From an uncultured Acidobacteriota bacterium (GTDB lineage: Bacteria; Acidobacteriota; Terriglobia; UBA7540): DNA of 64,000 nucleotides. Below are positions 1 to 64,000 of this stretch, one piece after another. The stretch spans positions 128,001 to 192,000 of the forward strand of contig CAWDSK010000002.1 of the NCBI GenBank assembly GCA_963804995.1, read 5' to 3'. The position numbers and the translations under genes were made by a program. The notes under the pieces were generated by a model. The model did no database searches. It was not told the origin of the DNA and saw only the letters and a program-made list of their open reading frames with translations. Position 1 is the stretch's first letter; each line of letters opens with the position of its first letter.

Positions 1-2
1 GA

Positions 3-1202
<1,200 letters not shown>

Positions 1203-1208
1203 ACCGCT

Positions 1209-1415
1209 ATGGAAAACACCGAAGGCCATCCTGATTGGGAAGACTTTGAGGCCGCAGCCAAAAGACCGATAGAGCAACATATACGTAATTCGTTTATCCA
1301 CACCTACAAGCCCGTTCTGGATGATACGGAGTACCGCTCGTTCGACACCATGGAGGAGTATCGTCAGTGGTGTCAAAGCAATTTGCCGCGCTGGCTTGGC
1401 TATCATCGAGACTGA
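1209..1415 (+). CDS. Small hypothetical protein (68 aa), probable partner of the downstream nucleotidyltransferase remnant
   Basis: ATG 6 nt after the gyrB stop; protein-like composition; no family confidently recognised. Confidence 0.6.
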   Translation: MENTEGHPDWEDFEAAAKRPIEQHIRNSFIHTYKPVLDDTEYRSFDTMEEYRQWCQSNLPRWLGYHRD

Positions 1416-1640
1416 TTCCTTTAATTACGCAACGGCCCCTATGATGTGGACCTGATCTTTGCACCCGACGGCATCGAAAGATTTGAGGATGCCTGGAAGC
1501 GGCGCCTCGAACGCCACGGTTTCCCGGTTGCCAGTATCGATGACATTGTGCGAAGCAAACAGGCGGCGAACCGTCAGAAGGATCGGGAATCACTGCCACG
1601 ATTGTTGTCCTTCAGGGACTGGTTGAAGCAGCACAGGTGA
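1412..1640 (+). pseudogene. Internally deleted nucleotidyltransferase-like gene
   Basis: Retains the C-terminal NGPYDVDLIFAPDG...[22 protein letters not shown] signature; the N-terminal catalytic part is absent. Confidence 0.6.
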
Positions 1641-1655
1641 ATTTCTGGAATCGCC

Positions 1656-1731
1656 TGGGCGACATCCTCGAACCCCGCCGCCAGTTCATCGAAGACAACG
1701 CACTGGATGTGAAGAACTTGGATATCAAACC
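1656..1731 (+). repeat. Degenerate direct-repeat copy of the gyrB 3' end (1129-1205)
   Basis: Translates as [23 protein letters not shown] versus [23 protein letters not shown] in gyrB; most differences are synonymous; the stop codon has lost its T. Confidence 0.95.
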
Positions 1732-1745
1732 CTGCGTGGGTTAGA

Positions 1746-1788
1746 TTGACCCGAGTTCAAACCAAGTGTATACTTCGTAGTGTACACT
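1746..1788 (+). promoter_or_regulatory. Sigma70-type promoter of the phd-vapC operon with palindromic operators
   Basis: TTGACC (1746-1751), 17-bp spacer, TATACT (1769-1774); palindromes AAGTGTATACTT (1764-1775, imperfect) and AGTGTACACT (1779-1788, perfect). Confidence 0.75.
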
Positions 1789-1807
1789 TTGGCTAGGATG
1801 GCGATTT

Positions 1808-2050
1808 ATGGTTGTCACTGCGAAACAATTGCGCTTAAACACCTCAGGGATCCTGAAGAGGGTTCAACGCTTGGGTTCCGTTACGGTCACGTTGCGAGGC
1901 AAGCCCATCGCGAGGCTATCCGCTCTGAAGACAAAAGAGCCAATGCGCGTTGAAGACCATCCTGCCTTTGGGATGTGGGCCGACCGGGAAGACATGAAGG
2001 ATGTTCGTGCTTGGCTGAAAAAGATCCGCACTCCCAGGTACCTGCGTTGA
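1808..2050 (+). CDS. Phd/YefM-family antitoxin
   Basis: VTAKQLRLNTSGILKRVQ...VTVTLRGKPIARL pattern; overlaps the PIN gene at TTGA. Confidence 0.85.
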   Translation: MVVTAKQLRLNTSGILKRVQRLGSVTVTLRGKPIARLSALKTKEPMRVEDHPAFGMWADREDMKDVRAWLKKIRTPRYLR

Positions 2051-2430
2051 TATTCGACACAGACATTCTCATCTGGGTACACCGCGGCCTGCCCGCGGCT
2101 GCCCGGTTCGTCAATAGCGTTCCACTGCCGGACCGAAATTTGTCAGCTATCTCCTACATGGAGCTTCTGTACGGAAGCCGCGATGCCGGTGACCTGAGAA
2201 ATATCGAGAAGATGGTGGAGGAATTGTTCACCGAAGTCGTTCCCATAACCGACAGCATCAGCGTGTCAGCGGTGCGCATCATGAAATCGTTTGTTCTGGC
2301 GCATCGCCTCGATGTGAGTGACGCGCTGATTGGTGCTACCGCGCTTATTCGCCAAGAATCGCTGGCAACCGCCAACTATAAACACTTTAAGTTCATTCCC
2401 GGACTTAGCGTGCGGAGGTTTCACCCCTGA
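2047..2430 (+). CDS. vapC: PIN-domain VapC-family toxin
   Basis: TTG start overlapping the antitoxin stop; IFDTDILI, SAISYMELLYG, DALIGATA and LATANYKHF motifs. Confidence 0.9.
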   Translation: MIFDTDILIWVHRGLPAAARFVNSVPLPDRNLSAISYMELLYGSRDAGDLRNIEKMVEELFTEVVPITDSISVSAVRIMKSFVLAHRLDVSDALIGATALIRQESLATANYKHFKFIPGLSVRRFHP

Positions 2431-2745
2431 GCAAGACCTTGGGGTGCGGCCTTCGGATCACCGGAGCGGGAGGCAAAAGAACTGCGCCTCACAACTTGGC
2501 ATACCTATCTTGTCTTAGACCCCAATTTTCTGACAAACAGCAACGTTATTCTCTTGACATTCGTTACTACTATGATACCATAGATAGGTAGTCTAAGATT
2601 CTTGGTGGGAAACCTGCCCACGGACCCGCTCAGCAATGCGCCACACTCCATGAACCCTCGTTTCCGACGAATCCCGAAACCATATTCCAGGCACGGCCAC
2701 ACCGGCTGCCCCAATCCTTAACTGCTTAGCATTGGCTACCATGCG

Positions 2746-2773
2746 CTAACCACTAACCACTTACCACTAACCA
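2746..2773 (+). repeat. Four tandem heptamers CT(A/T)ACCA
   Basis: ctaacca-ctaacca-cttacca-ctaacca just upstream of the RBS of the 2794 gene. Confidence 0.85.
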
Positions 2774-2793
2774 CTGCTCTTCGGAGGTCTTCC

Positions 2794-3909
2794 ATGTCGC
2801 TCGTCAAAAAAACCACCCTGACCAAAAGGAAAGCTGCCGCCAATCGGCGTAACGCGAGTCAATCCACAGGTCCGGCGACGCCGGAGGGGAAGGAGCGCAC
2901 AGGCGCCGCCCACCTGCGTCATGGCTTTTATGCCAAGGCGCAGGAGGACGCTTTGCGCGATTTGGGCGAGGACCCTGCCCACTTTGAGGAACTGCTCGCC
3001 GGACTGCGCCAGGAATTCACACCCCAGGGCGCCTTGCAGGACGAATTGGTTATCCGTCTGGCGCGAGTGCTGTGGCTGATGGGCCGCGCCGATCGCTCGC
3101 AGGAGGGCGCCGCGCTGCGCCGCGCCAGGAGCGCCGACCAAGGGCGCGACAACCGGCTGCACGCGCAGATGATGCGCCTCAAGATGACGGCGGAGCGATT
3201 GCGCTTGCTCGTCAAATCCGTAGCGCGCGAGCATTACGTCACCACTCCCGAGGACCTCGAAAAAATGAAGAACTTGCACCAGGAGGAAGTGTTAAAGGAT
3301 ATGGGCGATATCACTCTGGCCCTCTTCTACCAACTCCAGGCCCCGGGCACGGATGAGAACGGCATTGACGAGATGGAGAAAGCGCGCAGAATGGTCGCCC
3401 AGGCCAAGGAGATCTTTGGCATTGGTGCGACCGCCTCGTTCCCGCCCCAAGCGAACGTGGCGCCGGGTTCCAGCCAGCAGGAAACGCCATCCAGCGAAGC
3501 TTCGGGCGTTAATCCGGCGCCTGCCGACCCCGGGGTGGGCGCTACAGAAGAGGAAAAGGATGAGCGATATCCCAACATCATTGCGGCGGATTGGGAGGCG
3601 CGGGAGCGTCCACGCCAGCTTCTGGAGAATATCCTCACCCGGCAGGTGGAGAGTTGCGAGGCTCAGCGTAAGGCCCTCCTGAGGGAGTCGGTGGCCGGTC
3701 CTTCACCTTACGAACTCGCCGCGGAAATCGCTCCCAGCCACGCCGATGCCTTGCTAATGCGCCGAATGCAAGATGCCAACATGCGGGAAGTCCGCCGACT
3801 CACCAACCTGCTGCTGAAAATCAAACGCCAAGAGGGCAAAAGGGAAGCCGTGGAAGCGAGCGAAGAGGATATTCAAAGCCACGATATAATAGAAAACAAA
3901 GGCAGTTAG
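2794..3909 (+). CDS. Hypothetical helical protein with an N-terminal ANRRNAxxSTGPxTPEGK...HG motif
   Basis: GGAGG RBS; 371-aa ORF with GC-type codon usage; motif recalls HGGxSTG/terminase-small-subunit-like segments; function unknown. Confidence 0.8.
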   Translation: MSLVKKTTLTKRKAAANRRNASQSTGPATPEGKERTGAAHLRHGFYAKAQEDALRDLGEDPAHFEELLAGLRQEFTPQGALQDELVIRLARVLWLMGRADRSQEGAALRRARSADQGRDNRLHAQMMRLKMTAERLRLLVKSVAREHYVTTPEDLEKMKNLHQEEVLKDMGDITLALFYQLQAPGTDENGIDEMEKARRMVAQAKEIFGIGATASFPPQANVAPGSSQQETPSSEASGVNPAPADPGVGATEEEKDERYPNIIAADWEARERPRQLLENILTRQVESCEAQRKALLRESVAGPSPYELAAEIAPSHADALLMRRMQDANMREVRRLTNLLLKIKRQEGKREAVEASEEDIQSHDIIENKGS

Positions 3910-4104
3910 CGGTAAAATGGCGGAAATGTCCAAACACCTATGTTCCTGAAATTAAATAACATAGCGCGTGACAATGATGGGAGGTCCAGCGAAAAGGGGG
4001 AATTAAAAATGAAGGTTAAAGCCACAATGTTGTTGAAAACACATGTAGAAAAAATGTCAGTTTTCCGCAAAGCCACGATGTTTATGATAATACAAGTAGT
4101 TAGC
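3875..4104 (+). repeat. Four degenerate copies of an AT-rich motif (AAAGCCACGATGTTTATGAAAAnAnAnnnAGTTAG-like)
   Basis: Copies at about 3875-3910, 3932-3965, 4018-4050 and 4069-4104. Confidence 0.8.
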
Positions 4105-4219
4105 AACAAAACCCAGCAAATACTTTTAACGTCGGTTTGGGCCAAACACAACTCCCATTCGGCGCTGAAATCCGGTAAAATGGAATGTACGAGATTACGA
4201 ACACTAAGGACCGCAATTC

Positions 4220-6736
4220 ATGGGTGATCAGGAACTAATAAAGCCGTCGCGGGACATTCCCGTCAACATTGAAGACGAGATGCGCAAGTCGTATCTCGAT
4301 TACGCGATGAGTGTGATTATTGGCCGCGCCCTGCCCGATGTGCGCGACGGGTTGAAGCCCGTCCATCGCCGCATTCTCTACGCGATGTACAAAGAGGGCA
4401 ACACCTCCGACAAGCGTTACATCAAGTGCGCGGGCGTGGTGGGCGAGGTCATCAAGAAATATCACCCGCACGGTGATGCGGCGGTTTACGACACGCTGGT
4501 ACGCATGGCGCAGGACTTCAATATGCGCTACCCGCAGATCGACGGCCAGGGCAACTTCGGATCCGTGGATGGCGACCCGGCAGCGGCATACCGGTACACG
4601 GAATGCCGTCTGGCCCGCCTTGCAGAAGAGTTGTTGGCCGACATTGAGAAAGACACCGTGGACTTCATTCCCAACTTTGATGAGTCCACGGAAGAGCCCA
4701 CCGTGCTGCCCACGCGCGTTCCGAATCTGCTGATCAACGGCTCGGATGGCATTGCTGTGGGCATGGCCACCAAAATTCCGCCCCACAATCTGACGGAGAT
4801 TATCGAAGCGACGATTCTGTTGCTGAGCAAACCCACCGCTTCCATCGACGAGGTGCTGGCGCTCGTTCCGGGGCCGGATTTCCCTACCGGCGCCTACCTT
4901 TACGGCAAGAGCGGGATCAAGTCCGCCTATTCGACGGGCCGGGGCCAGTTCACCATGCGCGCCAAGGCGGCCATCGAGCGCCCCGCCAAGGAGAAGGTGC
5001 AGATCGTCATCACCGAGATTCCCTTCCAGGTGAACAAATCCAAAGTCATTGAGCGCATTGCCGAACTGGTACAGGACAAAAAGATTGAGGGAATCTCCGA
5101 CATTCGGGATGAGTCGGACCGCGACGGCATGCGCATCGTCATTGAGATAAAGCGCGGCGAGCAGCCGGAAGTCATCCTGAACAATCTGTACAAGCACACC
5201 CAGCTTCAGGAGACGTTTGGCATGATCATGCTGGCCATCGTGCATGGCCAGCCGCGCACGCTCCCTCTCATCGACGCTTTGCAACTCTTCATCGACCACC
5301 GTGTCAATGTGGTCCGGCGCCGCACCGAGTACGACCTGCGCAAAGCCCAGGAACGCGCCCACATTTTGGAAGGTTTTCTCAAGGCGCTCTCGCAGCTTGA
5401 CGCCATCATCAAGCTGATTCGCGCCTCCAAGACTCCCGCCGAGGCCCGCACGGGATTGATGACGCGGTTCGAATTTACGGAGCGCCAGGCGCAGGCCATC
5501 CTGGAAATGCAGTTGCAGCGCTTGACCGCTATGGAGCGCGACAAAATCCAGGCGGAGTTTGACGAGCTCCAGAAGAAGATCGCCGAGTACCAGGAAATCC
5601 TGGCCAGCGACAAAGTGCTGAAGAAAGTCATCGTCAACGAGCTGAAGGAAATTCAGAAAACTTACGGCGATGTCCGGCGCACGGAGATTATCGAGGAGCA
5701 GGCCGATATCAAACTGGAAGACCTGATTGCCGATCAGGACGTTGTCATCACGGTTTCGCATTCCGGTTACACCAAGCGCACACCGCTCAGCATCTATCGC
5801 CAACAGGGGCGCGGTGGCAAGGGCCGGCTGGGTATGAAGACGCGCGAAGAGGATTTTGTTGAAAACCTCTTCATCGCCTCCACCCACAGCTACATCCTGG
5901 TCTTTACCAACGCCGGAAAACTCTACTGGCTGAAGGTGTATGAAATCCCTGATGTCGGCGCCGCGGGCAAGGGCAAGCATATTTTGAATCTGGTTAACCT
6001 GTCGAAAGAAGAAAAGGTTGCCGCCGTGGTGGCCGTGAAGGAGTTGCCCGAGGAGCCGAAGGACGTAACCGTGGAGGGTGAGACGCTGGCCGCGGAAGGC
6101 TACATTACCATGGTCACGCGCCAGGGCATCATCAAGAAGACCCGCCTGGCTGACTTTTCCAATCCCAACTCGCGCGGCATCATCGCCATGAAGATTGAAG
6201 AAGGTGACGAGCTCATCGCCGCCCGCCTTACTTCCGGCCGCGACAACATTTTCCTGGCCTCCCACGAAGGCATGGCGATTCGCTTTCCCGAGGCTGACGT
6301 GCGCGATATGGGCCGCGCCGCCTACGGCGTTTACGCCATGGATCTGGAAAAAGGCGACTACATCGTCGGCATGGAAATCGTGGGCGAAAAGGAACTGATG
6401 CTCTCGGTCACCGAGAAGGGTTACGGCAAACGCACGGCGATTACGGAGTACCGTTTACAGTCGCGCGCCGGCAAGGGCGTCATTAACGTCAAGACCGTGG
6501 AGCGCAACGGCAAGGTCGAGGGAGTGCTGCGGGTCACCGAGGAATCCGAGGTGATGATCATCAGCCAGCAAGGCAAGATCACCCGCCTCGATTCCAGTGA
6601 GATCCGCGAAAGCGGTCGCTCCGCCCAGGGCGTGCGGCTGATCAACCTCGAAGAGGGAGACCAGGTCGCGGCGGCTTGCCTGATCAGAAGCGATACCAAT
6701 GGCAGTGGGCCCACGCAAGGAGTCCTGATTCAATAG
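4220..6736 (+). CDS. gyrA: DNA gyrase subunit A
   Basis: [32 protein letters not shown] (catalytic Tyr), GyrA-box-like QGRGGKG, C-terminal beta-pinwheel repeats. Confidence 0.98.
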
Positions 6737-6797
6737 CCACCGTACAGTTGCAGGATCACCAGGGCACGGGTTGCCGTGCCCCTTATTTGCAACCGGG

Positions 6798-6906
6798 GGT
6801 AGTAGGTCAATTTAATGTAGAGGCGGCGGAATTCATCCCGATCTTATCGGGACGCCGCCATTTGGCGAGGTAAACTCGCCGCTACGACATCAAATTGACC
6901 CACCAA
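6798..6906. repeat. GTAG/CTAC REP doublet (REPIN-like) inside outer inverted repeats, copy 1
   Basis: GTAG-AGGCGGC...GCCGCC-ATTT-GGCGAGGTAAACTCGCC-GCTAC; homologous to 38328-38439 and to 60356-60444 (reverse complement). Confidence 0.9.
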
Positions 6907-6963
6907 CGAAGCGGGTTGAGAGTTGAGCCCAGTCGCGCTATTCTGAGATGTGGGGTTGTAGTC

Positions 6964-7785
6964 ATGGATGAACTGGAAAGCAAGCTACAGCGGCTGGAGT
7001 CGCAACTGGGTCAGTTGCCTTCGTTGATCGTCGCCTACTCGGGCGGCGTGGATTCCGCATACCTTGCCTATGCGGCCCACCACGCGATGGGTAAGCGCAT
7101 GCTCGCGGTGACGGCTTTGAGTGCCAGTTACTCCGCGCGCGACCGCGCCGAAGCGGAGAAATGCGTAGCGCGCTTCCAGTTCCCCCACGAGTTCATCACG
7201 ACCGATGAGCTCGCGAATCCGAGCTATCGCGCCAATCTCGGGGACCGCTGCTATTTCTGCAAAGATGAGCTTTTCGTAAAGCTCGACGAACTGGCTGGCC
7301 AGCGCGGCATTGCGGCCGTTGCCTACGGAATTAATGCGGACGATCTGGGTGACTGGCGCCCCGGCCAGCAGGCCGCCCGCGAGCACAAAGTTTTGACGCC
7401 GCTGCTCGATGCGGGAATGACCAAGGCGGATATCCGCGAACTCTCGCGTCGCGTCGAACTGCCCGTATGGGATCGTCCCGCGTCCGCGTGCCTTTCCTCG
7501 CGCATTGCTTATGGAATTGAAGTAACGCCGGAGCGCCTGGCCATCGTCGAGAAAGGCGAAGAGGCCCTGCGCGCGCTCGGCTTCCGCCAGTTCCGCGTGC
7601 GCTATCACGAAGAGCTGGCTCGCCTTGAAATTTCTCCGGAGGAAATGCCGCGGGCACTCGACCCGGAAATGGCCCGCAAGTTTGTTGAGATCTTCAAAGC
7701 CCTGGGCTTCAAGTTTGTCACCCTGGACCTGGAAGGCTACCGCACCGGGTCCATGAATTCTCTCCTGGTGAGCATTCAGAAGTAG
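6964..7785 (+). CDS. larE: ATP-dependent sacrificial sulfur transferase, LarE family
   Basis: PP-loop AYSGGVDS, RCYFCK, RPG, ACLSSR, FRVRYH and DLEGYRTGSMN motifs. Confidence 0.9.
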   Translation: MDELESKLQRLESQLGQLPSLIVAYSGGVDSAYLAYAAHHAMGKRMLAVTALSASYSARDRAEAEKCVARFQFPHEFITTDELANPSYRANLGDRCYFCKDELFVKLDELAGQRGIAAVAYGINADDLGDWRPGQQAAREHKVLTPLLDAGMTKADIRELSRRVELPVWDRPASACLSSRIAYGIEVTPERLAIVEKGEEALRALGFRQFRVRYHEELARLEISPEEMPRALDPEMARKFVEIFKALGFKFVTLDLEGYRTGSMNSLLVSIQK

Positions 7786-7824
7786 ACTTCAACTGCACCC
7801 CGCTGTAAAAATCGGAGGTCGTGC

Positions 7825-8754
7825 ATGCGCGCTCGCAGTCTGGTTGTAGTAGGTCTCCTCCTTGCGTTTTCTGCACCGTGCGGCGCGCAAAATCAGAACC
7901 TTGCCCAACGGCTTGGATATCCTTCTGATGCAAAATTACTGATCCTCCACGCTGATGACTTGGCGGTCGCGCACTCCGTGGACATGGCCACCTTCGAGGC
8001 CTTGAATCAGGGCGCCGTGTCATCCGCCAGCATCATGATTCCGTGCCCATGGCTCACCGAAGTGGCGGAGTACGCCAAGGCTCACCCCGAGGCCGACCTC
8101 GGCTTGCACCTCACCTTGTCGAGTGAATGGAAGAGCTACCGATGGGGATCCATCTCGCCGCGCGACCAGGTGCCGTCACTCTTCGATCCGCAAGGCTATC
8201 TCTGGCCGACGACGGCCGAGGCGGCGCCCCGTATCAATCCGCAAGAAGCCGAGCGCGAAATACGGGCGCAAGTAGAGACGTCCTTGAGGATGGGAATCCA
8301 CCCCACCCATCTCGACTCCCACATGGGAGTGCTGTACACCAAACCTGCCCTGGTGGCGGCTCTCGCGAATGTTGCGCATGAGTATCACATCCCATTCCTA
8401 TTGCTGAAGGTCCCCGGCGCGCCTCCCAACATGTACGCAGCCATTAAGCCTACAGACGTGCTTGTCGACCACTTGTTCGTGGCCAGTCCGCCCATCAAGG
8501 CGGATGACTGGTTGAGCTACTACACGCACCTTGTCGAGACGCTCCCCACCGGCGTTTCGGAGTTCATCGTTCACCTCGCCTACGACGACGCCGAAATGCA
8601 GGCCATCACGGTAGATCATCCCGACTACGGCAGTGCCTGGAGGCAGCGCGATTTCAACGTTATGACCAGTCCGGAATTCCGCCACATGCTGGAGGAGAAC
8701 CACGTCCGGTTGGTAACGTGGCGAGAACTGGGCAAGCTGCTGCCGATGCAGTAA
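7825..8754 (+). CDS. Secreted YdjC/ChbG-family carbohydrate deacetylase
   Basis: Signal peptide; LILHADD, GLHLTL and THLDSHMG motifs. Confidence 0.88.
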   Translation: MRARSLVVVGLLLAFSAPCGAQNQNLAQRLGYPSDAKLLILHADDLAVAHSVDMATFEALNQGAVSSASIMIPCPWLTEVAEYAKAHPEADLGLHLTLSSEWKSYRWGSISPRDQVPSLFDPQGYLWPTTAEAAPRINPQEAEREIRAQVETSLRMGIHPTHLDSHMGVLYTKPALVAALANVAHEYHIPFLLLKVPGAPPNMYAAIKPTDVLVDHLFVASPPIKADDWLSYYTHLVETLPTGVSEFIVHLAYDDAEMQAITVDHPDYGSAWRQRDFNVMTSPEFRHMLEENHVRLVTWRELGKLLPMQ

Positions 8755-8831
8755 GCCGCCGGTGGCTTCACGCCGCCACGTCCACTGGCCGGATAAGGCT
8801 ATGTCCGGAGCCTGGCGATTCGTAATCGCCG

Positions 8832-9726
8832 CTACTTCGCAAATTCCTTTGCGACTCGAATTGTTCGGGTGTGGATTTCGACGGTGTCCTCTACGCGGCG
8901 GGCATAACCTCCGGCGAGCGTGACTGCCACTGGGATTTTCCTGGCGCGGGCCTTCTCAAACACCAACCGGTCGCGCCGCTCGAGTCCCTCAGAGAGAGCC
9001 TTAGCCCGCCGAGTTGGTCATTTTGATAAGGGTCCGCCCCCGCCACGTAGAACATCAGGTCGGGCTGGAATCCGCTGAGCGCTTGGTCGAGGCCTTTTTC
9101 AAGCTCCTGCAAGTATTCCGCGTCTTCGACCGCGTCGCGCAGGTCGATGTCAAGCGTGCTGGGAGGCTTGGGGTAGGGATAGTTGTTTACCTGGTGGATG
9201 GAAAGAGTGTACACGGTGTGATCGCCGGCGAAGATCGCGGCGGTCCCGTTGCCTTGATGCACATCGCAGTCCACCGTCATGGCGCGCTCGATGACTTTGT
9301 CTTTCTGCAAGCGGCGAATGCCGATGGCGAAATCGTTCAGCACGCAGAAGCCTTCGCCATGATCGGGATAAGCGTGATGAAAGCCCCCCCCACGTTTACG
9401 GCTACGCCGCCTTCGAGCGCCAGGCGTCCCGCTAGAATCGACCCGCCTGCCGAGCGCCACACGGCGCGCACCAGCTCGGGGGAGTAAGGGATTTCCAGGC
9501 GCAGGATTTCAAGGTAGGAAAGTTTGCCGGCCTGCAGCTTGCGGATATAGTCGCGGTGGTGGACCAGCGCCACATCCTCATCCGACGCCGGCGGCGGCTC
9601 GACAAAATCCTCCGGACCGGCAATTTGGTCACGCAATACCTTCTCTTTGATCAAGCGATATTTGATGGAGGGAAAAACGTGGCTCCCCAGATTCAAGTCG
9701 TATTGGTCAGAGTAAACGAGTTTCAA
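8832..9726 (-). CDS. Histone-deacetylase-family protein (two apparent frameshifts, near 9385 and 8990)
   Basis: HVFPSIKY, GGGFHHA, GFCVLND, DCDVHQGNGT, AGADPY and TLAGGY motifs spread over three frames; first break lies in a C8 run. Confidence 0.9.
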
Positions 9727-9727
9727 G

Positions 9728-11602
9728 CTATTCTACCGTCACTGACTTCGCCAGGTTACGCGGCTGGTCCACGTCGCAGCCCCGCAATACTCCGATGTGG
9801 TAGGCCAGCAATTGCAGCGGCACCACTTCCAGGATCGCCGAGAGCAGTTCATTGGTATGCGGCAGGACGATCAGGTGGTCCGCCATGTCGCACACTTCGC
9901 GATCGCCTTCGGTCACCAGCGCCAGGATGGAAGCGCCGCGCGCCTTCGCTTCCTTGATGTTCGAAATCGTGCGCTCGTAACGGGTGCGCGAATCCTCCGC
10001 GCTAAAGTCACACGTGGCGATCACCACCACCGGCAGGCCATCGGCGATCAACGCGTTCGGCCCGTGCTTCATTTCGCCGGCAGGATAGGCCTCGGCGTGG
10101 ATGTAGGAAAGCTTCTTCATCTTCAACGCGCCTTCGAGCGCCACAGGAAAGTGCACGCCCCGGCCAAGGAAGAGGAAATCCGATGAGCGGTAGAAATGCC
10201 GCGCCAGGTCTTCAAACTCATCGTCCTTCTGGAGCACGCTCTCGAGTTGTCCGGGGAGCGCGGTCAAAGCCGCCAGCAGTGGCTTTGCTTCCGCGCCTGT
10301 CAGATGGTGGCGGGTTTGCGCCAGGTAAACCGCAAACAGATAGAGCGCGGTCAACTGCGCGGTGAACGTCTTGGTTGAGCCCACACCAATTTCCGGACCC
10401 GCGTGGGTATAGATGGTGCCATGCGCCTCGCGCGGCGCCATGCTGCCCAGCACGTTGCAGATCACCAGCGTCTTCGAACCCTTGGCCTGCGCCTCGCGCT
10501 GGGCGGCGATGGTGTCAGCCGTTTCGCCGGATTGCGTGATGAGCAGCGTGAGTATTTGAGGATCGACCAAGGGGTCACGGTAGCGGAATTCCGAGGCGTA
10601 ATCCACTTCCACGGGCACGCGCGCCAGCCGCTCAATCAATACTTTTCCCGCGAGGCCCGCGTGCCGCGAGGTCCCGGCGGCGACAATCTTGATTTCCTTG
10701 AACGACCGGAAATCCTCCTCGCTGATTTCCATCTCATCCAGGAAGACCTGGCCGGACTCAGGCGAGACTCTGCCCAGAGCTGTGTCGCGCACTGCGCGGG
10801 GCTGCTCGTAGATTTCTTTAAGCGTGAAGTGCTTGAACCCACCCTTTTCGGCCAGAATGGGGTCCCAGGTGATGTGCTGGACGCGGCGCGTCACAGGATG
10901 GCCATCGAAATCGGTCAGCGTCACGCCGTTGGGAGTGAGCACGGCCACGTCGCCGTCGGCCAGGAAGAACAAGTCGCGGGTGTGGTAGAGGATGGCCGGG
11001 ACGTCGCTCGCCACAAAATATTCGTCCTTGCCCAGGCCGATTACCGCAGGCGGTCCCTGCCGCACCGCCACGATCTTGTTCAAATCGCGCGTGGAAATGA
11101 TCGCGAGCGCGAACACCCCCGTGAGCTGCCGCACGGCCGCGCGCACGGCGTCTTCAAGACTGGTCGCAGGGTGTGCGGGATCTAAGCTCCCCAGGTGCTT
11201 CTCCACCAGGTGAGCGATCACTTCCGTATCGACTTCAGTCGAAAACCGGTGGCCTTCGGCTTCGAGCTGCTTCTTCAGCTCCAGGTAGTTTTCAATAATC
11301 CCGTTGTGAACCACCATGACGGTGTGGTGACAATCGGAATGCGGATGCGCGTTCTCCTCCGTGGGCGCGCCATGCGTGGCCCAGCGCGTGTGTCCGATGC
11401 CATAGGCTCCGTCCACGGGATCGAGGCGGATTTTCTCCTCAAGGTTGCGCAACTTGCCCGGCGAGCGGCGGATGTCGAGCTTGCCCTCGCGCATCACCGC
11501 CAGGCCGGCGGAATCGTAGCCGCGGTATTGCAGCCGCTGCAATCCTTCCAGCAGTACGGGTACCACGCGCTTGTTTCCGATGTAGCCGATAATTCCCGAC
11601 AT
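9728..11602 (-). CDS. glmS: Glutamine-fructose-6-phosphate aminotransferase homolog with substituted catalytic residues
   Basis: [37 protein letters not shown] and [11 protein letters not shown] motifs; begins MSG instead of MCG. Confidence 0.93.
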
Positions 11603-11800
11603 GATATTTCTCTTTAAGGAAGGTGGTGCAGCCCGAAACTCTCACGCCAACGCGGCGGCGAGTTGATGAATTGCTGATTATAGCAGCAGCACGCTCAGGC
11701 ACACTGGAATATGACAGGGCCACTCGGGGTGCAGGTTTGTAGCGGCAGCTCGTTTTTCGTCAGCGCCTTCGAGGAATAAATCCCGCCTTAGTGCGGTCAC

Positions 11801-13123
11801 TCACACCACCGGCTGCGCGAAGTAGGCGGGGTAGTGGCGCGGGAAGGACTTCTTCTCGCGATAGGAGCGGGCGAGTTCCATATAAATCCCCAGGTCGCGG
11901 TCGAGGTCCGACTGCGTGCCGTCGAAGTAGAAATTGCGGATGGGGATTCCGCCGTAGGCTTTACTGAGCTTCGGGTAGATGGCCTCGCTCACGATGCCGT
12001 TCATGCAGGTGAAGGGGCTGATATCGATGATGCCGTCGGCGCCATGCTTGGCAAGGTACGCGGCCTTGCCCACGCTCAGCACCATCTCACCCAGCGCACC
12101 GCCGGTGGGCAGATAAGGCCAGGCAAGCTCCAGGATTTCTTCGATGGGAGGCTCTTCATAGCCCACGAAATCATCCTCGAAGGGCGCCAGCAATGCCTTC
12201 TCGTCGGAGTGTTGGATGTGTGAGGTCAGGTGGGCTTTGACCATTGCCAACGAGAGTTTCCGGCCGGTCAGCAGGAGTTTACGTTTCTGCTCGTTGTTGG
12301 TGTACTCAACCCATTCGCCAATGTGGCTCAGCCAAGCCTCCGCCCCGTAGCTTTCCATCTTACGGACGAGGTCTTCGTTGGAGAAGGTGTTGAGGCGGCA
12401 GAAAATTTCGCCCACCACGCCGATCAGCGGGATCTCGCGATCGTAAAGCGCCGGGACACGCTGGAAGCGGGCACGGGCGCGGGTCATGGCCGCGGCGATA
12501 GACTGGAGCTGGCAGGCGGCCTCGGCGCAACTTGATTCGATCGTCTTGCACACGTCTTCCAGAGATTCCTGGAAGGCGCGGTCGGCAGCACCCGGAGCGG
12601 TTTCGTAGGGGCGCGTCTTGAGCAGCGCGCGGTGCAGCGTATCAGCCGCGAGCAGCGCCCGCCACGCCGTCCGCAGGAAAAGGTTGGCGATGTCAGCACC
12701 CAGGTCCGCGTACCCGTTCTCGCTGGTGGGGGAGAGAACTTGCACGTCGCCGTATCCCGCGTCGCGCAGAATCTTGCGCAGGAAGGGCGCGTATTGGCCG
12801 AAGCGGCATGGTCCGTCGGCCGTGGGCATGAAGAAAGCCGTATGTTCCGCGTTGAAGCCGGGCTGCTCGATCACGCGCAGGAAATCGCCCACCGTCACCT
12901 TGGCGGGATAGCATTCGTCGCCGGTGGTGTATTTAGCGCCCAGCTCACGCGTGCGCTCGTCGGACGGCGGTGTGGGTTTCGCGTCCACCCCCAGGAAGCG
13001 GAACGCCGCCGCAAAGGCTTCCGGACTGCCCTCGCCCATTGTGGGGATATAGAGGGTCTTCCCGCTCAGCGGGTGGCCGGGGTCTATTTTGCGGCTGACA
13101 TGACGGTGTCCGAAGAAGGGCAT
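11801..13123 (-). CDS. 2-hydroxyacyl-CoA dehydratase/activase-associated protein (C-terminal module)
   Basis: GDECYP, GPCRFGQY, IGVVGEIF and PFTCM motifs; overlaps the upstream activase gene. Confidence 0.8.
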   Translation of the reverse strand: MPFFGHRHVSRKIDPGHPLSGKTLYIPTMGEGSPEAFAAAFRFLGVDAKPTPPSDERTRELGAKYTTGDECYPAKVTVGDFLRVIEQPGFNAEHTAFFMPTADGPCRFGQYAPFLRKILRDAGYGDVQVLSPTSENGYADLGADIANLFLRTAWRALLAADTLHRALLKTRPYETAPGAADRAFQESLEDVCKTIESSCAEAACQLQSIAAAMTRARARFQRVPALYDREIPLIGVVGEIFCRLNTFSNEDLVRKMESYGAEAWLSHIGEWVEYTNNEQKRKLLLTGRKLSLAMVKAHLTSHIQHSDEKALLAPFEDDFVGYEEPPIEEILELAWPYLPTGGALGEMVLSVGKAAYLAKHGADGIIDISPFTCMNGIVSEAIYPKLSKAYGGIPIRNFYFDGTQSDLDRDLGIYMELARSYREKKSFPRHYPAYFAQPVV

Positions 13124-16100
13124 CGCAAGAATCCTTTGCTGTCGAGATACGCTTCGCAGCGGGTGATGAAGCCTGCGTCGTTCGAGTGCCCGTCGAACTG
13201 CAGGATGAGCGAAGGCTTGCCCGCGGCGTCGTCCAGAAACGACTTGATGTAGGAGTCGGGGCCACACTTGAAGTTCGAAATGTAAACCAGGTGCAGATTG
13301 GGGTGGCGCCGCGCAATGCGGGCCGCGGCCAGGATGCGCCGCCCCGAATTCCAATACATGTTGGGATTAACGTCTGAGATATCCTCGAGGTCCAGCGGCA
13401 GGGCATCCATGGGAAGCACGTTCACACCATAGAGCGCGCGAAGCTTGCGCGGGATATCGCAATTCACGCTGCGGTCATAGAGATTGTACGGCCGCCCCAC
13501 CAGCACCAGGGCCGGTTCCGAAGTTTCCCGCAACTGATCGAGAGCCTCTCTACCCGCGTCCAGCAACGCGTCTGTGAAGGCGCCCTGCGCCGCGTAGGCA
13601 GCCATCACAGCCCGAGCGTTCGCGCGCGCCGACACACCCAGGCCTCGGGCGAACTTAGCCAGCGCCTTTTCCACATGCTTTCGTCCGAGGCGGAAATGCA
13701 CGGTGGGCGCCAGGAACTTGGATTGGGCAGCTTCCAATTGCGGCACCGCGCGGATGACGAACGGGAGGGTCTGGTTCCAGGGGCAGAGGTGGGAATCAAC
13801 CTTGCTCGGCGGCCCTTCCACGTTCACCATGTTGGGAATCAGGATGTAATCGATGCCCTTCTCAAGCAGGTTCTGGACGTGCCCATGCGCCACCTTCACC
13901 GGGAAGCACGGCTGGGCGATGGCCAACTCTTCACCCGCCATGGATATCTTGCGGTCGGTCGGGGAAGAGACTATGACGTCATAATTCAGTTCCTGGAAAT
14001 ACGCACACCAGAAGGGGAAACGGTCGTAGTAATACATCGTACGGGGAATCCCCACGGTGGGGCGGTTTCCCTTGGCCGGCAGCAGCGTTTCTTCCAGCAG
14101 TTTTTCGCGCCACTCGATCAAATCTTCGATCACGGGCTTGCGGTCAGTGCGTGCCCTCTTGCGGAACTTGTCAGAGCACTTGTCTCCCCAGTAGGTGCGT
14201 TGTCCCTCAATATTGAATTCCTTCATGTCGCAATAATTGGAGCAGGCCTGGCACACGAACTCGCGAGTGGTGAAGTTCACCCGATTCAGGTCATAGCCCC
14301 GGAAGCGGCTGGCCTCGGTGGTGCCCTTCATGCGGTCGCGGGCGATCAGAGCCATCCCAATGGCGCCGATCACGCCGTTGTGCGGCGGCACGATGACTTG
14401 CTTCCCAAGAATCTGCGAGAAGGCCGCCGCCACCGCGTCGTTGTAAGCCGTACCGCCTTGGAAGAAGATCACGTTGCCGATCTTCCGTCCCCGCACCACG
14501 CGGTTCAGATAGTTGAGCGCCACCGAATACGCCAGGCCCGCGGCCAGGTCTCCCACCTCCGCGCCTTTGTGCATCAACCCCGTGACGTCGCGCTCCATGA
14601 ACACGGTGCAGCGCTCGCCCAGGCGCGCGGGGTTGGCGGACCCCAGCGCCAGCCGCGCAAATTCTTCTTTGATGGAAATCCCCAGCTTCTCCGCCTGCTC
14701 TTCCAGGAACGAGCCGGTGCCCGCGGCGCAAGCCTCGTTCATGGTGAAGTCCACCACCACGCCCTTGTTGATGCGGATGAACTTGGAATCCTGCCCGCCG
14801 ATTTCGAAGATGGTGTCCACGGGTTCCATGCCCATCTGATTGCAGACGTGCATGGAGCCGGTCTTGTGCGCGGTGATTTCGTCGTTCACGGTGTCCGCGC
14901 CTACCAGTTCGCCGATCAACTCGCGGCCGGAGCCCGTGGTGCCCACGCCGCGAATATCGAGCGACGTGGCCAGCTCCGCCTCGATTTCCTTAAGGCCGCG
15001 ATCCACAACCTCAATCGGCCGCCCTTGAGTGCGGAGATAAATCTCCTTCAGCAGGTTTCCCTCCGCATCGATCACCACCAGGTTGGTTGAGACGGAACCG
15101 ATGTCGATGCCAAGATAGGCTTCCACCCGTTCGCCCGGAGCAGGCAGCCTCGCAGGTTCCGCGCGGTCGCGCAGCAAGAGGACATGCTGCATGGAGAGGG
15201 GATCTGAACAGGCAAAGTTCTTGCGGGCGGCCTCGTGCTGGCGCAATTGATGAATCCGCTTGAACGACCGCTTGCGGTATTCCTCCGCTTCCAGCATCGC
15301 CGCGCCCATCGCTCCCAGCCACGCGTAGTGCTCAGGAATAAGCAGGTCGGATTCGCTGAGCTTGAACGCCTCACGCAGGGCGTTTGAGACTCCCTGGTTC
15401 ATGGCCACGCCGCCAATAAACGCCACGGGAGGGACCACGGCGCGGCCCTTCACGATGCTCGATTTGTAATTACGCGCCACGGCGTCGCACAGGCCGCGCA
15501 GAATCTGGTCTGTGGTATAACCCTTCTGCTGGGCGTGAATCATGTCGGTCTTGGCGAAGACCGAACAGCGGCCCGCAATCCGCGCCGCGCAACTGGCCCC
15601 GCAGGCCGCGGGACCGACTTCCTCAATTGTGTAGAGCAGCCGTGTGGCCTGCTGGTCGATGAACGAACCCGTCCCCGCCGCGCATTCGCCGCTGGTCTGG
15701 TAATCAAGAATGCCCAGGTGCTTGCCGGACACGTTCGGGTCCATGCGGAGGTATTTGGAAGCTTCCCCTCCCATTTCGAAAACCGTGCGCACTTGCGGGT
15801 AGAACATCCGCAACCCCTTGGCAATGGCGCGGAATTCATTCTCGAAGTAGATGCCCAGAACTTTAGCAATCAGTTGGCTGCCGGAGCCCGTCACGCGAAT
15901 GCCTTCCACGCTTTCTTCCGGCAGGTGGTCGTAGAGCTCCTTCAGCAGGTCGAAGGTCGACTGGATGGGGCTTCCTTGCAGGCGGCGGTAACGCGACATC
16001 ACCAGCGGGCGGCCGGCAAAGGGACTTGCCTCCGGGAAGGAGGCGGCGTAAAAGGTTTCGGATTTCTCGGTAAGCTGCCGAAAACCGGGTCCATCGTCCG

Positions 16101-16164
16101 GGCCCCCAATGGCCGCCAACTTTAAACTAACGGCGCCGATATCCAGACCGATGTTGATGCTCAT
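13084..16164 (-). CDS. CoA-substrate-specific enzyme activase (two BadF/BadG/BcrA/BcrD ATPase domains plus a DUF2229-like region)
   Basis: Two GxDIG...TGSG...EIGGQDSK...CAAGTGSF units; CxxCxNxC, PCFPVK and FKCGPD motifs. Confidence 0.9.
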   Translation of the reverse strand: MSINIGLDIGAVSLKLAAIGGPDDGPGFRQLTEKSETFYAASFPEASPFAGRPLVMSRYRRLQGSPIQSTFDLLKELYDHLPEESVEGIRVTGSGSQLIAKVLGIYFENEFRAIAKGLRMFYPQVRTVFEMGGEASKYLRMDPNVSGKHLGILDYQTSGECAAGTGSFIDQQATRLLYTIEEVGPAACGASCAARIAGRCSVFAKTDMIHAQQKGYTTDQILRGLCDAVARNYKSSIVKGRAVVPPVAFIGGVAMNQGVSNALREAFKLSESDLLIPEHYAWLGAMGAAMLEAEEYRKRSFKRIHQLRQHEAARKNFACSDPLSMQHVLLLRDRAEPARLPAPGERVEAYLGIDIGSVSTNLVVIDAEGNLLKEIYLRTQGRPIEVVDRGLKEIEAELATSLDIRGVGTTGSGRELIGELVGADTVNDEITAHKTGSMHVCNQMGMEPVDTIFEIGGQDSKFIRINKGVVVDFTMNEACAAGTGSFLEEQAEKLGISIKEEFARLALGSANPARLGERCTVFMERDVTGLMHKGAEVGDLAAGLAYSVALNYLNRVVRGRKIGNVIFFQGGTAYNDAVAAAFSQILGKQVIVPPHNGVIGAIGMALIARDRMKGTTEASRFRGYDLNRVNFTTREFVCQACSNYCDMKEFNIEGQRTYWGDKCSDKFRKRARTDRKPVIEDLIEWREKLLEETLLPAKGNRPTVGIPRTMYYYDRFPFWCAYFQELNYDVIVSSPTDRKISMAGEELAIAQPCFPVKVAHGHVQNLLEKGIDYILIPNMVNVEGPPSKVDSHLCPWNQTLPFVIRAVPQLEAAQSKFLAPTVHFRLGRKHVEKALAKFARGLGVSARANARAVMAAYAAQGAFTDALLDAGREALDQLRETSEPALVLVGRPYNLYDRSVNCDIPRKLRALYGVNVLPMDALPLDLEDISDVNPNMYWNSGRRILAAARIARRHPNLHLVYISNFKCGPDSYIKSFLDDAAGKPSLILQFDGHSNDAGFITRCEAYLDSKGFLRCPSSDTVMSAAK

Positions 16165-16608
16165 AGGCTTCCAGGGATTGCTATTGGACGCCAAGGATAA
16201 GGCCACTTGGCCTGCTCATCCACCCCTTCTGTTCCGGCATTCCCGCCGCTCGCCCTGGCACGAGGGATAGTAGGTTCGGGTCAAAACACGCTAAGGCCGA
16301 CTACAAGGAGAAACACCGGCAATTCAGATTCCGAGGGGCGACGGGAGGTCTAAAATCGGCCAATTTGACAGTTAAAATCGGAAGCATAGTCCGATTTATT
16401 GCGACAATCTGTCTCGCCCCTTGATTCATCCGGGCCATCTGACCTGTCGTCGCTTTCCGCGCCAATCATGATATGAGCTCCAAGATGGTTTCTTCCTTAA
16501 CGAAACTCTCCGTGTCCTCCCTAACGCAACATCGCAAATCCTCTTTTTGAGCATAAGTTTTGAATTTTCACGTAGGGCCGACGCTTGGTGCGAATGGCGA
16601 TGGCTTGG

Positions 16609-16991
16609 TCCATTTTTCTTCCCATTTTCTTCACTAACTACCTTTCTTTTCATAAACATCGTTAGAAAGAATACATAACTTACTTGCTTTCATCAACTTG
16701 GAGAAGCTTGCTCCATTTTTCTTCCCACTCTTTTCATCTAACTCCCTTTCTTTTCATAAACATCGTCAGAAAACATTCATAACTTACTTGTTTTCATCAA
16801 CATCGTTAGACTTGCCAAATTGTCGCTTTTGTTTTCCTTTGTTTTCATACACATCGTTAGACTATCCTGATCGAAATTATTTGCGCTATTTTCCTTACCC
16901 GCAGTAAATGTAACTCATTTTATTTCAACTAGATAGGTTTTTGCCAAAAAACCTCTTTCCACGCCTAACCCTCTTTCTTTTCATAAACATC
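16609..16991 (-). repeat. AT-rich array of about seven 28-bp motifs, including a tandem duplication of about 100 bp
   Basis: Plus-strand TAACTnnnTTkyTTTTCATmAACATCG at about 16634, 16675, 16738, 16779, 16836, 16911 and 16966; 16609-16701 resembles 16713-16805. Confidence 0.85.
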
Positions 16992-17111
16992 TTCAGAAGC
17001 AGCGGGCGCTGGAGGCCGAAAGACGGAAGAATTTGGTCTTGGCATGGCGCTGCGCTCTCCCCAAAGCGTCTCCGTGACCTCGGGGAGAAAGCTCTTCGGG
17101 ATGCAGAGGAC

Positions 17112-17406
17112 ACAGAGACATGTTTGCAGACACAAGAAGCATTCTCGGCGGGCTGGCGCAGAACGAGCTCAGCTCCGCGATTTATGGCTCTCGCCGCCCG
17201 AACACGCTCGGATTTGGATAGGCCCGTTGATATTTTCATTTCAAGTTCTGAGCAAGACGCAGAGCCAAAAATCCTGGCTCTGCGCCACCCGGCCCGTCAA
17301 CTCTCCGTGACCTCTGTGCCCTCTGTGGTGAGTCTTTTCTGCGCCGCACTCGAAGACGTTGGCGCTTAGTGCTACAGAGACTTGTTTGCAAACAGAAGAA
17401 GCATTC
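17112..17406 (+). repeat. Pair of 33-bp direct repeats (30/33 identical)
   Basis: 17112-17144 and 17374-17406; core palindrome TGTTTGCAAACA. Confidence 0.85.
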
Positions 17407-17714
17407 ACGGTCGGGCACAGCAGCCCTCCGGTCTCGGGGTCCCCGGTTCTTCGAGGGCTGCCTGGACACCTCATGGGGCTAAACCTTCCTCACCTCTATT
17501 GTGCTCTTAATCGACTGGGTTATGTCAATAAGATAAATGCACCTTCAGGCTACCGGTAGCCCAAAAGTGCAGTGAGGGCGCGTAAATGTCCGGAACTCCC
17601 CAAAAAACCACCGCTTTGCCGGGTTTTCACGCAGATCTCCCTTCCGACGACCCGAAGTGTATGCCGCAGCGAGTTGAGAAATAACGGCCAACAATCGAAA
17701 TCACAATTGCCCCT

Positions 17715-17790
17715 TTATCCACCGCGTTTTCCACAAGCCAAGTCATTGAAAATAGGCTAAGGCATTGAGGTTTTCCACATGTGGAAAACC
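17715..17790. promoter_or_regulatory. Cluster of four DnaA-box-like 9-mers
   Basis: TTATCCACC 17715, TTTTCCACA 17727, TTTTCCACA 17771 and TGTGGAAAA 17780; each has one mismatch to TTATCCACA. Confidence 0.55.
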
Positions 17791-17809
17791 CCGCGATCCT
17801 GAGGCACTC

Positions 17810-18001
17810 GGCGCGGTCAGCGAGGCAACGCAGGCGCAGTATGTTCAGCAAGTGAGGGCAATCCTGCCGAGCCTGCCTTACGTGGAGAGGGCCCATTGGT
17901 ACCAATTGCAGGATGCCTGCAGCCGAGCCGATGATCCGGAATGCAACTATCGGCTGTACCGCACCGATGGTTCGCCCAAGCCGGGGGTGCTCAATTGGTA
18001 G
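17810..18001 (+). pseudogene. Possible C-terminal remnant of a TIM-barrel glycoside hydrolase gene
   Basis: EATQAQYV...LPYVERAHWYQLQD...NYRLYRTDGSPKP resembles the end of clan GH-A enzymes; no plausible start. Confidence 0.4.
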
Positions 18002-18044
18002 GGAAGCAAGTCAGTTACAGATGCTCGCACGTACGCCAGCCAGC

Positions 18045-20114
18045 TTACTCATTCCATCCTTCGTGCTCCTGCCAATCCACAATGCGCACGTGCTTCTCTT
18101 CGCGCGGGAGTTCGGAGTAGGTCTTCCGTTCCCCTTCTGCCAGGTTGCCGTCCTGCGATTGATAGATCCAGGTCATTTCCTGCTTTAACGCCGCGGCCTC
18201 TCCGCTCAGGTGGATGGTCACGGGTTCATACTTGTAGGGAGCGGGTTTGAAGCCGCCGGCACCGTAAGCCTGATCGCCCAGCACGATGGTCTGGGGGTTG
18301 AGCAGCTTCTGCTTGAGCATCTCCTGACAAGCTTTGATAACGAACCAGTTCGTGGTGCGATGGTCCACGTGCCGCTCATCGGGATGGGGCAGGGCGATCA
18401 TGGCCGGGTGGAAGGTGGTGATGACTTGTTTGATGGCCTCCAGCACGGCGTCGCGCGCGTACGGCATGTTGGGCTTGTAGACGTGTTCGTAGGGTACGTG
18501 ATCGCAGGCGAGATAAATGGAAAGGAAGGGATCAGAAGATTTCTTGTGCTCGGACCAAATCGCGCCCGATCCGCCGTCCGGCAAGCCCAGGAACTCCAAC
18601 TTATCACGCGAGAGGCCCACGTGTTCGAGCGCCTCGGTGGACTCCGCCATGCGAATCTTGCCGAACTCACGCGCCTCATTGGGGCCGCAGGGCTTGTCGT
18701 AGTAACGCTCACACGCGCCCACATCACCTCCCGTCAGGAAAAGCACCTGAACCGGAATCTTGGCCTCGACCGCCGTGCGGATCAGTCCTGAGTAAGCTTG
18801 TTCATCATCCTCGTGCGCGCAAACGACCAGGAGCGACGCCGGCAATGCGTTCACCGCGATTTCTGTCGTGGTATGAGCGAGCGGCTTGCCCCCTGACTCA
18901 ACAACTTCAAGCTCTACCCGATAAGTTCCGGGCGCGACCGTAGCGGGAATCGCCCACGCGTCCGCAGCCACGGCCTGGGTCTTTCCGGGGGGCAGGTTAA
19001 GGGCGGAAACCAGAGTAGTGGTGTGGAGCTCTTTGCCGGTCATGTCTACGATGCGGGCCCGCAGGTCGGCGCCACTCCACGCTTCCTGCCAGGGATTCTT
19101 CAGAGTGGCCACGATCTTCACGGTGTCTCCGGGACGGTAGAGCGTCTGAGAATGATCCACGGTAATCACCGGAGAACCTTGTCCCGGCGGATAGAAGTCG
19201 CGGTACTTTTTGTAATCAATATCGGAATTGTAGGGATGCGTGAAGTTGCGGCTGTAAGGCTTGGGCACCTCGCGGTCCCAGGTTCGCACGATCGCCGGGG
19301 AAGTGAATTGCATGTCGTAGAGCACCGTGCGGTCGGCGTTCCACACCGCGAGGGTGTACATATCCACTTCCGGTGGGGGGGATTTTTCATTGCGCATGGG
19401 GAGGCCTGAGCCCACCACTTCTTTCAGCTTGCCTTGTAGCAGCGTGGCGGTGCCGGCGGGCATCATGGGGATGGTGACGGCGCCGCCCGCGGGAATGTCC
19501 AAATGATTGCGCAACACTTTTACCGCCAGGTCGGGGTTTTGCTCGCCTTCCTTCGCAAAGAGGGCAATCCAGGGATAGTTGGCGTTTGAGAACTCCACGC
19601 GCAGATCCTTCAGGTCGTGGTCGGACAGGTTCTCGATCGCGACCTCGCAGTTGATGGGCTCACCCACGGTGTAAAAGGTTTTGTCGATGGTGGTACGCGA
19701 AATCCGCACCAGCTTCTTGTAGGCGACAAAGCTGCGAATCTTCTGCCCTGCCATAGGGCGATGCTCGACCCGGTCCTCGACCCGCAAGGTCACCGTATAA
19801 ATTCCGGTGGGGGCCTGGGGAGGAATCGGCCATCCCACTTCATATTCCGCCACGCCCGCTTGCTTGGCGGGAAGCAGGTTCATCTGCACGCTCGTGGTTG
19901 AGGTCGTTCCGTAGTATTGGATTTCGGCGAAGACCACGTAGCGGCTGCCCTCGCCTTTAATTCCGCGCAGCGTGGCGTGAATGTTCGCGAATGATCCGAT
20001 GTTGAATCCTGTGTCCATGGGCGCGCCTTCGAGCGTTATCTCCGCCCCCCAAAGCGGCTGGCCCACTACCAGAAGTCCTCCCACCAGCAAAGTCCACCAC
20101 CACTTGCGCTCCAT
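18045..20114 (-). CDS. Secreted PIG-L/LmbE-family deacetylase with N-terminal beta-rich domains
   Basis: Signal peptide; AHEDDE, LTGGD, LGLPDG and HVDH motifs; N-terminal ~420 aa is beta-strand rich. Confidence 0.85.
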   Translation of the reverse strand: MERKWWWTLLVGGLLVVGQPLWGAEITLEGAPMDTGFNIGSFANIHATLRGIKGEGSRYVVFAEIQYYGTTSTTSVQMNLLPAKQAGVAEYEVGWPIPPQAPTGIYTVTLRVEDRVEHRPMAGQKIRSFVAYKKLVRISRTTIDKTFYTVGEPINCEVAIENLSDHDLKDLRVEFSNANYPWIALFAKEGEQNPDLAVKVLRNHLDIPAGGAVTIPMMPAGTATLLQGKLKEVVGSGLPMRNEKSPPPEVDMYTLAVWNADRTVLYDMQFTSPAIVRTWDREVPKPYSRNFTHPYNSDIDYKKYRDFYPPGQGSPVITVDHSQTLYRPGDTVKIVATLKNPWQEAWSGADLRARIVDMTGKELHTTTLVSALNLPPGKTQAVAADAWAIPATVAPGTYRVELEVVESGGKPLAHTTTEIAVNALPASLLVVCAHEDDEQAYSGLIRTAVEAKIPVQVLFLTGGDVGACERYYDKPCGPNEAREFGKIRMAESTEALEHVGLSRDKLEFLGLPDGGSGAIWSEHKKSSDPFLSIYLACDHVPYEHVYKPNMPYARDAVLEAIKQVITTFHPAMIALPHPDERHVDHRTTNWFVIKACQEMLKQKLLNPQTIVLGDQAYGAGGFKPAPYKYEPVTIHLSGEAAALKQEMTWIYQSQDGNLAEGERKTYSELPREEKHVRIVDWQEHEGWNE

Positions 20115-20303
20115 CTTCTCGTCTCCTCACACCCGTTTGGAATGCAACCATTATTGCTGTCACGCCTGATCAGTGCAAAGCAAATTCTGCACAGCCTGCA
20201 AATGGCCTTGCGCCGCCTGCATGTCGCATTTAGAATGGGCCCACGCGATAAGTCCGTGAAACATAGATATCTTCACCCCCGCTGCCAGGCTCCCTTGCAA
20301 GGG

Positions 20304-21143
20304 ATGCGTGTGTTCGGATGGGTTTCGTTACTTGCCCTGTTGCCGGTCTTCGCGAGCTTGATTTTACGGCATGGGCTGGTCCACGCGGCAAGTCCGCGGG
20401 GCTCTGAGAGCAACACGGTTGAGAGCACCTCGCCCACGGCCGCCGCGACTTCGCTTGACCTGTCCTGGCACGACAGCCTGGGCGATGGTTTCCCTGACAG
20501 CGCGCGCTTGGATAACGTCCAGGACCGCATGAACTTTCTCCACTGGCTGACTTTCCTGGCCGAGACACAGTATTACGCCCCTTGGCCGAGTGCGCAGGGG
20601 GAGATTCAGGATTGCGCGGGGCTCATCCGCTTCGCTTACCGCAATTCACTTCTCGCCCACACGCCAGCCTGGCGGAAGGATGCGGGGCTCCCATTCGATC
20701 CTGGATTCGGTGACATCCGAAAGTTCAATTACCCTTACGGACCACTCGGGCGAGCGCTGTTTCGGACCCAGCCCGGCCCTTCAGGCCCGGAAGACCTTAC
20801 CAGAGGTGCTTTTGCGGAGTTTGCCGACAGCTCAACACTGCTGCGGTACAACACGTTTCCAATAGCACGCGACCTTCGGGCCGCGCGGCCCGGCGACCTG
20901 TTGTTCTTTCACCAAACTGTTGAGCGGGAGCCTTTCCATACCATGTTGTTCGTCGGCAGATCGTACTACCAGCCGCAGGCCTCCGATTGGATCGTTTATC
21001 ACACGGGAGACATTAACGGCCACCGGGGCGAGATTCGCGAGGTGCGCGCGGCTACCTTATTCGAACATCCCGACCCGCGCTGGAGGCCGCTCGCGAGCAA
21101 CCCCAATTTTCTGGGAGTCTATCGCCTGGAAATTTTGCGTTAG
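20304..21143 (+). CDS. DUF1175 (YfaT-like) family protein
   Basis: DCAGLIRFAYR, ARPGDLLFF, HTMLFVG, YHTG and WRP...NPNFLGVYRL motifs; adjacent to the macroglobulin gene; start approximate. Confidence 0.85.
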   Translation: MRVFGWVSLLALLPVFASLILRHGLVHAASPRGSESNTVESTSPTAAATSLDLSWHDSLGDGFPDSARLDNVQDRMNFLHWLTFLAETQYYAPWPSAQGEIQDCAGLIRFAYRNSLLAHTPAWRKDAGLPFDPGFGDIRKFNYPYGPLGRALFRTQPGPSGPEDLTRGAFAEFADSSTLLRYNTFPIARDLRAARPGDLLFFHQTVEREPFHTMLFVGRSYYQPQASDWIVYHTGDINGHRGEIREVRAATLFEHPDPRWRPLASNPNFLGVYRLEILR

Positions 21144-21223
21144 CGGTTGTGGGGGTACGGGTTGCCGTACCCGCTTAGTTCGGTCGCGCGATAAAGAAGA
21201 TGAGGAGAGCCAATGTCCCACCC

Positions 21224-21324
21224 TGTCATCCTGAGCGCAGCGAAGGACCCCTGTAGTTCGTAGCGGTTGGTGCACAGAGCAAACTACGGGGGTTCTTCGC
21301 CCAAAATGCGGGCTCAGAATGACA
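21224..21324. repeat. REP-like palindromic element (GTCATCCTGAGC...GCTCAGAATGAC family)
   Basis: Terminal inverted arms TGTCATCCTGAGC / GCTCAGAATGACA, with inner arms CGAAGGACCC / GGGTTCTTCG. Confidence 0.8.
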
Positions 21325-21341
21325 ACGCAAGCAATGCTCTC

Positions 21342-24300
21342 ATGAATGGCGACGTGCACTATCACGGCAGTACATCGCGAAAAGCCTCTTCATCACGAGG
21401 GGCCCGTGGAGCTGCCAGTGCAGCCCTGGTGGCCGCACTTCTGCTTGCGGGCCTGTTTGTAGCGCCCCGCGCGGCCCTGGCGCAAGAAGAAACCCCCTCC
21501 ACCGAACCATCCTTTTCGATCTCCTCGCGCCAAACATTCGCGCCTTCCCAGCAGCCGAAGGTCTGGATTAGCTTCCGCCAGGTTGACCATTTGGATTTCC
21601 GGGTCTATCGCGTGAAGGACCCCATTCAGTTCTTCTCCAAACTGAAAGACGCCCATACTTTCGGCAGCGAGAAGGCGGAATTGGCCCGCGAGAAAACCTG
21701 GCTCGAGCGTCTTCATGATTGGAAGCGTGACCTGCGATCGAGGATCCGGGATTTCTTCCGCGCGCAAGTGCGCTTTGAAACGCGCTTGCAAATCCACGCC
21801 TCGCACGTGCAGGGGCGGAAACTTCAGCGCATTCCCCTGGACGTTGCGGCTTACGCGCAGGTGCCGCTCCTGAACCGCGAGCAACTCGTGCTCGGCTGGC
21901 GGGAACTTGTGCCCAAGACGCGGGACTCGGAGTTCCAGGAAATCCCCGTCGATATTCACGAGAGGGGTTTGTACCTGGTGGAGGTGGCGTACCGCGAGCT
22001 GCGCGCCTACACCTTGGTGATGGTCACCGACCTGGCGCTGGTTTCGAAAACGGCGCCGGGGCAGGTGCTGCTGTTTGTGGCACGGCGGGACTCCGGCACA
22101 CCCGTGGCAGGCGCCCAGGCTGCAATCTTTAACAACCATCAGGAGCTGGCACGGGGCACGACGGACGCTTCCGGCATCTTTCAAACCACCTTCCAGCAAA
22201 TCAAGGTCGATAACTCCATCATGGTGGCGGTGGCCGATCAAGATGTGGCGGCGACCAGCATCGAGCCTTTCCTCTTCTTCGACACTTCGGCGACGGACTA
22301 CCTGGGCTATATCTACACCGACCGTCCCGTCTATCGTCCGACGCACACGGTAAATTTCAAGGGTATCGTGCGGGCGCGACGCAGCGGTCAGTTTAGCGTC
22401 GACGTGCCGGGGCCGATCACAGTCGAAATCACCGATCCCAACCAGAAGACCGTCTATCAACAGAAACTCAACGTCTCCCCATTCGGTTCGTTCCACGGTA
22501 CGATCACGCTCGGCCCGCTGGCGGCGCTGGGTGAGTACGGCGTCACGGCGCACATTGGCGAAAAGCGCGTGTACGGGTCATTCGAGGTTCAGGAATACAA
22601 GAAGCCGGAATATGAAGTCGCGGTTTCGACGGAGAAGAGCCGGTACCTTCAAGGCGAGACGATCCAGGCCACCATCAGCGCGCGTTACTATTTTGGCGCG
22701 CCGGTTTCGAACGCCCGCGTGAAATATTCTGTCTTCCGCTCGAGCTATCAATTTCCCTACTGGCGAATCCTCTGGGGTGACGAAGCGTACGAAGGGGACG
22801 AAGGCGAAGGGAATTACAATGAAGATTACTTCGGCGAGGAGATTAGCCAGGGCACGGGTCAATTGGATGCGGACGGTGTGCTGCACGTCTCCCTGCCTAC
22901 AGAAGTTGATAAGCAGAAGCACGACTGTCGCTATCGCATCGAAGCGCATGTGACCGACGCCAGCAATCGCGAAATCTTGGGCGGGCATGGCGTGCTGGTC
23001 ACGTACTCGACAGTCGTGGTCTTGTTGGAGACGGATCGCTACGTTTATGCTCCCGGCCAGCGAGCGGAGATTACCGTCCGCACCCTGGACTACGACTCCA
23101 ACCCCGTCTCGACCAACGTCCAGCTTCAGTTTGAAAGCCACGAGAGTTGGGGCTCCGAGGCGCAACGGCGGGTTTTGTCACAGGTGAGTGTGTCGACCGA
23201 CGCCAACGGCTTGGGGCACACTACCTACACCGTTCCCAAGGTTCCCTGGCTCACCCTTCACGCCAGCACCTTCGATCGCAACCAGCGCGAGGCAAGTTTC
23301 GAAAGTAGCCTGTGGATTGCCGGCGCGGGATTCTTTGCCGGCGAGATCCAATACCGCCGCGTCGATCTCTTCCCCGACAAGCATTCATACAAGCCCGGCG
23401 ATACCGCGCACGTGTTGATTGTGACCCATGAACCGGGTGCGCAGGTGCTGGTGACCTCCGAAGGCCAGCAGGTTTACTCATGGTCCGTGCACACGGCGCC
23501 CGGCGATTCGCTGACAGTCAACGTCCCCATTGAGGAGCGTTTCGAACCGAATTTTTTTGTCAATGTGGCCTTCATAAAGAGCGAGCAACTGTTCGAAAGC
23601 TCGAAGAACCTCTCGGTGCCGGCGGTCGAGAAAGTCCTGAAGGTCACGGTTGAAACCGACAAGCCACAATACCGGCCCGGCGATCAGGTGACGTACACCC
23701 TGACGGCGCAAGATCAGCAGGGGCACCCCGTGAGCGCGGAGTTGAGCTTGGGCGTCGTGGATGAAGCCATCTACGCGATTCGACCGGACATTGTTCAGCC
23801 TCCTGAAAAAGTGTTCTACGCGCGCGAGTGGGACCGCGTCTTTACCCAATTCTCGACTGCTTACTGGTTCACTGGCTATTCGGGGCGGCATAAGATGGAT
23901 CTCGCCCAGCTTCGCGGGCCCACGCGCCTCGCGGATTTCAAGAACCCGGGGATGGTCCAGCCCAAAGTTCGCAAGTTCTTCCCTGACACCATCCAGTGGC
24001 TGCCCACGCTGGTGACGGATTCAAGCGGCAAGGCGCGCGCGACTTTCAACTTTCCGGATTCGCTCACCACCTGGCGGGCCACGGTACGCGCCTTTACTCG
24101 CAACACGCTGGTGGGCCAGGTGGTGGGAAAGGTAATCACGCGCAAAAACCTGATCCTGCGCCTGGAAACTCCCCGCTTTATGGATCAGGGCGATACGGCG
24201 ACGCTGACCGGAATCGTGCACAATTATCTCGCGACAGACAAGACCGCGAAGGTCTCGCTCTCGGCAGAAGGTGTGGAGGTGGCCAGCCCGGCGGAAGCCA

Positions 24301-26075
24301 CCGTGAACATTCCCAAAAACGGCGAGGCCGTGGTCACCTGGAACGTACGCTCGCCCAAGATTGCCCAGGCGAAGTTGCTGGCCAAGGCGCTGACCGATGA
24401 AGAATCGGACGCCGTCGAACTGGAGATGCCGGTGGAGCCCTGGGGGCTTCAGCAGAGCGTGGCGCAATCCGGAGCGCTGCGCATCGACAAGGATGAAATC
24501 ACGCGCGCCCTGGTTCTGCCGCAGGATATTAACGCCGACGCCTCCGCGCTGCGCATCGACGTGTCTCCTTCGATAGCCGGCACGCTGATGTCTGCGCTGG
24601 ATTTCCTGGCCACCTATCCTTACGGGTGCGTCGAGCAGACCATGTCGAGCTTCCTGCCCAACATCCTGGTGATGAAAGCCGTGAAAGATTTGGGGCTCAC
24701 CCCACCCCCGGCTTCCGCCGAACTGGAAAAGAAGATCGCCGCCGGACTCGAGCGTCTCTACATGTTCCAGCACGACGATGGCGGATGGGGCTGGTGGCAA
24801 ACGGACGAGACGCATCCTTTCATGACCGCTTATGTGGTGGCAGGGTTGGCGCAGGCGAAGGCGGCAGGCTACCCGGTCGATGAGCAGCGCCTAAAGCGCG
24901 GCCGGGAATCGCTCCTCAAGCAAATTAAGGAGAATCCCCGCGCGCTCGCGGACATCCGCGTTTACATGATTTACGCGCTGGCCCTCAGCGGCGACATTGA
25001 TCACGCGCTAGTGGAAGACTTGTATTCCGCGCGCGAGAAATTCTCCACGCACGGGCAGGCGTTAATGGCGCTGCTGCTAATGCAACTCAAGGATTCGCGC
25101 GCGCAGGAATTCGTGAAACTACTAGAAAGCAGGGCCCACTCCCAAGGTCCCTTCGTTTGGTGGAAATCTGAACGGGAGGCCATGCTCAACTTCTCCTCAG
25201 ACAATTCTTTTGAAACCACCGCGTACGCGCTCAAGGCGCTGGCGAACCTCGACCCGAAGAGTGACCTGTTGCCTCGCGCCACGCGCTGGCTGATTGAACA
25301 TCGCTCGGATGGCTACTACTGGGATTCCACGGAGCAGACCGCGACCGCCATTTACGGTTTGATCGACTACCTCAAGATTTCCGGCGAACTCAAACCCAAT
25401 TACACGCTGACTGTGTATCTGAACGGGCAGAAGCTCACCGAACGGACCATCACAGAAAAGGATGTAGCAAGCCCATCTCCCCTCACGCTCACGACCGGTG
25501 CGCCGCAGGTGCACGCGGGCTCGAACGAGGTCCGAATCGTAAAGTTGGGCGCGGGCGTGCTCTACTGGTCGGCGGCGGCTTCATACTTCTCGCGCGAGCC
25601 GAAGCCTGCGCCTGCGGGCAGCGCTGCATTGAACGTCCTGCGCGATTACTTCAAGCTGGTGCCGGAGCGGTTGAACAATCGCATCGTCTATTCCGAGCAG
25701 CCGCTTGCGGGCCCCGTAGAGAGTGGCGATGTGATCGTGGTACGCCTGACCGTCAGCACCACGCAGGATGAGCAGTACTTGCAGATTGAGGACCCGATTC
25801 CGGCGGGCCTCGAGTTCATCGAGCAGGAAGGCTTGTACGAGCTCAAGGAAAAACCGCCTTGGTGGGATTTCTATTACACGCAGCGCGAATTTCACGATGA
25901 CCGCGCCGCGCTGTTCTCCACCACGTTCCGGCGGGGGCAGGGGCAGTTCCACTATCTCCTGAAGGCCTTGACACCGGGAACCTTTCAGGCGAATCCGGCT
26001 CGCGTGCTGCCCATGTACGAACCCGCTCGGCAGGCGTCGACACACGCGGCCACCGTGACCGTAACGGGGCACTAG
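21342..26075 (+). CDS. Bacterial alpha-2-macroglobulin family protein
   Basis: YTDRPVYRP, VQEYKKPEY, PDSLTTWR, thioester motif YPYGCVEQT and DGGWGWW; signal peptide; start approximate. Confidence 0.95.
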   Translation: MNGDVHYHGSTSRKASSSRGARGAASAALVAALLLAGLFVAPRAALAQEETPSTEPSFSISSRQTFAPSQQPKVWISFRQVDHLDFRVYRVKDPIQFFSKLKDAHTFGSEKAELAREKTWLERLHDWKRDLRSRIRDFFRAQVRFETRLQIHASHVQGRKLQRIPLDVAAYAQVPLLNREQLVLGWRELVPKTRDSEFQEIPVDIHERGLYLVEVAYRELRAYTLVMVTDLALVSKTAPGQVLLFVARRDSGTPVAGAQAAIFNNHQELARGTTDASGIFQTTFQQIKVDNSIMVAVADQDVAATSIEPFLFFDTSATDYLGYIYTDRPVYRPTHTVNFKGIVRARRSGQFSVDVPGPITVEITDPNQKTVYQQKLNVSPFGSFHGTITLGPLAALGEYGVTAHIGEKRVYGSFEVQEYKKPEYEVAVSTEKSRYLQGETIQATISARYYFGAPVSNARVKYSVFRSSYQFPYWRILWGDEAYEGDEGEGNYNEDYFGEEISQGTGQLDADGVLHVSLPTEVDKQKHDCRYRIEAHVTDASNREILGGHGVLVTYSTVVVLLETDRYVYAPGQRAEITVRTLDYDSNPVSTNVQLQFESHESWGSEAQRRVLSQVSVSTDANGLGHTTYTVPKVPWLTLHASTFDRNQREASFESSLWIAGAGFFAGEIQYRRVDLFPDKHSYKPGDTAHVLIVTHEPGAQVLVTSEGQQVYSWSVHTAPGDSLTVNVPIEERFEPNFFVNVAFIKSEQLFESSKNLSVPAVEKVLKVTVETDKPQYRPGDQVTYTLTAQDQQGHPVSAELSLGVVDEAIYAIRPDIVQPPEKVFYAREWDRVFTQFSTAYWFTGYSGRHKMDLAQLRGPTRLADFKNPGMVQPKVRKFFPDTIQWLPTLVTDSSGKARATFNFPDSLTTWRATVRAFTRNTLVGQVVGKVITRKNLILRLETPRFMDQGDTATLTGIVHNYLATDKTAKVSLSAEGVEVASPAEATVNIPKNGEAVVTWNVRSPKIAQAKLLAKALTDEESDAVELEMPVEPWGLQQSVAQSGALRIDKDEITRALVLPQDINADASALRIDVSPSIAGTLMSALDFLATYPYGCVEQTMSSFLPNILVMKAVKDLGLTPPPASAELEKKIAAGLERLYMFQHDDGGWGWWQTDETHPFMTAYVVAGLAQAKAAGYPVDEQRLKRGRESLLKQIKENPRALADIRVYMIYALALSGDIDHALVEDLYSAREKFSTHGQALMALLLMQLKDSRAQEFVKLLESRAHSQGPFVWWKSEREAMLNFSSDNSFETTAYALKALANLDPKSDLLPRATRWLIEHRSDGYYWDSTEQTATAIYGLIDYLKISGELKPNYTLTVYLNGQKLTERTITEKDVASPSPLTLTTGAPQVHAGSNEVRIVKLGAGVLYWSAAASYFSREPKPAPAGSAALNVLRDYFKLVPERLNNRIVYSEQPLAGPVESGDVIVVRLTVSTTQDEQYLQIEDPIPAGLEFIEQEGLYELKEKPPWWDFYYTQREFHDDRAALFSTTFRRGQGQFHYLLKALTPGTFQANPARVLPMYEPARQASTHAATVTVTGH

Positions 26076-26138
26076 GAAAGAAAAGCGGTCAGCTAAGGAA
26101 TTAGCTGACAGCGGAATACTGATCGCTGGAAGCTAACA

Positions 26139-26936
26139 ATGAAGAAAGCCTTTGCAGCCTGGACGTGGAGCTTGGCGGTGGTGGTGCGCAGTTATTGGAT
26201 CCTGCTCGCGCTGGCCACGCTCATCGCGCTGTGGGCATGGGCAGCTTACGAATGGCTGGGGCTGCCGGAGTCCTCCGGGTTGCTGCTGTTGCTCGCGCTG
26301 GTCTGGGCCATCATTCAGCTTCTGGCGCTGGTGGGTATCATCACGGCGAACGTGTCTGGCACAGCCGAGGTGGCTGTTTCGGAGGGTAGAACATTGCCGT
26401 TCGGGGCTCTCTGCCTTAGTGATCGAAAAAAGCTTCTCAAAGCTCTGATATTTTCCCTCGCGAGTTGCTGCCTCGTGTGGTTAGTCGCAGCCGTTTTTGA
26501 CTGGATCAACAATCACTCCGTTGAGGTTGCATCCTTCCTGACCTTTCATTCCCAGAAACCCGTCAGTCATGTGCTCATCGAAAATATTTACCGGATCATT
26601 GAGGCGCTGCTGTGGATTGTATTGGGAGGTTTCCTCCTCAGCTTCCTGCACGTGCTTCTGCATGACGGTTGGCGCGAGGCGCGGAAGCAGATGTGGAAAC
26701 TCCTGGCAGGATGCACCTTCCACACTCCCTTCTGGACGAGCTTGCTGAGTGTTGTGGTATTTGGTGGCTTGGCCTATGAGCTGGCGAATTGGCATCCCAA
26801 AGCTTCTGTGGGTTTCTGGGATTACACCCAGATGATCACGCGATTCGCTCTCGTGCTTATCCTGCTTGCCGCTGGATGGTTGTTCTGGCTGCTCTCCCTG
26901 GCGCGACTGTATTTCCCGAAACAAGAGAATTCGTGA
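26139..26936 (+). CDS. Hypothetical multi-pass membrane protein
   Basis: About six hydrophobic segments; co-directional with the macroglobulin gene. Confidence 0.75.
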   Translation: MKKAFAAWTWSLAVVVRSYWILLALATLIALWAWAAYEWLGLPESSGLLLLLALVWAIIQLLALVGIITANVSGTAEVAVSEGRTLPFGALCLSDRKKLLKALIFSLASCCLVWLVAAVFDWINNHSVEVASFLTFHSQKPVSHVLIENIYRIIEALLWIVLGGFLLSFLHVLLHDGWREARKQMWKLLAGCTFHTPFWTSLLSVVVFGGLAYELANWHPKASVGFWDYTQMITRFALVLILLAAGWLFWLLSLARLYFPKQENS

Positions 26937-27179
26937 TTTCATCCGGGCGGATTATTGCCCCGCGTATCCGTGTTGAAGATTGCAAAAAAACTTCTGACCT
27001 TAGTGGTAATCTGTATTGGTGCGGGGTTAGCGCGGGGGCAGCGACTGGCATTTGACGCAACTTTTTCCTTCTAACAGGGTTTAACTAGTCTGAGGGCGGA
27101 CCACCGCAAGAGGCGGCAGACGATTCCACAGACCGCGTGAAAGGGAACGCGCGGGCGTTCCTGTCTGCCCAAGGCGGGC

Positions 27180-28847
27180 ATGAAGAAGGATTCTTTCATG
27201 AAAGAAGATTGGACCACACCGCTGCCTGCAAGCGTAACTGCCTGGCATTTCCTCAGCCGCATCAGTTTCGGTCCGCGGCCCGCGGAATTGGAACGCTTGA
27301 AGCAGGTCGGCATGGAAAGTTACCTGGATGAGCAACTCCACCCTGAGAAGATCAATGACTCCGAGGTGGCGCAGCGAATTTCTTCCCTGCCTACTCTCAC
27401 GATGAGCCCCGCGGAACTCATGGAGGATTTCCCTCCGCGCAAACAACCGAACAATCCTGTGGCCAAGCAACCTGGCAGAGATGAGAACGTGGCCACGCCG
27501 CCCACCGAGGGTGGCGCGTCCATGCAGCCAGAATCCCCAATGCATCCGGCGATGGAAGAAGATAAGCCGCGCCAGATCATCCTGGAACTGGCACGCGAAC
27601 AATTCTGGCGCGCAGCTTATAGCAATCGGCAGCTTCAAGAAATCATGGTTCATTTCTGGATGAACCATTTCAACGTATATGCCGCCAAGGGAGTCGACAA
27701 GTGGCTCCTCACCTCCTTCGAGCAGGATTCCATCCGGCCCAACGCCCTGGGTAGATTCGAGGATTTGCTCGCGGCCACCGCCAAAAGTCCCGCGATGCTT
27801 TTCTATCTGGATAACTGGCTGAGCGTCTCCCCCAACATGGTTTCCGGCGCATTTCACCCGCGGCCCGCAAGGACTCCCTTCGGTTTTGGCCGCGCCAACG
27901 CTTCAGCCATGGCCCGGATGGCAAACCGCCAGCCGGCCGGGGCCGAGCGACGCGGTTTGAACGAAAACTACGGCCGCGAACTCATGGAACTTCACACCTT
28001 GGGGGTGGATGGCGGCTACACGCAGGGTGACGTAAGGGATGTGGCACGATGCTTTACAGGTTGGACGATTGACCGGCCGCGGCAAGGCGGGGGATTCATC
28101 TTCCGGCCGCGATTCCACGATTACGGCGAGAAGGTGGTCTTGGGGCACAAGATCAAGGCGGGGGGCGGGGTGGAGGACGGGATGGAAGTTCTCCAGTTGC
28201 TCGCCGCGCATCCTTCCACCGCGCATTTCATTTCGTTCAAACTTTGCCGCCACTTCGTCGCGGACGAACCCCCGGCCTCCGTCGTGGACCGTGCCACGCG
28301 AACCTTCACTCAAACCCAGGGTGACATGCGCGCCGTCTTGAAGAGGATCCTGACGTCGCCGGAGTTCAACTCGCAAGCCGCATTCCGCGCCAAGGTCAAA
28401 TCGCCATTCGAAGTTGTGGCGAGTTCGCTCGAACGCTCGGCGGGGAAACCGACGGCGGCGCGCCGCTGATGATGTCGATTGTGCGCATGGGGCAGCCGCT
28501 ATTTCTCTATCAGGCCCCTACGGGTTTTCCGGACCGGGCGAGCAGCTGGATTAACTCCGGAACGCTGCTGGCGCGCATGAACTTCGCGCTTGCCTTGGCC
28601 ACCAACCGGATTCGGGGTACGCAAGTCGACCTCCCAAGTGCTACGCCGACGGATGACGCCCAGGCTGTTTGGGTCAGTTGGTGCGGCGAACGCTCGGCGG
28701 GAGCGTCTCCCAGGAAACGCGAGCTGCAGTTCATTAAGAGTCTGGATGATTTGAGCAAAGGGCCGGGAGGCAATCTAGAGCGCATTCCCGGCGAGCACGA
28801 TCGTGGTGGCCTTGCTTCTCGGGTCACCGGATTTCCAGCGCCGGTAG
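27180..28847 (+). CDS. DUF1800 family protein (apparent frameshifts after about 28430)
   Basis: FWMNHFNV, PAMLFYLDN, NENYGRELMELHTLG, KVKSPFE, GQPLF..PTGF and terminal GSPDFQRR in differing frames. Confidence 0.88.
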
Positions 28848-28910
28848 CGCTGGTGGATTTGGTCCGAAGCCCGAGTGCGAGCCGGGTCCATGTTTGTAGG
28901 TGAGGCAACG

Positions 28911-30194
28911 ATGGCTATTTCGCGACGCTATTTTTTGAAGAATTACGGGCCTGAGCCTTTTCGGCGCAGCTTTCGTGCCCAGTTTTCTGAGGCGCGCGGC
29001 GTTTGCGATGGACCAGCCCGCGGTGAGTGCTCGCAAGAAGGTTCTGGTGGCTATCTTTCAGCGGGGCGCGGCGGATGGGCTGAACATTGTGGTTCCCTTT
29101 GGCGAAAGGGAGTATTACGCCCTGCGTCCTTCGATTGCGATCCCGGAGCCCTCGAACGCCTCAGGTGACGGCCCCCGTGCCATTGATCTCGACGGTTTCT
29201 TTGGTCTGCACCCCAGCCTCGGCTCACTGAAGCCGTTATTCGACGCCCGGCAACTCGCCATCGTGCATGCCGCCGGTTCCCCGGATAGCACGCGGTCGCA
29301 CTTCGACGCGCAGGACTATATGGAATCTGCGACCCGGGAGTCAAGTCAACCCCCGACGGTTGGCTGAACCGATTCCTGCAAGCCGCGCCCCTGGCGGACG
29401 CGACGCCCTTCCGCGCCGTGGCCTTTGCCGCCACCACGCCGCGCACGCTCGCGGGCGACGCCCCTTGCCTCTGCACACAGGATCTGGGAGGCTTTCACTT
29501 GGGGGGCAAGTCCAACACGCCGGGTCGAGGCGTGCAGGTGCTCGCCAGCGCTTTCGAGGAAATGTATGCCTCTGCTTCGGACCAACTGTTGTGCAGCACT
29601 GCGCATGAGACCTTTGAAGCCATCTCCACCTTGCAACGGATTCAAATGGGCGCCTATCAACCTGAAAACGGGGCGGAGTATCCGCGCGGTCCGCTCGGGC
29701 GGAACCTTCAGCAGATTGCGCAGCTCATCAAGTCAGACGCTGGCCTGGAGGTGGCTTTTGCGGAGGCAGGCGGCTGGGACCACCACGTGAACGAAGGCGG
29801 CGTAAAGGGACAACTGGCCGCGCGACTCCAGGAATTCGGTGACGCATTGGCCGCTTTTTACAAGGACATGGGTGACCGCATGGCGGATATCACGGTTCTG
29901 ACCATGTCGGAGTTCGGCCGCACCGCGCGTGAAAACGGCAACCGCGGCACGGACCACGGTCACGCCAATGCGATGTTCGTTCTGGGCGGCGCTGTGAAGG
30001 GTGGCAAGGTCTATGGTGATTGGCCTGGCCTCAAAGATCATCAACTGCATGAGGGGCGTGATTTGGCCCTGACCACAGATTTCCGTGATGTCTTCGCGGA
30101 GGTAGCTGTCCGCCATCTTGCTTTGAAGGACCCCGGCGGCATTTTCCCCGGCTATCAAATATCACCCAAGCGCTTCCGCGGCTTCCTGGGCTAA
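28911..30194 (+). CDS. DUF1501 family protein with Tat signal (apparent frameshifts near 28960 and 29335)
   Basis: SRRYFLK Tat motif; QRGAADGL, RSHFDAQ, GGWDHH, SEFGRT and GTDHG motifs. Confidence 0.88.
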
Positions 30195-30302
30195 CCCCGC
30201 CTTCTTCTCTTTTCTCGGGTGCACGCCTGGGAAATGAAATTCTGGGAAAGTGGGGTTGAAATAAGTTCTCTCTTACGGCTATAATAGCCGTAAGGAGGAA
30301 CC

Positions 30303-30704
30303 ATGGCTCAGTCTTTTGAAGTTCCTGGTCCGGTCCGTGAGCTTGCCGCTCGGTTGGGTCAGTCCCAGCCCATGCGGCGCGGCTCCCTATCGGAGCGTTA
30401 TGTGAAATGCGGCAAGCCGGGTTGTGGTTGCGCGGAGGATGCCAAGGCGCGGCACGGCCCTTATTACAGTCTGACGCGGGCGGTGGGAGGGCAGACCCGC
30501 TCCCGCTTCTTGAACCCCGAGGAAGCGCAGCGGGCGCGAGAGCAGATCGAGACGGGCCAGCAGTTTCGGCGTCAGGTGGAGGCTTACTGGGCTGCCTGTG
30601 AGCAATGGGCGGATGCCCAGCTGGAAGCCCGGGAGGAAGAAGGGCAAGCCGAGGTTAAAAAAAACCGCACTCGGCGAGGCTCTGGCGCACGACCTCACCG
30701 CTGA
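30303..30704 (+). CDS. IS OrfA, Cys/His-rich protein (DUF6788-like)
   Basis: AAGGAGG RBS; RRGSL...CGKPGCGC...HGPYY motif. Confidence 0.85.
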   Translation: MAQSFEVPGPVRELAARLGQSQPMRRGSLSERYVKCGKPGCGCAEDAKARHGPYYSLTRAVGGQTRSRFLNPEEAQRAREQIETGQQFRRQVEAYWAACEQWADAQLEAREEEGQAEVKKNRTRRGSGARPHR

Positions 30705-32010
30705 GATTGAGCGCCTGGTGGGTCGGGAAGCCACGGCGGCTCTGGACTTCGAGGCGGTGGAAACGGCCGTACGCCGTCAGGCTTTGCGCTTCGCCGCGCG
30801 GGTGGTGGAGCAGCGGCTGAATGCCGACCACTCCGACTTTACCGGAGCCCGTCGGCCGTGTTCCTGCGGTCAGCCCGCGCGCTATGTAGACCGGCGGGCC
30901 AAGCCTTTCCAGACCGTGCTGGGCGAATTACGGCTGGAGCGCGCCTACTATTATTGTGCTGCCTGCCAGCGCGGGTTCTGTCCTCGTGACCAGCAGTGGG
31001 GAATGGAGGACACTTCTCTGTCCCCGGCGGTGACACGCATGGTGGGCACGGTGGGAGCCTTGGTGAGCTTTCAAGAAGGGCGTGAACTCCTCGGGGAATT
31101 GGCGGGCGTGGAAGTAAGTGCCAAGCAGGTGGAGCGTACGGCGGAGGCGCTGGGAGCGGAAGTCGCCGAGGATGAACGCCAACCGGTGGAGGCGGTGAGG
31201 GAAGGACCCTTGCCGCCCACCCTCTATCTCGGCCTGGATGGTACCGGCATTCCCATGCGCAAGGAGGAACTCACGGGGCGAGCGGGCAAGCAGCCGGATG
31301 GCTCCGCCCAAACCCGCGAGGTCAAGGTCTGCGCCATCTGGAGCGCGGAAGCGCGCGATGCCGAAGGCCGGCCCCGGCGTGATGCTGGCTCGGTCAGCTA
31401 CTCGGCGGCCATCGAGACGGCGGCCTGCCGCGACACCGACTCCCAGATCGCAGCATTTACCCAGCGCGTCGAGCGTGAGGCGAAGCGTCGAGACTTCGGG
31501 CAAGCCTCTCGCCAAGTGGTGATCGGCGACGGGGCTCCCTGGATCTGGAACATCGCCGCGGAGGTGTTCCCGCAAGCCCTGCAAATCGTGGATCGTTACC
31601 ACGTGAAGGAGCATTTGAGCCAAGTGGCCAAGGCCCTCTATGGGCAAGCGGAGGCATCCCATCGCTGGGCGCAACGTCGGCACCAAGAATTGGATGGCGG
31701 GCGTTGGCGGAGTCTGACGACGGCGCTGGCCCGCCATGCGGCCCGCTCACCGGAAGCCCGCAACTGCCTTCAGTACTTGCAGCGCAACCGGCACCGCATG
31801 CGCTACGCGGAATTTCATGCCCAGCACCTGTGTACTTCCTCAGGGGTTCTGGAGGCGGGTTGCAGGGTCGTCGTGGGGTCGCGCCTAAAACGTTCGGGCA
31901 TGCATTGGACCGTGCGCGGCTCCAATGCCATCATCGCTCTGCGGTGTTACAAACTCAGCGGTCGCTTCGAAGACTTCTGGGAACGCCGGGCGCACAGGGT
32001 GGGGGCGTGA
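30655..32010 (+). CDS. ISKra4-family DDE transposase, probably reached by -1 frameshift from OrfA
   Basis: CSCG...CAAC zinc motif; LDGTG, GDGAPWIW, DRYH and SGVLE motifs; A8 run at 30657-30664. Confidence 0.88.
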   Translation, partial: LKKTALGEALAHDLTAEIERLVGREATAALDFEAVETAVRRQALRFAARVVEQRLNADHSDFTGARRPCSCGQPARYVDRRAKPFQTVLGELRLERAYYYCAACQRGFCPRDQQWGMEDTSLSPAVTRMVGTVGALVSFQEGRELLGELAGVEVSAKQVERTAEALGAEVAEDERQPVEAVREGPLPPTLYLGLDGTGIPMRKEELTGRAGKQPDGSAQTREVKVCAIWSAEARDAEGRPRRDAGSVSYSAAIETAACRDTDSQIAAFTQRVEREAKRRDFGQASRQVVIGDGAPWIWNIAAEVFPQALQIVDRYHVKEHLSQVAKALYGQAEASHRWAQRRHQELDGGRWRSLTTALARHAARSPEARNCLQYLQRNRHRMRYAEFHAQHLCTSSGVLEAGCRVVVGSRLKRSGMHWTVRGSNAIIALRCYKLSGRFEDFWERRAHRVGA

Positions 32011-32102
32011 GCCCGCTCACTCCTTCGTCGTGCACCCTCTTTTCTCGCAAACTTTGCCAAATAGTGTAACCTTGACCATTGGCAACAGCGGGAGAAAATC
32101 GA

Positions 32103-32816
32103 ATGAAGGCTGCGCACATTCGCGCCATTTTCTTTGACGCAGGAAACACTCTGCTTTTTCCGCGCCTCGACGAACGGGCCCGCGACTTGGCGGGGCAGGG
32201 CTACACGGCGAGGGTCGAAGATTTCCAGGCCGCTGAGCGCACCGCCAAGCAGAAGCTTGACGAGTGGCTGTGGCCGCAGATTCGCAAGGGTGAGGTGCCG
32301 CGCACCATCGACCATTATTACTGGGCTGAGTATCTCGAGGCGCTGATGGTTTTGATCGGGGCTCCGGACGGTGATCGCCCTCGCTTAATACGCCTGGTGG
32401 CCGATGGGTTCCGCAACATTCGCTGTTGGTCGGTGGTGAGGCCGGAGACTCCCGGTTACCTGGCATCCTTGAAACAACAGGGCTATTTTCTGGGAGTGAT
32501 CTCAAACTCCGTGGGTACCATGGAGGATCAATTGAAGCACGAGGGCCTGCGCGACTACTTCCAGGCGGTTTTCGACTCCGCCCTCGTCGGGGTCGAGAAG
32601 CCTCATCCGGAGATCTTTCGGATGGCCCTCGCCAGTGCGGGAGCGGCGGCCGAAGAGGCTGTCTTTGTGGGCGACACGAACGCCACGGATATTGGCGGGG
32701 CACAACTCGCCGGCTTGCGGGGCGTGCTGATCGACAGAATCGGCGCCTACCCCCACGCCGAATGCCCGCGCATCACCTCCCTGCCGGAGCTCGATAAAAT
32801 CCTCGCGACTTGGTGA
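32103..32816 (+). CDS. HAD-family hydrolase
   Basis: FFDAGNTL, ISNS, EKPHPEIF and VGDTNATD motifs. Confidence 0.9.
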   Translation: MKAAHIRAIFFDAGNTLLFPRLDERARDLAGQGYTARVEDFQAAERTAKQKLDEWLWPQIRKGEVPRTIDHYYWAEYLEALMVLIGAPDGDRPRLIRLVADGFRNIRCWSVVRPETPGYLASLKQQGYFLGVISNSVGTMEDQLKHEGLRDYFQAVFDSALVGVEKPHPEIFRMALASAGAAAEEAVFVGDTNATDIGGAQLAGLRGVLIDRIGAYPHAECPRITSLPELDKILATW

Positions 32817-33096
32817 GATGAGGGGCGGTTGCAGCGTTCCCGCCGCGTTTTGAGCCTTCGAAATTGAGGAGCACCCTAAGACTTCCAAGAAACACAAGAA
32901 CAACTCCATGTTGCAAGAGGACGAAGTTGAGTGGGGAGGGCATCGGGGAAAGGATGGCTGTTCGATGCGATGCTGCTCCGCAGCCTTGCGTTTCACTTGA
33001 AATCTGGTATATTGACGATGGCAACGAATTCAGTGGTTCCGCTGAAACCAGTGGGGGGTCTAAGTTACCTTCTGCGCCACAGAAAGGTGGAGAGCC

Positions 33097-33297
33097 ATGT
33101 CATTCCAGGAAGCTTTGGAGATGCTCTCGCGAGATGAACGTTTCAAGGCAACTGTTTATGCCATGAACAGCCTCCTCATCCAGAAGGGCGTCTACACTCC
33201 TGAAGAGTTTGAGCAGATGTTTAAGGAATGGGCGGAAAAAGAGCGCGCCAGAACGGATGCCACCAATACACCCCACCTTGCCGCTCCCACCCTTTAG
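33097..33297 (+). CDS. Small hypothetical protein (66 aa)
   Basis: GGAG RBS; helical sequence LLIQKGVYTPEEF; no family recognised. Confidence 0.6.
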   Translation: MSFQEALEMLSRDERFKATVYAMNSLLIQKGVYTPEEFEQMFKEWAEKERARTDATNTPHLAAPTL

Positions 33298-33455
33298 TTT
33301 TTCTTCCCGGTTACCAGATCCCCCCAGCTTGGCCATTCACATCCCTTTGCACGTATGCCGCAATGAGACCCAATATCACATTGGGCACAAAGGCAATCAC
33401 ACTTCGGAGGGGATTTTACCTTTCGATCAGGCTCCTTTTCAGCCTTTTTCTTCAT
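33294..33455 (-). CDS. Small Cys-rich hypothetical protein (53 aa; not in the ORF track)
   Basis: Manual translation MKKKAEKEPDRKVKSPPKCDCLCAQCDIGSHCGIRAKGCEWPSWGDLVTGKKN*; 4-bp convergent overlap with its neighbour. Confidence 0.5.
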   Translation of the reverse strand: MKKKAEKEPDRKVKSPPKCDCLCAQCDIGSHCGIRAKGCEWPSWGDLVTGKKN

Positions 33456-33496
33456 ATGGTGAACCTATCTCTCCCGGGTGAACTCCGATGCGTCGT

Positions 33497-34489
33497 TCAC
33501 TCTGCCTTATATCGCACCAGGCGGCGCATTTCTGCCTCTGCCTGGTTCATCGGGTGCGCATCCGCTTGAGCCCGCAGTTCTTTGAAGGTGGGGTAACCCG
33601 CGGCTTGGTCGTGGCGCCACTCAGCGTCGAACCGCCCGTCGCGAATTCCCGCGAGAGCGTTTTCCATGAAGCTCCGAATCTCCTTCGTAAAGCTGATGAC
33701 ACTCGCGCGCGACAGAGTTCCGTACTGGCTGGTCTGCGAGTGCAGCCGCATCTGTTTAAAGAACCCAACGTGAGCCATTTCGCGGAGTATCTCAGCGGCC
33801 TCCTCCGACCCGTACATTTCGAGCGCCACCATTTCAGGCGGGAAGCCGTGATCGGCCAGGAATTCGTACGACATCAGCATAGTTCGGATGAGGAGTGGCC
33901 ACAGCGCCTGTTCCTGGAAAAGGTTGAGCTCGGTTTCCTGCGCAAACGTCGTCTTGAAGGCGCCGGCGCGTGTGGCTCCAATTCCCCGCGACCAGCCGAG
34001 CGCAGTCTCGAGGGCATGACCGGAGGCGTCCTGCGCTACGGCGATGTAAGCCGGCACGCCACTTCCTTCGACGAAGGACTCGCGCATACGGGCGCCGATC
34101 ATCCGCGGGGCTACCATAATGACGTCCACGTCCGGGGGCGGCGCGATCAAGCCGAAATGAATGTTGTACCCATGCGCGAAATCCAAGGTCTGCCCGGGGC
34201 GGAGGCGAGTGCGGAGGATGTCGGTGTAGACTTCGCGCTGGACTTCGTCGGGGATCAGCAGCGCCAGGACATCGGCCCGCTCGACAACCTCCGCGACGGA
34301 GCGGACTGCAAAGCCGTCTTTTTCCGCTTGCGTGGCGCTCTCATCACGCAGGCTCCCGATCATGACTTCCAGTCCCGAGTCGCGCAGATTCAGCGCCTGC
34401 GCGCGGCCTTGATTCCCGTAACCGATAATTCCCAGCGTTTTGTGGCGAAGTACTTCCAGGTTGGCGTCCGGATCATAGAAAGCTTCCAT
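33497..34489 (-). CDS. ilvC: Ketol-acid reductoisomerase-like protein (divergent IlvC)
   Basis: GYGNQGRAQALNLRDSG, LIPDE, FAHGYNIHF and SQTSQYG motifs. Confidence 0.8.
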   Translation of the reverse strand: MEAFYDPDANLEVLRHKTLGIIGYGNQGRAQALNLRDSGLEVMIGSLRDESATQAEKDGFAVRSVAEVVERADVLALLIPDEVQREVYTDILRTRLRPGQTLDFAHGYNIHFGLIAPPPDVDVIMVAPRMIGARMRESFVEGSGVPAYIAVAQDASGHALETALGWSRGIGATRAGAFKTTFAQETELNLFQEQALWPLLIRTMLMSYEFLADHGFPPEMVALEMYGSEEAAEILREMAHVGFFKQMRLHSQTSQYGTLSRASVISFTKEIRSFMENALAGIRDGRFDAEWRHDQAAGYPTFKELRAQADAHPMNQAEAEMRRLVRYKAE

Positions 34490-34681
34490 TCGTTTGTTGG
34501 CACCTTTCGTGAACTTTTTGAACGTGCAAGGGGTTCCATTATCGGCGCGGGGCAGAGGGGTGTCAATCAAGCCGGGGTTCCGGTCGGCAGGAATTCCCGG
34601 AACGCCACAATGCGACGCTTCGCATTCCCCTCTCCCATGCCTATGCGTCGCGATGGGATTCATCTCCGCGGTGGCGAGGGC

Positions 34682-36436
34682 CTACTGGGGCACCACGGGA
34701 AGAATCAACGCTGAGGGATGCTCGCGATCGTGATAAATGACATTCGTCGCCTTCACCATGCGCGCCGAATGGCCTTGGTCCTCGCCGGTGTTGAGGTTGC
34801 GGTCGAAACGTGGAAAGTTGCTGCTGGAGACCTCCAGGCGCAACTTATGACCGGCCATGAACACATTGGATGTTGACCATAGGTTGAGGGTAAGCTTGCA
34901 CACCTCGCCCGGATTCATGAGCTCAGCTTTTTCACGGGAGGATCGATAACGAGTGCGCAAAATTCCTTCCGTCAGATTCCGGGCAAAGCCCTCAGGTCCT
35001 ACATCGACCACCTTCCCGGTAAAGTCCGTGTCCACGGCCGAGGAACTCACATAGATTTCGAGCGCGATGGGTCCCGTCACTTCGGTGTCCTGCTTGAAGG
35101 CGGGAGTGGTGTAAACCAATACGTCCTCGCGGTTTTCGACAGGCCGCTGGTCGAAAGCGCCGGGAGGTTGGTGAGTCCCGTCGCAGCAGAGGGGTCCACC
35201 GTGGGTTGGTGCGGGATCCGCGGGGTCGTACACGTACTGGTCGGCCGTCTCCGTGGCGGGCGCTTCTGGGCCCAGCGATCCGTCACCTCTCAAGGTGTTG
35301 GCCTTGCCCGATGAGTGCAGGTAATAGCGTGTATCATGGGCGCGCTTGAGGGGCCAGCCTTCCTCCTCACGCCAAACATTCTTGCCCATCACGAAGAGCT
35401 TCACAGGCTTCTCGCTGCCCATGCCGTTGTTAATACCCTTCAGCAGGTAGTCGTACCAGCGCAGGATAAGAGCGCTTTCGCTGAACACCGAATCTTTGCC
35501 GAAATCAACTTCGCCGATTATTGGCCCGGAACCCGCGTGGCCACCCACGATCACCAGCAAACGCTGGCCGTTCCGAGCCGCAGCGCTGCCGCCGCGGGCC
35601 TTGATCCCCAGATAGTTTTGCAGGGTGCCGTCCTGGAAGAGGTCATACCACGCGGCCACATGCAGAGCGGGGACCTGGATCTGTGAGAAGTGTTCTTCAA
35701 TCGACACCTGTTTCCAGTAATCGTCATAGGCGGGATGGGCTAACCAATCGAGATAATAATCCGCCAGGCCTTCGGGGCTGCCAAGATCCAGCACGGGGTA
35801 GTGGATGAGCGGGAGTTTCATATCCCAGCGGCTTGCGTACGAATCCCTAGCCATGCGGCGGTCGAGCGTGTCCATCGCCAGGCCCGTCGTCCAGGATTGG
35901 TCAAACCACTGTTCAAACGCGCCGCCCTGATAGGTCCAGTTCTCATGATAGTTGGAGGCGGTAACGACCGGGAGGATTCCGGCCAAGTGCGGTGGGGCGG
36001 CGATAGCGGCGAGCATCTGCGTGGCGCCGACATAAGAGCCGTCATACATCCCGACCTTGCCATTGGAGTAAGGCAGCGCGGCGGCCCACTCCACGGTGTC
36101 GTAGCCATCGCGCGACTCGTATTTGAACGGGTACCATTCACCCTCCGAAGTGTAGCGGCCGCGCACGTCTTGGATCACCACAACGTAGCCACGCGCGGCA
36201 AACATCGGCCCGTAGGACACATCATCTTTGCTCTTGTTGTAAGGCGTGCGGGTAAGCAGGACGGGGAATTTGCCCTCGGCCTTGGGCCGGTAGATGTCTG
36301 CGCGCAGCACAACTCCATCTCGCATTTTGGCAGGCACGCCGAATTCCACCGTGACCTCATAGGGTCCGGCAGCATGCGCCAGGGCTGCGCCCCAGATAAG
36401 GGTCATGATGAACGCGCAAACCACACTTCTCTTCAT
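34682..36436 (-). CDS. CocE/NonD-family hydrolase, secreted
   Basis: MRDGVVLRADIYRP, RTPY, QDVRGR, nucleophile GSYVG and SSSNFPRFDRN motifs. Confidence 0.93.
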   Translation of the reverse strand: MKRSVVCAFIMTLIWGAALAHAAGPYEVTVEFGVPAKMRDGVVLRADIYRPKAEGKFPVLLTRTPYNKSKDDVSYGPMFAARGYVVVIQDVRGRYTSEGEWYPFKYESRDGYDTVEWAAALPYSNGKVGMYDGSYVGATQMLAAIAAPPHLAGILPVVTASNYHENWTYQGGAFEQWFDQSWTTGLAMDTLDRRMARDSYASRWDMKLPLIHYPVLDLGSPEGLADYYLDWLAHPAYDDYWKQVSIEEHFSQIQVPALHVAAWYDLFQDGTLQNYLGIKARGGSAAARNGQRLLVIVGGHAGSGPIIGEVDFGKDSVFSESALILRWYDYLLKGINNGMGSEKPVKLFVMGKNVWREEEGWPLKRAHDTRYYLHSSGKANTLRGDGSLGPEAPATETADQYVYDPADPAPTHGGPLCCDGTHQPPGAFDQRPVENREDVLVYTTPAFKQDTEVTGPIALEIYVSSSAVDTDFTGKVVDVGPEGFARNLTEGILRTRYRSSREKAELMNPGEVCKLTLNLWSTSNVFMAGHKLRLEVSSSNFPRFDRNLNTGEDQGHSARMVKATNVIYHDREHPSALILPVVPQ

Positions 36437-36589
36437 GGAAATCCTCTTCGGTTGGAAAATGGATGTCGTCTACTCTCTGTCTTGAGAAGCGAGATTATCT
36501 GTCACGCAGCGGCCCTTCGCAAGCGGCCCGCTGCCCGTTAATCCTTCATCCCAGAGCCGACGCTGTTGACGGCCTGCCCGGCAGATTTG

Positions 36590-37841
36590 CTAAGCGCCAG
36601 GGGCAAGCTCGCCGAGTGCCTCGAGCAACCGGTCCACTTCCCCCGCGGTGTTGTAATGTACCAGGCCAATCCGCAGCATTCCGCCGGTCGGCTCGACGCC
36701 CAAACGTTCACTGAGGTTCAGCGCGTAGTAGTTGCCATCCCATGTGAAATTGCCGCGTTCCCCGAGATACGTTGCGACCTCGCGTGGCGTGCGTCCGGCG
36801 ATACGCACCGCCACGGTGGGAACACGCTGGGCGAAGCGTGTGGAGTCCGTGATGCCGTAAAACGTGAGGCCGGGGATCTTGAGCAATGCCGGAACCAGTT
36901 GCTCGAGCAACCTGCGCTCGTACACGCGGATTGCGTCGTAGGCGGCAAGAATCGCGGCCCTGCGGCCGCTTACGGTGGGCGCGTGGTGCCGCCCAAGTTC
37001 AGCCAGGTAATCCACGGCGGCGGTGACTCCGGCCAAACCCTCGTGGTTCTGGGTTCCGGTTTCCCACCGATCGGGAATGCGATCGGCCGCTGGGCGCACC
37101 TTGTAGGGCCGCAGGCGCGTCAGGTGCTGGCGCTTCCCGTAAAGCGCCCCCGAGTGCGGGCCGAAGAACTTGTAGGGAGAGCAGACCAGAAAATCGCAGC
37201 CCAGAGTTCGCACGTCGATGGGCCCGTGCGGCGCGTAATGGACCGCGTCGATGTACGCGAGCGCCCCCACTTTGTGAGCTAGTCGTACCACTTCCGCGAC
37301 GTCGTTGATGGATCCCACGGAATTCGAAGCGTAGCCCACGGCCACTACGCGCGTGCGGGGAGTCACCTTGCTTCGCAAGTCATCCATGTCGAGCGTGCAG
37401 TCGGCAGGGTTGATGTCCACCCAGCGGATCACGCAACCGCGCTCTTCGAGAGCCGTCCAGGGTGAAACATTGCCGTCGTGGTCGAGTCGCGTAACCACGA
37501 TTTCGTCCCTCGGCCCGAATTCGCGGCCGAGGGCGCGGCTGATCGCGAAGGTCAGCGTGGTCATGTTGGGACCGAAGACAATCTCCGCGGGATCGCAGCC
37601 GAGCAGGTCAGCCATGGCTGCGTGAGCGGCGGCCATGACCTCATCACTGCGTTGGCTGGTGACAAACGCCCCGTGCGTGTTGGCGTTCGCGGAACTCGAG
37701 GTACGCGCTGATCGCGTCGATCACGCGCTGCGGAACTTGCGTTCCTCCCGGGCCGTCGAAAAACGCCGCGGGGTAGCCATTAACTTTCATCTTAAGTGCA
37801 GGGAACTGTGACCTTACCCAATCAATGTCAAACGTTGTCAT
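36590..37841 (-). CDS. Cysteine desulfurase-like aminotransferase class V (apparent frameshift near 37690)
   Basis: FDGPGGTQVP, DHDGN, DAVHYAPH, CSPYKFFGPH (PLP lysine) and ETGT motifs. Confidence 0.88.
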
Positions 37842-38327
37842 GGGAGACTCCTCTGGAACCGCTCATCATGCGCAGGGAACTCGGAATGAGCAAGGGAAAA
37901 CTCAGACTATGGAGGGAGGATTGTTATGGCAGGGGAGGGCTGTGCCATCTGCGCGAGTTTAGCGTGGCAATTCCGCACGTGAAAAGTCATAGGAAGAAAA
38001 CGCATGAAGTTGGGAAATTAAGTGGGACCTCGCTCGCTATGCCCCGCGGAGAGCAACAAGTGGGACAGTCCCACTTTGATAAAAAGTCATGGAACTTACG
38101 CAAGATGAGTCGAAGCGCACACCCTGCCGAGCCCGACCTTCCCCCCGGCGCCGAGCCGGACGTGCCGATTTTCCACCTCTGGCTCTCACGCCAATTCTAT
38201 TAAGAACCGCGTCTGAAAGCAGGCAGCAGCAGGGCGAAGTGGCAACCCAACGATCGAGCCCTGCTTATTGTCGTAATAACACAAATGGCAGAGAATCCTT
38301 GCTACGAAAGCCAGGAATTGCGGACTT

Positions 38328-38439
38328 GGGTAATGGTGCAGTCTGATGTGGAGGCGGCGGCATTCATCCCGATCTGATCGGGACGCCGCCATATGGCGAG
38401 GTAAACTCGCCGCTACATGATCAAACCGCGCCACTATCC
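38328..38439. repeat. REPIN-like element, copy 2
   Basis: Core nearly identical to 6817-6885, including the TCCCGAT-ATCGGGA insert. Confidence 0.9.
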
Positions 38440-38495
38440 GGACTTGCATTGCGGAGCATTCGCCCACGGCCTCGCGGGCGCGTCGAGCCACGGCG

Positions 38496-39077
38496 TTAGT
38501 TTCCTTCCTCGTGCCCCTGGGAGACGCGGACGAGCTCGATCAGGGTCTTGTCGCCCTGGCTTTTCAGCGCCACCACTTTTTCCTGTTTGTCGTGCTTGAT
38601 TTCGAAGACGGTTTTGCCCTCTTCGTCCTTTTCTTTGTACTTCGTCACCTGATCGCCCAGGCGGTCGTGGTAGAAGGCGCGGACTTTATCCACGGAATCG
38701 GGGGTCTCGAACTTCCCGGCGCGAACACGAACCTTTGCTTCGTCGGCGATATCGATATTCACCGTAGCGGATTCCTGATCCGGCACACGGGTGGCGCCGG
38801 GATAAATCGGCAGCCCCAAGCTGGCTTCATTCACGTCGGGGTGGACCTCCAGCGAGCCGAGGGGCGTTTTGATGGAGACTTCCTTCTTTCCGCTGTCGGC
38901 TTGCTGGACTTGCACGTGGACCGCGCTCGACAAAAAGCGCAGTCCTCCCCAAACGGCCATGCCGGCAATCACGACAATCAGCGCCAGAACGAGCAGGGCG
39001 ATGGCGACGATATGGCTGCTACTTTGGGGCGCCTGCGGCGGCTGGGGAGGGCGTGGAGGTACAGGACCTGTGGCCAT
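38496..39077 (-). CDS. Hypothetical membrane-anchored protein
   Basis: Pro-rich N-terminus, one TM helix, GLPIYPGA motif; GGAG RBS. Confidence 0.8.
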   Translation of the reverse strand: MATGPVPPRPPQPPQAPQSSSHIVAIALLVLALIVVIAGMAVWGGLRFLSSAVHVQVQQADSGKKEVSIKTPLGSLEVHPDVNEASLGLPIYPGATRVPDQESATVNIDIADEAKVRVRAGKFETPDSVDKVRAFYHDRLGDQVTKYKEKDEEGKTVFEIKHDKQEKVVALKSQGDKTLIELVRVSQGHEEGN

Positions 39078-39321
39078 GGTTTAGGGCTCCTTTTTTGCTG
39101 ACTGATGGTATTTACGCCTGCTGGCCCTCCAAAGTTCCACGCCTCCCAAATGTCTTCTGCTGCGATCAACTCCAGACGCATGGCCTGGCACCCGCAGGCC
39201 TGCCCGGCCAATAAGGTCTGCCACGGCCGGGAATCTCGTGAAGCATCACCGCAGTCGGCACGTCAGCGGGTCGTCAAGAAAGGTGTTCTCCACGGCCCTT
39301 CACGCCGGCTCTGGCTCGTCC

Positions 39322-40923
39322 TTACGGCAGCGTCAAGGTCGGGTTCAGTTCCTGGGCGCGGCGAAATTCGGCTTTGGCCGCTTCCTCCTGCCCTGCTCTC
39401 CTCAGTGCCAGACCCAGGTTGTAGTGCGCGTCGGCATAAGTCGGGCGCAGGCCGAGAGCCCGGCGAAACTCGGCGACGGCCTCCTCAATCTGTCCGCTCT
39501 CGAGCAACGCCAAGCCAAGGTCGTTGCGCGCCTCCGGGAAGTCCGGTCGAAGCTTTACCGCCTCGCGAAATTCTCGAACCGCGCCCTCGAGATCATGCTT
39601 TTGCTGCAGCGCCAAGCCAAGATTTAGGCAAGCGTCAAGGTAGTTCGGATTCAGATCGAGCGTTTCGCGAAACTCGCTGACGGCGCGGTCCAGCTCTCCG
39701 GCCTGGGCGGCGGCCAGCCCTCGGTTGTAATGCGCCTCGGCCGAGTCCGGCGCGAGAGCGATGGCGCGGTCGAACTCAGCGACAGCGCCGGGGTGGTCGC
39801 CGGCTTGCCAGAGTAGCTTTCCCAGGCTGGTGTGCGCCTCCAGATAGTCGGGCTTCAGCTCGATGGCCTTTTCGAAATCACTCTCGGCCGAGCGCGCATC
39901 TCCCTTCTGTTCCCAGGCCAGGCCCATCAACTCGTAAGCCACGGGGTTCTCTTTCCACAATTCGAGCGCGCTGCGCGCATCTCTCAGTGTTGCGTCCGGG
40001 TCGTGCTGCGTCAAGTGGTCTGCGGCCGAGGCGGTCAGGCGCTTGGCTTGTGCGAGATTTTGGCGCGACTGGCTCAGCCCTGCAATCTGCTGCATCTCAG
40101 CGGCCGCCGCTCCACCCTGCCCTGCCTGCCGGAGGACCACGGCGCGGTTGTAGCGCGCCGCTTCGTAATCGGGCTTGATAGCGAGGGCGGCTTGGAATTC
40201 GGCCAGCGCCTCAGCAAGCTTTCCCTCCGTGCGCAGCGCCACGCCCAGGTTGTAGTGGGCTTCCGCATCATCAGGAGCCAGCCGCGCTGCAACACGGAAT
40301 TCCTCCCTGGCCTCCGCTTCTCTGCCCAGCCGGCGCAGCGCCACCCCGCGTCGCTCGTGAGCCGGCGCGAAATCCGGCTTGAGACGAACGGCTTGGCCAA
40401 ACTCGGAAACCGCACTCTGGAGATCACCTTTCTGTCCGAGCGCCAGCCCCAGGTTGTAATGCCCCTCAACTGACTTCGGGTCCAGCTCAACGGCGCGACG
40501 CAATTCCCGCAGGGACTCTTCAAGGTCATACTTGTTCAGGAGGGCTAATCCGAAGGCCAGGTGGATGGGAGCCGAGGAGGGACGGAGGCGCGCTGCCGAC
40601 CGGAAAGCTCCCAAGGCCTGATCGAGGTCCCCGATGTGTTCCAGGGAAACTCCCAGATTGTAATAAGCCTCCGCATAGTCAGGGCGCAGCCGGATGGCTT
40701 CGCGAAATTCGCGCAGGGCGGCGACGTGGTCGGTTTGGCGCGCGAGCGCGATGCCTTGCTCGTTATGGCGGCGAGCCTCCTCTTGGGTATCGACGGTGCC
40801 CGCGGCGGTGGGTGGTGTCGAAGCCGTCCCCGGGCTTCCGGCGGCCACCCCCAGGAAAAGAACGGGACTCGCCACGGCGGCCCAGCCTAGCCAGAAAACT
40901 AATTTTTTGGTCCCTCGCATCAC
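39322..40923 (-). CDS. Tetratricopeptide repeat protein, secreted
   Basis: More than ten 34-aa A(H/Y)YNLG repeats; signal peptide. Confidence 0.92.
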   Translation of the reverse strand: MMRGTKKLVFWLGWAAVASPVLFLGVAAGSPGTASTPPTAAGTVDTQEEARRHNEQGIALARQTDHVAALREFREAIRLRPDYAEAYYNLGVSLEHIGDLDQALGAFRSAARLRPSSAPIHLAFGLALLNKYDLEESLRELRRAVELDPKSVEGHYNLGLALGQKGDLQSAVSEFGQAVRLKPDFAPAHERRGVALRRLGREAEAREEFRVAARLAPDDAEAHYNLGVALRTEGKLAEALAEFQAALAIKPDYEAARYNRAVVLRQAGQGGAAAAEMQQIAGLSQSRQNLAQAKRLTASAADHLTQHDPDATLRDARSALELWKENPVAYELMGLAWEQKGDARSAESDFEKAIELKPDYLEAHTSLGKLLWQAGDHPGAVAEFDRAIALAPDSAEAHYNRGLAAAQAGELDRAVSEFRETLDLNPNYLDACLNLGLALQQKHDLEGAVREFREAVKLRPDFPEARNDLGLALLESGQIEEAVAEFRRALGLRPTYADAHYNLGLALRRAGQEEAAKAEFRRAQELNPTLTLP

Positions 40924-40928
40924 GTCGC

Positions 40929-43900
40929 CTAAAAGTTCAGTTTGAGCGCGACCTGCCCGATGCGCGGGTCGCGGGCCCCCGTGATCTGGCCAAAAGTCCT
41001 CGAGGTGATGCTGCCGGACGGATTGATGAACTGCGCGTGGTCAAAAATGTTGAAAAACTCGGCGCGGAACTCGAGGGAGGACCGCTCCTTGATGGGGGTC
41101 GTCTTGTGCAGGGCGAAATCGAAATTGTTGAGACCCGGACCGTGGAAGAAGCGCCGGCTGGCGTTCCCCGCCACACCCAACTGCTCGGTCGAGAAGGGCC
41201 CGGTATCGAAAAACTGATTGTTGGCGGTTTGGCGCGGGTTCAGGAACCGGATGGGCGTGCCGTCATAATTGGGCCGGTCCACTCCCGAGCAGCCGCAGAG
41301 CGCGAAATCGTCACCTTCACCCATAAGAATGGGCAGGCCGGTAGTAAACCGCGTGATCCCCGTGAACGTCCAGCCGTCCAGCAACCCGTGAACTGGGCCG
41401 TGCGTGGAACTCGTGAGACGCTTAAAGGGCAGGTTGTAACTGTAGCTTATGACGAAGTTCTGTATGAGGTCGAACGCAGACAGCGACTTGCTAATCAGGT
41501 GGTTATACGGGTTGGTGTTATCGTCGGCATAACCGGACGAGTCGTCGAGTGACTTCGACCAGGTGTAAGCGCCGAGGAAGGTGAAATCACCCGCTCTTTT
41601 CTCCAGGCTGACCTGCAGCCCGTTGTAATTGGAAAACGCGTCAGTGGCCGTATAGCTGTTGAAACCGGAGAAGTCCAGTATGCCTTGGCTCAGGTAGCGG
41701 CCGGAAGTCACCGAGTAGGGACGTGTGCCATAGAAGGTCTGGCCGTTGATCTGGTAGATGGAGTCCTCGCCGCTTGCCCCGCAGCCTTGGCTCAACTCTC
41801 CGGCCGCCGTGAAGAGCGCCAGAATCTGAAGGCAACTCGCGGGGTTGCCGGGGTTGAAATCGTACTGCGAAACCAAGTGATGGCCCCGCGTTCCGATGTA
41901 ACCCATAGTCAACAAGGTAGTGGAGCTGATCTGGCGCTCGATGCTGAAATTGAAATGCTCAGCGTAGGGCAGGACGTTGTCGGTCTTGAAACCGGGCGAA
42001 TAGGAGATGGGCTGGAATTTGGCGAAGTCGACATTGGACGGCACAGGAAGCGAGTAGGGGAAACGCTGTCCGGGATCGTTGTTGCGCAGGCGGTCCTTGT
42101 AAGGCTCTTCCAGATAAACGAGCGTCGGCGAGGTGTAGAGCTGCCCGAAGGGTGCGTCACCGACCTCATAGAACAGCGTCAAGTCCTCGATCGCCGTGTA
42201 GTAAATGCCGGTGGCGGCGCGGATGCTGGTTTTGCCCGGCCCGCCGAAAAGTTTGCCCAGCACGCCGTCGGTGAAACCCGGCGAGTAAGCAATGCCCGCA
42301 CGCGGCGCGAAGTTGTTCCAGCGCGTCGGGGCGATGGTCTTGGGGATTCCCCGATCGCCTGGGAATACCCAGCCCGTGGGAGCATTCGGAAAGACCTGAG
42401 ACTGCTGGCCCGGCACGAACCCCTGGATTTTGCCCTGAGTATCGTAGAACGGCTCACTCGCCTCCCAGCGCAGGCCGTAGTTGAGCGTGAAGTTCGAACG
42501 TATCTTGTAAGTATCCTGCCCATAAAGCCCGAAGTACTTGGTGCGCGAATCCAGGAACTGCCGACTCAACTGACTGGCCTGGTCGGGAGCGCCGAGCAGA
42601 TAATCTGCGAAGTCATTCCCCGTTTCACCGCCGCCGAAAGTGAACGAGGCGTTGACGGAGGCGGAGTTTCGCTCGTTGATTTGGAAGAACCGGAGTTCGC
42701 CGCCAAACTTGAAGGTGTGCTTACCCGTCACTTTCGATAAATTGTCCGTAATCTGGTAGGTGTTGTTGGCCTGCTGGGTCGTGAGAGAAGGAGTGCCCAT
42801 AATGATTCCAAGCTGATTGAGGAAGATCTGGGGCATGCCCTCGATGCTGGGGTTCCCGGGAATAATGCCCAACCCTCCCTCCACGAAGCCGAAGCTGGAG
42901 ATTTTCCCAAGTCCTCCCGCCGGTTCGCCCAGGTGCGTGGCGGAGCGTGTATAGTTCAGGCGGAGCTCGTTGACCAGGGTGGGACCGAAAATGTGCGTGT
43001 TGTTCATGTTGAACTGTTGCGCTCGGGAGGGCGTGATGGAAGGAAAGCCGGGGACGTTGGAGCCGTTGCCCACCTCGGAGGGAAAAGGAAGAAAGACATT
43101 CGAGTCATCGAAGTTGTAGTAGAAACTCCAGTTCCCTGCCCGCTGGCTGTTCAGATCAATGCGCGCACCAAACTTATCGTCCCGCACCATTTGCTTGGAG
43201 GAAGCCGACGAATAGAAGGGCTGGCCTCCCGAGGTGCCGGTGGGAGTGGGAACATACTGCAACGTGCCTTGGGCGGCGGGGGACCACGCGGACTGGGGAA
43301 TCACCTGGCCCGGAAACACGCAGGTTCCCGCCAGGGCGTCACCCAGAGTATCGGCCAGCCCTGGACCCAATAAGGCTCACCGGCCGTCACCGGGTATCCG
43401 AGCCGCGAAGTCAGGGTCTGCGCGAAGTCGCCGGGAGCGTTGTCGCCGCGCACGCTGCCGGTAAGAGCCGCGAACCCCGTCGTGCCAACGTCGGAGAAGT
43501 CTCCACCCCGCTCGGTCGGCGAGGGCACGGGAATGATACCGGTGGAAAGGCCACGCCTTTCCCGTGTCCCCTGATAATCGCCGAAGAAGAAAAGCCGGTT
43601 CTTGAGGATAGGCCCGCCGCCCGTCCCACCAAACTGGTTGCGCTTGAAGTCCCCCCGGGTCGGATCGAAGAAATTACGGGAGTCCAGCTTCTCGTTGCGC
43701 AGGAAGTTGTAGGCGTCGCCGTGAAACGCGTTGGTCCCGCCCTTGGTGACCACGTTGACGAGGGCGCCCGAAAAACGGCCATACTCAGCGTCAAACGAAT
43801 TGGTCAGCAGGCGGAACTCCTGGATGGAGTCAAGCGTGGGGGCAATCGCGGCGCCGTTGTTTCTACCCTCTTCCACATCGCCGCCGTTTACCATGAAGGA

Positions 43901-44494
43901 ATTCGCAGTCTCTCTCTGCCCGTTCACCGAGACATTGCCGGCATTACCGGTTCCCGAGACCGGGCGATCCGACAAGGTTGCGCCGGAATTGATGGGAACA
44001 ACGCCCGCCTGAAGTCCCAGGAGGTCGATGTAGCTGCGACCGTTGAGGGGCAGGCCGGTCATCTTCTTGTCTTGGATCACGTCCCCGAGTTGATTGCTGG
44101 TAGTCTCAACCTGGACTGCCTGCGCGGAAACCTCGATGGTCTGCATCGTGGAGCCGACCACGAGTTTGAAGTCGGCGCGAAAACGTTGATTCACCAGGAG
44201 CGTGATCGCGGTCTGGGTGGCTTTCTGGAATCCGTTGGCCTCGACTTCGACACTGTAGTTCTCGCCGACCGGAACGGAAAGGAATTCGTAGCTGCCCGTG
44301 ATGTCGGTGACGGTCCGCCGAAAGGAGCCGGTTGCTCGATAGCGCAAGCTGACCGTCGCGCCCGGCACGGCGGCGCCCGTCTGATCCGTTACCACGCCGA
44401 GGATGGTGCCCGTTATGTCGGCCCTGAGAGGGGAAACTGTGATGCAGATTGCGGTGAAGGCGAACAATGCCACCCAATAGCTGCCTTTTTTCAT
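40929..44494 (-). CDS. TonB-dependent receptor, Oar-like with carboxypeptidase-regulatory N-domain (apparent frameshift near 43365)
   Basis: GVVTDQTGAAVPGATV, LPLNGR, DAEYGR, RNQFGG, LNYGLRW, APRAGIAY and C-terminal RIGQVALKLNF. Confidence 0.92.
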
Positions 44495-44667
44495 GCTGGT
44501 CCTCCTGCCGATTGGCCCGACGCTCGTTCATGCGCGTACACCGTATTTCTGCCAATGTCAAGCTGCCCGGTCTCTTCCCGCCCGTTTTTTAACACATATG
44601 TAATAAAAGGTGAAGAAAAAGCATGAGGAGGAATCGCCGTGAACCCAGGTTCGCGGGTGGTGAAGTA

Positions 44668-44862
44668 ACCCCTCACCCGCCTGCGGGCCGAAGCTAACGT
44701 TGTTTGCTGTTCCCGGGTGCCCCTTCGGTGGGCGCAGGCCCGTCCCGCCTCCCGATAGAATGCATCGGGACGGCGGTCCACCCTCTCCCCTCGGAGAGGG
44801 CGGTTTGACTTCCAACCTTCTCCCAGGGGAGAAGGTGCTGAGGTACGAAGCGGATGAGGGGT
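44668..44862. repeat. CCCCTCACCC...CCCTCTCCC REP-like composite with nested palindromes
   Basis: Homologous to 53588-53655 but carries extra inserted hairpins; a degenerate inverted unit at about 44825-44862. Confidence 0.75.
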
Positions 44863-44966
44863 TCCTTGGATCGAAGTCGCGACATTCAATGCGCCCCCCA
44901 AAAGGTTTGCTAAAAAAACAAGAATTTACGGTATTGCATTCCAGGGCGGCAGAACCGCAATAAGAT

Positions 44967-45018
44967 TGTAGCGCCGACCTTGAGGTCGGCATGTGTCCCG
45001 ACAGGTCGGGACGCTACA
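44967..45018. repeat. GTAG/CTAC REP doublet
   Basis: TGTAGC-GCCGACCTTGAGGTCGGC...GTCCCGACAGGTCGGGAC-GCTACA. Confidence 0.8.
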
Positions 45019-45032
45019 TCTTCGTCCGAGCG

Positions 45033-46065
45033 TTACCGGACGTGTTTAGCCGGCGAGTTACGATCCCCGGCGAATTTCTGCTGATGCCAGTAGGGGTAAG
45101 GCAGCGGGGGGGCGCTGACTTCGTCGAGGCGTTCCACTTCGGCATCCGTAAGGGTCCAGTTCGCGGTGGCGAGGTTGTCGCGGAGTTGCTGCTCGTTGCG
45201 GGCGCCGATGATGACCGTGTCCACCCCAGGTTCGCGCGTCACCCAGTTCAGCGCGACCTGGGATATGGAAACCCCGCGCGGGGAGGCGATTTCGGCAAGG
45301 ACGTCGACGATTCTGAAAAGCCGCTCCTCATCAACGGTGCCGGGCGCGTCGAGAGTGTTCAGCCGCGACACAGAAGGCTTCGGCTGGCCGCGGCGGAATT
45401 TGCCGGACAAAAGGCCGGCTTGCAGGGGGCTCCACGCCATGATGCCCGTCCGCTGGTCGAGGCCGGCCGGCACGAGTTCGTATTCTGCGTCGCGGGCGAG
45501 CAGCGAATAGTTGATTTGCTGCGAGATATAGCGCTCGAATCCCGAGCCGGTCCGAAATGGACAGGGCTTTCATGAGTTGCCAACCCGAGTAGTTTGAGCA
45601 ACCGGCGTGGCGGATCTTACCGGCGCGGATCAAATCCTCGAAGGCGCGCAAGGTCTCTTCGAGGGGCGTGAGGGAATCAAAGTTGTGGGCCTGGTAGAGA
45701 TCGATGTAATCAGTTCCAAGACGGCGAAGACTCGCCTCGCAGGCTTCCAGGATGTGGCGGCGTGAGAGTCCGGCCTTGTTGGTTCCGGCTTCGAGTCGCA
45801 CGAAGACTTTCGTCGCCAAAACGATATCTTTGCGGCGCGCGCCAAGTGCCTGGCCGAGAACTTCCTCCGACTTGCCAAACGAGTAGATGTCGGCCGTGTC
45901 AAACAGGTTTACGCCTGCTTCGATGCAGATTTCAATGTAGCGGCGCGCCTCCGCCGCTTGCACGTTGCCCATCGCGGCGAACCGGCCTTCACCGCCCAGC
46001 GTCATGGTGCCGAAGCTCAGCACCGATACTTCCAGACCACTCGCGCCTAGCAATCTGTATTCCAT
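45033..46065 (-). CDS. Aldo/keto reductase (apparent frameshift near 45540)
   Basis: FGTMT, FDTADIY, LATK, SLRRLGTDYIDLYQAH and WSPL motifs. Confidence 0.9.
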
Positions 46066-46280
46066 GCTTTCTCCTCTGACCAACAGGGTTCTTGCGCATT
46101 GCCCTGTAGCCGGTCTCTATGATCGCCAGGCTGGCTGGCGCCGAGCGCAACTCCACACTCTAGCGTGGTATATTAGCGCTGGTCATGCCCACCCACAAAC
46201 GGCCTTTTGCGTTGGGACGCTCCAACCTCTGACCCGCAGCGCCTATCGCTGCGCCCGCGGCAACAAAAGCGGCGTCCGCA

Positions 46281-46997
46281 CTACGTTGCCGGCGTGACCA
46301 GAAAGACTTTTGCTCCCATCGCACGGCACACGTCGATTACGTGCACGACATCCCTGTATGGTAAGAGCCCGTCGGCATTCACGCGAACCGCTTTCTCACT
46401 GTGGTTCTGGAAGAGTTGCCTTAGCCGGCTTTCGAGATTCGCCCAGGGAACATCTTCGTTGTTGATCTTGAGCCCCGGCTGTGACCCTTCCGAGTTGAGA
46501 ACTTGCACGACGGTTGATTCCGCTCGCGAGGGCGTCGGAGGCCCCACCCGCACTTCCAACCCTTTCGGAGACACTAATTTCCCGGGTTCCGGCTTCTTAT
46601 CCTGGCCGGTCAGCAGGTTGGGCGCGGTGACGCCTGCCACACGCACAGCGTCCAGAACCTTCGCGACGTTGGCATAAGGAGTACGCGCGTCTGCCTTGAT
46701 ATAGAGCTTCTCCCCGGCACGACCGGAGAGGCCCTGCTTTTCCGCCAAGGCTGCGGGAGTGATGGGATCGATTCCCAAGTACACGTTGCCGTTGCGGGTA
46801 ACAGCTACGATCAACGATCCATCTTTGTCCGCATCGGGCATCGCCACCGCATGACGGGTGACCGCTAACTCTACGCTGACGCCCTTTCGCAACGCCTGGG
46901 CGGCGCCCCTGGGGGCAGCATAGAGCATGGTTATAAAGATCACGAACGTGAGGCTCCACACCCGGCGCCAGGGTCTTCCCCAAATATTGCAACTCAT
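46281..46997 (-). CDS. ExbD/TolR-like protein with two periplasmic domains
   Basis: TM helix, then IKADARTPY...VLD and VNADGLLPY...VID repeats. Confidence 0.75.
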   Translation of the reverse strand: MSCNIWGRPWRRVWSLTFVIFITMLYAAPRGAAQALRKGVSVELAVTRHAVAMPDADKDGSLIVAVTRNGNVYLGIDPITPAALAEKQGLSGRAGEKLYIKADARTPYANVAKVLDAVRVAGVTAPNLLTGQDKKPEPGKLVSPKGLEVRVGPPTPSRAESTVVQVLNSEGSQPGLKINNEDVPWANLESRLRQLFQNHSEKAVRVNADGLLPYRDVVHVIDVCRAMGAKVFLVTPAT

Positions 46998-47030
46998 ATC
47001 TTCTTCTCCTTCTGCGGCCAAGCACCCGTT

Positions 47031-47166
47031 TGGGAGTGCGGCAGCTTGGTGCCGCTTTCCTCCCCGCGAGCTGGCTCGCGGCAAACTTCACCTTGGGCGT
47101 AATCGCGCCAAGGCACGGCCAGCAAGCTGGCCTGGGAAAAAGCGGCAGCGAGCTGCCGCACTCCAA
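47031..47166. repeat. GGAGTGCGGCAGC...GCTGCCGCACTCC REP doublet
   Basis: Inverted terminal arms, each containing a hairpin. Confidence 0.8.
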
Positions 47167-47184
47167 AATTTCGCATGCCGGGCG

Positions 47185-48042
47185 TTACTGCCCTTTGCTC
47201 AATGCCGCCGTGCCCATCATGCCGCCTAAACCCATGGTCTCAACCACGGAGGAGGGCACAATCACCATGGAGCCCCGCTCCTTGATCGCTTCATAAAGCA
47301 TGTTCATGGCGCGCAAATGCAGAGCCGTCGGGTTGCCGGCGTAGACTTGCGCGGCATGCTCGAACTTGGCCGCAATGTCCATCTCAGCTTGCCCCAGGAT
47401 GATGCGGGCCTGGCGTTCGCGCTCGGCCTGGGCCTGACGCGACATGGCGTCTTCGAGGGCCTGGGGAATGTGCACGTCGCGAATCTCTACCGACTGCACG
47501 GTGATGCCCCAGGGATTGGTCTTCTCATCCAAAATGCGCTGCAACTCATGGCCCAGGACTTCGCGTTCGGTGATCATTTGCGCCAACTCGTGACGCCCAA
47601 TCGATTCCCGCAGAGCCGTCTGCGCGCTCATGGTGATGGCGTCCACGAAACTCTCGACTTCCAGGATGGACTTCTCCGCATTCCACACGACCCAGAACAC
47701 GATGGCGTCAACGTTTACGGGAACCGTGTCGCGCGTCAGGGCTGACTCCGCCGAGACTTTTGAGACTCGCACGCGCTGGTCGACGTAAGCGCTCAGCGTG
47801 TCGACCACCGGTATGATCATGACCATGCCGGGGCCGCGCAGTCCGAGGTAGTGGCCGAAGCGCAGCACCGCCACCTTCTCCCATTGGCGAATCACCTTGA
47901 TGGCGAACAGGAAGTAGACGCCCACCAGAGCCCCGGCAATCAAGGGGGCGGGATGTTTGAGGACGGCGCCCACCGCCACGCCTACGCCTACGCAGATTAC
48001 GCATACGGTCTTTCCCACATTGCTCACATTCAATTTGGACAT
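47185..48042 (-). CDS. SPFH/stomatin (slipin) family protein
   Basis: LTRDTVPVNVDA, AQTALR, WGITVQSVEIRDV and QAQAERERQA motifs. Confidence 0.92.
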   Translation of the reverse strand: MSKLNVSNVGKTVCVICVGVGVAVGAVLKHPAPLIAGALVGVYFLFAIKVIRQWEKVAVLRFGHYLGLRGPGMVMIIPVVDTLSAYVDQRVRVSKVSAESALTRDTVPVNVDAIVFWVVWNAEKSILEVESFVDAITMSAQTALRESIGRHELAQMITEREVLGHELQRILDEKTNPWGITVQSVEIRDVHIPQALEDAMSRQAQAERERQARIILGQAEMDIAAKFEHAAQVYAGNPTALHLRAMNMLYEAIKERGSMVIVPSSVVETMGLGGMMGTAALSKGQ

Positions 48043-48045
48043 GGT

Positions 48046-48471
48046 TCACCTCCGCTTTTTGCCGTCGGATTCAGGGACCAGTTCCTTGAGCCGCTCGACC
48101 AGTTCATTTACCTTGAAGCCACCCGCTCCCGCTCGGGCGGCAACGTCGCGTACGAGTTGATCCAACTGCCGCTCCCGCTCAACCTCATCCGGGGGGACCT
48201 GCTTCTCCGCTATGAATGTTCCCGTGCCCTGGTGGGTCTCAATCACGCCGCGGATTTCGAGCTCGCGATAGGCGCGCAGCACGGTGTTGGGGTTGATGGC
48301 AAGATCCACGGCCACCTGACGCACGGTGGGAAGCTGGTCGCCTTTCTCGATCCACCCGGAAGCGATGCCACCTTGCACCTGGTCGATGATCTGGCGATAG
48401 ACCGGCACGCCGCTCGCAAGATCGAGGCGGAAGGCGAAGGGAGCTTTACGGATTGGAGTCGTCTTATTCAT
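48046..48471 (-). CDS. GntR (YtrA-like) transcriptional regulator
   Basis: PVYRQI, LPTVRQVA, INPNTVLRAY and GTGTF motifs; short C-domain. Confidence 0.92.
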   Translation of the reverse strand: MNKTTPIRKAPFAFRLDLASGVPVYRQIIDQVQGGIASGWIEKGDQLPTVRQVAVDLAINPNTVLRAYRELEIRGVIETHQGTGTFIAEKQVPPDEVERERQLDQLVRDVAARAGAGGFKVNELVERLKELVPESDGKKRR

Positions 48472-48481
48472 TTATATGTCT

Positions 48482-48510
48482 AGTGTACTAGTTAACTAAG
48501 ACAATGTCAA
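48482..48510 (-). promoter_or_regulatory. Sigma70 promoter with an overlapping YtrA-type operator
   Basis: Minus strand TTGACA, 17-bp spacer, TACACT; near-palindrome TGTACTAGTTAACTAAGACA at 48484-48503. Confidence 0.7.
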
Positions 48511-48553
48511 GAGAAAAATGCAAGGGGGGGGAGACCCGCAACAGGAGGATGTC

Positions 48554-48768
48554 GCGCAAGGCCCGCACGTAGGTCCGCCAATCTTTAGGGCGGACGGCTC
48601 TTCCACCGCGACGTGGTCTGGGCGGCGCGGTTTTGATGCTGAAGAAACGTTGTTTCAGACGCGGGCAAAAGAAATGCAGATTATCTAGTTTGCGGCGCAG
48701 AAATGACCCCGGCCGCTGGAAGAGCCGTCCGCCACTAAAATTGGCGGACCTACGTGCGGGCCCTGCGC
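48554..48768. repeat. MITE/REPIN-like element with about 52-bp inverted arms
   Basis: 48554-48605 is a near reverse complement of 48717-48768. Confidence 0.85.
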
Positions 48769-48882
48769 TACAAAGCCGGTCCGCGGTACGCCTGACCTGC
48801 TACATGCAGCTCGGAGGTGTTGGCGTAGCGACATCCTGAGCGTACAATGCTCGGGCAGATTTAGCCGCTCAAAGGAAATCGC

Positions 48883-50157
48883 ATGATGCCGAATCAAGAT
48901 GCAGCCCCCGCAGCGCAACCGGACATCCTGGTGATTGGCGCCGGCGTGGTGGGAATTTGTTCCGCGTATTACCTGGCTGGGCAGGGCCAGCGCGTGACGG
49001 TCGTCGATAAAGGTGAAGTAGGCGCCGGCTGTTCCTATGGAAACGCGGGGCTGCTGGTCCCCAGTCACAGTGTTCCGCTGGCGGCCCCAGGAGTCTTCCG
49101 CAAGGCGCTCAAATGGATCGGCAATCCGGAAAGCCCTCTGTACATCAAGCCTCGATTAAGCCTGAGCCTGCTTTCCTGGATGTGGCGATTCCAGATGGCC
49201 TGCCGGGAAAAACCGATGCGTAAATCCATCCCCATACTGCGGGATCTCAGCCTGGCGAGCCTTGCCTTGCACCAGGAACTCGCTGGCAAAAGCGGGATGG
49301 ACTGGTGCTATGCCGAGAAGGGCCTCTTGATGGTCTACCATAGCAGCCAGGGTCTCAAGGATGGAGGGCACGAGGCGAGCTTGCTTGCGGAGTACGGGAT
49401 CAAGTCACGAATACTCGCTGCCCAAGAAGTGCGAGAGCTAGCGCCAGAGGTCAGGCCGGAGATTGTGGGCGGCGTGTTCTACCCTGACAACGCGCACCTC
49501 CAGCCCCATCAGTTCGTCCAGAGCGTGGCCCGTCTGGCAAAGGAAAAGGGAGTAGAAATCAGGACGGGCACCGAAGTCGTGGGATTTGAGACCGCGGGTG
49601 GAAAGATCCGTACCGTCAGAACCACGCGGGGTGACTTCCACCCTGGGCAAGTCGTCCTGGCAACCGGCTCGTGGTCACCCGGCCTCACGCGGGATTTCAA
49701 CCTGGACGTGTGCATTCAACCCGCGAAAGGTTATAGCGTGACGGTTCGGCGGCCCGCGCGGTGGTCCTCCCCGCCGCTGATGCTGTGTGAAGCCAAGGTG
49801 GGCGTAACACCTATGGGCGATCTCTTGAGATTCGCGGGGACGCTCGAATTGGCGGGCCTGGACTTTTCCATCAATTCAAGGCGCGTCTCAGCCATTCAAC
49901 GCGCCGCTCGTGAATACCTGGTGGGCGCGGAGGAAGCTGAACTCGTGGAAATCTGGCGGGGTCTGAGGCCCTGTACGCCTGACGCTCTGCCCATCATTGC
50001 GCGCTCGAAATCGCCTGAGAATCTGATTGTCGCCGCAGGACACGGCATGCTGGGCGTTTCCTTGGGACCGATTACCGGCAAGCTGGTCTCGCAACTCGCC
50101 ACCCTCGAGACCCCCATGATTGACTTGTCGCTGCTCAGCGCAGAACGATTTCAGTGA
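48883..50157 (+). CDS. FAD-dependent D-amino acid dehydrogenase-like oxidoreductase
   Basis: IGAGVVG, CSYGNAG, PAKGYS, GLRPCTPD and GHGMLG motifs. Confidence 0.9.
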   Translation: MMPNQDAAPAAQPDILVIGAGVVGICSAYYLAGQGQRVTVVDKGEVGAGCSYGNAGLLVPSHSVPLAAPGVFRKALKWIGNPESPLYIKPRLSLSLLSWMWRFQMACREKPMRKSIPILRDLSLASLALHQELAGKSGMDWCYAEKGLLMVYHSSQGLKDGGHEASLLAEYGIKSRILAAQEVRELAPEVRPEIVGGVFYPDNAHLQPHQFVQSVARLAKEKGVEIRTGTEVVGFETAGGKIRTVRTTRGDFHPGQVVLATGSWSPGLTRDFNLDVCIQPAKGYSVTVRRPARWSSPPLMLCEAKVGVTPMGDLLRFAGTLELAGLDFSINSRRVSAIQRAAREYLVGAEEAELVEIWRGLRPCTPDALPIIARSKSPENLIVAAGHGMLGVSLGPITGKLVSQLATLETPMIDLSLLSAERFQ

Positions 50158-50193
50158 CGCGGCGGGCATCATAGCAAAGGAAAGGAAAACCCC

Positions 50194-51957
50194 ATGAAAG
50201 GCGCAAAGGACGCGCTGATAAGCCTGGTCTGCGTGATAGGGCTTCTTGCCGGCATGAAGGTGCAAGCCCAGAGCCAGCCGCCAGAGACCCCGGTCACCGC
50301 TCGCGAGCGGCTCCAGTGGTTTCAGCATGACAAGTTCGGGTTGTTCATTCACTTTGGTCCGTATTCTGTCCTGGCAGGCGAATGGCAGGGCCGCCAACTG
50401 CCGGTGGGCACCGAGGCCGAATGGATCATGCACCGGTTCAACATCCCGGTCAAAGACTACCGGGAGATGGCGCACCAACTGAATCCGGTAAAATTTAATG
50501 CTGACGACTGGGTAAGTTTGGCCAAGGCCGCGGGAATGAAGTACCTGGTGATCACGGCGAAACACCACGATGGCTTTGCCATGTATCACTCCCAGGTCAG
50601 TAAGTACAACATAGTCGACTGGACGCCGTTCAAGCGCGATCTGCTGAAGGAACTTGCCGACGCCTGCCGGAAGCAAGGCATCCGATTCTGCTTTTATTAT
50701 TCCCAACGTGAAGATTGGGACGACCCCGATGCCTTCGGGAACGATTGGGACTATGACCGCTCGAAGAAGAACCTGGATCGATACCTGGAATTGAAATCCA
50801 AGCCGCAACTGCGGGAATTGCTGACGAATTACGGCCCCGTCGGGCTCGTCTGGTTCGACCGTGGCCTCAACACGCGCCAACAGGCCGAAGACTTCGCGAG
50901 AATCGTCCGCGGCTTGCAACCTCGCTGCCTGATCAATGGCCGCCTGAATTACTACGATCAGGATTTGATCGGGGACTACCAGGATATGGGCGATAGTGGC
51001 ATGCCGGTGGGAGGAATAGAAGAGCCCTGGGAGACGCCGCACATCCTCAACAGCACTTGGGGTTATAGCAAGTTCGACCAGGAATGGAAGCCCCCCGCCG
51101 TGGTGATCCGGGATCTGGTGGAAACGGTCAGCAAGGGAGGCAATCTTCTGCTCAACGTTGGCCCCATGGCCGACGGCACCATGCCCGCGCCGGCCGTGGC
51201 CACGCTCCATAGCGTGGGGGCGTGGGTGCAACAAAACGGCGAAAGCATCTATGGCACGACAGTAAGCCCTTTACCCGAGTACCCCTGGGGGCGCACGACG
51301 GTGAAGGGCGAGAAAGTGTATCTGCACGTTTTCAGTTGGCCCGCGGATAACGTGCTGCGGGTTTCCCGCTTGGGGTCGAACCAGGTGAAGTCTGTATACC
51401 TGCTGGTCCGCCCCGCGGAGAAGTTGGCCATCAGCCATAGCTATGGAGTTGTCCTGGTGTCCCTGCCCGCCCGGATGCCGGATGTAAGCGACACGGTGGT
51501 GGTTCTGGAATTGGCCGGACCGCTCAAGGTGGATCCGCCTTTGGTGACGCAAGACAGCGATGACGACTTCCAATTGAGTTGCATGAATGGCGTCACGTCC
51601 GGAAAGGCGTGGAAGCGCTTTAATCGCAAAGGGGGCTTCTTCATTTCCAAGTGGACCAGCCCGGAAGACTCTGCCACCTGGCATCTAATGGTAAGCCAGA
51701 CGGGGAGCTACCGGGTGCGGATCAATTACGCGGCCCGCGCCGAGTGGCAAGGCGGCAAATACTCAGTGACGATAGGGACGCAATCGCTCACCGGAGTGGT
51801 GGAGCGAACCGGCGAGGATTTTGATTACAGGACGGCCGATCTCGGGACCATAACACTCCCCCAGGCGAGCCTCATAGTGGTCCAAATTCACCCGGCGGAA
51901 GCGTATGAACACGACCTGATGCAATTCCAATCCCTGGAGCTGAGTCGGGTCCAGTGA
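50194..51957 (+). CDS. Alpha-L-fucosidase (GH29) with a C-terminal beta-sandwich
   Basis: KFGLFIHFG, TAKHHDGF, VWFD and GGNLLLNVGP motifs; signal peptide. Confidence 0.92.
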   Translation: MKGAKDALISLVCVIGLLAGMKVQAQSQPPETPVTARERLQWFQHDKFGLFIHFGPYSVLAGEWQGRQLPVGTEAEWIMHRFNIPVKDYREMAHQLNPVKFNADDWVSLAKAAGMKYLVITAKHHDGFAMYHSQVSKYNIVDWTPFKRDLLKELADACRKQGIRFCFYYSQREDWDDPDAFGNDWDYDRSKKNLDRYLELKSKPQLRELLTNYGPVGLVWFDRGLNTRQQAEDFARIVRGLQPRCLINGRLNYYDQDLIGDYQDMGDSGMPVGGIEEPWETPHILNSTWGYSKFDQEWKPPAVVIRDLVETVSKGGNLLLNVGPMADGTMPAPAVATLHSVGAWVQQNGESIYGTTVSPLPEYPWGRTTVKGEKVYLHVFSWPADNVLRVSRLGSNQVKSVYLLVRPAEKLAISHSYGVVLVSLPARMPDVSDTVVVLELAGPLKVDPPLVTQDSDDDFQLSCMNGVTSGKAWKRFNRKGGFFISKWTSPEDSATWHLMVSQTGSYRVRINYAARAEWQGGKYSVTIGTQSLTGVVERTGEDFDYRTADLGTITLPQASLIVVQIHPAEAYEHDLMQFQSLELSRVQ

Positions 51958-52049
51958 AGCGAAGGGGTTGATGAGGGCATCTGATTCCCGGCAGCACCCC
52001 CGCGGGTTGCGCTTGGCCCGCCGGATGACTTGATAATCGCAACCGGTGA

Positions 52050-53342
52050 TTACCGAATTTCTTCCCGTGCGGCTTCATACATGGCCACGATGTTTTCCGG
52101 CGGCACGTTGGCCAGAATGTTGTGGACTTGTTGGAAGACGAACCCTCCGCCGGGCGCAAAGGTGCGGACGCGTTCGCGGACATGCTGCTTCACCGCAGCG
52201 GGTGCCTCAGACGCGAGCGCCGTCTGCGTATCACACCCCCCGCCCCAGAAGACCAGGTCGCGGCCAAAATCGGCTTTCAATCCTGCCGGGTCCATCCCTC
52301 GGCAGGAAGTCTGCACAGGATTTATAGCGTCAAGGCCGGCCTCGATGAGATCCGGAATCAGCTCGCGAACCCCGCCGCAGCAATGGAGCATCACTTTCAC
52401 ATTGGCTAGTTGCTTGGCGCGGTGCCAAAGCAGGCTGTGGCGAGGCTTGAAGAATTCGCAATACATCTTGCGCGACATGAACGGCCCGGTCTGCATCCCC
52501 AGGTTGTCGCCGAAGTTGATGACGTCAATGTAGCGGCCGACCGCTCCCAGAAAACGATCGAGGTTGGCGAGGTGAATTTCCACCACCCGGTCGAGAAAAT
52601 GGTGCGCCTGGGCGGGTTCGGCGGCGAGAAGCATCAGGAAGTTGTCATTGCGGTAAAGGAACTGGCCCATCTCGAAGAGATTTCCGCCGAACAAGCCGAT
52701 GATGGCGCGATCGGTGCTGGCCCGCAGCGCACGGGCGCCTTCCGCCAGTCGGCGTAGACCCTCGGGCCCATCGGCGAGCGGTCCCGGCGGGGCACGGCGC
52801 GCCGTCCACATGCACTCATTCATTGCCTCGGGAATCGTCTTCGGCCCACCCTCCTCGGCAAAGGGAAAATAGCATTGCTCGAAATAAAGCGCGCCGTCAG
52901 GCATGCGGGAGAGAACTTTTCCACTCTCCGAACGCATCACCCATTCGTTACCTCGACGCTCTGGCTGCGCCCATTCAAGCATCTGGCAGGGAGTCCCATC
53001 GGGCAAAACCCAGTCCGCCCACACGTCGTCAGCGAGCGCGAATCCCCGGCCGAGCTCGAGCGTGTCCACGCCAAACAAATCCAGCACATCCTTGTCCACG
53101 ATGGCAAGCTGCTGAACCGGGTCGTAAACACGCAGCGGCCTTTCGGGCAGTCGCAGATGCTTGCGCAGCTTGGCATAGGCAATCGCCGCGATTCCAGACG
53201 ATCGATGCCCGGAAAGGTCGATGGGAACCCGATCAGGTTCGCGATGATTGAGCGTCGCGAGCACGCGTTCCCGCGACGTCATCGGCGTGCTCCCTGCACT
53301 TGGTCTTGTTTCGACGGCACTCTGTGGCTTCTCGTTCCCCAT
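52050..53342 (-). CDS. Uroporphyrinogen decarboxylase/MtaA-like methyltransferase family protein
   Basis: TSRERV...EPDRVP, HCCG, NPVQ, FWGGGCD and GGGFVF...HNI motifs. Confidence 0.85.
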   Translation of the reverse strand: MGNEKPQSAVETRPSAGSTPMTSRERVLATLNHREPDRVPIDLSGHRSSGIAAIAYAKLRKHLRLPERPLRVYDPVQQLAIVDKDVLDLFGVDTLELGRGFALADDVWADWVLPDGTPCQMLEWAQPERRGNEWVMRSESGKVLSRMPDGALYFEQCYFPFAEEGGPKTIPEAMNECMWTARRAPPGPLADGPEGLRRLAEGARALRASTDRAIIGLFGGNLFEMGQFLYRNDNFLMLLAAEPAQAHHFLDRVVEIHLANLDRFLGAVGRYIDVINFGDNLGMQTGPFMSRKMYCEFFKPRHSLLWHRAKQLANVKVMLHCCGGVRELIPDLIEAGLDAINPVQTSCRGMDPAGLKADFGRDLVFWGGGCDTQTALASEAPAAVKQHVRERVRTFAPGGGFVFQQVHNILANVPPENIVAMYEAAREEIR

Positions 53343-53587
53343 GGCTCTACCTTCCAATTAATGTTGGCGAATGACCTGGGCAAGTCTAACGCAAGTCGGG
53401 GCGGTTCAATAGCCGCTAATTCGCGCGTGCGGGCAAGGTGTCTGGTGGGTGCACAAGTGGCGAAACCCGCTCCCAATCAATCGCGACGCCACGGCAACTT
53501 GCCGGCTTGCTCCCCTCTCACTGGTTCCGTCAAAGTTGCCAGTGTCGCATGCCACTAGGGCCGTGCATGTATCACCTTCGAAGAGAC

Positions 53588-53655
53588 CCCTCACCCGTCC
53601 CGCGCCGGCTGGTGAAAGCGCCGGCCGCGGTCCACCCTCTCCCCCCGGAGAGGGT
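53588..53655. repeat. CCCCTCACCC...CCCTCTCCC REP-like unit
   Basis: Ends in hairpin CCCTCTCC-CCC-GGAGAGGG; homologous to the 44668 element. Confidence 0.75.
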
Positions 53656-53768
53656 TAGAAATCAGAATCACCGCTCACTCCCCTCGCCCACAAAGCCTTG
53701 AGCAACTCGCAATCCCGATGCTATGCTGCATGATTCAATACCAACGCACTTGTTTCCGGAGAGACGCC

Positions 53769-54755
53769 ATGCGTTTGCGCAAGCTCGGCAATAGTCCGCT
53801 GATGGTCTCGGCCCTGGGGTTGGGCTGCATGAGCATGTCTGATTACTATGGCCCCCGCCACGATGAGGAATCGCTCGCGACGATTCATCGCGCCCTGGAC
53901 CTGGATATCAATTTTTTGGACACGGCGGAAGTTTATGGCGGCGGTGACAATGAAATACTCGTCGGCAACGCCATCCGAGGCCGCCGCAACCAGGTTGTCT
54001 TGGCGACGAAGTTCGGCATGCCGCGCGATGCCGAAGGCCGCCCTTTGGGAATCAGCGGCCGCCCTGAATACGTCCGTCGAGCGTGCGAAGGCAGCCTGCG
54101 GCGGTTGCAGGTTGAAACCATCGACCTTTACTATCAGCACCGTGTGGATCGCACCGTGCCCATTGAGGAAACCGTGGGTGCCATGTCGCGCCTGGTAGAA
54201 GAGGGCAAGGTTCGTTTTCTGGGACTCTCTGAGGCCGCCCCCGCGACGATCCGGCGTGCGCACAAGACCCATCCGATTTCGGCGTTGCAGACGGAATACT
54301 CGCTCTGGAGCCGCGACCCCGAGGAAGAAATCCTTCCCGTGTGCCACGAATTGGGTCTCAGTTTCGTCGCTTATAGCCCGCTGGGCCGCGGGTTCCTTGC
54401 GGGCCGGTTCACGAGCCTGGAAGATCTGGCGCCGGATGACTGGCGGCGTAACAATCCGCGGTTTCAGGGTGAGAATCTTGAACGGAATCTGGAACTCGTC
54501 CGGCGCATCGAGCAGATCGCCACTGCGAAGGGTTGTAAGGCGTCGCAACTGGCGCTGGCCTGGGTCATGGCGCAGGGCGAAGAGATCATTCCCATTCCGG
54601 GGACCACGCGGCGCGCGCACCTGGAAGAAAACCTGGCGGCGCTCGAAATTACGCTGACCGCCGAAGACCTGCAGCGCCTGAACGAGGTGGTCCCCAAAGG
54701 GGCGGCGGCGGGGGAACGTTACCCCGAAGCAGGGATGAAAGTTGTCAACGGGTGA
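53769..54755 (+). CDS. Aldo/keto reductase
   Basis: [36 protein letters not shown] and PIPGT motifs. Confidence 0.95.
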
Positions 54756-54898
54756 GGTGGCCGCTTCGATCCGTTGGCGCTCCGAAAATCTGGACAACCA
54801 CAGCGGTGTGATACGATCTTTTCTTCGGGGTCTGCGCAAAATCCATACGACAGAATTCAGGGTCTTCTCAGCACGCAGAGTTTTGTTGAGGGGCAACG

Positions 54899-56305
54899 AT
54901 GGCGGATTATGACTTCGATATGCTGGTAATCGGATCGGGACCGGCTGGGCAGCGGGCGGCGATCCAGTCAGCGAAGCTTGGCAAGCGGACGGCCCTGCTC
55001 GAGCGCAAAGCCGTTATCGGCGGCGTTTGCATCAACACGGGGACCATTCCCAGTAAGACTCTGCGCGAAGCAGTGCTCTACCTTTCCGGCTATCGCCTGC
55101 GGAGCATTTACGGAGACTCCTATACCCTCAAACAGAATATAACGATTGAAGACCTTCTCTTCCGCACCGAGTATGTCATCCGCCACGAAATTGATGTCAC
55201 GCGCCACCAATTGCAGCGTAACGGCGTGGAGATGATCAACGCTGAGGCGGCCTTTGTGGATCCCCACACCCTGCGCCTGTCGATGGTGGATCGCTCCGGC
55301 GAGCGTACCGTGACCGCTGCCAATGTGATTATCGCCGCCGGGACTGAGGCCACGCGCGACCCCAAGATTCCCTTCGACGGCCAGAACATCTTTGTCAGTG
55401 ACGACATCCTGGGCATCAAGAAATTGCCCCGCACGCTGGCCGTGATCGGCGCCGGAGTGATCGGCTGCGAATACGCCAGCATCTTCGCGACGCTGGGCAT
55501 TCGCGTCACTCTGATCGATCGGCAGCATCGGCTTCTACCCTTCGTGGATGCCGAGATTGTTGAGGCACTCAACTACCATTTGCGGCAGAGCCGCATGACG
55601 CTGCGCTTCGGCGAAGCCGTAAGCGGAATCGAGTTGGCCCCGAATGGCTCGGACTCACGAGTAAAAATCCACCTGGCAAGTGGCAAGGAAATTGTGGCTG
55701 AAAAGGCCTTGTACAGCATTGGCCGCACCGGCGCCACGAGCAGGTTGAATCTGGAGGCGGCAGGACTTAAAGCTGACGAACGCGGCCGCCTGAAAGTGAA
55801 TGAGGATTACCAGACCGAGGTCCCGCACGTCTACGCGGCGGGCGACGTGATCGGCTTCCCCAGCCTCGCCTCAACTTCGCTTGAGCAGGGCCGCTTGGCC
55901 GCCTGCCACGCCTTCGGAGTGGAAGGCAAGAGCACTCCCGCACTTTTCCCCTACGGGATCTACACGATCCCGGAAATCTCTTACGTCGGAAAGAACGAGG
56001 AAGAGTTGACGCAGGCGAACGTCCCGTATGAAGTGGGGAAGGCCAGCTATCGCGAAATTGCTCGCGGTCAGATCATTGGCGACAGTATCGGGATGCTGAA
56101 GCTTCTCTTCCACCGCGAGACGCGTGAATTGCTGGGCGTGCATATCATCGGCGAAAGCGCCAGCGAGCTTATCCACATCGGGCAGGCGGTGCTGGCTTTT
56201 GGCGGAAAGATCGACTACTTCGTAAATACCGTCTTCAATTTTCCCACCCTCGCCGAATGCTACAAGAACGCCGCCTTCGACGGCGTTAACCGGTTGAACG
56301 GGTGA
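54899..56305 (+). CDS. sthA: Soluble (Si-specific) NAD(P)+ transhydrogenase
   Basis: GSGPAG, GGVCINTGTIPSK, GDVIGFPSLAS, GIYTIPEIS and FNFPTLAECYK motifs. Confidence 0.93.
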   Translation: MADYDFDMLVIGSGPAGQRAAIQSAKLGKRTALLERKAVIGGVCINTGTIPSKTLREAVLYLSGYRLRSIYGDSYTLKQNITIEDLLFRTEYVIRHEIDVTRHQLQRNGVEMINAEAAFVDPHTLRLSMVDRSGERTVTAANVIIAAGTEATRDPKIPFDGQNIFVSDDILGIKKLPRTLAVIGAGVIGCEYASIFATLGIRVTLIDRQHRLLPFVDAEIVEALNYHLRQSRMTLRFGEAVSGIELAPNGSDSRVKIHLASGKEIVAEKALYSIGRTGATSRLNLEAAGLKADERGRLKVNEDYQTEVPHVYAAGDVIGFPSLASTSLEQGRLAACHAFGVEGKSTPALFPYGIYTIPEISYVGKNEEELTQANVPYEVGKASYREIARGQIIGDSIGMLKLLFHRETRELLGVHIIGESASELIHIGQAVLAFGGKIDYFVNTVFNFPTLAECYKNAAFDGVNRLNG

Positions 56306-56429
56306 GCAGTGACAAAGCCGTGCTAATGAATCGCCACCCGGTGTGTGCGTCCCCTGCGTATGGCCTTTGCTCTCTCTTCTTGAGTTTCTCTTTTGAATGA
56401 AATATAGTTGAAATATATGGAGGATTGAG

Positions 56430-56726
56430 ATGGCGACGCCGACGACGGTGTATATCAATCCGCAACAGCGAAAGCGGCTTTTTCAGCGCGCCAGACGGCG
56501 AAGGACAAGTTTCTCAGAGGAACTGCGTACTGCCTTGGACTTCTATCTGGACCTACCGCCGGACTTTGACCAGCAGGCTTTCGGCACGCTTGTGCAGGAA
56601 GCGCACGCATCCCTGGAGCGCAGTATGATGAGGCTGGACGCCATGTCGGACCGAGTGAGGACGACGGGAAGAAAACTCGACGAAATCGACCAAAGACTCG
56701 ATGAGCTTACCCAAAACCGTATATGA
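56430..56726 (+). CDS. Putative ribbon-helix-helix protein with a coiled-coil tail
   Basis: GGAGG RBS; TTVYI...L...ARRRRTSFSEELRTALDFYL pattern. Confidence 0.65.
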   Translation: MATPTTVYINPQQRKRLFQRARRRRTSFSEELRTALDFYLDLPPDFDQQAFGTLVQEAHASLERSMMRLDAMSDRVRTTGRKLDEIDQRLDELTQNRI

Positions 56727-56940
56727 CGTGCTCAAGGCAGTAATGACGACCGAAACCAGGCTTGCGCACCTCGACGAGCAGTTGGCGGGTTTGAGCGACA
56801 AGGTTGAGGCGAACGCTTCCCGGTTTGCTGCTGTGATGGAGAACCATGCCGAACGCCTTGCCCGCCTGGAGGGAAAATTCGAACTCCTCGAAAACACCTT
56901 CTCCGCTCGCCGTCGCAGGCTTCCTCAAAAATCGTCCTAA
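56701..56940 (+). CDS. Small coiled-coil hypothetical protein
   Basis: Overlaps the upstream gene; heptad pattern ERLARLEGKFELLE. Confidence 0.6.
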   Translation: MSLPKTVYDVLKAVMTTETRLAHLDEQLAGLSDKVEANASRFAAVMENHAERLARLEGKFELLENTFSARRRRLPQKSS

Positions 56941-57065
56941 AGCCTAACTTGGACAGCGTGTTATGCCCCCTCCCAAGGTGTTTCCTGATGATTCCATCGA
57001 CCGAAGCGACATCCTGCTTTCCGTTGGAGGTTAATGCCACACGTACTTGGGCGCAGCCGGTCTCA

Positions 57066-57389
57066 TTACTTACCGAAGACCTCTTCCATCGTGTGAAGCT
57101 TACCGGCCCGGACATGAGCATCAATCCGCTTCGCGAGTTTGCGAAGGCGCGTGGTGAGCTGGCGGTCGGCAAGGATTTCCAGGGTGGCTAAGACCGACTC
57201 ACGCTCGCGCATCCCGATCGCGGCGTGGTCTTTTCCCTCCAGGTGAAGCTCTACCGCCTCGCGCAAGTTGCGCGTGACTTCATCGAGGGTTTTCCCCTGC
57301 GTCACCACTGGAATCTCCAGACACTCGGCGACGTAACCAGATTGGTCGCCTCGACGGATTACGACTTTAATCGTGCGCTGTAGAGCCAT
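57066..57389 (-). CDS. HicB-like antitoxin with a Phd/YefM-like C-terminus (chimera)
   Basis: GGAGG RBS; GYVAECLEIPVVTQGKTLDEV..NLREAVELHLE followed by ESVLATLEILAD...GKLHTMEEVF. Confidence 0.75.
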   Translation of the reverse strand: MALQRTIKVVIRRGDQSGYVAECLEIPVVTQGKTLDEVTRNLREAVELHLEGKDHAAIGMRERESVLATLEILADRQLTTRLRKLAKRIDAHVRAGKLHTMEEVFGK

Positions 57390-57489
57390 CAGGTTGACCT
57401 CCGCTCGTGTCGGGCTCACAGTCCGTGTCAACAGATTGATTTTTCCGCAATCCTTACACGGCGGCCTGAGAAGACCCGCGCCAGCGCGG

Positions 57490-58296
57490 CTACTGTTTGT
57501 TAAGTTCTGGTTCTCGGCCCGTTTTCTGTCGTGTACGCGCTAGTGCGTACAACTCAGCCGCAGCGACGATCCCCATCTTTCTGAGGTCTCGCGGCTTTCG
57601 CTCTCTTTTTGCTGTTACACATGGAACCGGCGCCCAGGCAAAAAAGAAATCCTTCCTTGGGTTGAGTTGGCTATATCGTTTACCTTGGGCCAATTTCTTG
57701 AAAAATCTCATAGCTGCACTGTGGTGCGACCCATCTTCGAGGCCCAGAACAAATTGTGCGAGCCGGGTTTTCAGCCCCGCATGGTTACTCATACCAATGT
57801 AGAATATATCTCTCTCGTCTAAGCGCCTGCCTCCAAGATTCTCGTCGGAGTATGCGATGGCGTAGATGCCTGGGTATTCGCCGCCCTCGCGAGCGCTAAT
57901 CTCCAAGTGCTCGGGATCAAGCTTCGTCCATTTCCGCGAGAAGAGGCGGGATAAGACTTCGCCGACCGTGGGGATGGGGCCATTGAGTTCTGCCTTCGAT
58001 CGGTCGGGCCGTGGGGGAGCGTCACCGACACAGAAACCCAACTGACGAAAGACTTCGTTTGTGAACCTGCCGCCGGAAAATGTGCTTGTGGACTGTCCAA
58101 TTGCCAAGCCCAGAACACGCTTCGGCGGGTATATCTGGCCGTCATGAATCACTGCAAATTTCGTCCCGGCGATCGGCTCTTTCACTCTATACTTCCTATC
58201 GAATTCTTTCATTGCCAAAAGGATTCTGGATCGGTCCACACGGAAGGTATCGTGATGTAACTTCAGAATTACGAAACCGGTTGTCCGGCGCTTCAT
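57490..58296 (-). CDS. Putative GIY-YIG nuclease with an N-terminal McrA-head-like domain
   Basis: GIYAI...FYIGMS...LKTRL...E...PELN; N-terminal HDGQIYPPK...FSGG...LGF; GGAGG RBS; lower GC. Confidence 0.65.
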   Translation of the reverse strand: MKRRTTGFVILKLHHDTFRVDRSRILLAMKEFDRKYRVKEPIAGTKFAVIHDGQIYPPKRVLGLAIGQSTSTFSGGRFTNEVFRQLGFCVGDAPPRPDRSKAELNGPIPTVGEVLSRLFSRKWTKLDPEHLEISAREGGEYPGIYAIAYSDENLGGRRLDERDIFYIGMSNHAGLKTRLAQFVLGLEDGSHHSAAMRFFKKLAQGKRYSQLNPRKDFFFAWAPVPCVTAKRERKPRDLRKMGIVAAAELYALARTRQKTGREPELNKQ

Positions 58297-58378
58297 CGTT
58301 CCCTCCTAGCGGCGGTTGAGCACTTTATGTCTTCGCTTTCCATTGCTCTCCGAGCGGGGCTTCCTACTCCGTAGTCCC

Positions 58379-59549
58379 CTACTTATACGCCGGCATGCCG
58401 GTCACGTGCTCGCCGATGATCAGCGTGTGGATATTGTGCGTGCCTTCGTAGGTGAACACCGATTCCAGATTGCACATGTGGCGGAAGATCGGGTATTCAT
58501 CCGCGACGCCGTTCGCGCCCAGGATGTCGCGGGCAGCGCGGGCCACGTTCGAGCGCTATCTTCACGTTGTTGCGCTTCACCATGGAGATGTGGGCAAAGT
58601 CAGCACGACCCAGGTCTTTCACGCGTCCCACCTGAAGTGCCAGCAACTGAGCCTTGGTGATCTCCGTGATCATGTCGGCGAATTTCGCTTGCACAAGCTG
58701 GTGGGTGGCGATGGGCTTGTTGTCAAACTGCTTGCGCACCTTGGCGTATTCCAGCGCCTCGTTGTAGCAGGCCATCGCCGCGCCGATTGCGCCCCAGCCA
58801 ATGCCGTAGCGGGCCTGGGTCAGGCAGCTCAGTGGACCTTTCAATCCCCGTGTCTGGGGAAGCATGTTACTTTCCGGCACACGAACATCCTGAAGTGAGA
58901 GTGTGGACGTCACAGACGCGCGGAGCGACCACTTCCCTTTGATATCCTTTGCTGTGTAGCCCGGCGTGCCTTTCTCCACCAGGAATCCGCGAATCCCTTC
59001 GTCAGTCCGCGCCCACACCAACGCCACATCGGCAATGGTACCGGAGGTAATCCACGCCTTCTCGCCGTTCAGGATATAGTCACTCCCATCCTTCACGGCG
59101 CGCGCACGCATGCCGGCGGGATTGGATCCGAAATCAGGCTCCGTCAATCCAAAGCAACCGATGGCCTTGCCCTGTTGCAGCGCAGGCAACCAGCGATTTT
59201 TCTGCTCCTCGGACCCATACTGGTGGATGGGGTACATCACCAGCGCCCCCTGGACGCTCACGAAGCTGCGCAGTCCGCTGTCGCCACGCTCCAGCTCCTG
59301 CATGATCAGCCCATACTGCACGTTGGACAGGCCCGCGCAGCCGTACCCTTCAAGGTTGGCGCCATAAAAACCCAAATCGGCCATGACCGGTACCAGGTGC
59401 AGAGGAAACTTGCCCTCGCGGTTCCATGCTTCGACATGAGGAATGATTTCTCGCTCGACGAACTCGCGCACGGTCTGGCGCACCAACTTTTCCTCGTCGT
59501 TCAACAGGGAATCGATTTCCAGGTAGTCAACGCCATGAAAAGCAAACAT
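58379..59549 (-). CDS. Acyl-CoA dehydrogenase, glutaryl-CoA dehydrogenase-like (apparent frameshift near 58545)
   Basis: [38 protein letters not shown] and TYEGTH motifs. Confidence 0.9.
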
Positions 59550-59572
59550 ACGGCCTCCTTAATTTCCCGGTG

Positions 59573-60232
59573 TCAGGCGCCGGACATCTCACTCAAAGGC
59601 CCACGCATTTTTGCGAGGGCCTGGTCGATCTGCACGAGGGAGTCCTCCATGGCTCCCTCGGTCGTATCCACTACCAGGTCCGCGTGCGCTTTGGTTGGCT
59701 CAATATGGAGGCGATGCATGGGCCGGATGCTATTCCGGTATTGTGTGACGGTGGAATCGAGCGTCCGGCCGCGCTCGCGCACATCTCTCAGCAAACGGCG
59801 CAGCAGGCGGATGTCCGCGTCGGCATCAACGTAGATCTTCAGGCCCATCAGCGCGCGCAGCCGCTCGTCGCACAGCGCCATAAGCCCCTCAATGATCACC
59901 AAGGGAGCGGGACGAACCTCCACGATTTCCGCAGTTCGCGTGTGGGTTACAAAACAATAGTGAGGTTTGGGGATGGGCCGACCAGCGACGAGCCGCTCGA
60001 CATGGTGCACGAGCAAATCATAATCCAAGGCAGCGGGCTCGTCATAGTTGGTAAGAACACGCTCCTCAAAGCTGAGGTGCGCCTGGTCCTTGTAGTAAGA
60101 GTCCTGGTCCAGGATGACTGTGCCCAGGCTGGAGTATCGCGCGGCCAGCCGTTCGGCAAGAGTTGTCTTGCCCGTTCCTGTTCCACCTCCTATCCCGATA
60201 ATGAAAGGGCGGCGCGTAGAGAGAGAGGACAT
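59573..60232 (-). CDS. udk: Uridine kinase
   Basis: GGTGTGKTT, QDSYY, NYDEP, IRLLRRLLRD and RPMH motifs. Confidence 0.92.
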   Translation of the reverse strand: MSSLSTRRPFIIGIGGGTGTGKTTLAERLAARYSSLGTVILDQDSYYKDQAHLSFEERVLTNYDEPAALDYDLLVHHVERLVAGRPIPKPHYCFVTHTRTAEIVEVRPAPLVIIEGLMALCDERLRALMGLKIYVDADADIRLLRRLLRDVRERGRTLDSTVTQYRNSIRPMHRLHIEPTKAHADLVVDTTEGAMEDSLVQIDQALAKMRGPLSEMSGA

Positions 60233-60355
60233 GGTGATGAGGCAAGACTCGGGTTCGCGGAGGCTGCGGTCGCGGCCCGCCTCCAGCTTACCTGAAGGTC
60301 AGCAAGCCAGCATTCTAGTGGGCGGCAAGGGGTGGGTCAAGGAAGCTGCCCGGCG

Positions 60356-60444
60356 GGTAGTGTTTCAGTTTGATGATGTAGCGGCGAGTTCACCTCGCCA
60401 AATGGCGGCGTAAAGCCGCCTCTACCGCAAACTGCAACACTACC
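60356..60444. repeat. REPIN-like element, copy 3 (no micro-insert)
   Basis: GGTAGTG..CAGTTTG / CAAACTG..CACTACC outer arms around a GTAG...CTAC double hairpin. Confidence 0.9.
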
Positions 60445-60538
60445 AACTGGCGTCCCCTTTGCAGAACGGGGGGAGGTAGCCAGGCCGCCCCACGGTGATT
60501 TTGGAATCGTGCCGTGCCAGCATATAATCAAAATCCTT

Positions 60539-61579
60539 ATGGACGAACGCAAGCGGCTGACCGCGATGGTGAAAGCGGCGGGTTGAGCGGCCAAGTTGAG
60601 TCCAAGTATTTTGGACTCGGTGCTCTCCAAGTTGCCGAAACAATTCGACCCCAACGTGCTGGTAGGCTTCGAAACTGCCGACGACGCCGGAGTGTATCAA
60701 GTCACCCCCGAATTGGCGCTGGTGCAGACCGTTGATTTCTTTACGCCCATCGTGGATGACCCGTACACCTTCGGCCAGATCGCCGCCGCGAATTCCCTCA
60801 GCGATGTTTACGCGATGGGGGGGCGGCCAATTTCCGCGCTGTCCATCGTCGGGTTTCCGAACACCGGGCGCGACGTCGAGATTCTCGAGAAGATCCTCCA
60901 GGGTGGTCTCGCCAAGATGCAGGAGGCGGGCTGCACGGTGATTGGGGGCCACTCCATCGGCGACGACGAAATCAAATTCGGCTACGCCGTGACCGGGCTC
61001 ATTGATCCGGCCCGCGTGTTGAAGAATGTGGGCGCGCGGCCGGGTGACCGGCTGGTCCTGACCAAGCGCCTCGGAACGGGCGTGATTGGCACTGCCCTGA
61101 AGCAAGACCGCGCGAGCAAACTTTCGGTCGAAGCGGCCATCGAATCCATGTGCACTCTGAATCGGGCGGCCTGCCAGGTGGCCTTGCAGTTCGACGTGCA
61201 CGCCGCCACCGACGTCACCGGCTTCGGATTGCTTGGCCACGCGCGGGAAATGGCGGCGGGCAGCAAAGTGAGTTTCGTGTTCGACTCGACTCAAATCGGC
61301 TTCCTGCCGGAAGCGATTGAATATGCTCGCCAGGGTTTTCTTCCCGGCGGTTTGAAGCGGAACATGGATTTCATTGGCGGCTGCGTGGAGTTCGGCGAGC
61401 CCGTCGTGCAGGAAATCCGAAATCTGCTTTTCGACCCGCAAACCTCCGGTGGGATGTTGTTCTCCGTGACCTCTCAGCAGGCCAGCCAGCTTGTGGAAGC
61501 CCTCCGCGCCAAGGGAGTGGAGGGGCGGCAGGTGGGCGAAGTCATCGAGAAAACGCATCCCCTCATTCAGGTTCGTTGA
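60539..61579 (+). CDS. selD: Selenide, water dikinase (selenoprotein, Sec at codon 16)
   Basis: MDERKRLTAMVKAAG-UGA-AAKLSP; DDAGV, QTVDFF, NSLSD, GGHS, DVTGFGL and DPQTSGG motifs. Confidence 0.95.
60598..60618 (+). promoter_or_regulatory. Candidate bacterial SECIS hairpin
   Basis: GAGTCCAA-GTATT-TTGGACTC, a perfect 8-bp stem 11 nt downstream of the UGA (60584-60586). Confidence 0.7.
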
Positions 61580-61750
61580 ATGCACGTTGACATGTGCCCA
61601 CCGATGCCGGGGCTCATCCTGCCCCCTTGAGGCTGGTCACCCCGACGTGCTCGTTGCTGATGAGTGGGGTTGTTGCGCCGCAGTGGAGGCAAAAGCCGGA
61701 GCGGCCGCCAGTGAAACCTGCATTGCACCTTTTGTCAAACACAGGTTAAT

Positions 61751-62401
61751 ATGACCGCGATGAAAAGTCAGATACCTACGCAATTAATCGTTGGTTTAGG
61801 GATTCTCCTGGTCGGGGGTGGAATCATCGGGGGCGAGTATTTCCTGGTGAAATGGTTTCCGCGCCACAAATTGGCAGTGAAGGAAGAAACATTGAAGCTC
61901 GCGCCTTATCAAAATCGCAGCCTGGGTGTCGAGATGCAGGTGGCAGCGGGCTTTAACGACAAAGTGGAATCCTTTCCGGGCGGCGTGCGGATCTACTCTC
62001 CGAGATTCTGGAGTATTGGCTCCTCCATCACGCTCACCTCGCAGCCGAATCCCGATCAAAGCACCGAGTTCACTCCCCAGGTCCTTGCCAAGTGGCAGAC
62101 CGACGGCGTCACGCAGGATCTTCCGCGCTACCACTTTGAGCACTCGCGGATCAACAATCGCGACGCGGTCCTGATCTGGCAGTACAAAGACCGGGCGATG
62201 CTGCTTACGGCGCGATTTATCTCGCCGGACCGTATTGTGGAGGCGGATTGCACGCCCGGCCGGGCCGACGAGGATCTTTTCATGCAAGCTTGTGATGAGA
62301 CCCTGCGAACCATCAAAGTGGCGGGACCGGAGTCTCCACCGCCTGTTGTCCCAGGCGTGATGGAGATTAATCCCGCGGAGCAAACGCCGAAAAAGCATTA
62401 G
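61751..62401 (+). CDS. Hypothetical membrane-anchored protein
   Basis: One N-terminal TM helix followed by a soluble domain; no family recognised. Confidence 0.75.
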   Translation: MTAMKSQIPTQLIVGLGILLVGGGIIGGEYFLVKWFPRHKLAVKEETLKLAPYQNRSLGVEMQVAAGFNDKVESFPGGVRIYSPRFWSIGSSITLTSQPNPDQSTEFTPQVLAKWQTDGVTQDLPRYHFEHSRINNRDAVLIWQYKDRAMLLTARFISPDRIVEADCTPGRADEDLFMQACDETLRTIKVAGPESPPPVVPGVMEINPAEQTPKKH

Positions 62402-62561
62402 GGGAGGCGTTTTCTCTTTTTGCCGGAGTCGGCGGGGCTCAACGCCGTAAAGCACGATTCACGGCGCAAAGTCTCTTGAGGGTTCTCGTTTCCAGAAGTG
62501 TGCTTCCTGGAATAGAGTAGATGGCTTTGTCGATTGTGAAGGGAGGTCGCTGGGTTGAGCT

Positions 62562-63782
62562 ATGCCAAAGTGGGAACTCATCGAAGGAAACCTTGCTACG
62601 CCGTTGGGATTTCGCGGCGCCGCAGTTGCAGCGGGAATCAAGCAAAAGCGCGACGCCCTGGATCTCGCCCTGGTTTTTTCGGACGTACCGGAAACAACTT
62701 CGGCTGGGGTCTTTACCACGAATCGGGTTGCGGCAGCTCCGGTCCTGCTCTCGCGGCAGAACCTGATCGAGAGCCGCGGTGGTTGCCGGGCCATCGTGGC
62801 CAATTCCGGAAACGCCAATGCGTGCACAGGACGCGAGGGGCTGCGCACCGCGCAGGAGACCGCGCGCGCCGCCGCCGAACTGTTGGACATTAAGCCGGAA
62901 CAGGTCCTGGTAGCTTCCACGGGTATCATCGGTGTTCCCCTGCCGGCGGAAAAGATTGTGAAGCAACTCCCCAAACTGTGCGGGATGCTCTCCCAGGAGA
63001 ACGCTGCTGGGGCCGCCCAGGCCATCATGACCACCGACACCGTTCAGAAAACCTGTGTGATCCGATCGGAGTCAAAAGGCAAAACCGCGCACATCGCCGG
63101 GATTGCCAAAGGCGCGGGGATGATTCATCCGCACATGGCCACCATGCTCTGCTTCTTGACCACAGATGCGGCCATCGGCCCGCGCATGCTGCAGAACCTG
63201 CTCAGCGCGGCGGTTGAGGATTCCTTCAACCGCGTCACCGTGGACGGCGACACTTCCACCAACGATACCGTCGTAGTTTTGGCCAGTGGCCTTTCGGAGG
63301 TCTCGGTGATTCCCGGGAACGACAGCCGGGGATGGTTTATGGAGGGGATTTCCCAGGTATGCCAGACCCTCGCCCGCATGATTGCTCGCGATGGTGAAGG
63401 GGCCACCAAGCTGGTCACGGTTGATGTTGTCGGGGCGCGAACTCCGCTGGAGGCTGACCGCGCCGCGCGGGCGATTGCCAACTCCCCCCTGGTGAAGACC
63501 GCCATTGCCGGCGCTGACCCCAACTGGGGCCGCATCGCCTGCGCCGCGGGTTACTCGGGCGCAAAATTCGATCCCAACAAAATCGACATTTCCGTGAACA
63601 GTCTGTTCGTTTGCCGTAAAGGCATTGACGCCGGTTTTGACATGGCGGCCGCTCAAAAGGAAATGAGCGGGAAGGAAGTTACGATTCGTGTGGATTTGCA
63701 CGCGGGAAGGTCTTCAGCGCGCATGTGGACTTGTGACTATACGGAAGAATACATCAAGGTTAATACGTCGTTTCGCACCTAA
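62562..63782 (+). CDS. argJ: Bifunctional ornithine acetyltransferase/N-acetylglutamate synthase
   Basis: NSGNANACTG, IMTTDT, KGAGMIHPHMATML, DTSTND, DGEGATK and DPNWGR motifs. Confidence 0.97.
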   Translation: MPKWELIEGNLATPLGFRGAAVAAGIKQKRDALDLALVFSDVPETTSAGVFTTNRVAAAPVLLSRQNLIESRGGCRAIVANSGNANACTGREGLRTAQETARAAAELLDIKPEQVLVASTGIIGVPLPAEKIVKQLPKLCGMLSQENAAGAAQAIMTTDTVQKTCVIRSESKGKTAHIAGIAKGAGMIHPHMATMLCFLTTDAAIGPRMLQNLLSAAVEDSFNRVTVDGDTSTNDTVVVLASGLSEVSVIPGNDSRGWFMEGISQVCQTLARMIARDGEGATKLVTVDVVGARTPLEADRAARAIANSPLVKTAIAGADPNWGRIACAAGYSGAKFDPNKIDISVNSLFVCRKGIDAGFDMAAAQKEMSGKEVTIRVDLHAGRSSARMWTCDYTEEYIKVNTSFRT

Positions 63783-64000
63783 TACAGCCTTGTCAAGGCT
63801 CCGCGCGTCAATGATAGACGGGCGGGCAGACACCGCCTTAGGCGGCGAGGAATGGGCGCAGGAATTCTGCTGAGGCCCGAATCTCCTCCAGGCCGTTCAC
63901 GCCGTCTTCAATTGAAACCCAACCCGTAAAGCCCACTTCCCGCAAGGTGCGGAAGATGTGCGGGTAGTCATTCATCCCTTTACCAATCACACCGTGCGCC

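Follow-up and report, generated by a model that had tools for sequence, protein, structure and literature searches.

An uncultured member of the Terriglobia carries a full-length descendant of GlmS, the glucosamine-6-phosphate synthase, in which the nucleophile Cys1 is replaced by serine and the catalytic base Glu488 by lysine. This Ser1/Lys488 gene is the native glmS of its family and a family-wide trait. Synthesis of peptidoglycan and LPS passes through GlmS, which is also a drug target. Its catalytic residues, named in two papers as Cys1, Glu488, His504 and Lys603 (PMC9272926, PMC3224219), are treated as invariant. A family-wide and strongly selected GlmS that lacks both Cys1 and Glu488 is either the first GlmS-derived bacterial sensor or a new catalytic solution. 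We give a probability of roughly 0.5 to the reading that it would be a non-catalytic ligand trap with a housekeeping role in sensing or regulating the supply of amino sugars.

The gene lies in a window of 64,000 nucleotides, which is the whole stretch of DNA that was analysed. The gene and its key residues, placed by alignment to E. coli GlmS and counted over the 206 rows of its clade, are as follows:

9728..11602, minus strand: GlmS descendant of the Ser1/Lys488 clade, full-length, 624 aa, with a class II glutamine amidotransferase domain and two SIS domains
11597..11599, minus strand: Ser1 codon TCG (codon 2), replacing the Cys1 nucleophile; 206/206
11528..11530, minus strand: Gln24 codon CAA, replacing Glu24 (RLQYRG); 205/206
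10664..10678, minus strand: sugar-pocket loop A300-G-T-S-R304 (Cys300 to Ala, Tyr/Trp304 to Arg); Ala 200/206, Arg 202/206
10367..10381, minus strand: G400-S-T-K-T404 (Ala400 to Gly, Ala404 to Thr); Gly 192/206, Thr 206/206
10112..10114, minus strand: Lys488 codon AAG (codon 497), replacing the catalytic base Glu488; 206/206
10064..10066, minus strand: His504, the ring-opening residue, kept; 206/206
9746..9748, minus strand: Lys603, the catalytic lysine in an intact C-tail, kept; 206/206

The open reading frame scores 777 bits against the GlmS profile TIGR01135 (cut-off 418) and has the GlmS architecture of an amidotransferase domain followed by two SIS domains. Structure look-ups (ESM Atlas, AlphaFold, Foldseek) returned GlmS matches alone, the best TM of the predicted model being about 0.8, to GlmS structure 1JXA, with low model confidence for the loops near His504 and Lys603. 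The N-terminal Cys1 and the Glu488 base, both of which define GlmS, are replaced throughout the clade, and the protein should not be filed as an active GlmS, though it is a GlmS descendant; public databases still annotate Ser1/Lys488 proteins as active transaminases. The initial annotation had listed the MSGIIG N-terminus (TCG), the AAG at 10112-10114, the AAGTSRH loop and the retained RWATHG, HNG, QSGET, KHGP and K603-tail motifs. All of these are present, and the alignment places the two codons at Cys1 and Glu488, but the list had missed E24Q, A400G, A404T, L486M and G541A, which together with C300A and Y/W304R are the further substitutions found across the clade. Gln at position 24 also occurs in the PurF of the source genome.

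The clade alignment comprised 86 distinct genes taken from loci and 120 cluster representatives, two sets that may overlap. Ser1 and Lys488 occur in all 206 rows, against Cys1 and Glu488 in all 79 canonical rows, so that the orthologs do share both residues, as the initial annotation had proposed to check. Together with Gln24 they are also present in 120/120 best database homologs and 21/21 genus loci. Ser1 is encoded by TCA (38), TCG (26), TCC (12) and TCT (10), and Lys488 by AAG (68) and AAA (14) in the 82 of 86 genes that fitted the motif used. None of the 206 rows has Ala, Gly or Thr in place of Ser1, or Arg in place of Lys488. The median dN/dS of the Ser1/Lys488 gene, computed over 120 pairs from 16 genomes, is 0.067, compared to 0.060 for the canonical paralog in the same genomes, and thus lies below 1 as had been anticipated.

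Much of the protein has been held constant around the substituted positions. Canonical GlmS has 181 columns with a conservation of 95% or more, and 158 of these stay that conserved in the clade, the oxyanion hole and Arg26 among them; the glutamine pocket, the Trp74 gate, the phosphate loop (position 347 being Thr or Ser), Lys485, His504 and Lys603 are kept in at least 202 of 206 rows. The oxyanion hole (with Asn98/Gly99), the gate, Lys485, His504, Lys603 and the C-tail are invariant, and Ser1 directly follows Met. The clade has 250 columns with a residue uncommon in canonical GlmS; 14 are fully invariant, Ser1 and Lys488 included.

Indel errors are present in the source assembly (in the HDAC gene described below and in split neighbours), and a sequencing error or a decaying pseudogene might be suspected. 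Such an artefact is scarcely credible and we rule it out by the fixation of the same residues in 206 rows with varied synonymous codons, the open frames and the dN/dS of 0.067. None of the sequencing runs screened contained this stretch of the source genome (best share 0.09), and no RNA run turned up for it. Recoding was rejected on the use of four Ser codons and two Lys codons, and nucleic-acid binding was set aside as there is no net-charge shift pointing that way.

A scan of 185,579 species genomes for the exact Lys488 motif, which passes over a few clade variants, gave 109 stretches, of which 104 are at least 75% identical to the 9728-11602 protein; the titled matches among these are Acidobacteria/Terriglobia, some labelled subdivision 13. 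A metagenome scan, whose pattern admits Cys codons too, found Cys1 in all 119 genes read (120 loci) and serves as background only. The five remaining Lys488 matches consist of a frameshifted Marinobacter gene and four genes about 40% identical to the 9728-11602 protein, two of which carry titles, both Patescibacteria. Homologs of these four form an independent clade (support 100; FastTree), with P0121-P0125, P0127, P0129, P0133, P0134, P0142, P0150, P0152-P0154 and P0168 as members and the following genes as located examples:

L091:2659-4485: Patescibacteria Lys488 gene
L102:2662-4482: Patescibacteria Lys488 gene

Like the acidobacterial clade, these are GlmS copies with E488K, which arose independently (Lys488 in 16/17, Arg in one), and Ser1 occurs in two non-sister members; a second, higher-scoring full-length glmS is present in two of the four genomes. 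Unlike the acidobacterial clade, they mostly retain Cys1, Glu24, Cys300 and Tyr304, and their Lys603 tail has been lost. Lys488 has therefore been selected in proteins unable to use the canonical route, which favours a binding role for it, and its independent appearance suggests a repeatable way of repurposing GlmS.

In a quick IQ-TREE analysis of 55 rows, the Ser1/Lys488 clade is monophyletic (SH-aLRT 100) and nested within the native glmS lineage of other Terriglobia. The second glmS of the family is about 45% identical to the Ser/Lys copy and belongs to a separate lineage common to the family and its sister family, the latter having this second glmS only. The genus copies inspected are canonical (MCGIVAY, RLEYRG, ALKLKEIAY), as are the residues read in 51 outgroup glmS genes. 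The simplest inference is that the ancestor of the order had both copies, and that the family swapped the catalytic residues of its native copy on the stem and conserved it thereafter. Three genomes (G002, G063, G124) hold the Ser/Lys gene twice, at full length, in their assemblies, by duplication or bin contamination.

A canonical glmS elsewhere in the source genome, which the initial annotation had suggested looking for, was not found by tblastn at E 1e-3, and glmM, glmU and murA are present there. Among the 102 family genomes that are at least 85% complete, the canonical copy is present in 84, a likely fragment occurs in one (G052), and no copy was found in 17; the source genome is one of these, and some are 97-98% complete in 7-30 contigs. 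A search for the Ser/Lys copy came up empty in just two of the 102 (G047, G091), with fragments in G067; the difference between the absences of the two copies gives p=0.0007 in a sign test. In relatives the canonical copy is flanked by genes that, in four genomes (G000, G114, G115, G058), lie 200-400 bp apart inside a contig, leaving clean syntenic gaps. One example is L183:7485-7692 (G000, contig C5), where about 200 bp separate the MFS and BON-domain genes between which relatives have canonical glmS; the GT2-PMT-asnB cluster that adjoins canonical glmS in relatives is in G000 on another contig, near glmM. For any single genome, the canonical gene may have been relocated into unassembled DNA.

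On a FastTree phylogeny of 68 clade proteins, 14 of them from genomes without the canonical copy, its absence requires 11 changes, at least eight of which are forced by well-supported branches, and the absences are no more clustered than shuffled labels. Of 171 other Terriglobia, 168 have a glmS match, a further one carries the gene in frameshifted pieces and the last two gave no match, and the contrast of 17/102 with 2/171 gives a Fisher value of 1.8e-6, to be read with the reservation that kin are not independent and the completeness cut-offs differ. No residue marks the Ser/Lys genes from genomes without the canonical copy in a comparison of 8 with 35 sequences. No glmS match of full length was obtained in two Terriglobia outside the family, G185 (99% complete), which carries a NagB-II-like gene, and G189 (92%).

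An alternative supply of glucosamine-6-phosphate could bear on these losses, since the loss of glmS in E. coli is suppressed when NagB is overexpressed (PMC11822699). NagB-like genes with intact motifs occur in 14/17 genomes without the canonical copy and in 46/85 others, a weak association (p=0.034) for which the cut-off was picked after viewing the table, kin are not independent and three borderline genomes would weaken the result. By that cut-off three genomes have neither NagB nor canonical glmS. All 24 genomes that bear NagB outside the family have glmS, one of them in frameshifted pieces, so NagB alone is insufficient to explain the losses. A NagB-II-like gene was rejected as a discriminator because it is near-universal in the family (14/16). 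A bypass by NagB-type supply is thus possible, but does not fully explain why this family alone drops the canonical gene.

The neighbourhood of the gene and its upstream region contain the following features:

8832..9726, minus strand: HDAC/AcuC-family deacetylase gene with two single-base frameshifts in the assembly, a frequent, non-obligatory neighbour
6895..8754, plus strand: larE-like and ydjC-like genes; the HDAC-larE-gyrA neighbourhood also stands beside canonical glmS in other Terriglobia
11677..11685, minus strand: extended -10 promoter-like element TGCTATAAT, conserved upstream of clade genes

The HDAC gene starts with TTG at 9726, 1 nt past the stop of the GlmS-like gene, as first described. 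Compared with a close relative it lacks two single bases, one in a C8 run at 9384-9391 and one at about 8990. These deletions are probably assembly errors: the gene is intact in relatives, the extra base at 9391 is present in two contigs (other organisms' contigs from four sequencing runs), and other genes in the source assembly are split too, so that indel errors are common there. A functional coupling of the two genes, which the initial annotation had put forward, is not supported. The HDAC gene starts within 300 bp of the clade gene in 26/59 loci and within 1.5 kb in 37/59, and HDAC and LarE genes are near canonical glmS in 6/24 outgroup loci; obligatory coupling was accordingly rejected and the link is read as ancestral, inherited synteny. 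A role for the larE-like neighbour in transferring sulfur to Ser1 was rejected as well, as larE also flanks outgroup canonical glmS. A Nudix hydrolase gene lies between the GlmS-like and HDAC genes in five loci (L051, L054, L056, L058, L059), and the commonest upstream gene, conserved, 400 aa long, on the same strand and argJ-like by eye, occurs in 22/75 loci (e.g. L079, L083).

The extended -10 element was found in 68/86 clade loci, compared to a shuffled mean of 1.06 and to 1/28 and 0/52 in two canonical groups. It stands 21-24 nt before the start codon in 12 loci, which, if the element is a promoter, indicates that the annotated start is real and supports the Ser1 N-terminus. A consensus promoter scan, which demands a -35 match, did not pick up the element, nine loci gave no Rfam match, and no further family-wide leader motif was obvious by eye in a third of the leaders. 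Elsewhere in the window, 11801-16206 (minus strand) encodes a fused acyl-CoA dehydratase-activase-like gene (two ATPase domains and DUF2229) with a DUF2229-like partner directly upstream, an arrangement also present in two close relatives. Positions 1294-3909, between gyrB and gyrA, hold two ORFs, one PIN-like and one of 371 aa without an assigned kind, and 18045-26075 holds a PIG-L deacetylase-domain protein, a DUF1175 gene and a 1602-aa ORF that is alpha-2-macroglobulin-like by eye.

The initial annotation had offered either a pseudoenzyme sensor or regulatory subunit, or an enzyme with a serine nucleophile; what stands is a conserved, non-canonical GlmS under purifying selection (0.067), for which the sensor is the best reading and the serine enzyme a live rival. 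A regulatory subunit of canonical GlmS as its sole role would call for an active paralog in every genome, and does not agree with the absence of the canonical copy from the source genome and from 17/102 family genomes. As a ligand trap, the native copy would have been freed by the second glmS in the ancestor of the order; E488K would then block proton transfer and C1S would block futile glutamine hydrolysis. The kept pockets, Trp74 gate and C-tail may still let binding open and close the domains, inter-domain communication of the Arg26 type being described in PMC7000685, and glutamine and hexose phosphate would be bound without turnover. Reasoning from the residues rather than from coordinates, Lys488 and Arg304 would favour C1-negative ligands such as fructose-1,6-bisphosphate and 6-phosphogluconate and disfavour glucosamine-6-phosphate. 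The signal would be passed to a partner, for which a candidate is GlmR/YvcK, present in 58/61 family genomes and a stimulator of GlmS in B. subtilis according to PMC13046274. Glucosamine-6-phosphate itself would come from the second, canonical GlmS and, where this is gone, from deaminases in reverse or from salvage.

In favour of the ligand trap, E. coli GlmS with Cys1 changed to Ala is dead in vivo, failing to rescue a glmS nagB strain (PMC11822699). In related deglycases bond breaking, unlike binding, depends on the equivalent Glu, and even a change to Asp abolishes activity (PMC10285752). The 158 of 181 conserved columns and the kept functional residues of both pockets count for it too, as do the canonical paralog in 84/102 family genomes with a NagB-like gene in 14 of the 17 that lack it, and the Patescibacteria Lys488 proteins without the Lys603 tail. 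Against it stand the 17/102 genomes where the canonical copy was not found, with scattered absences and clean gaps in four genomes, a strictness at Ser1 and Lys488 that exceeds what a dead site needs, and a protein with no output domain and no obligatory neighbour.

Those losses are best explained, among the rivals, by a rewired, active and essential glucosamine-6-phosphate synthase, but this needs two unprecedented active sites and we regard it as unlikely, though to be taken seriously. Its nucleophile would be Ser1, of the Ntn type, whose N-terminal amine could be tuned by the missing charge of Glu24, or else the enzyme would take ammonium directly. On the imine formed with Lys603, the C1 proton would be carried to C2 by Lys488, either carbamylated or with a pKa that Arg304 lowers, and the canonical paralog would be an accessory copy. 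An essential enzyme of this kind would directly account for 17 canonical absences against two of the Ser/Lys copy and for the clean gaps. The presence of glmM, glmU and murA in the source genome means that the product is needed, and the invariance of the oxyanion hole, gate, Lys485, His504, Lys603 and C-tail, the gene's own conserved promoter-like element, and a sister family with the other glmS alone, consistent with either one sufficing, speak for it as well. Cys-to-Ser mutants of class II amidotransferases, however, lose glutamine-dependent activity, and both active sites would have to work with new residues simultaneously. The Glu position is moreover intolerant in homologs (PMC10285752), the Patescibacteria Lys488 clade lacks Lys603, and the canonical copy is kept in 84/102 genomes under strong selection.

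Also doubtful, and ranked behind the rewired synthase, is a neofunctionalised enzyme, in which ammonia or some other amine supplied by a Ser-Ntn amidase would be channelled to a sugar-phosphate site with two lysines, Lys603 at C2 and Lys488 near C1; that site would act on another, probably anionic, sugar phosphate to give a product other than glucosamine-6-phosphate. Ser-Ntn amidases and the two-lysine imine chemistry of PdxS are precedents, Ser1 and Lys488 vary no more than the catalytic residues that were kept (both are in the 14 of 250 columns), the channel and both pockets are kept, and Lys488 arose twice. Such an enzyme leaves the loss of the canonical copy unexplained, and no conserved pathway gene adjoins it (argJ-like in 22/75 loci, HDAC in 37/59). 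Improbable, finally, is a dead subunit that would heterodimerise with canonical GlmS, lending His504 and tuning activity as in trypanosome enzymes. His504 and Lys503 are indeed kept in 206/206 rows, the equivalent His of human GFAT-1 is supplied by the other monomer (PMC7000685) and both genes co-occur in most genomes, but the two proteins are only about 45% identical, the partner was not found in 17 genomes where the Ser/Lys gene is intact, and no site marks the Ser/Lys genes of these partner-less genomes (8 versus 35 sequences).

If the protein is inactive, as a ligand trap would be, 17/102 genomes are without a known dedicated route to glucosamine-6-phosphate, which bears on the group being uncultured, and the annotation of Ser/Lys proteins as active transaminases is wrong. 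If the rewired synthase were true, it would be the first GlmS without the textbook cysteine and glutamate, and it would explain why at least eight lineages dropped the normal enzyme.

Among known systems, GlmS/GFAT (EC 2.6.1.16; TIGR01135; PDB 1JXA, 2J6H, 3OOJ) shares its architecture and fold with the Ser/Lys protein, together with nearly all binding and channel residues, His504 and Lys603, and the Ser/Lys protein is 67-72% identical to native GlmS from the nearest other families of Terriglobia; unlike GlmS/GFAT, the clade has Ser1, Lys488, E24Q, C300A, Y/W304R, A400G, A404T and G541A fixed or nearly fixed. The open-access literature searched gave no natural Ser1/Lys488 GlmS and no natural Ser1 class II amidotransferase. 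The isomerase-domain-only NagB-II/GlmD deaminases and FrlB/FraB deglycases have the same SIS sugar-phosphate pocket with a His partner and need no Cys1. They are without the amidotransferase domain and keep the Glu base, whereas the Ser/Lys protein is the reverse; it scores 109 against the NagB-II profile (cut-off 430) and does not have their layout, a SIS pair standing alone in which 16 residues separate Glu and His. The SIS fold is used for sugar-phosphate sensing by the glucokinase regulatory protein and RpiR-type sensors. The trypanosome prozyme and DHS are likewise reported to be conserved enzyme copies without catalytic residues beside an active copy; unlike the case of dead-paralog regulators, no DNA-binding domain or partner was found for the Ser/Lys protein, and it can persist where the active copy is missing. 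Serine Ntn hydrolases, penicillin G acylase for example, are not amidotransferases and expose their serine by autocleavage. The Ser/Lys protein likewise has the oxyanion-hole residues on an Ntn fold, and its Ser1, from which Met is expected to be removed, would then be N-terminal and a putative nucleophile.
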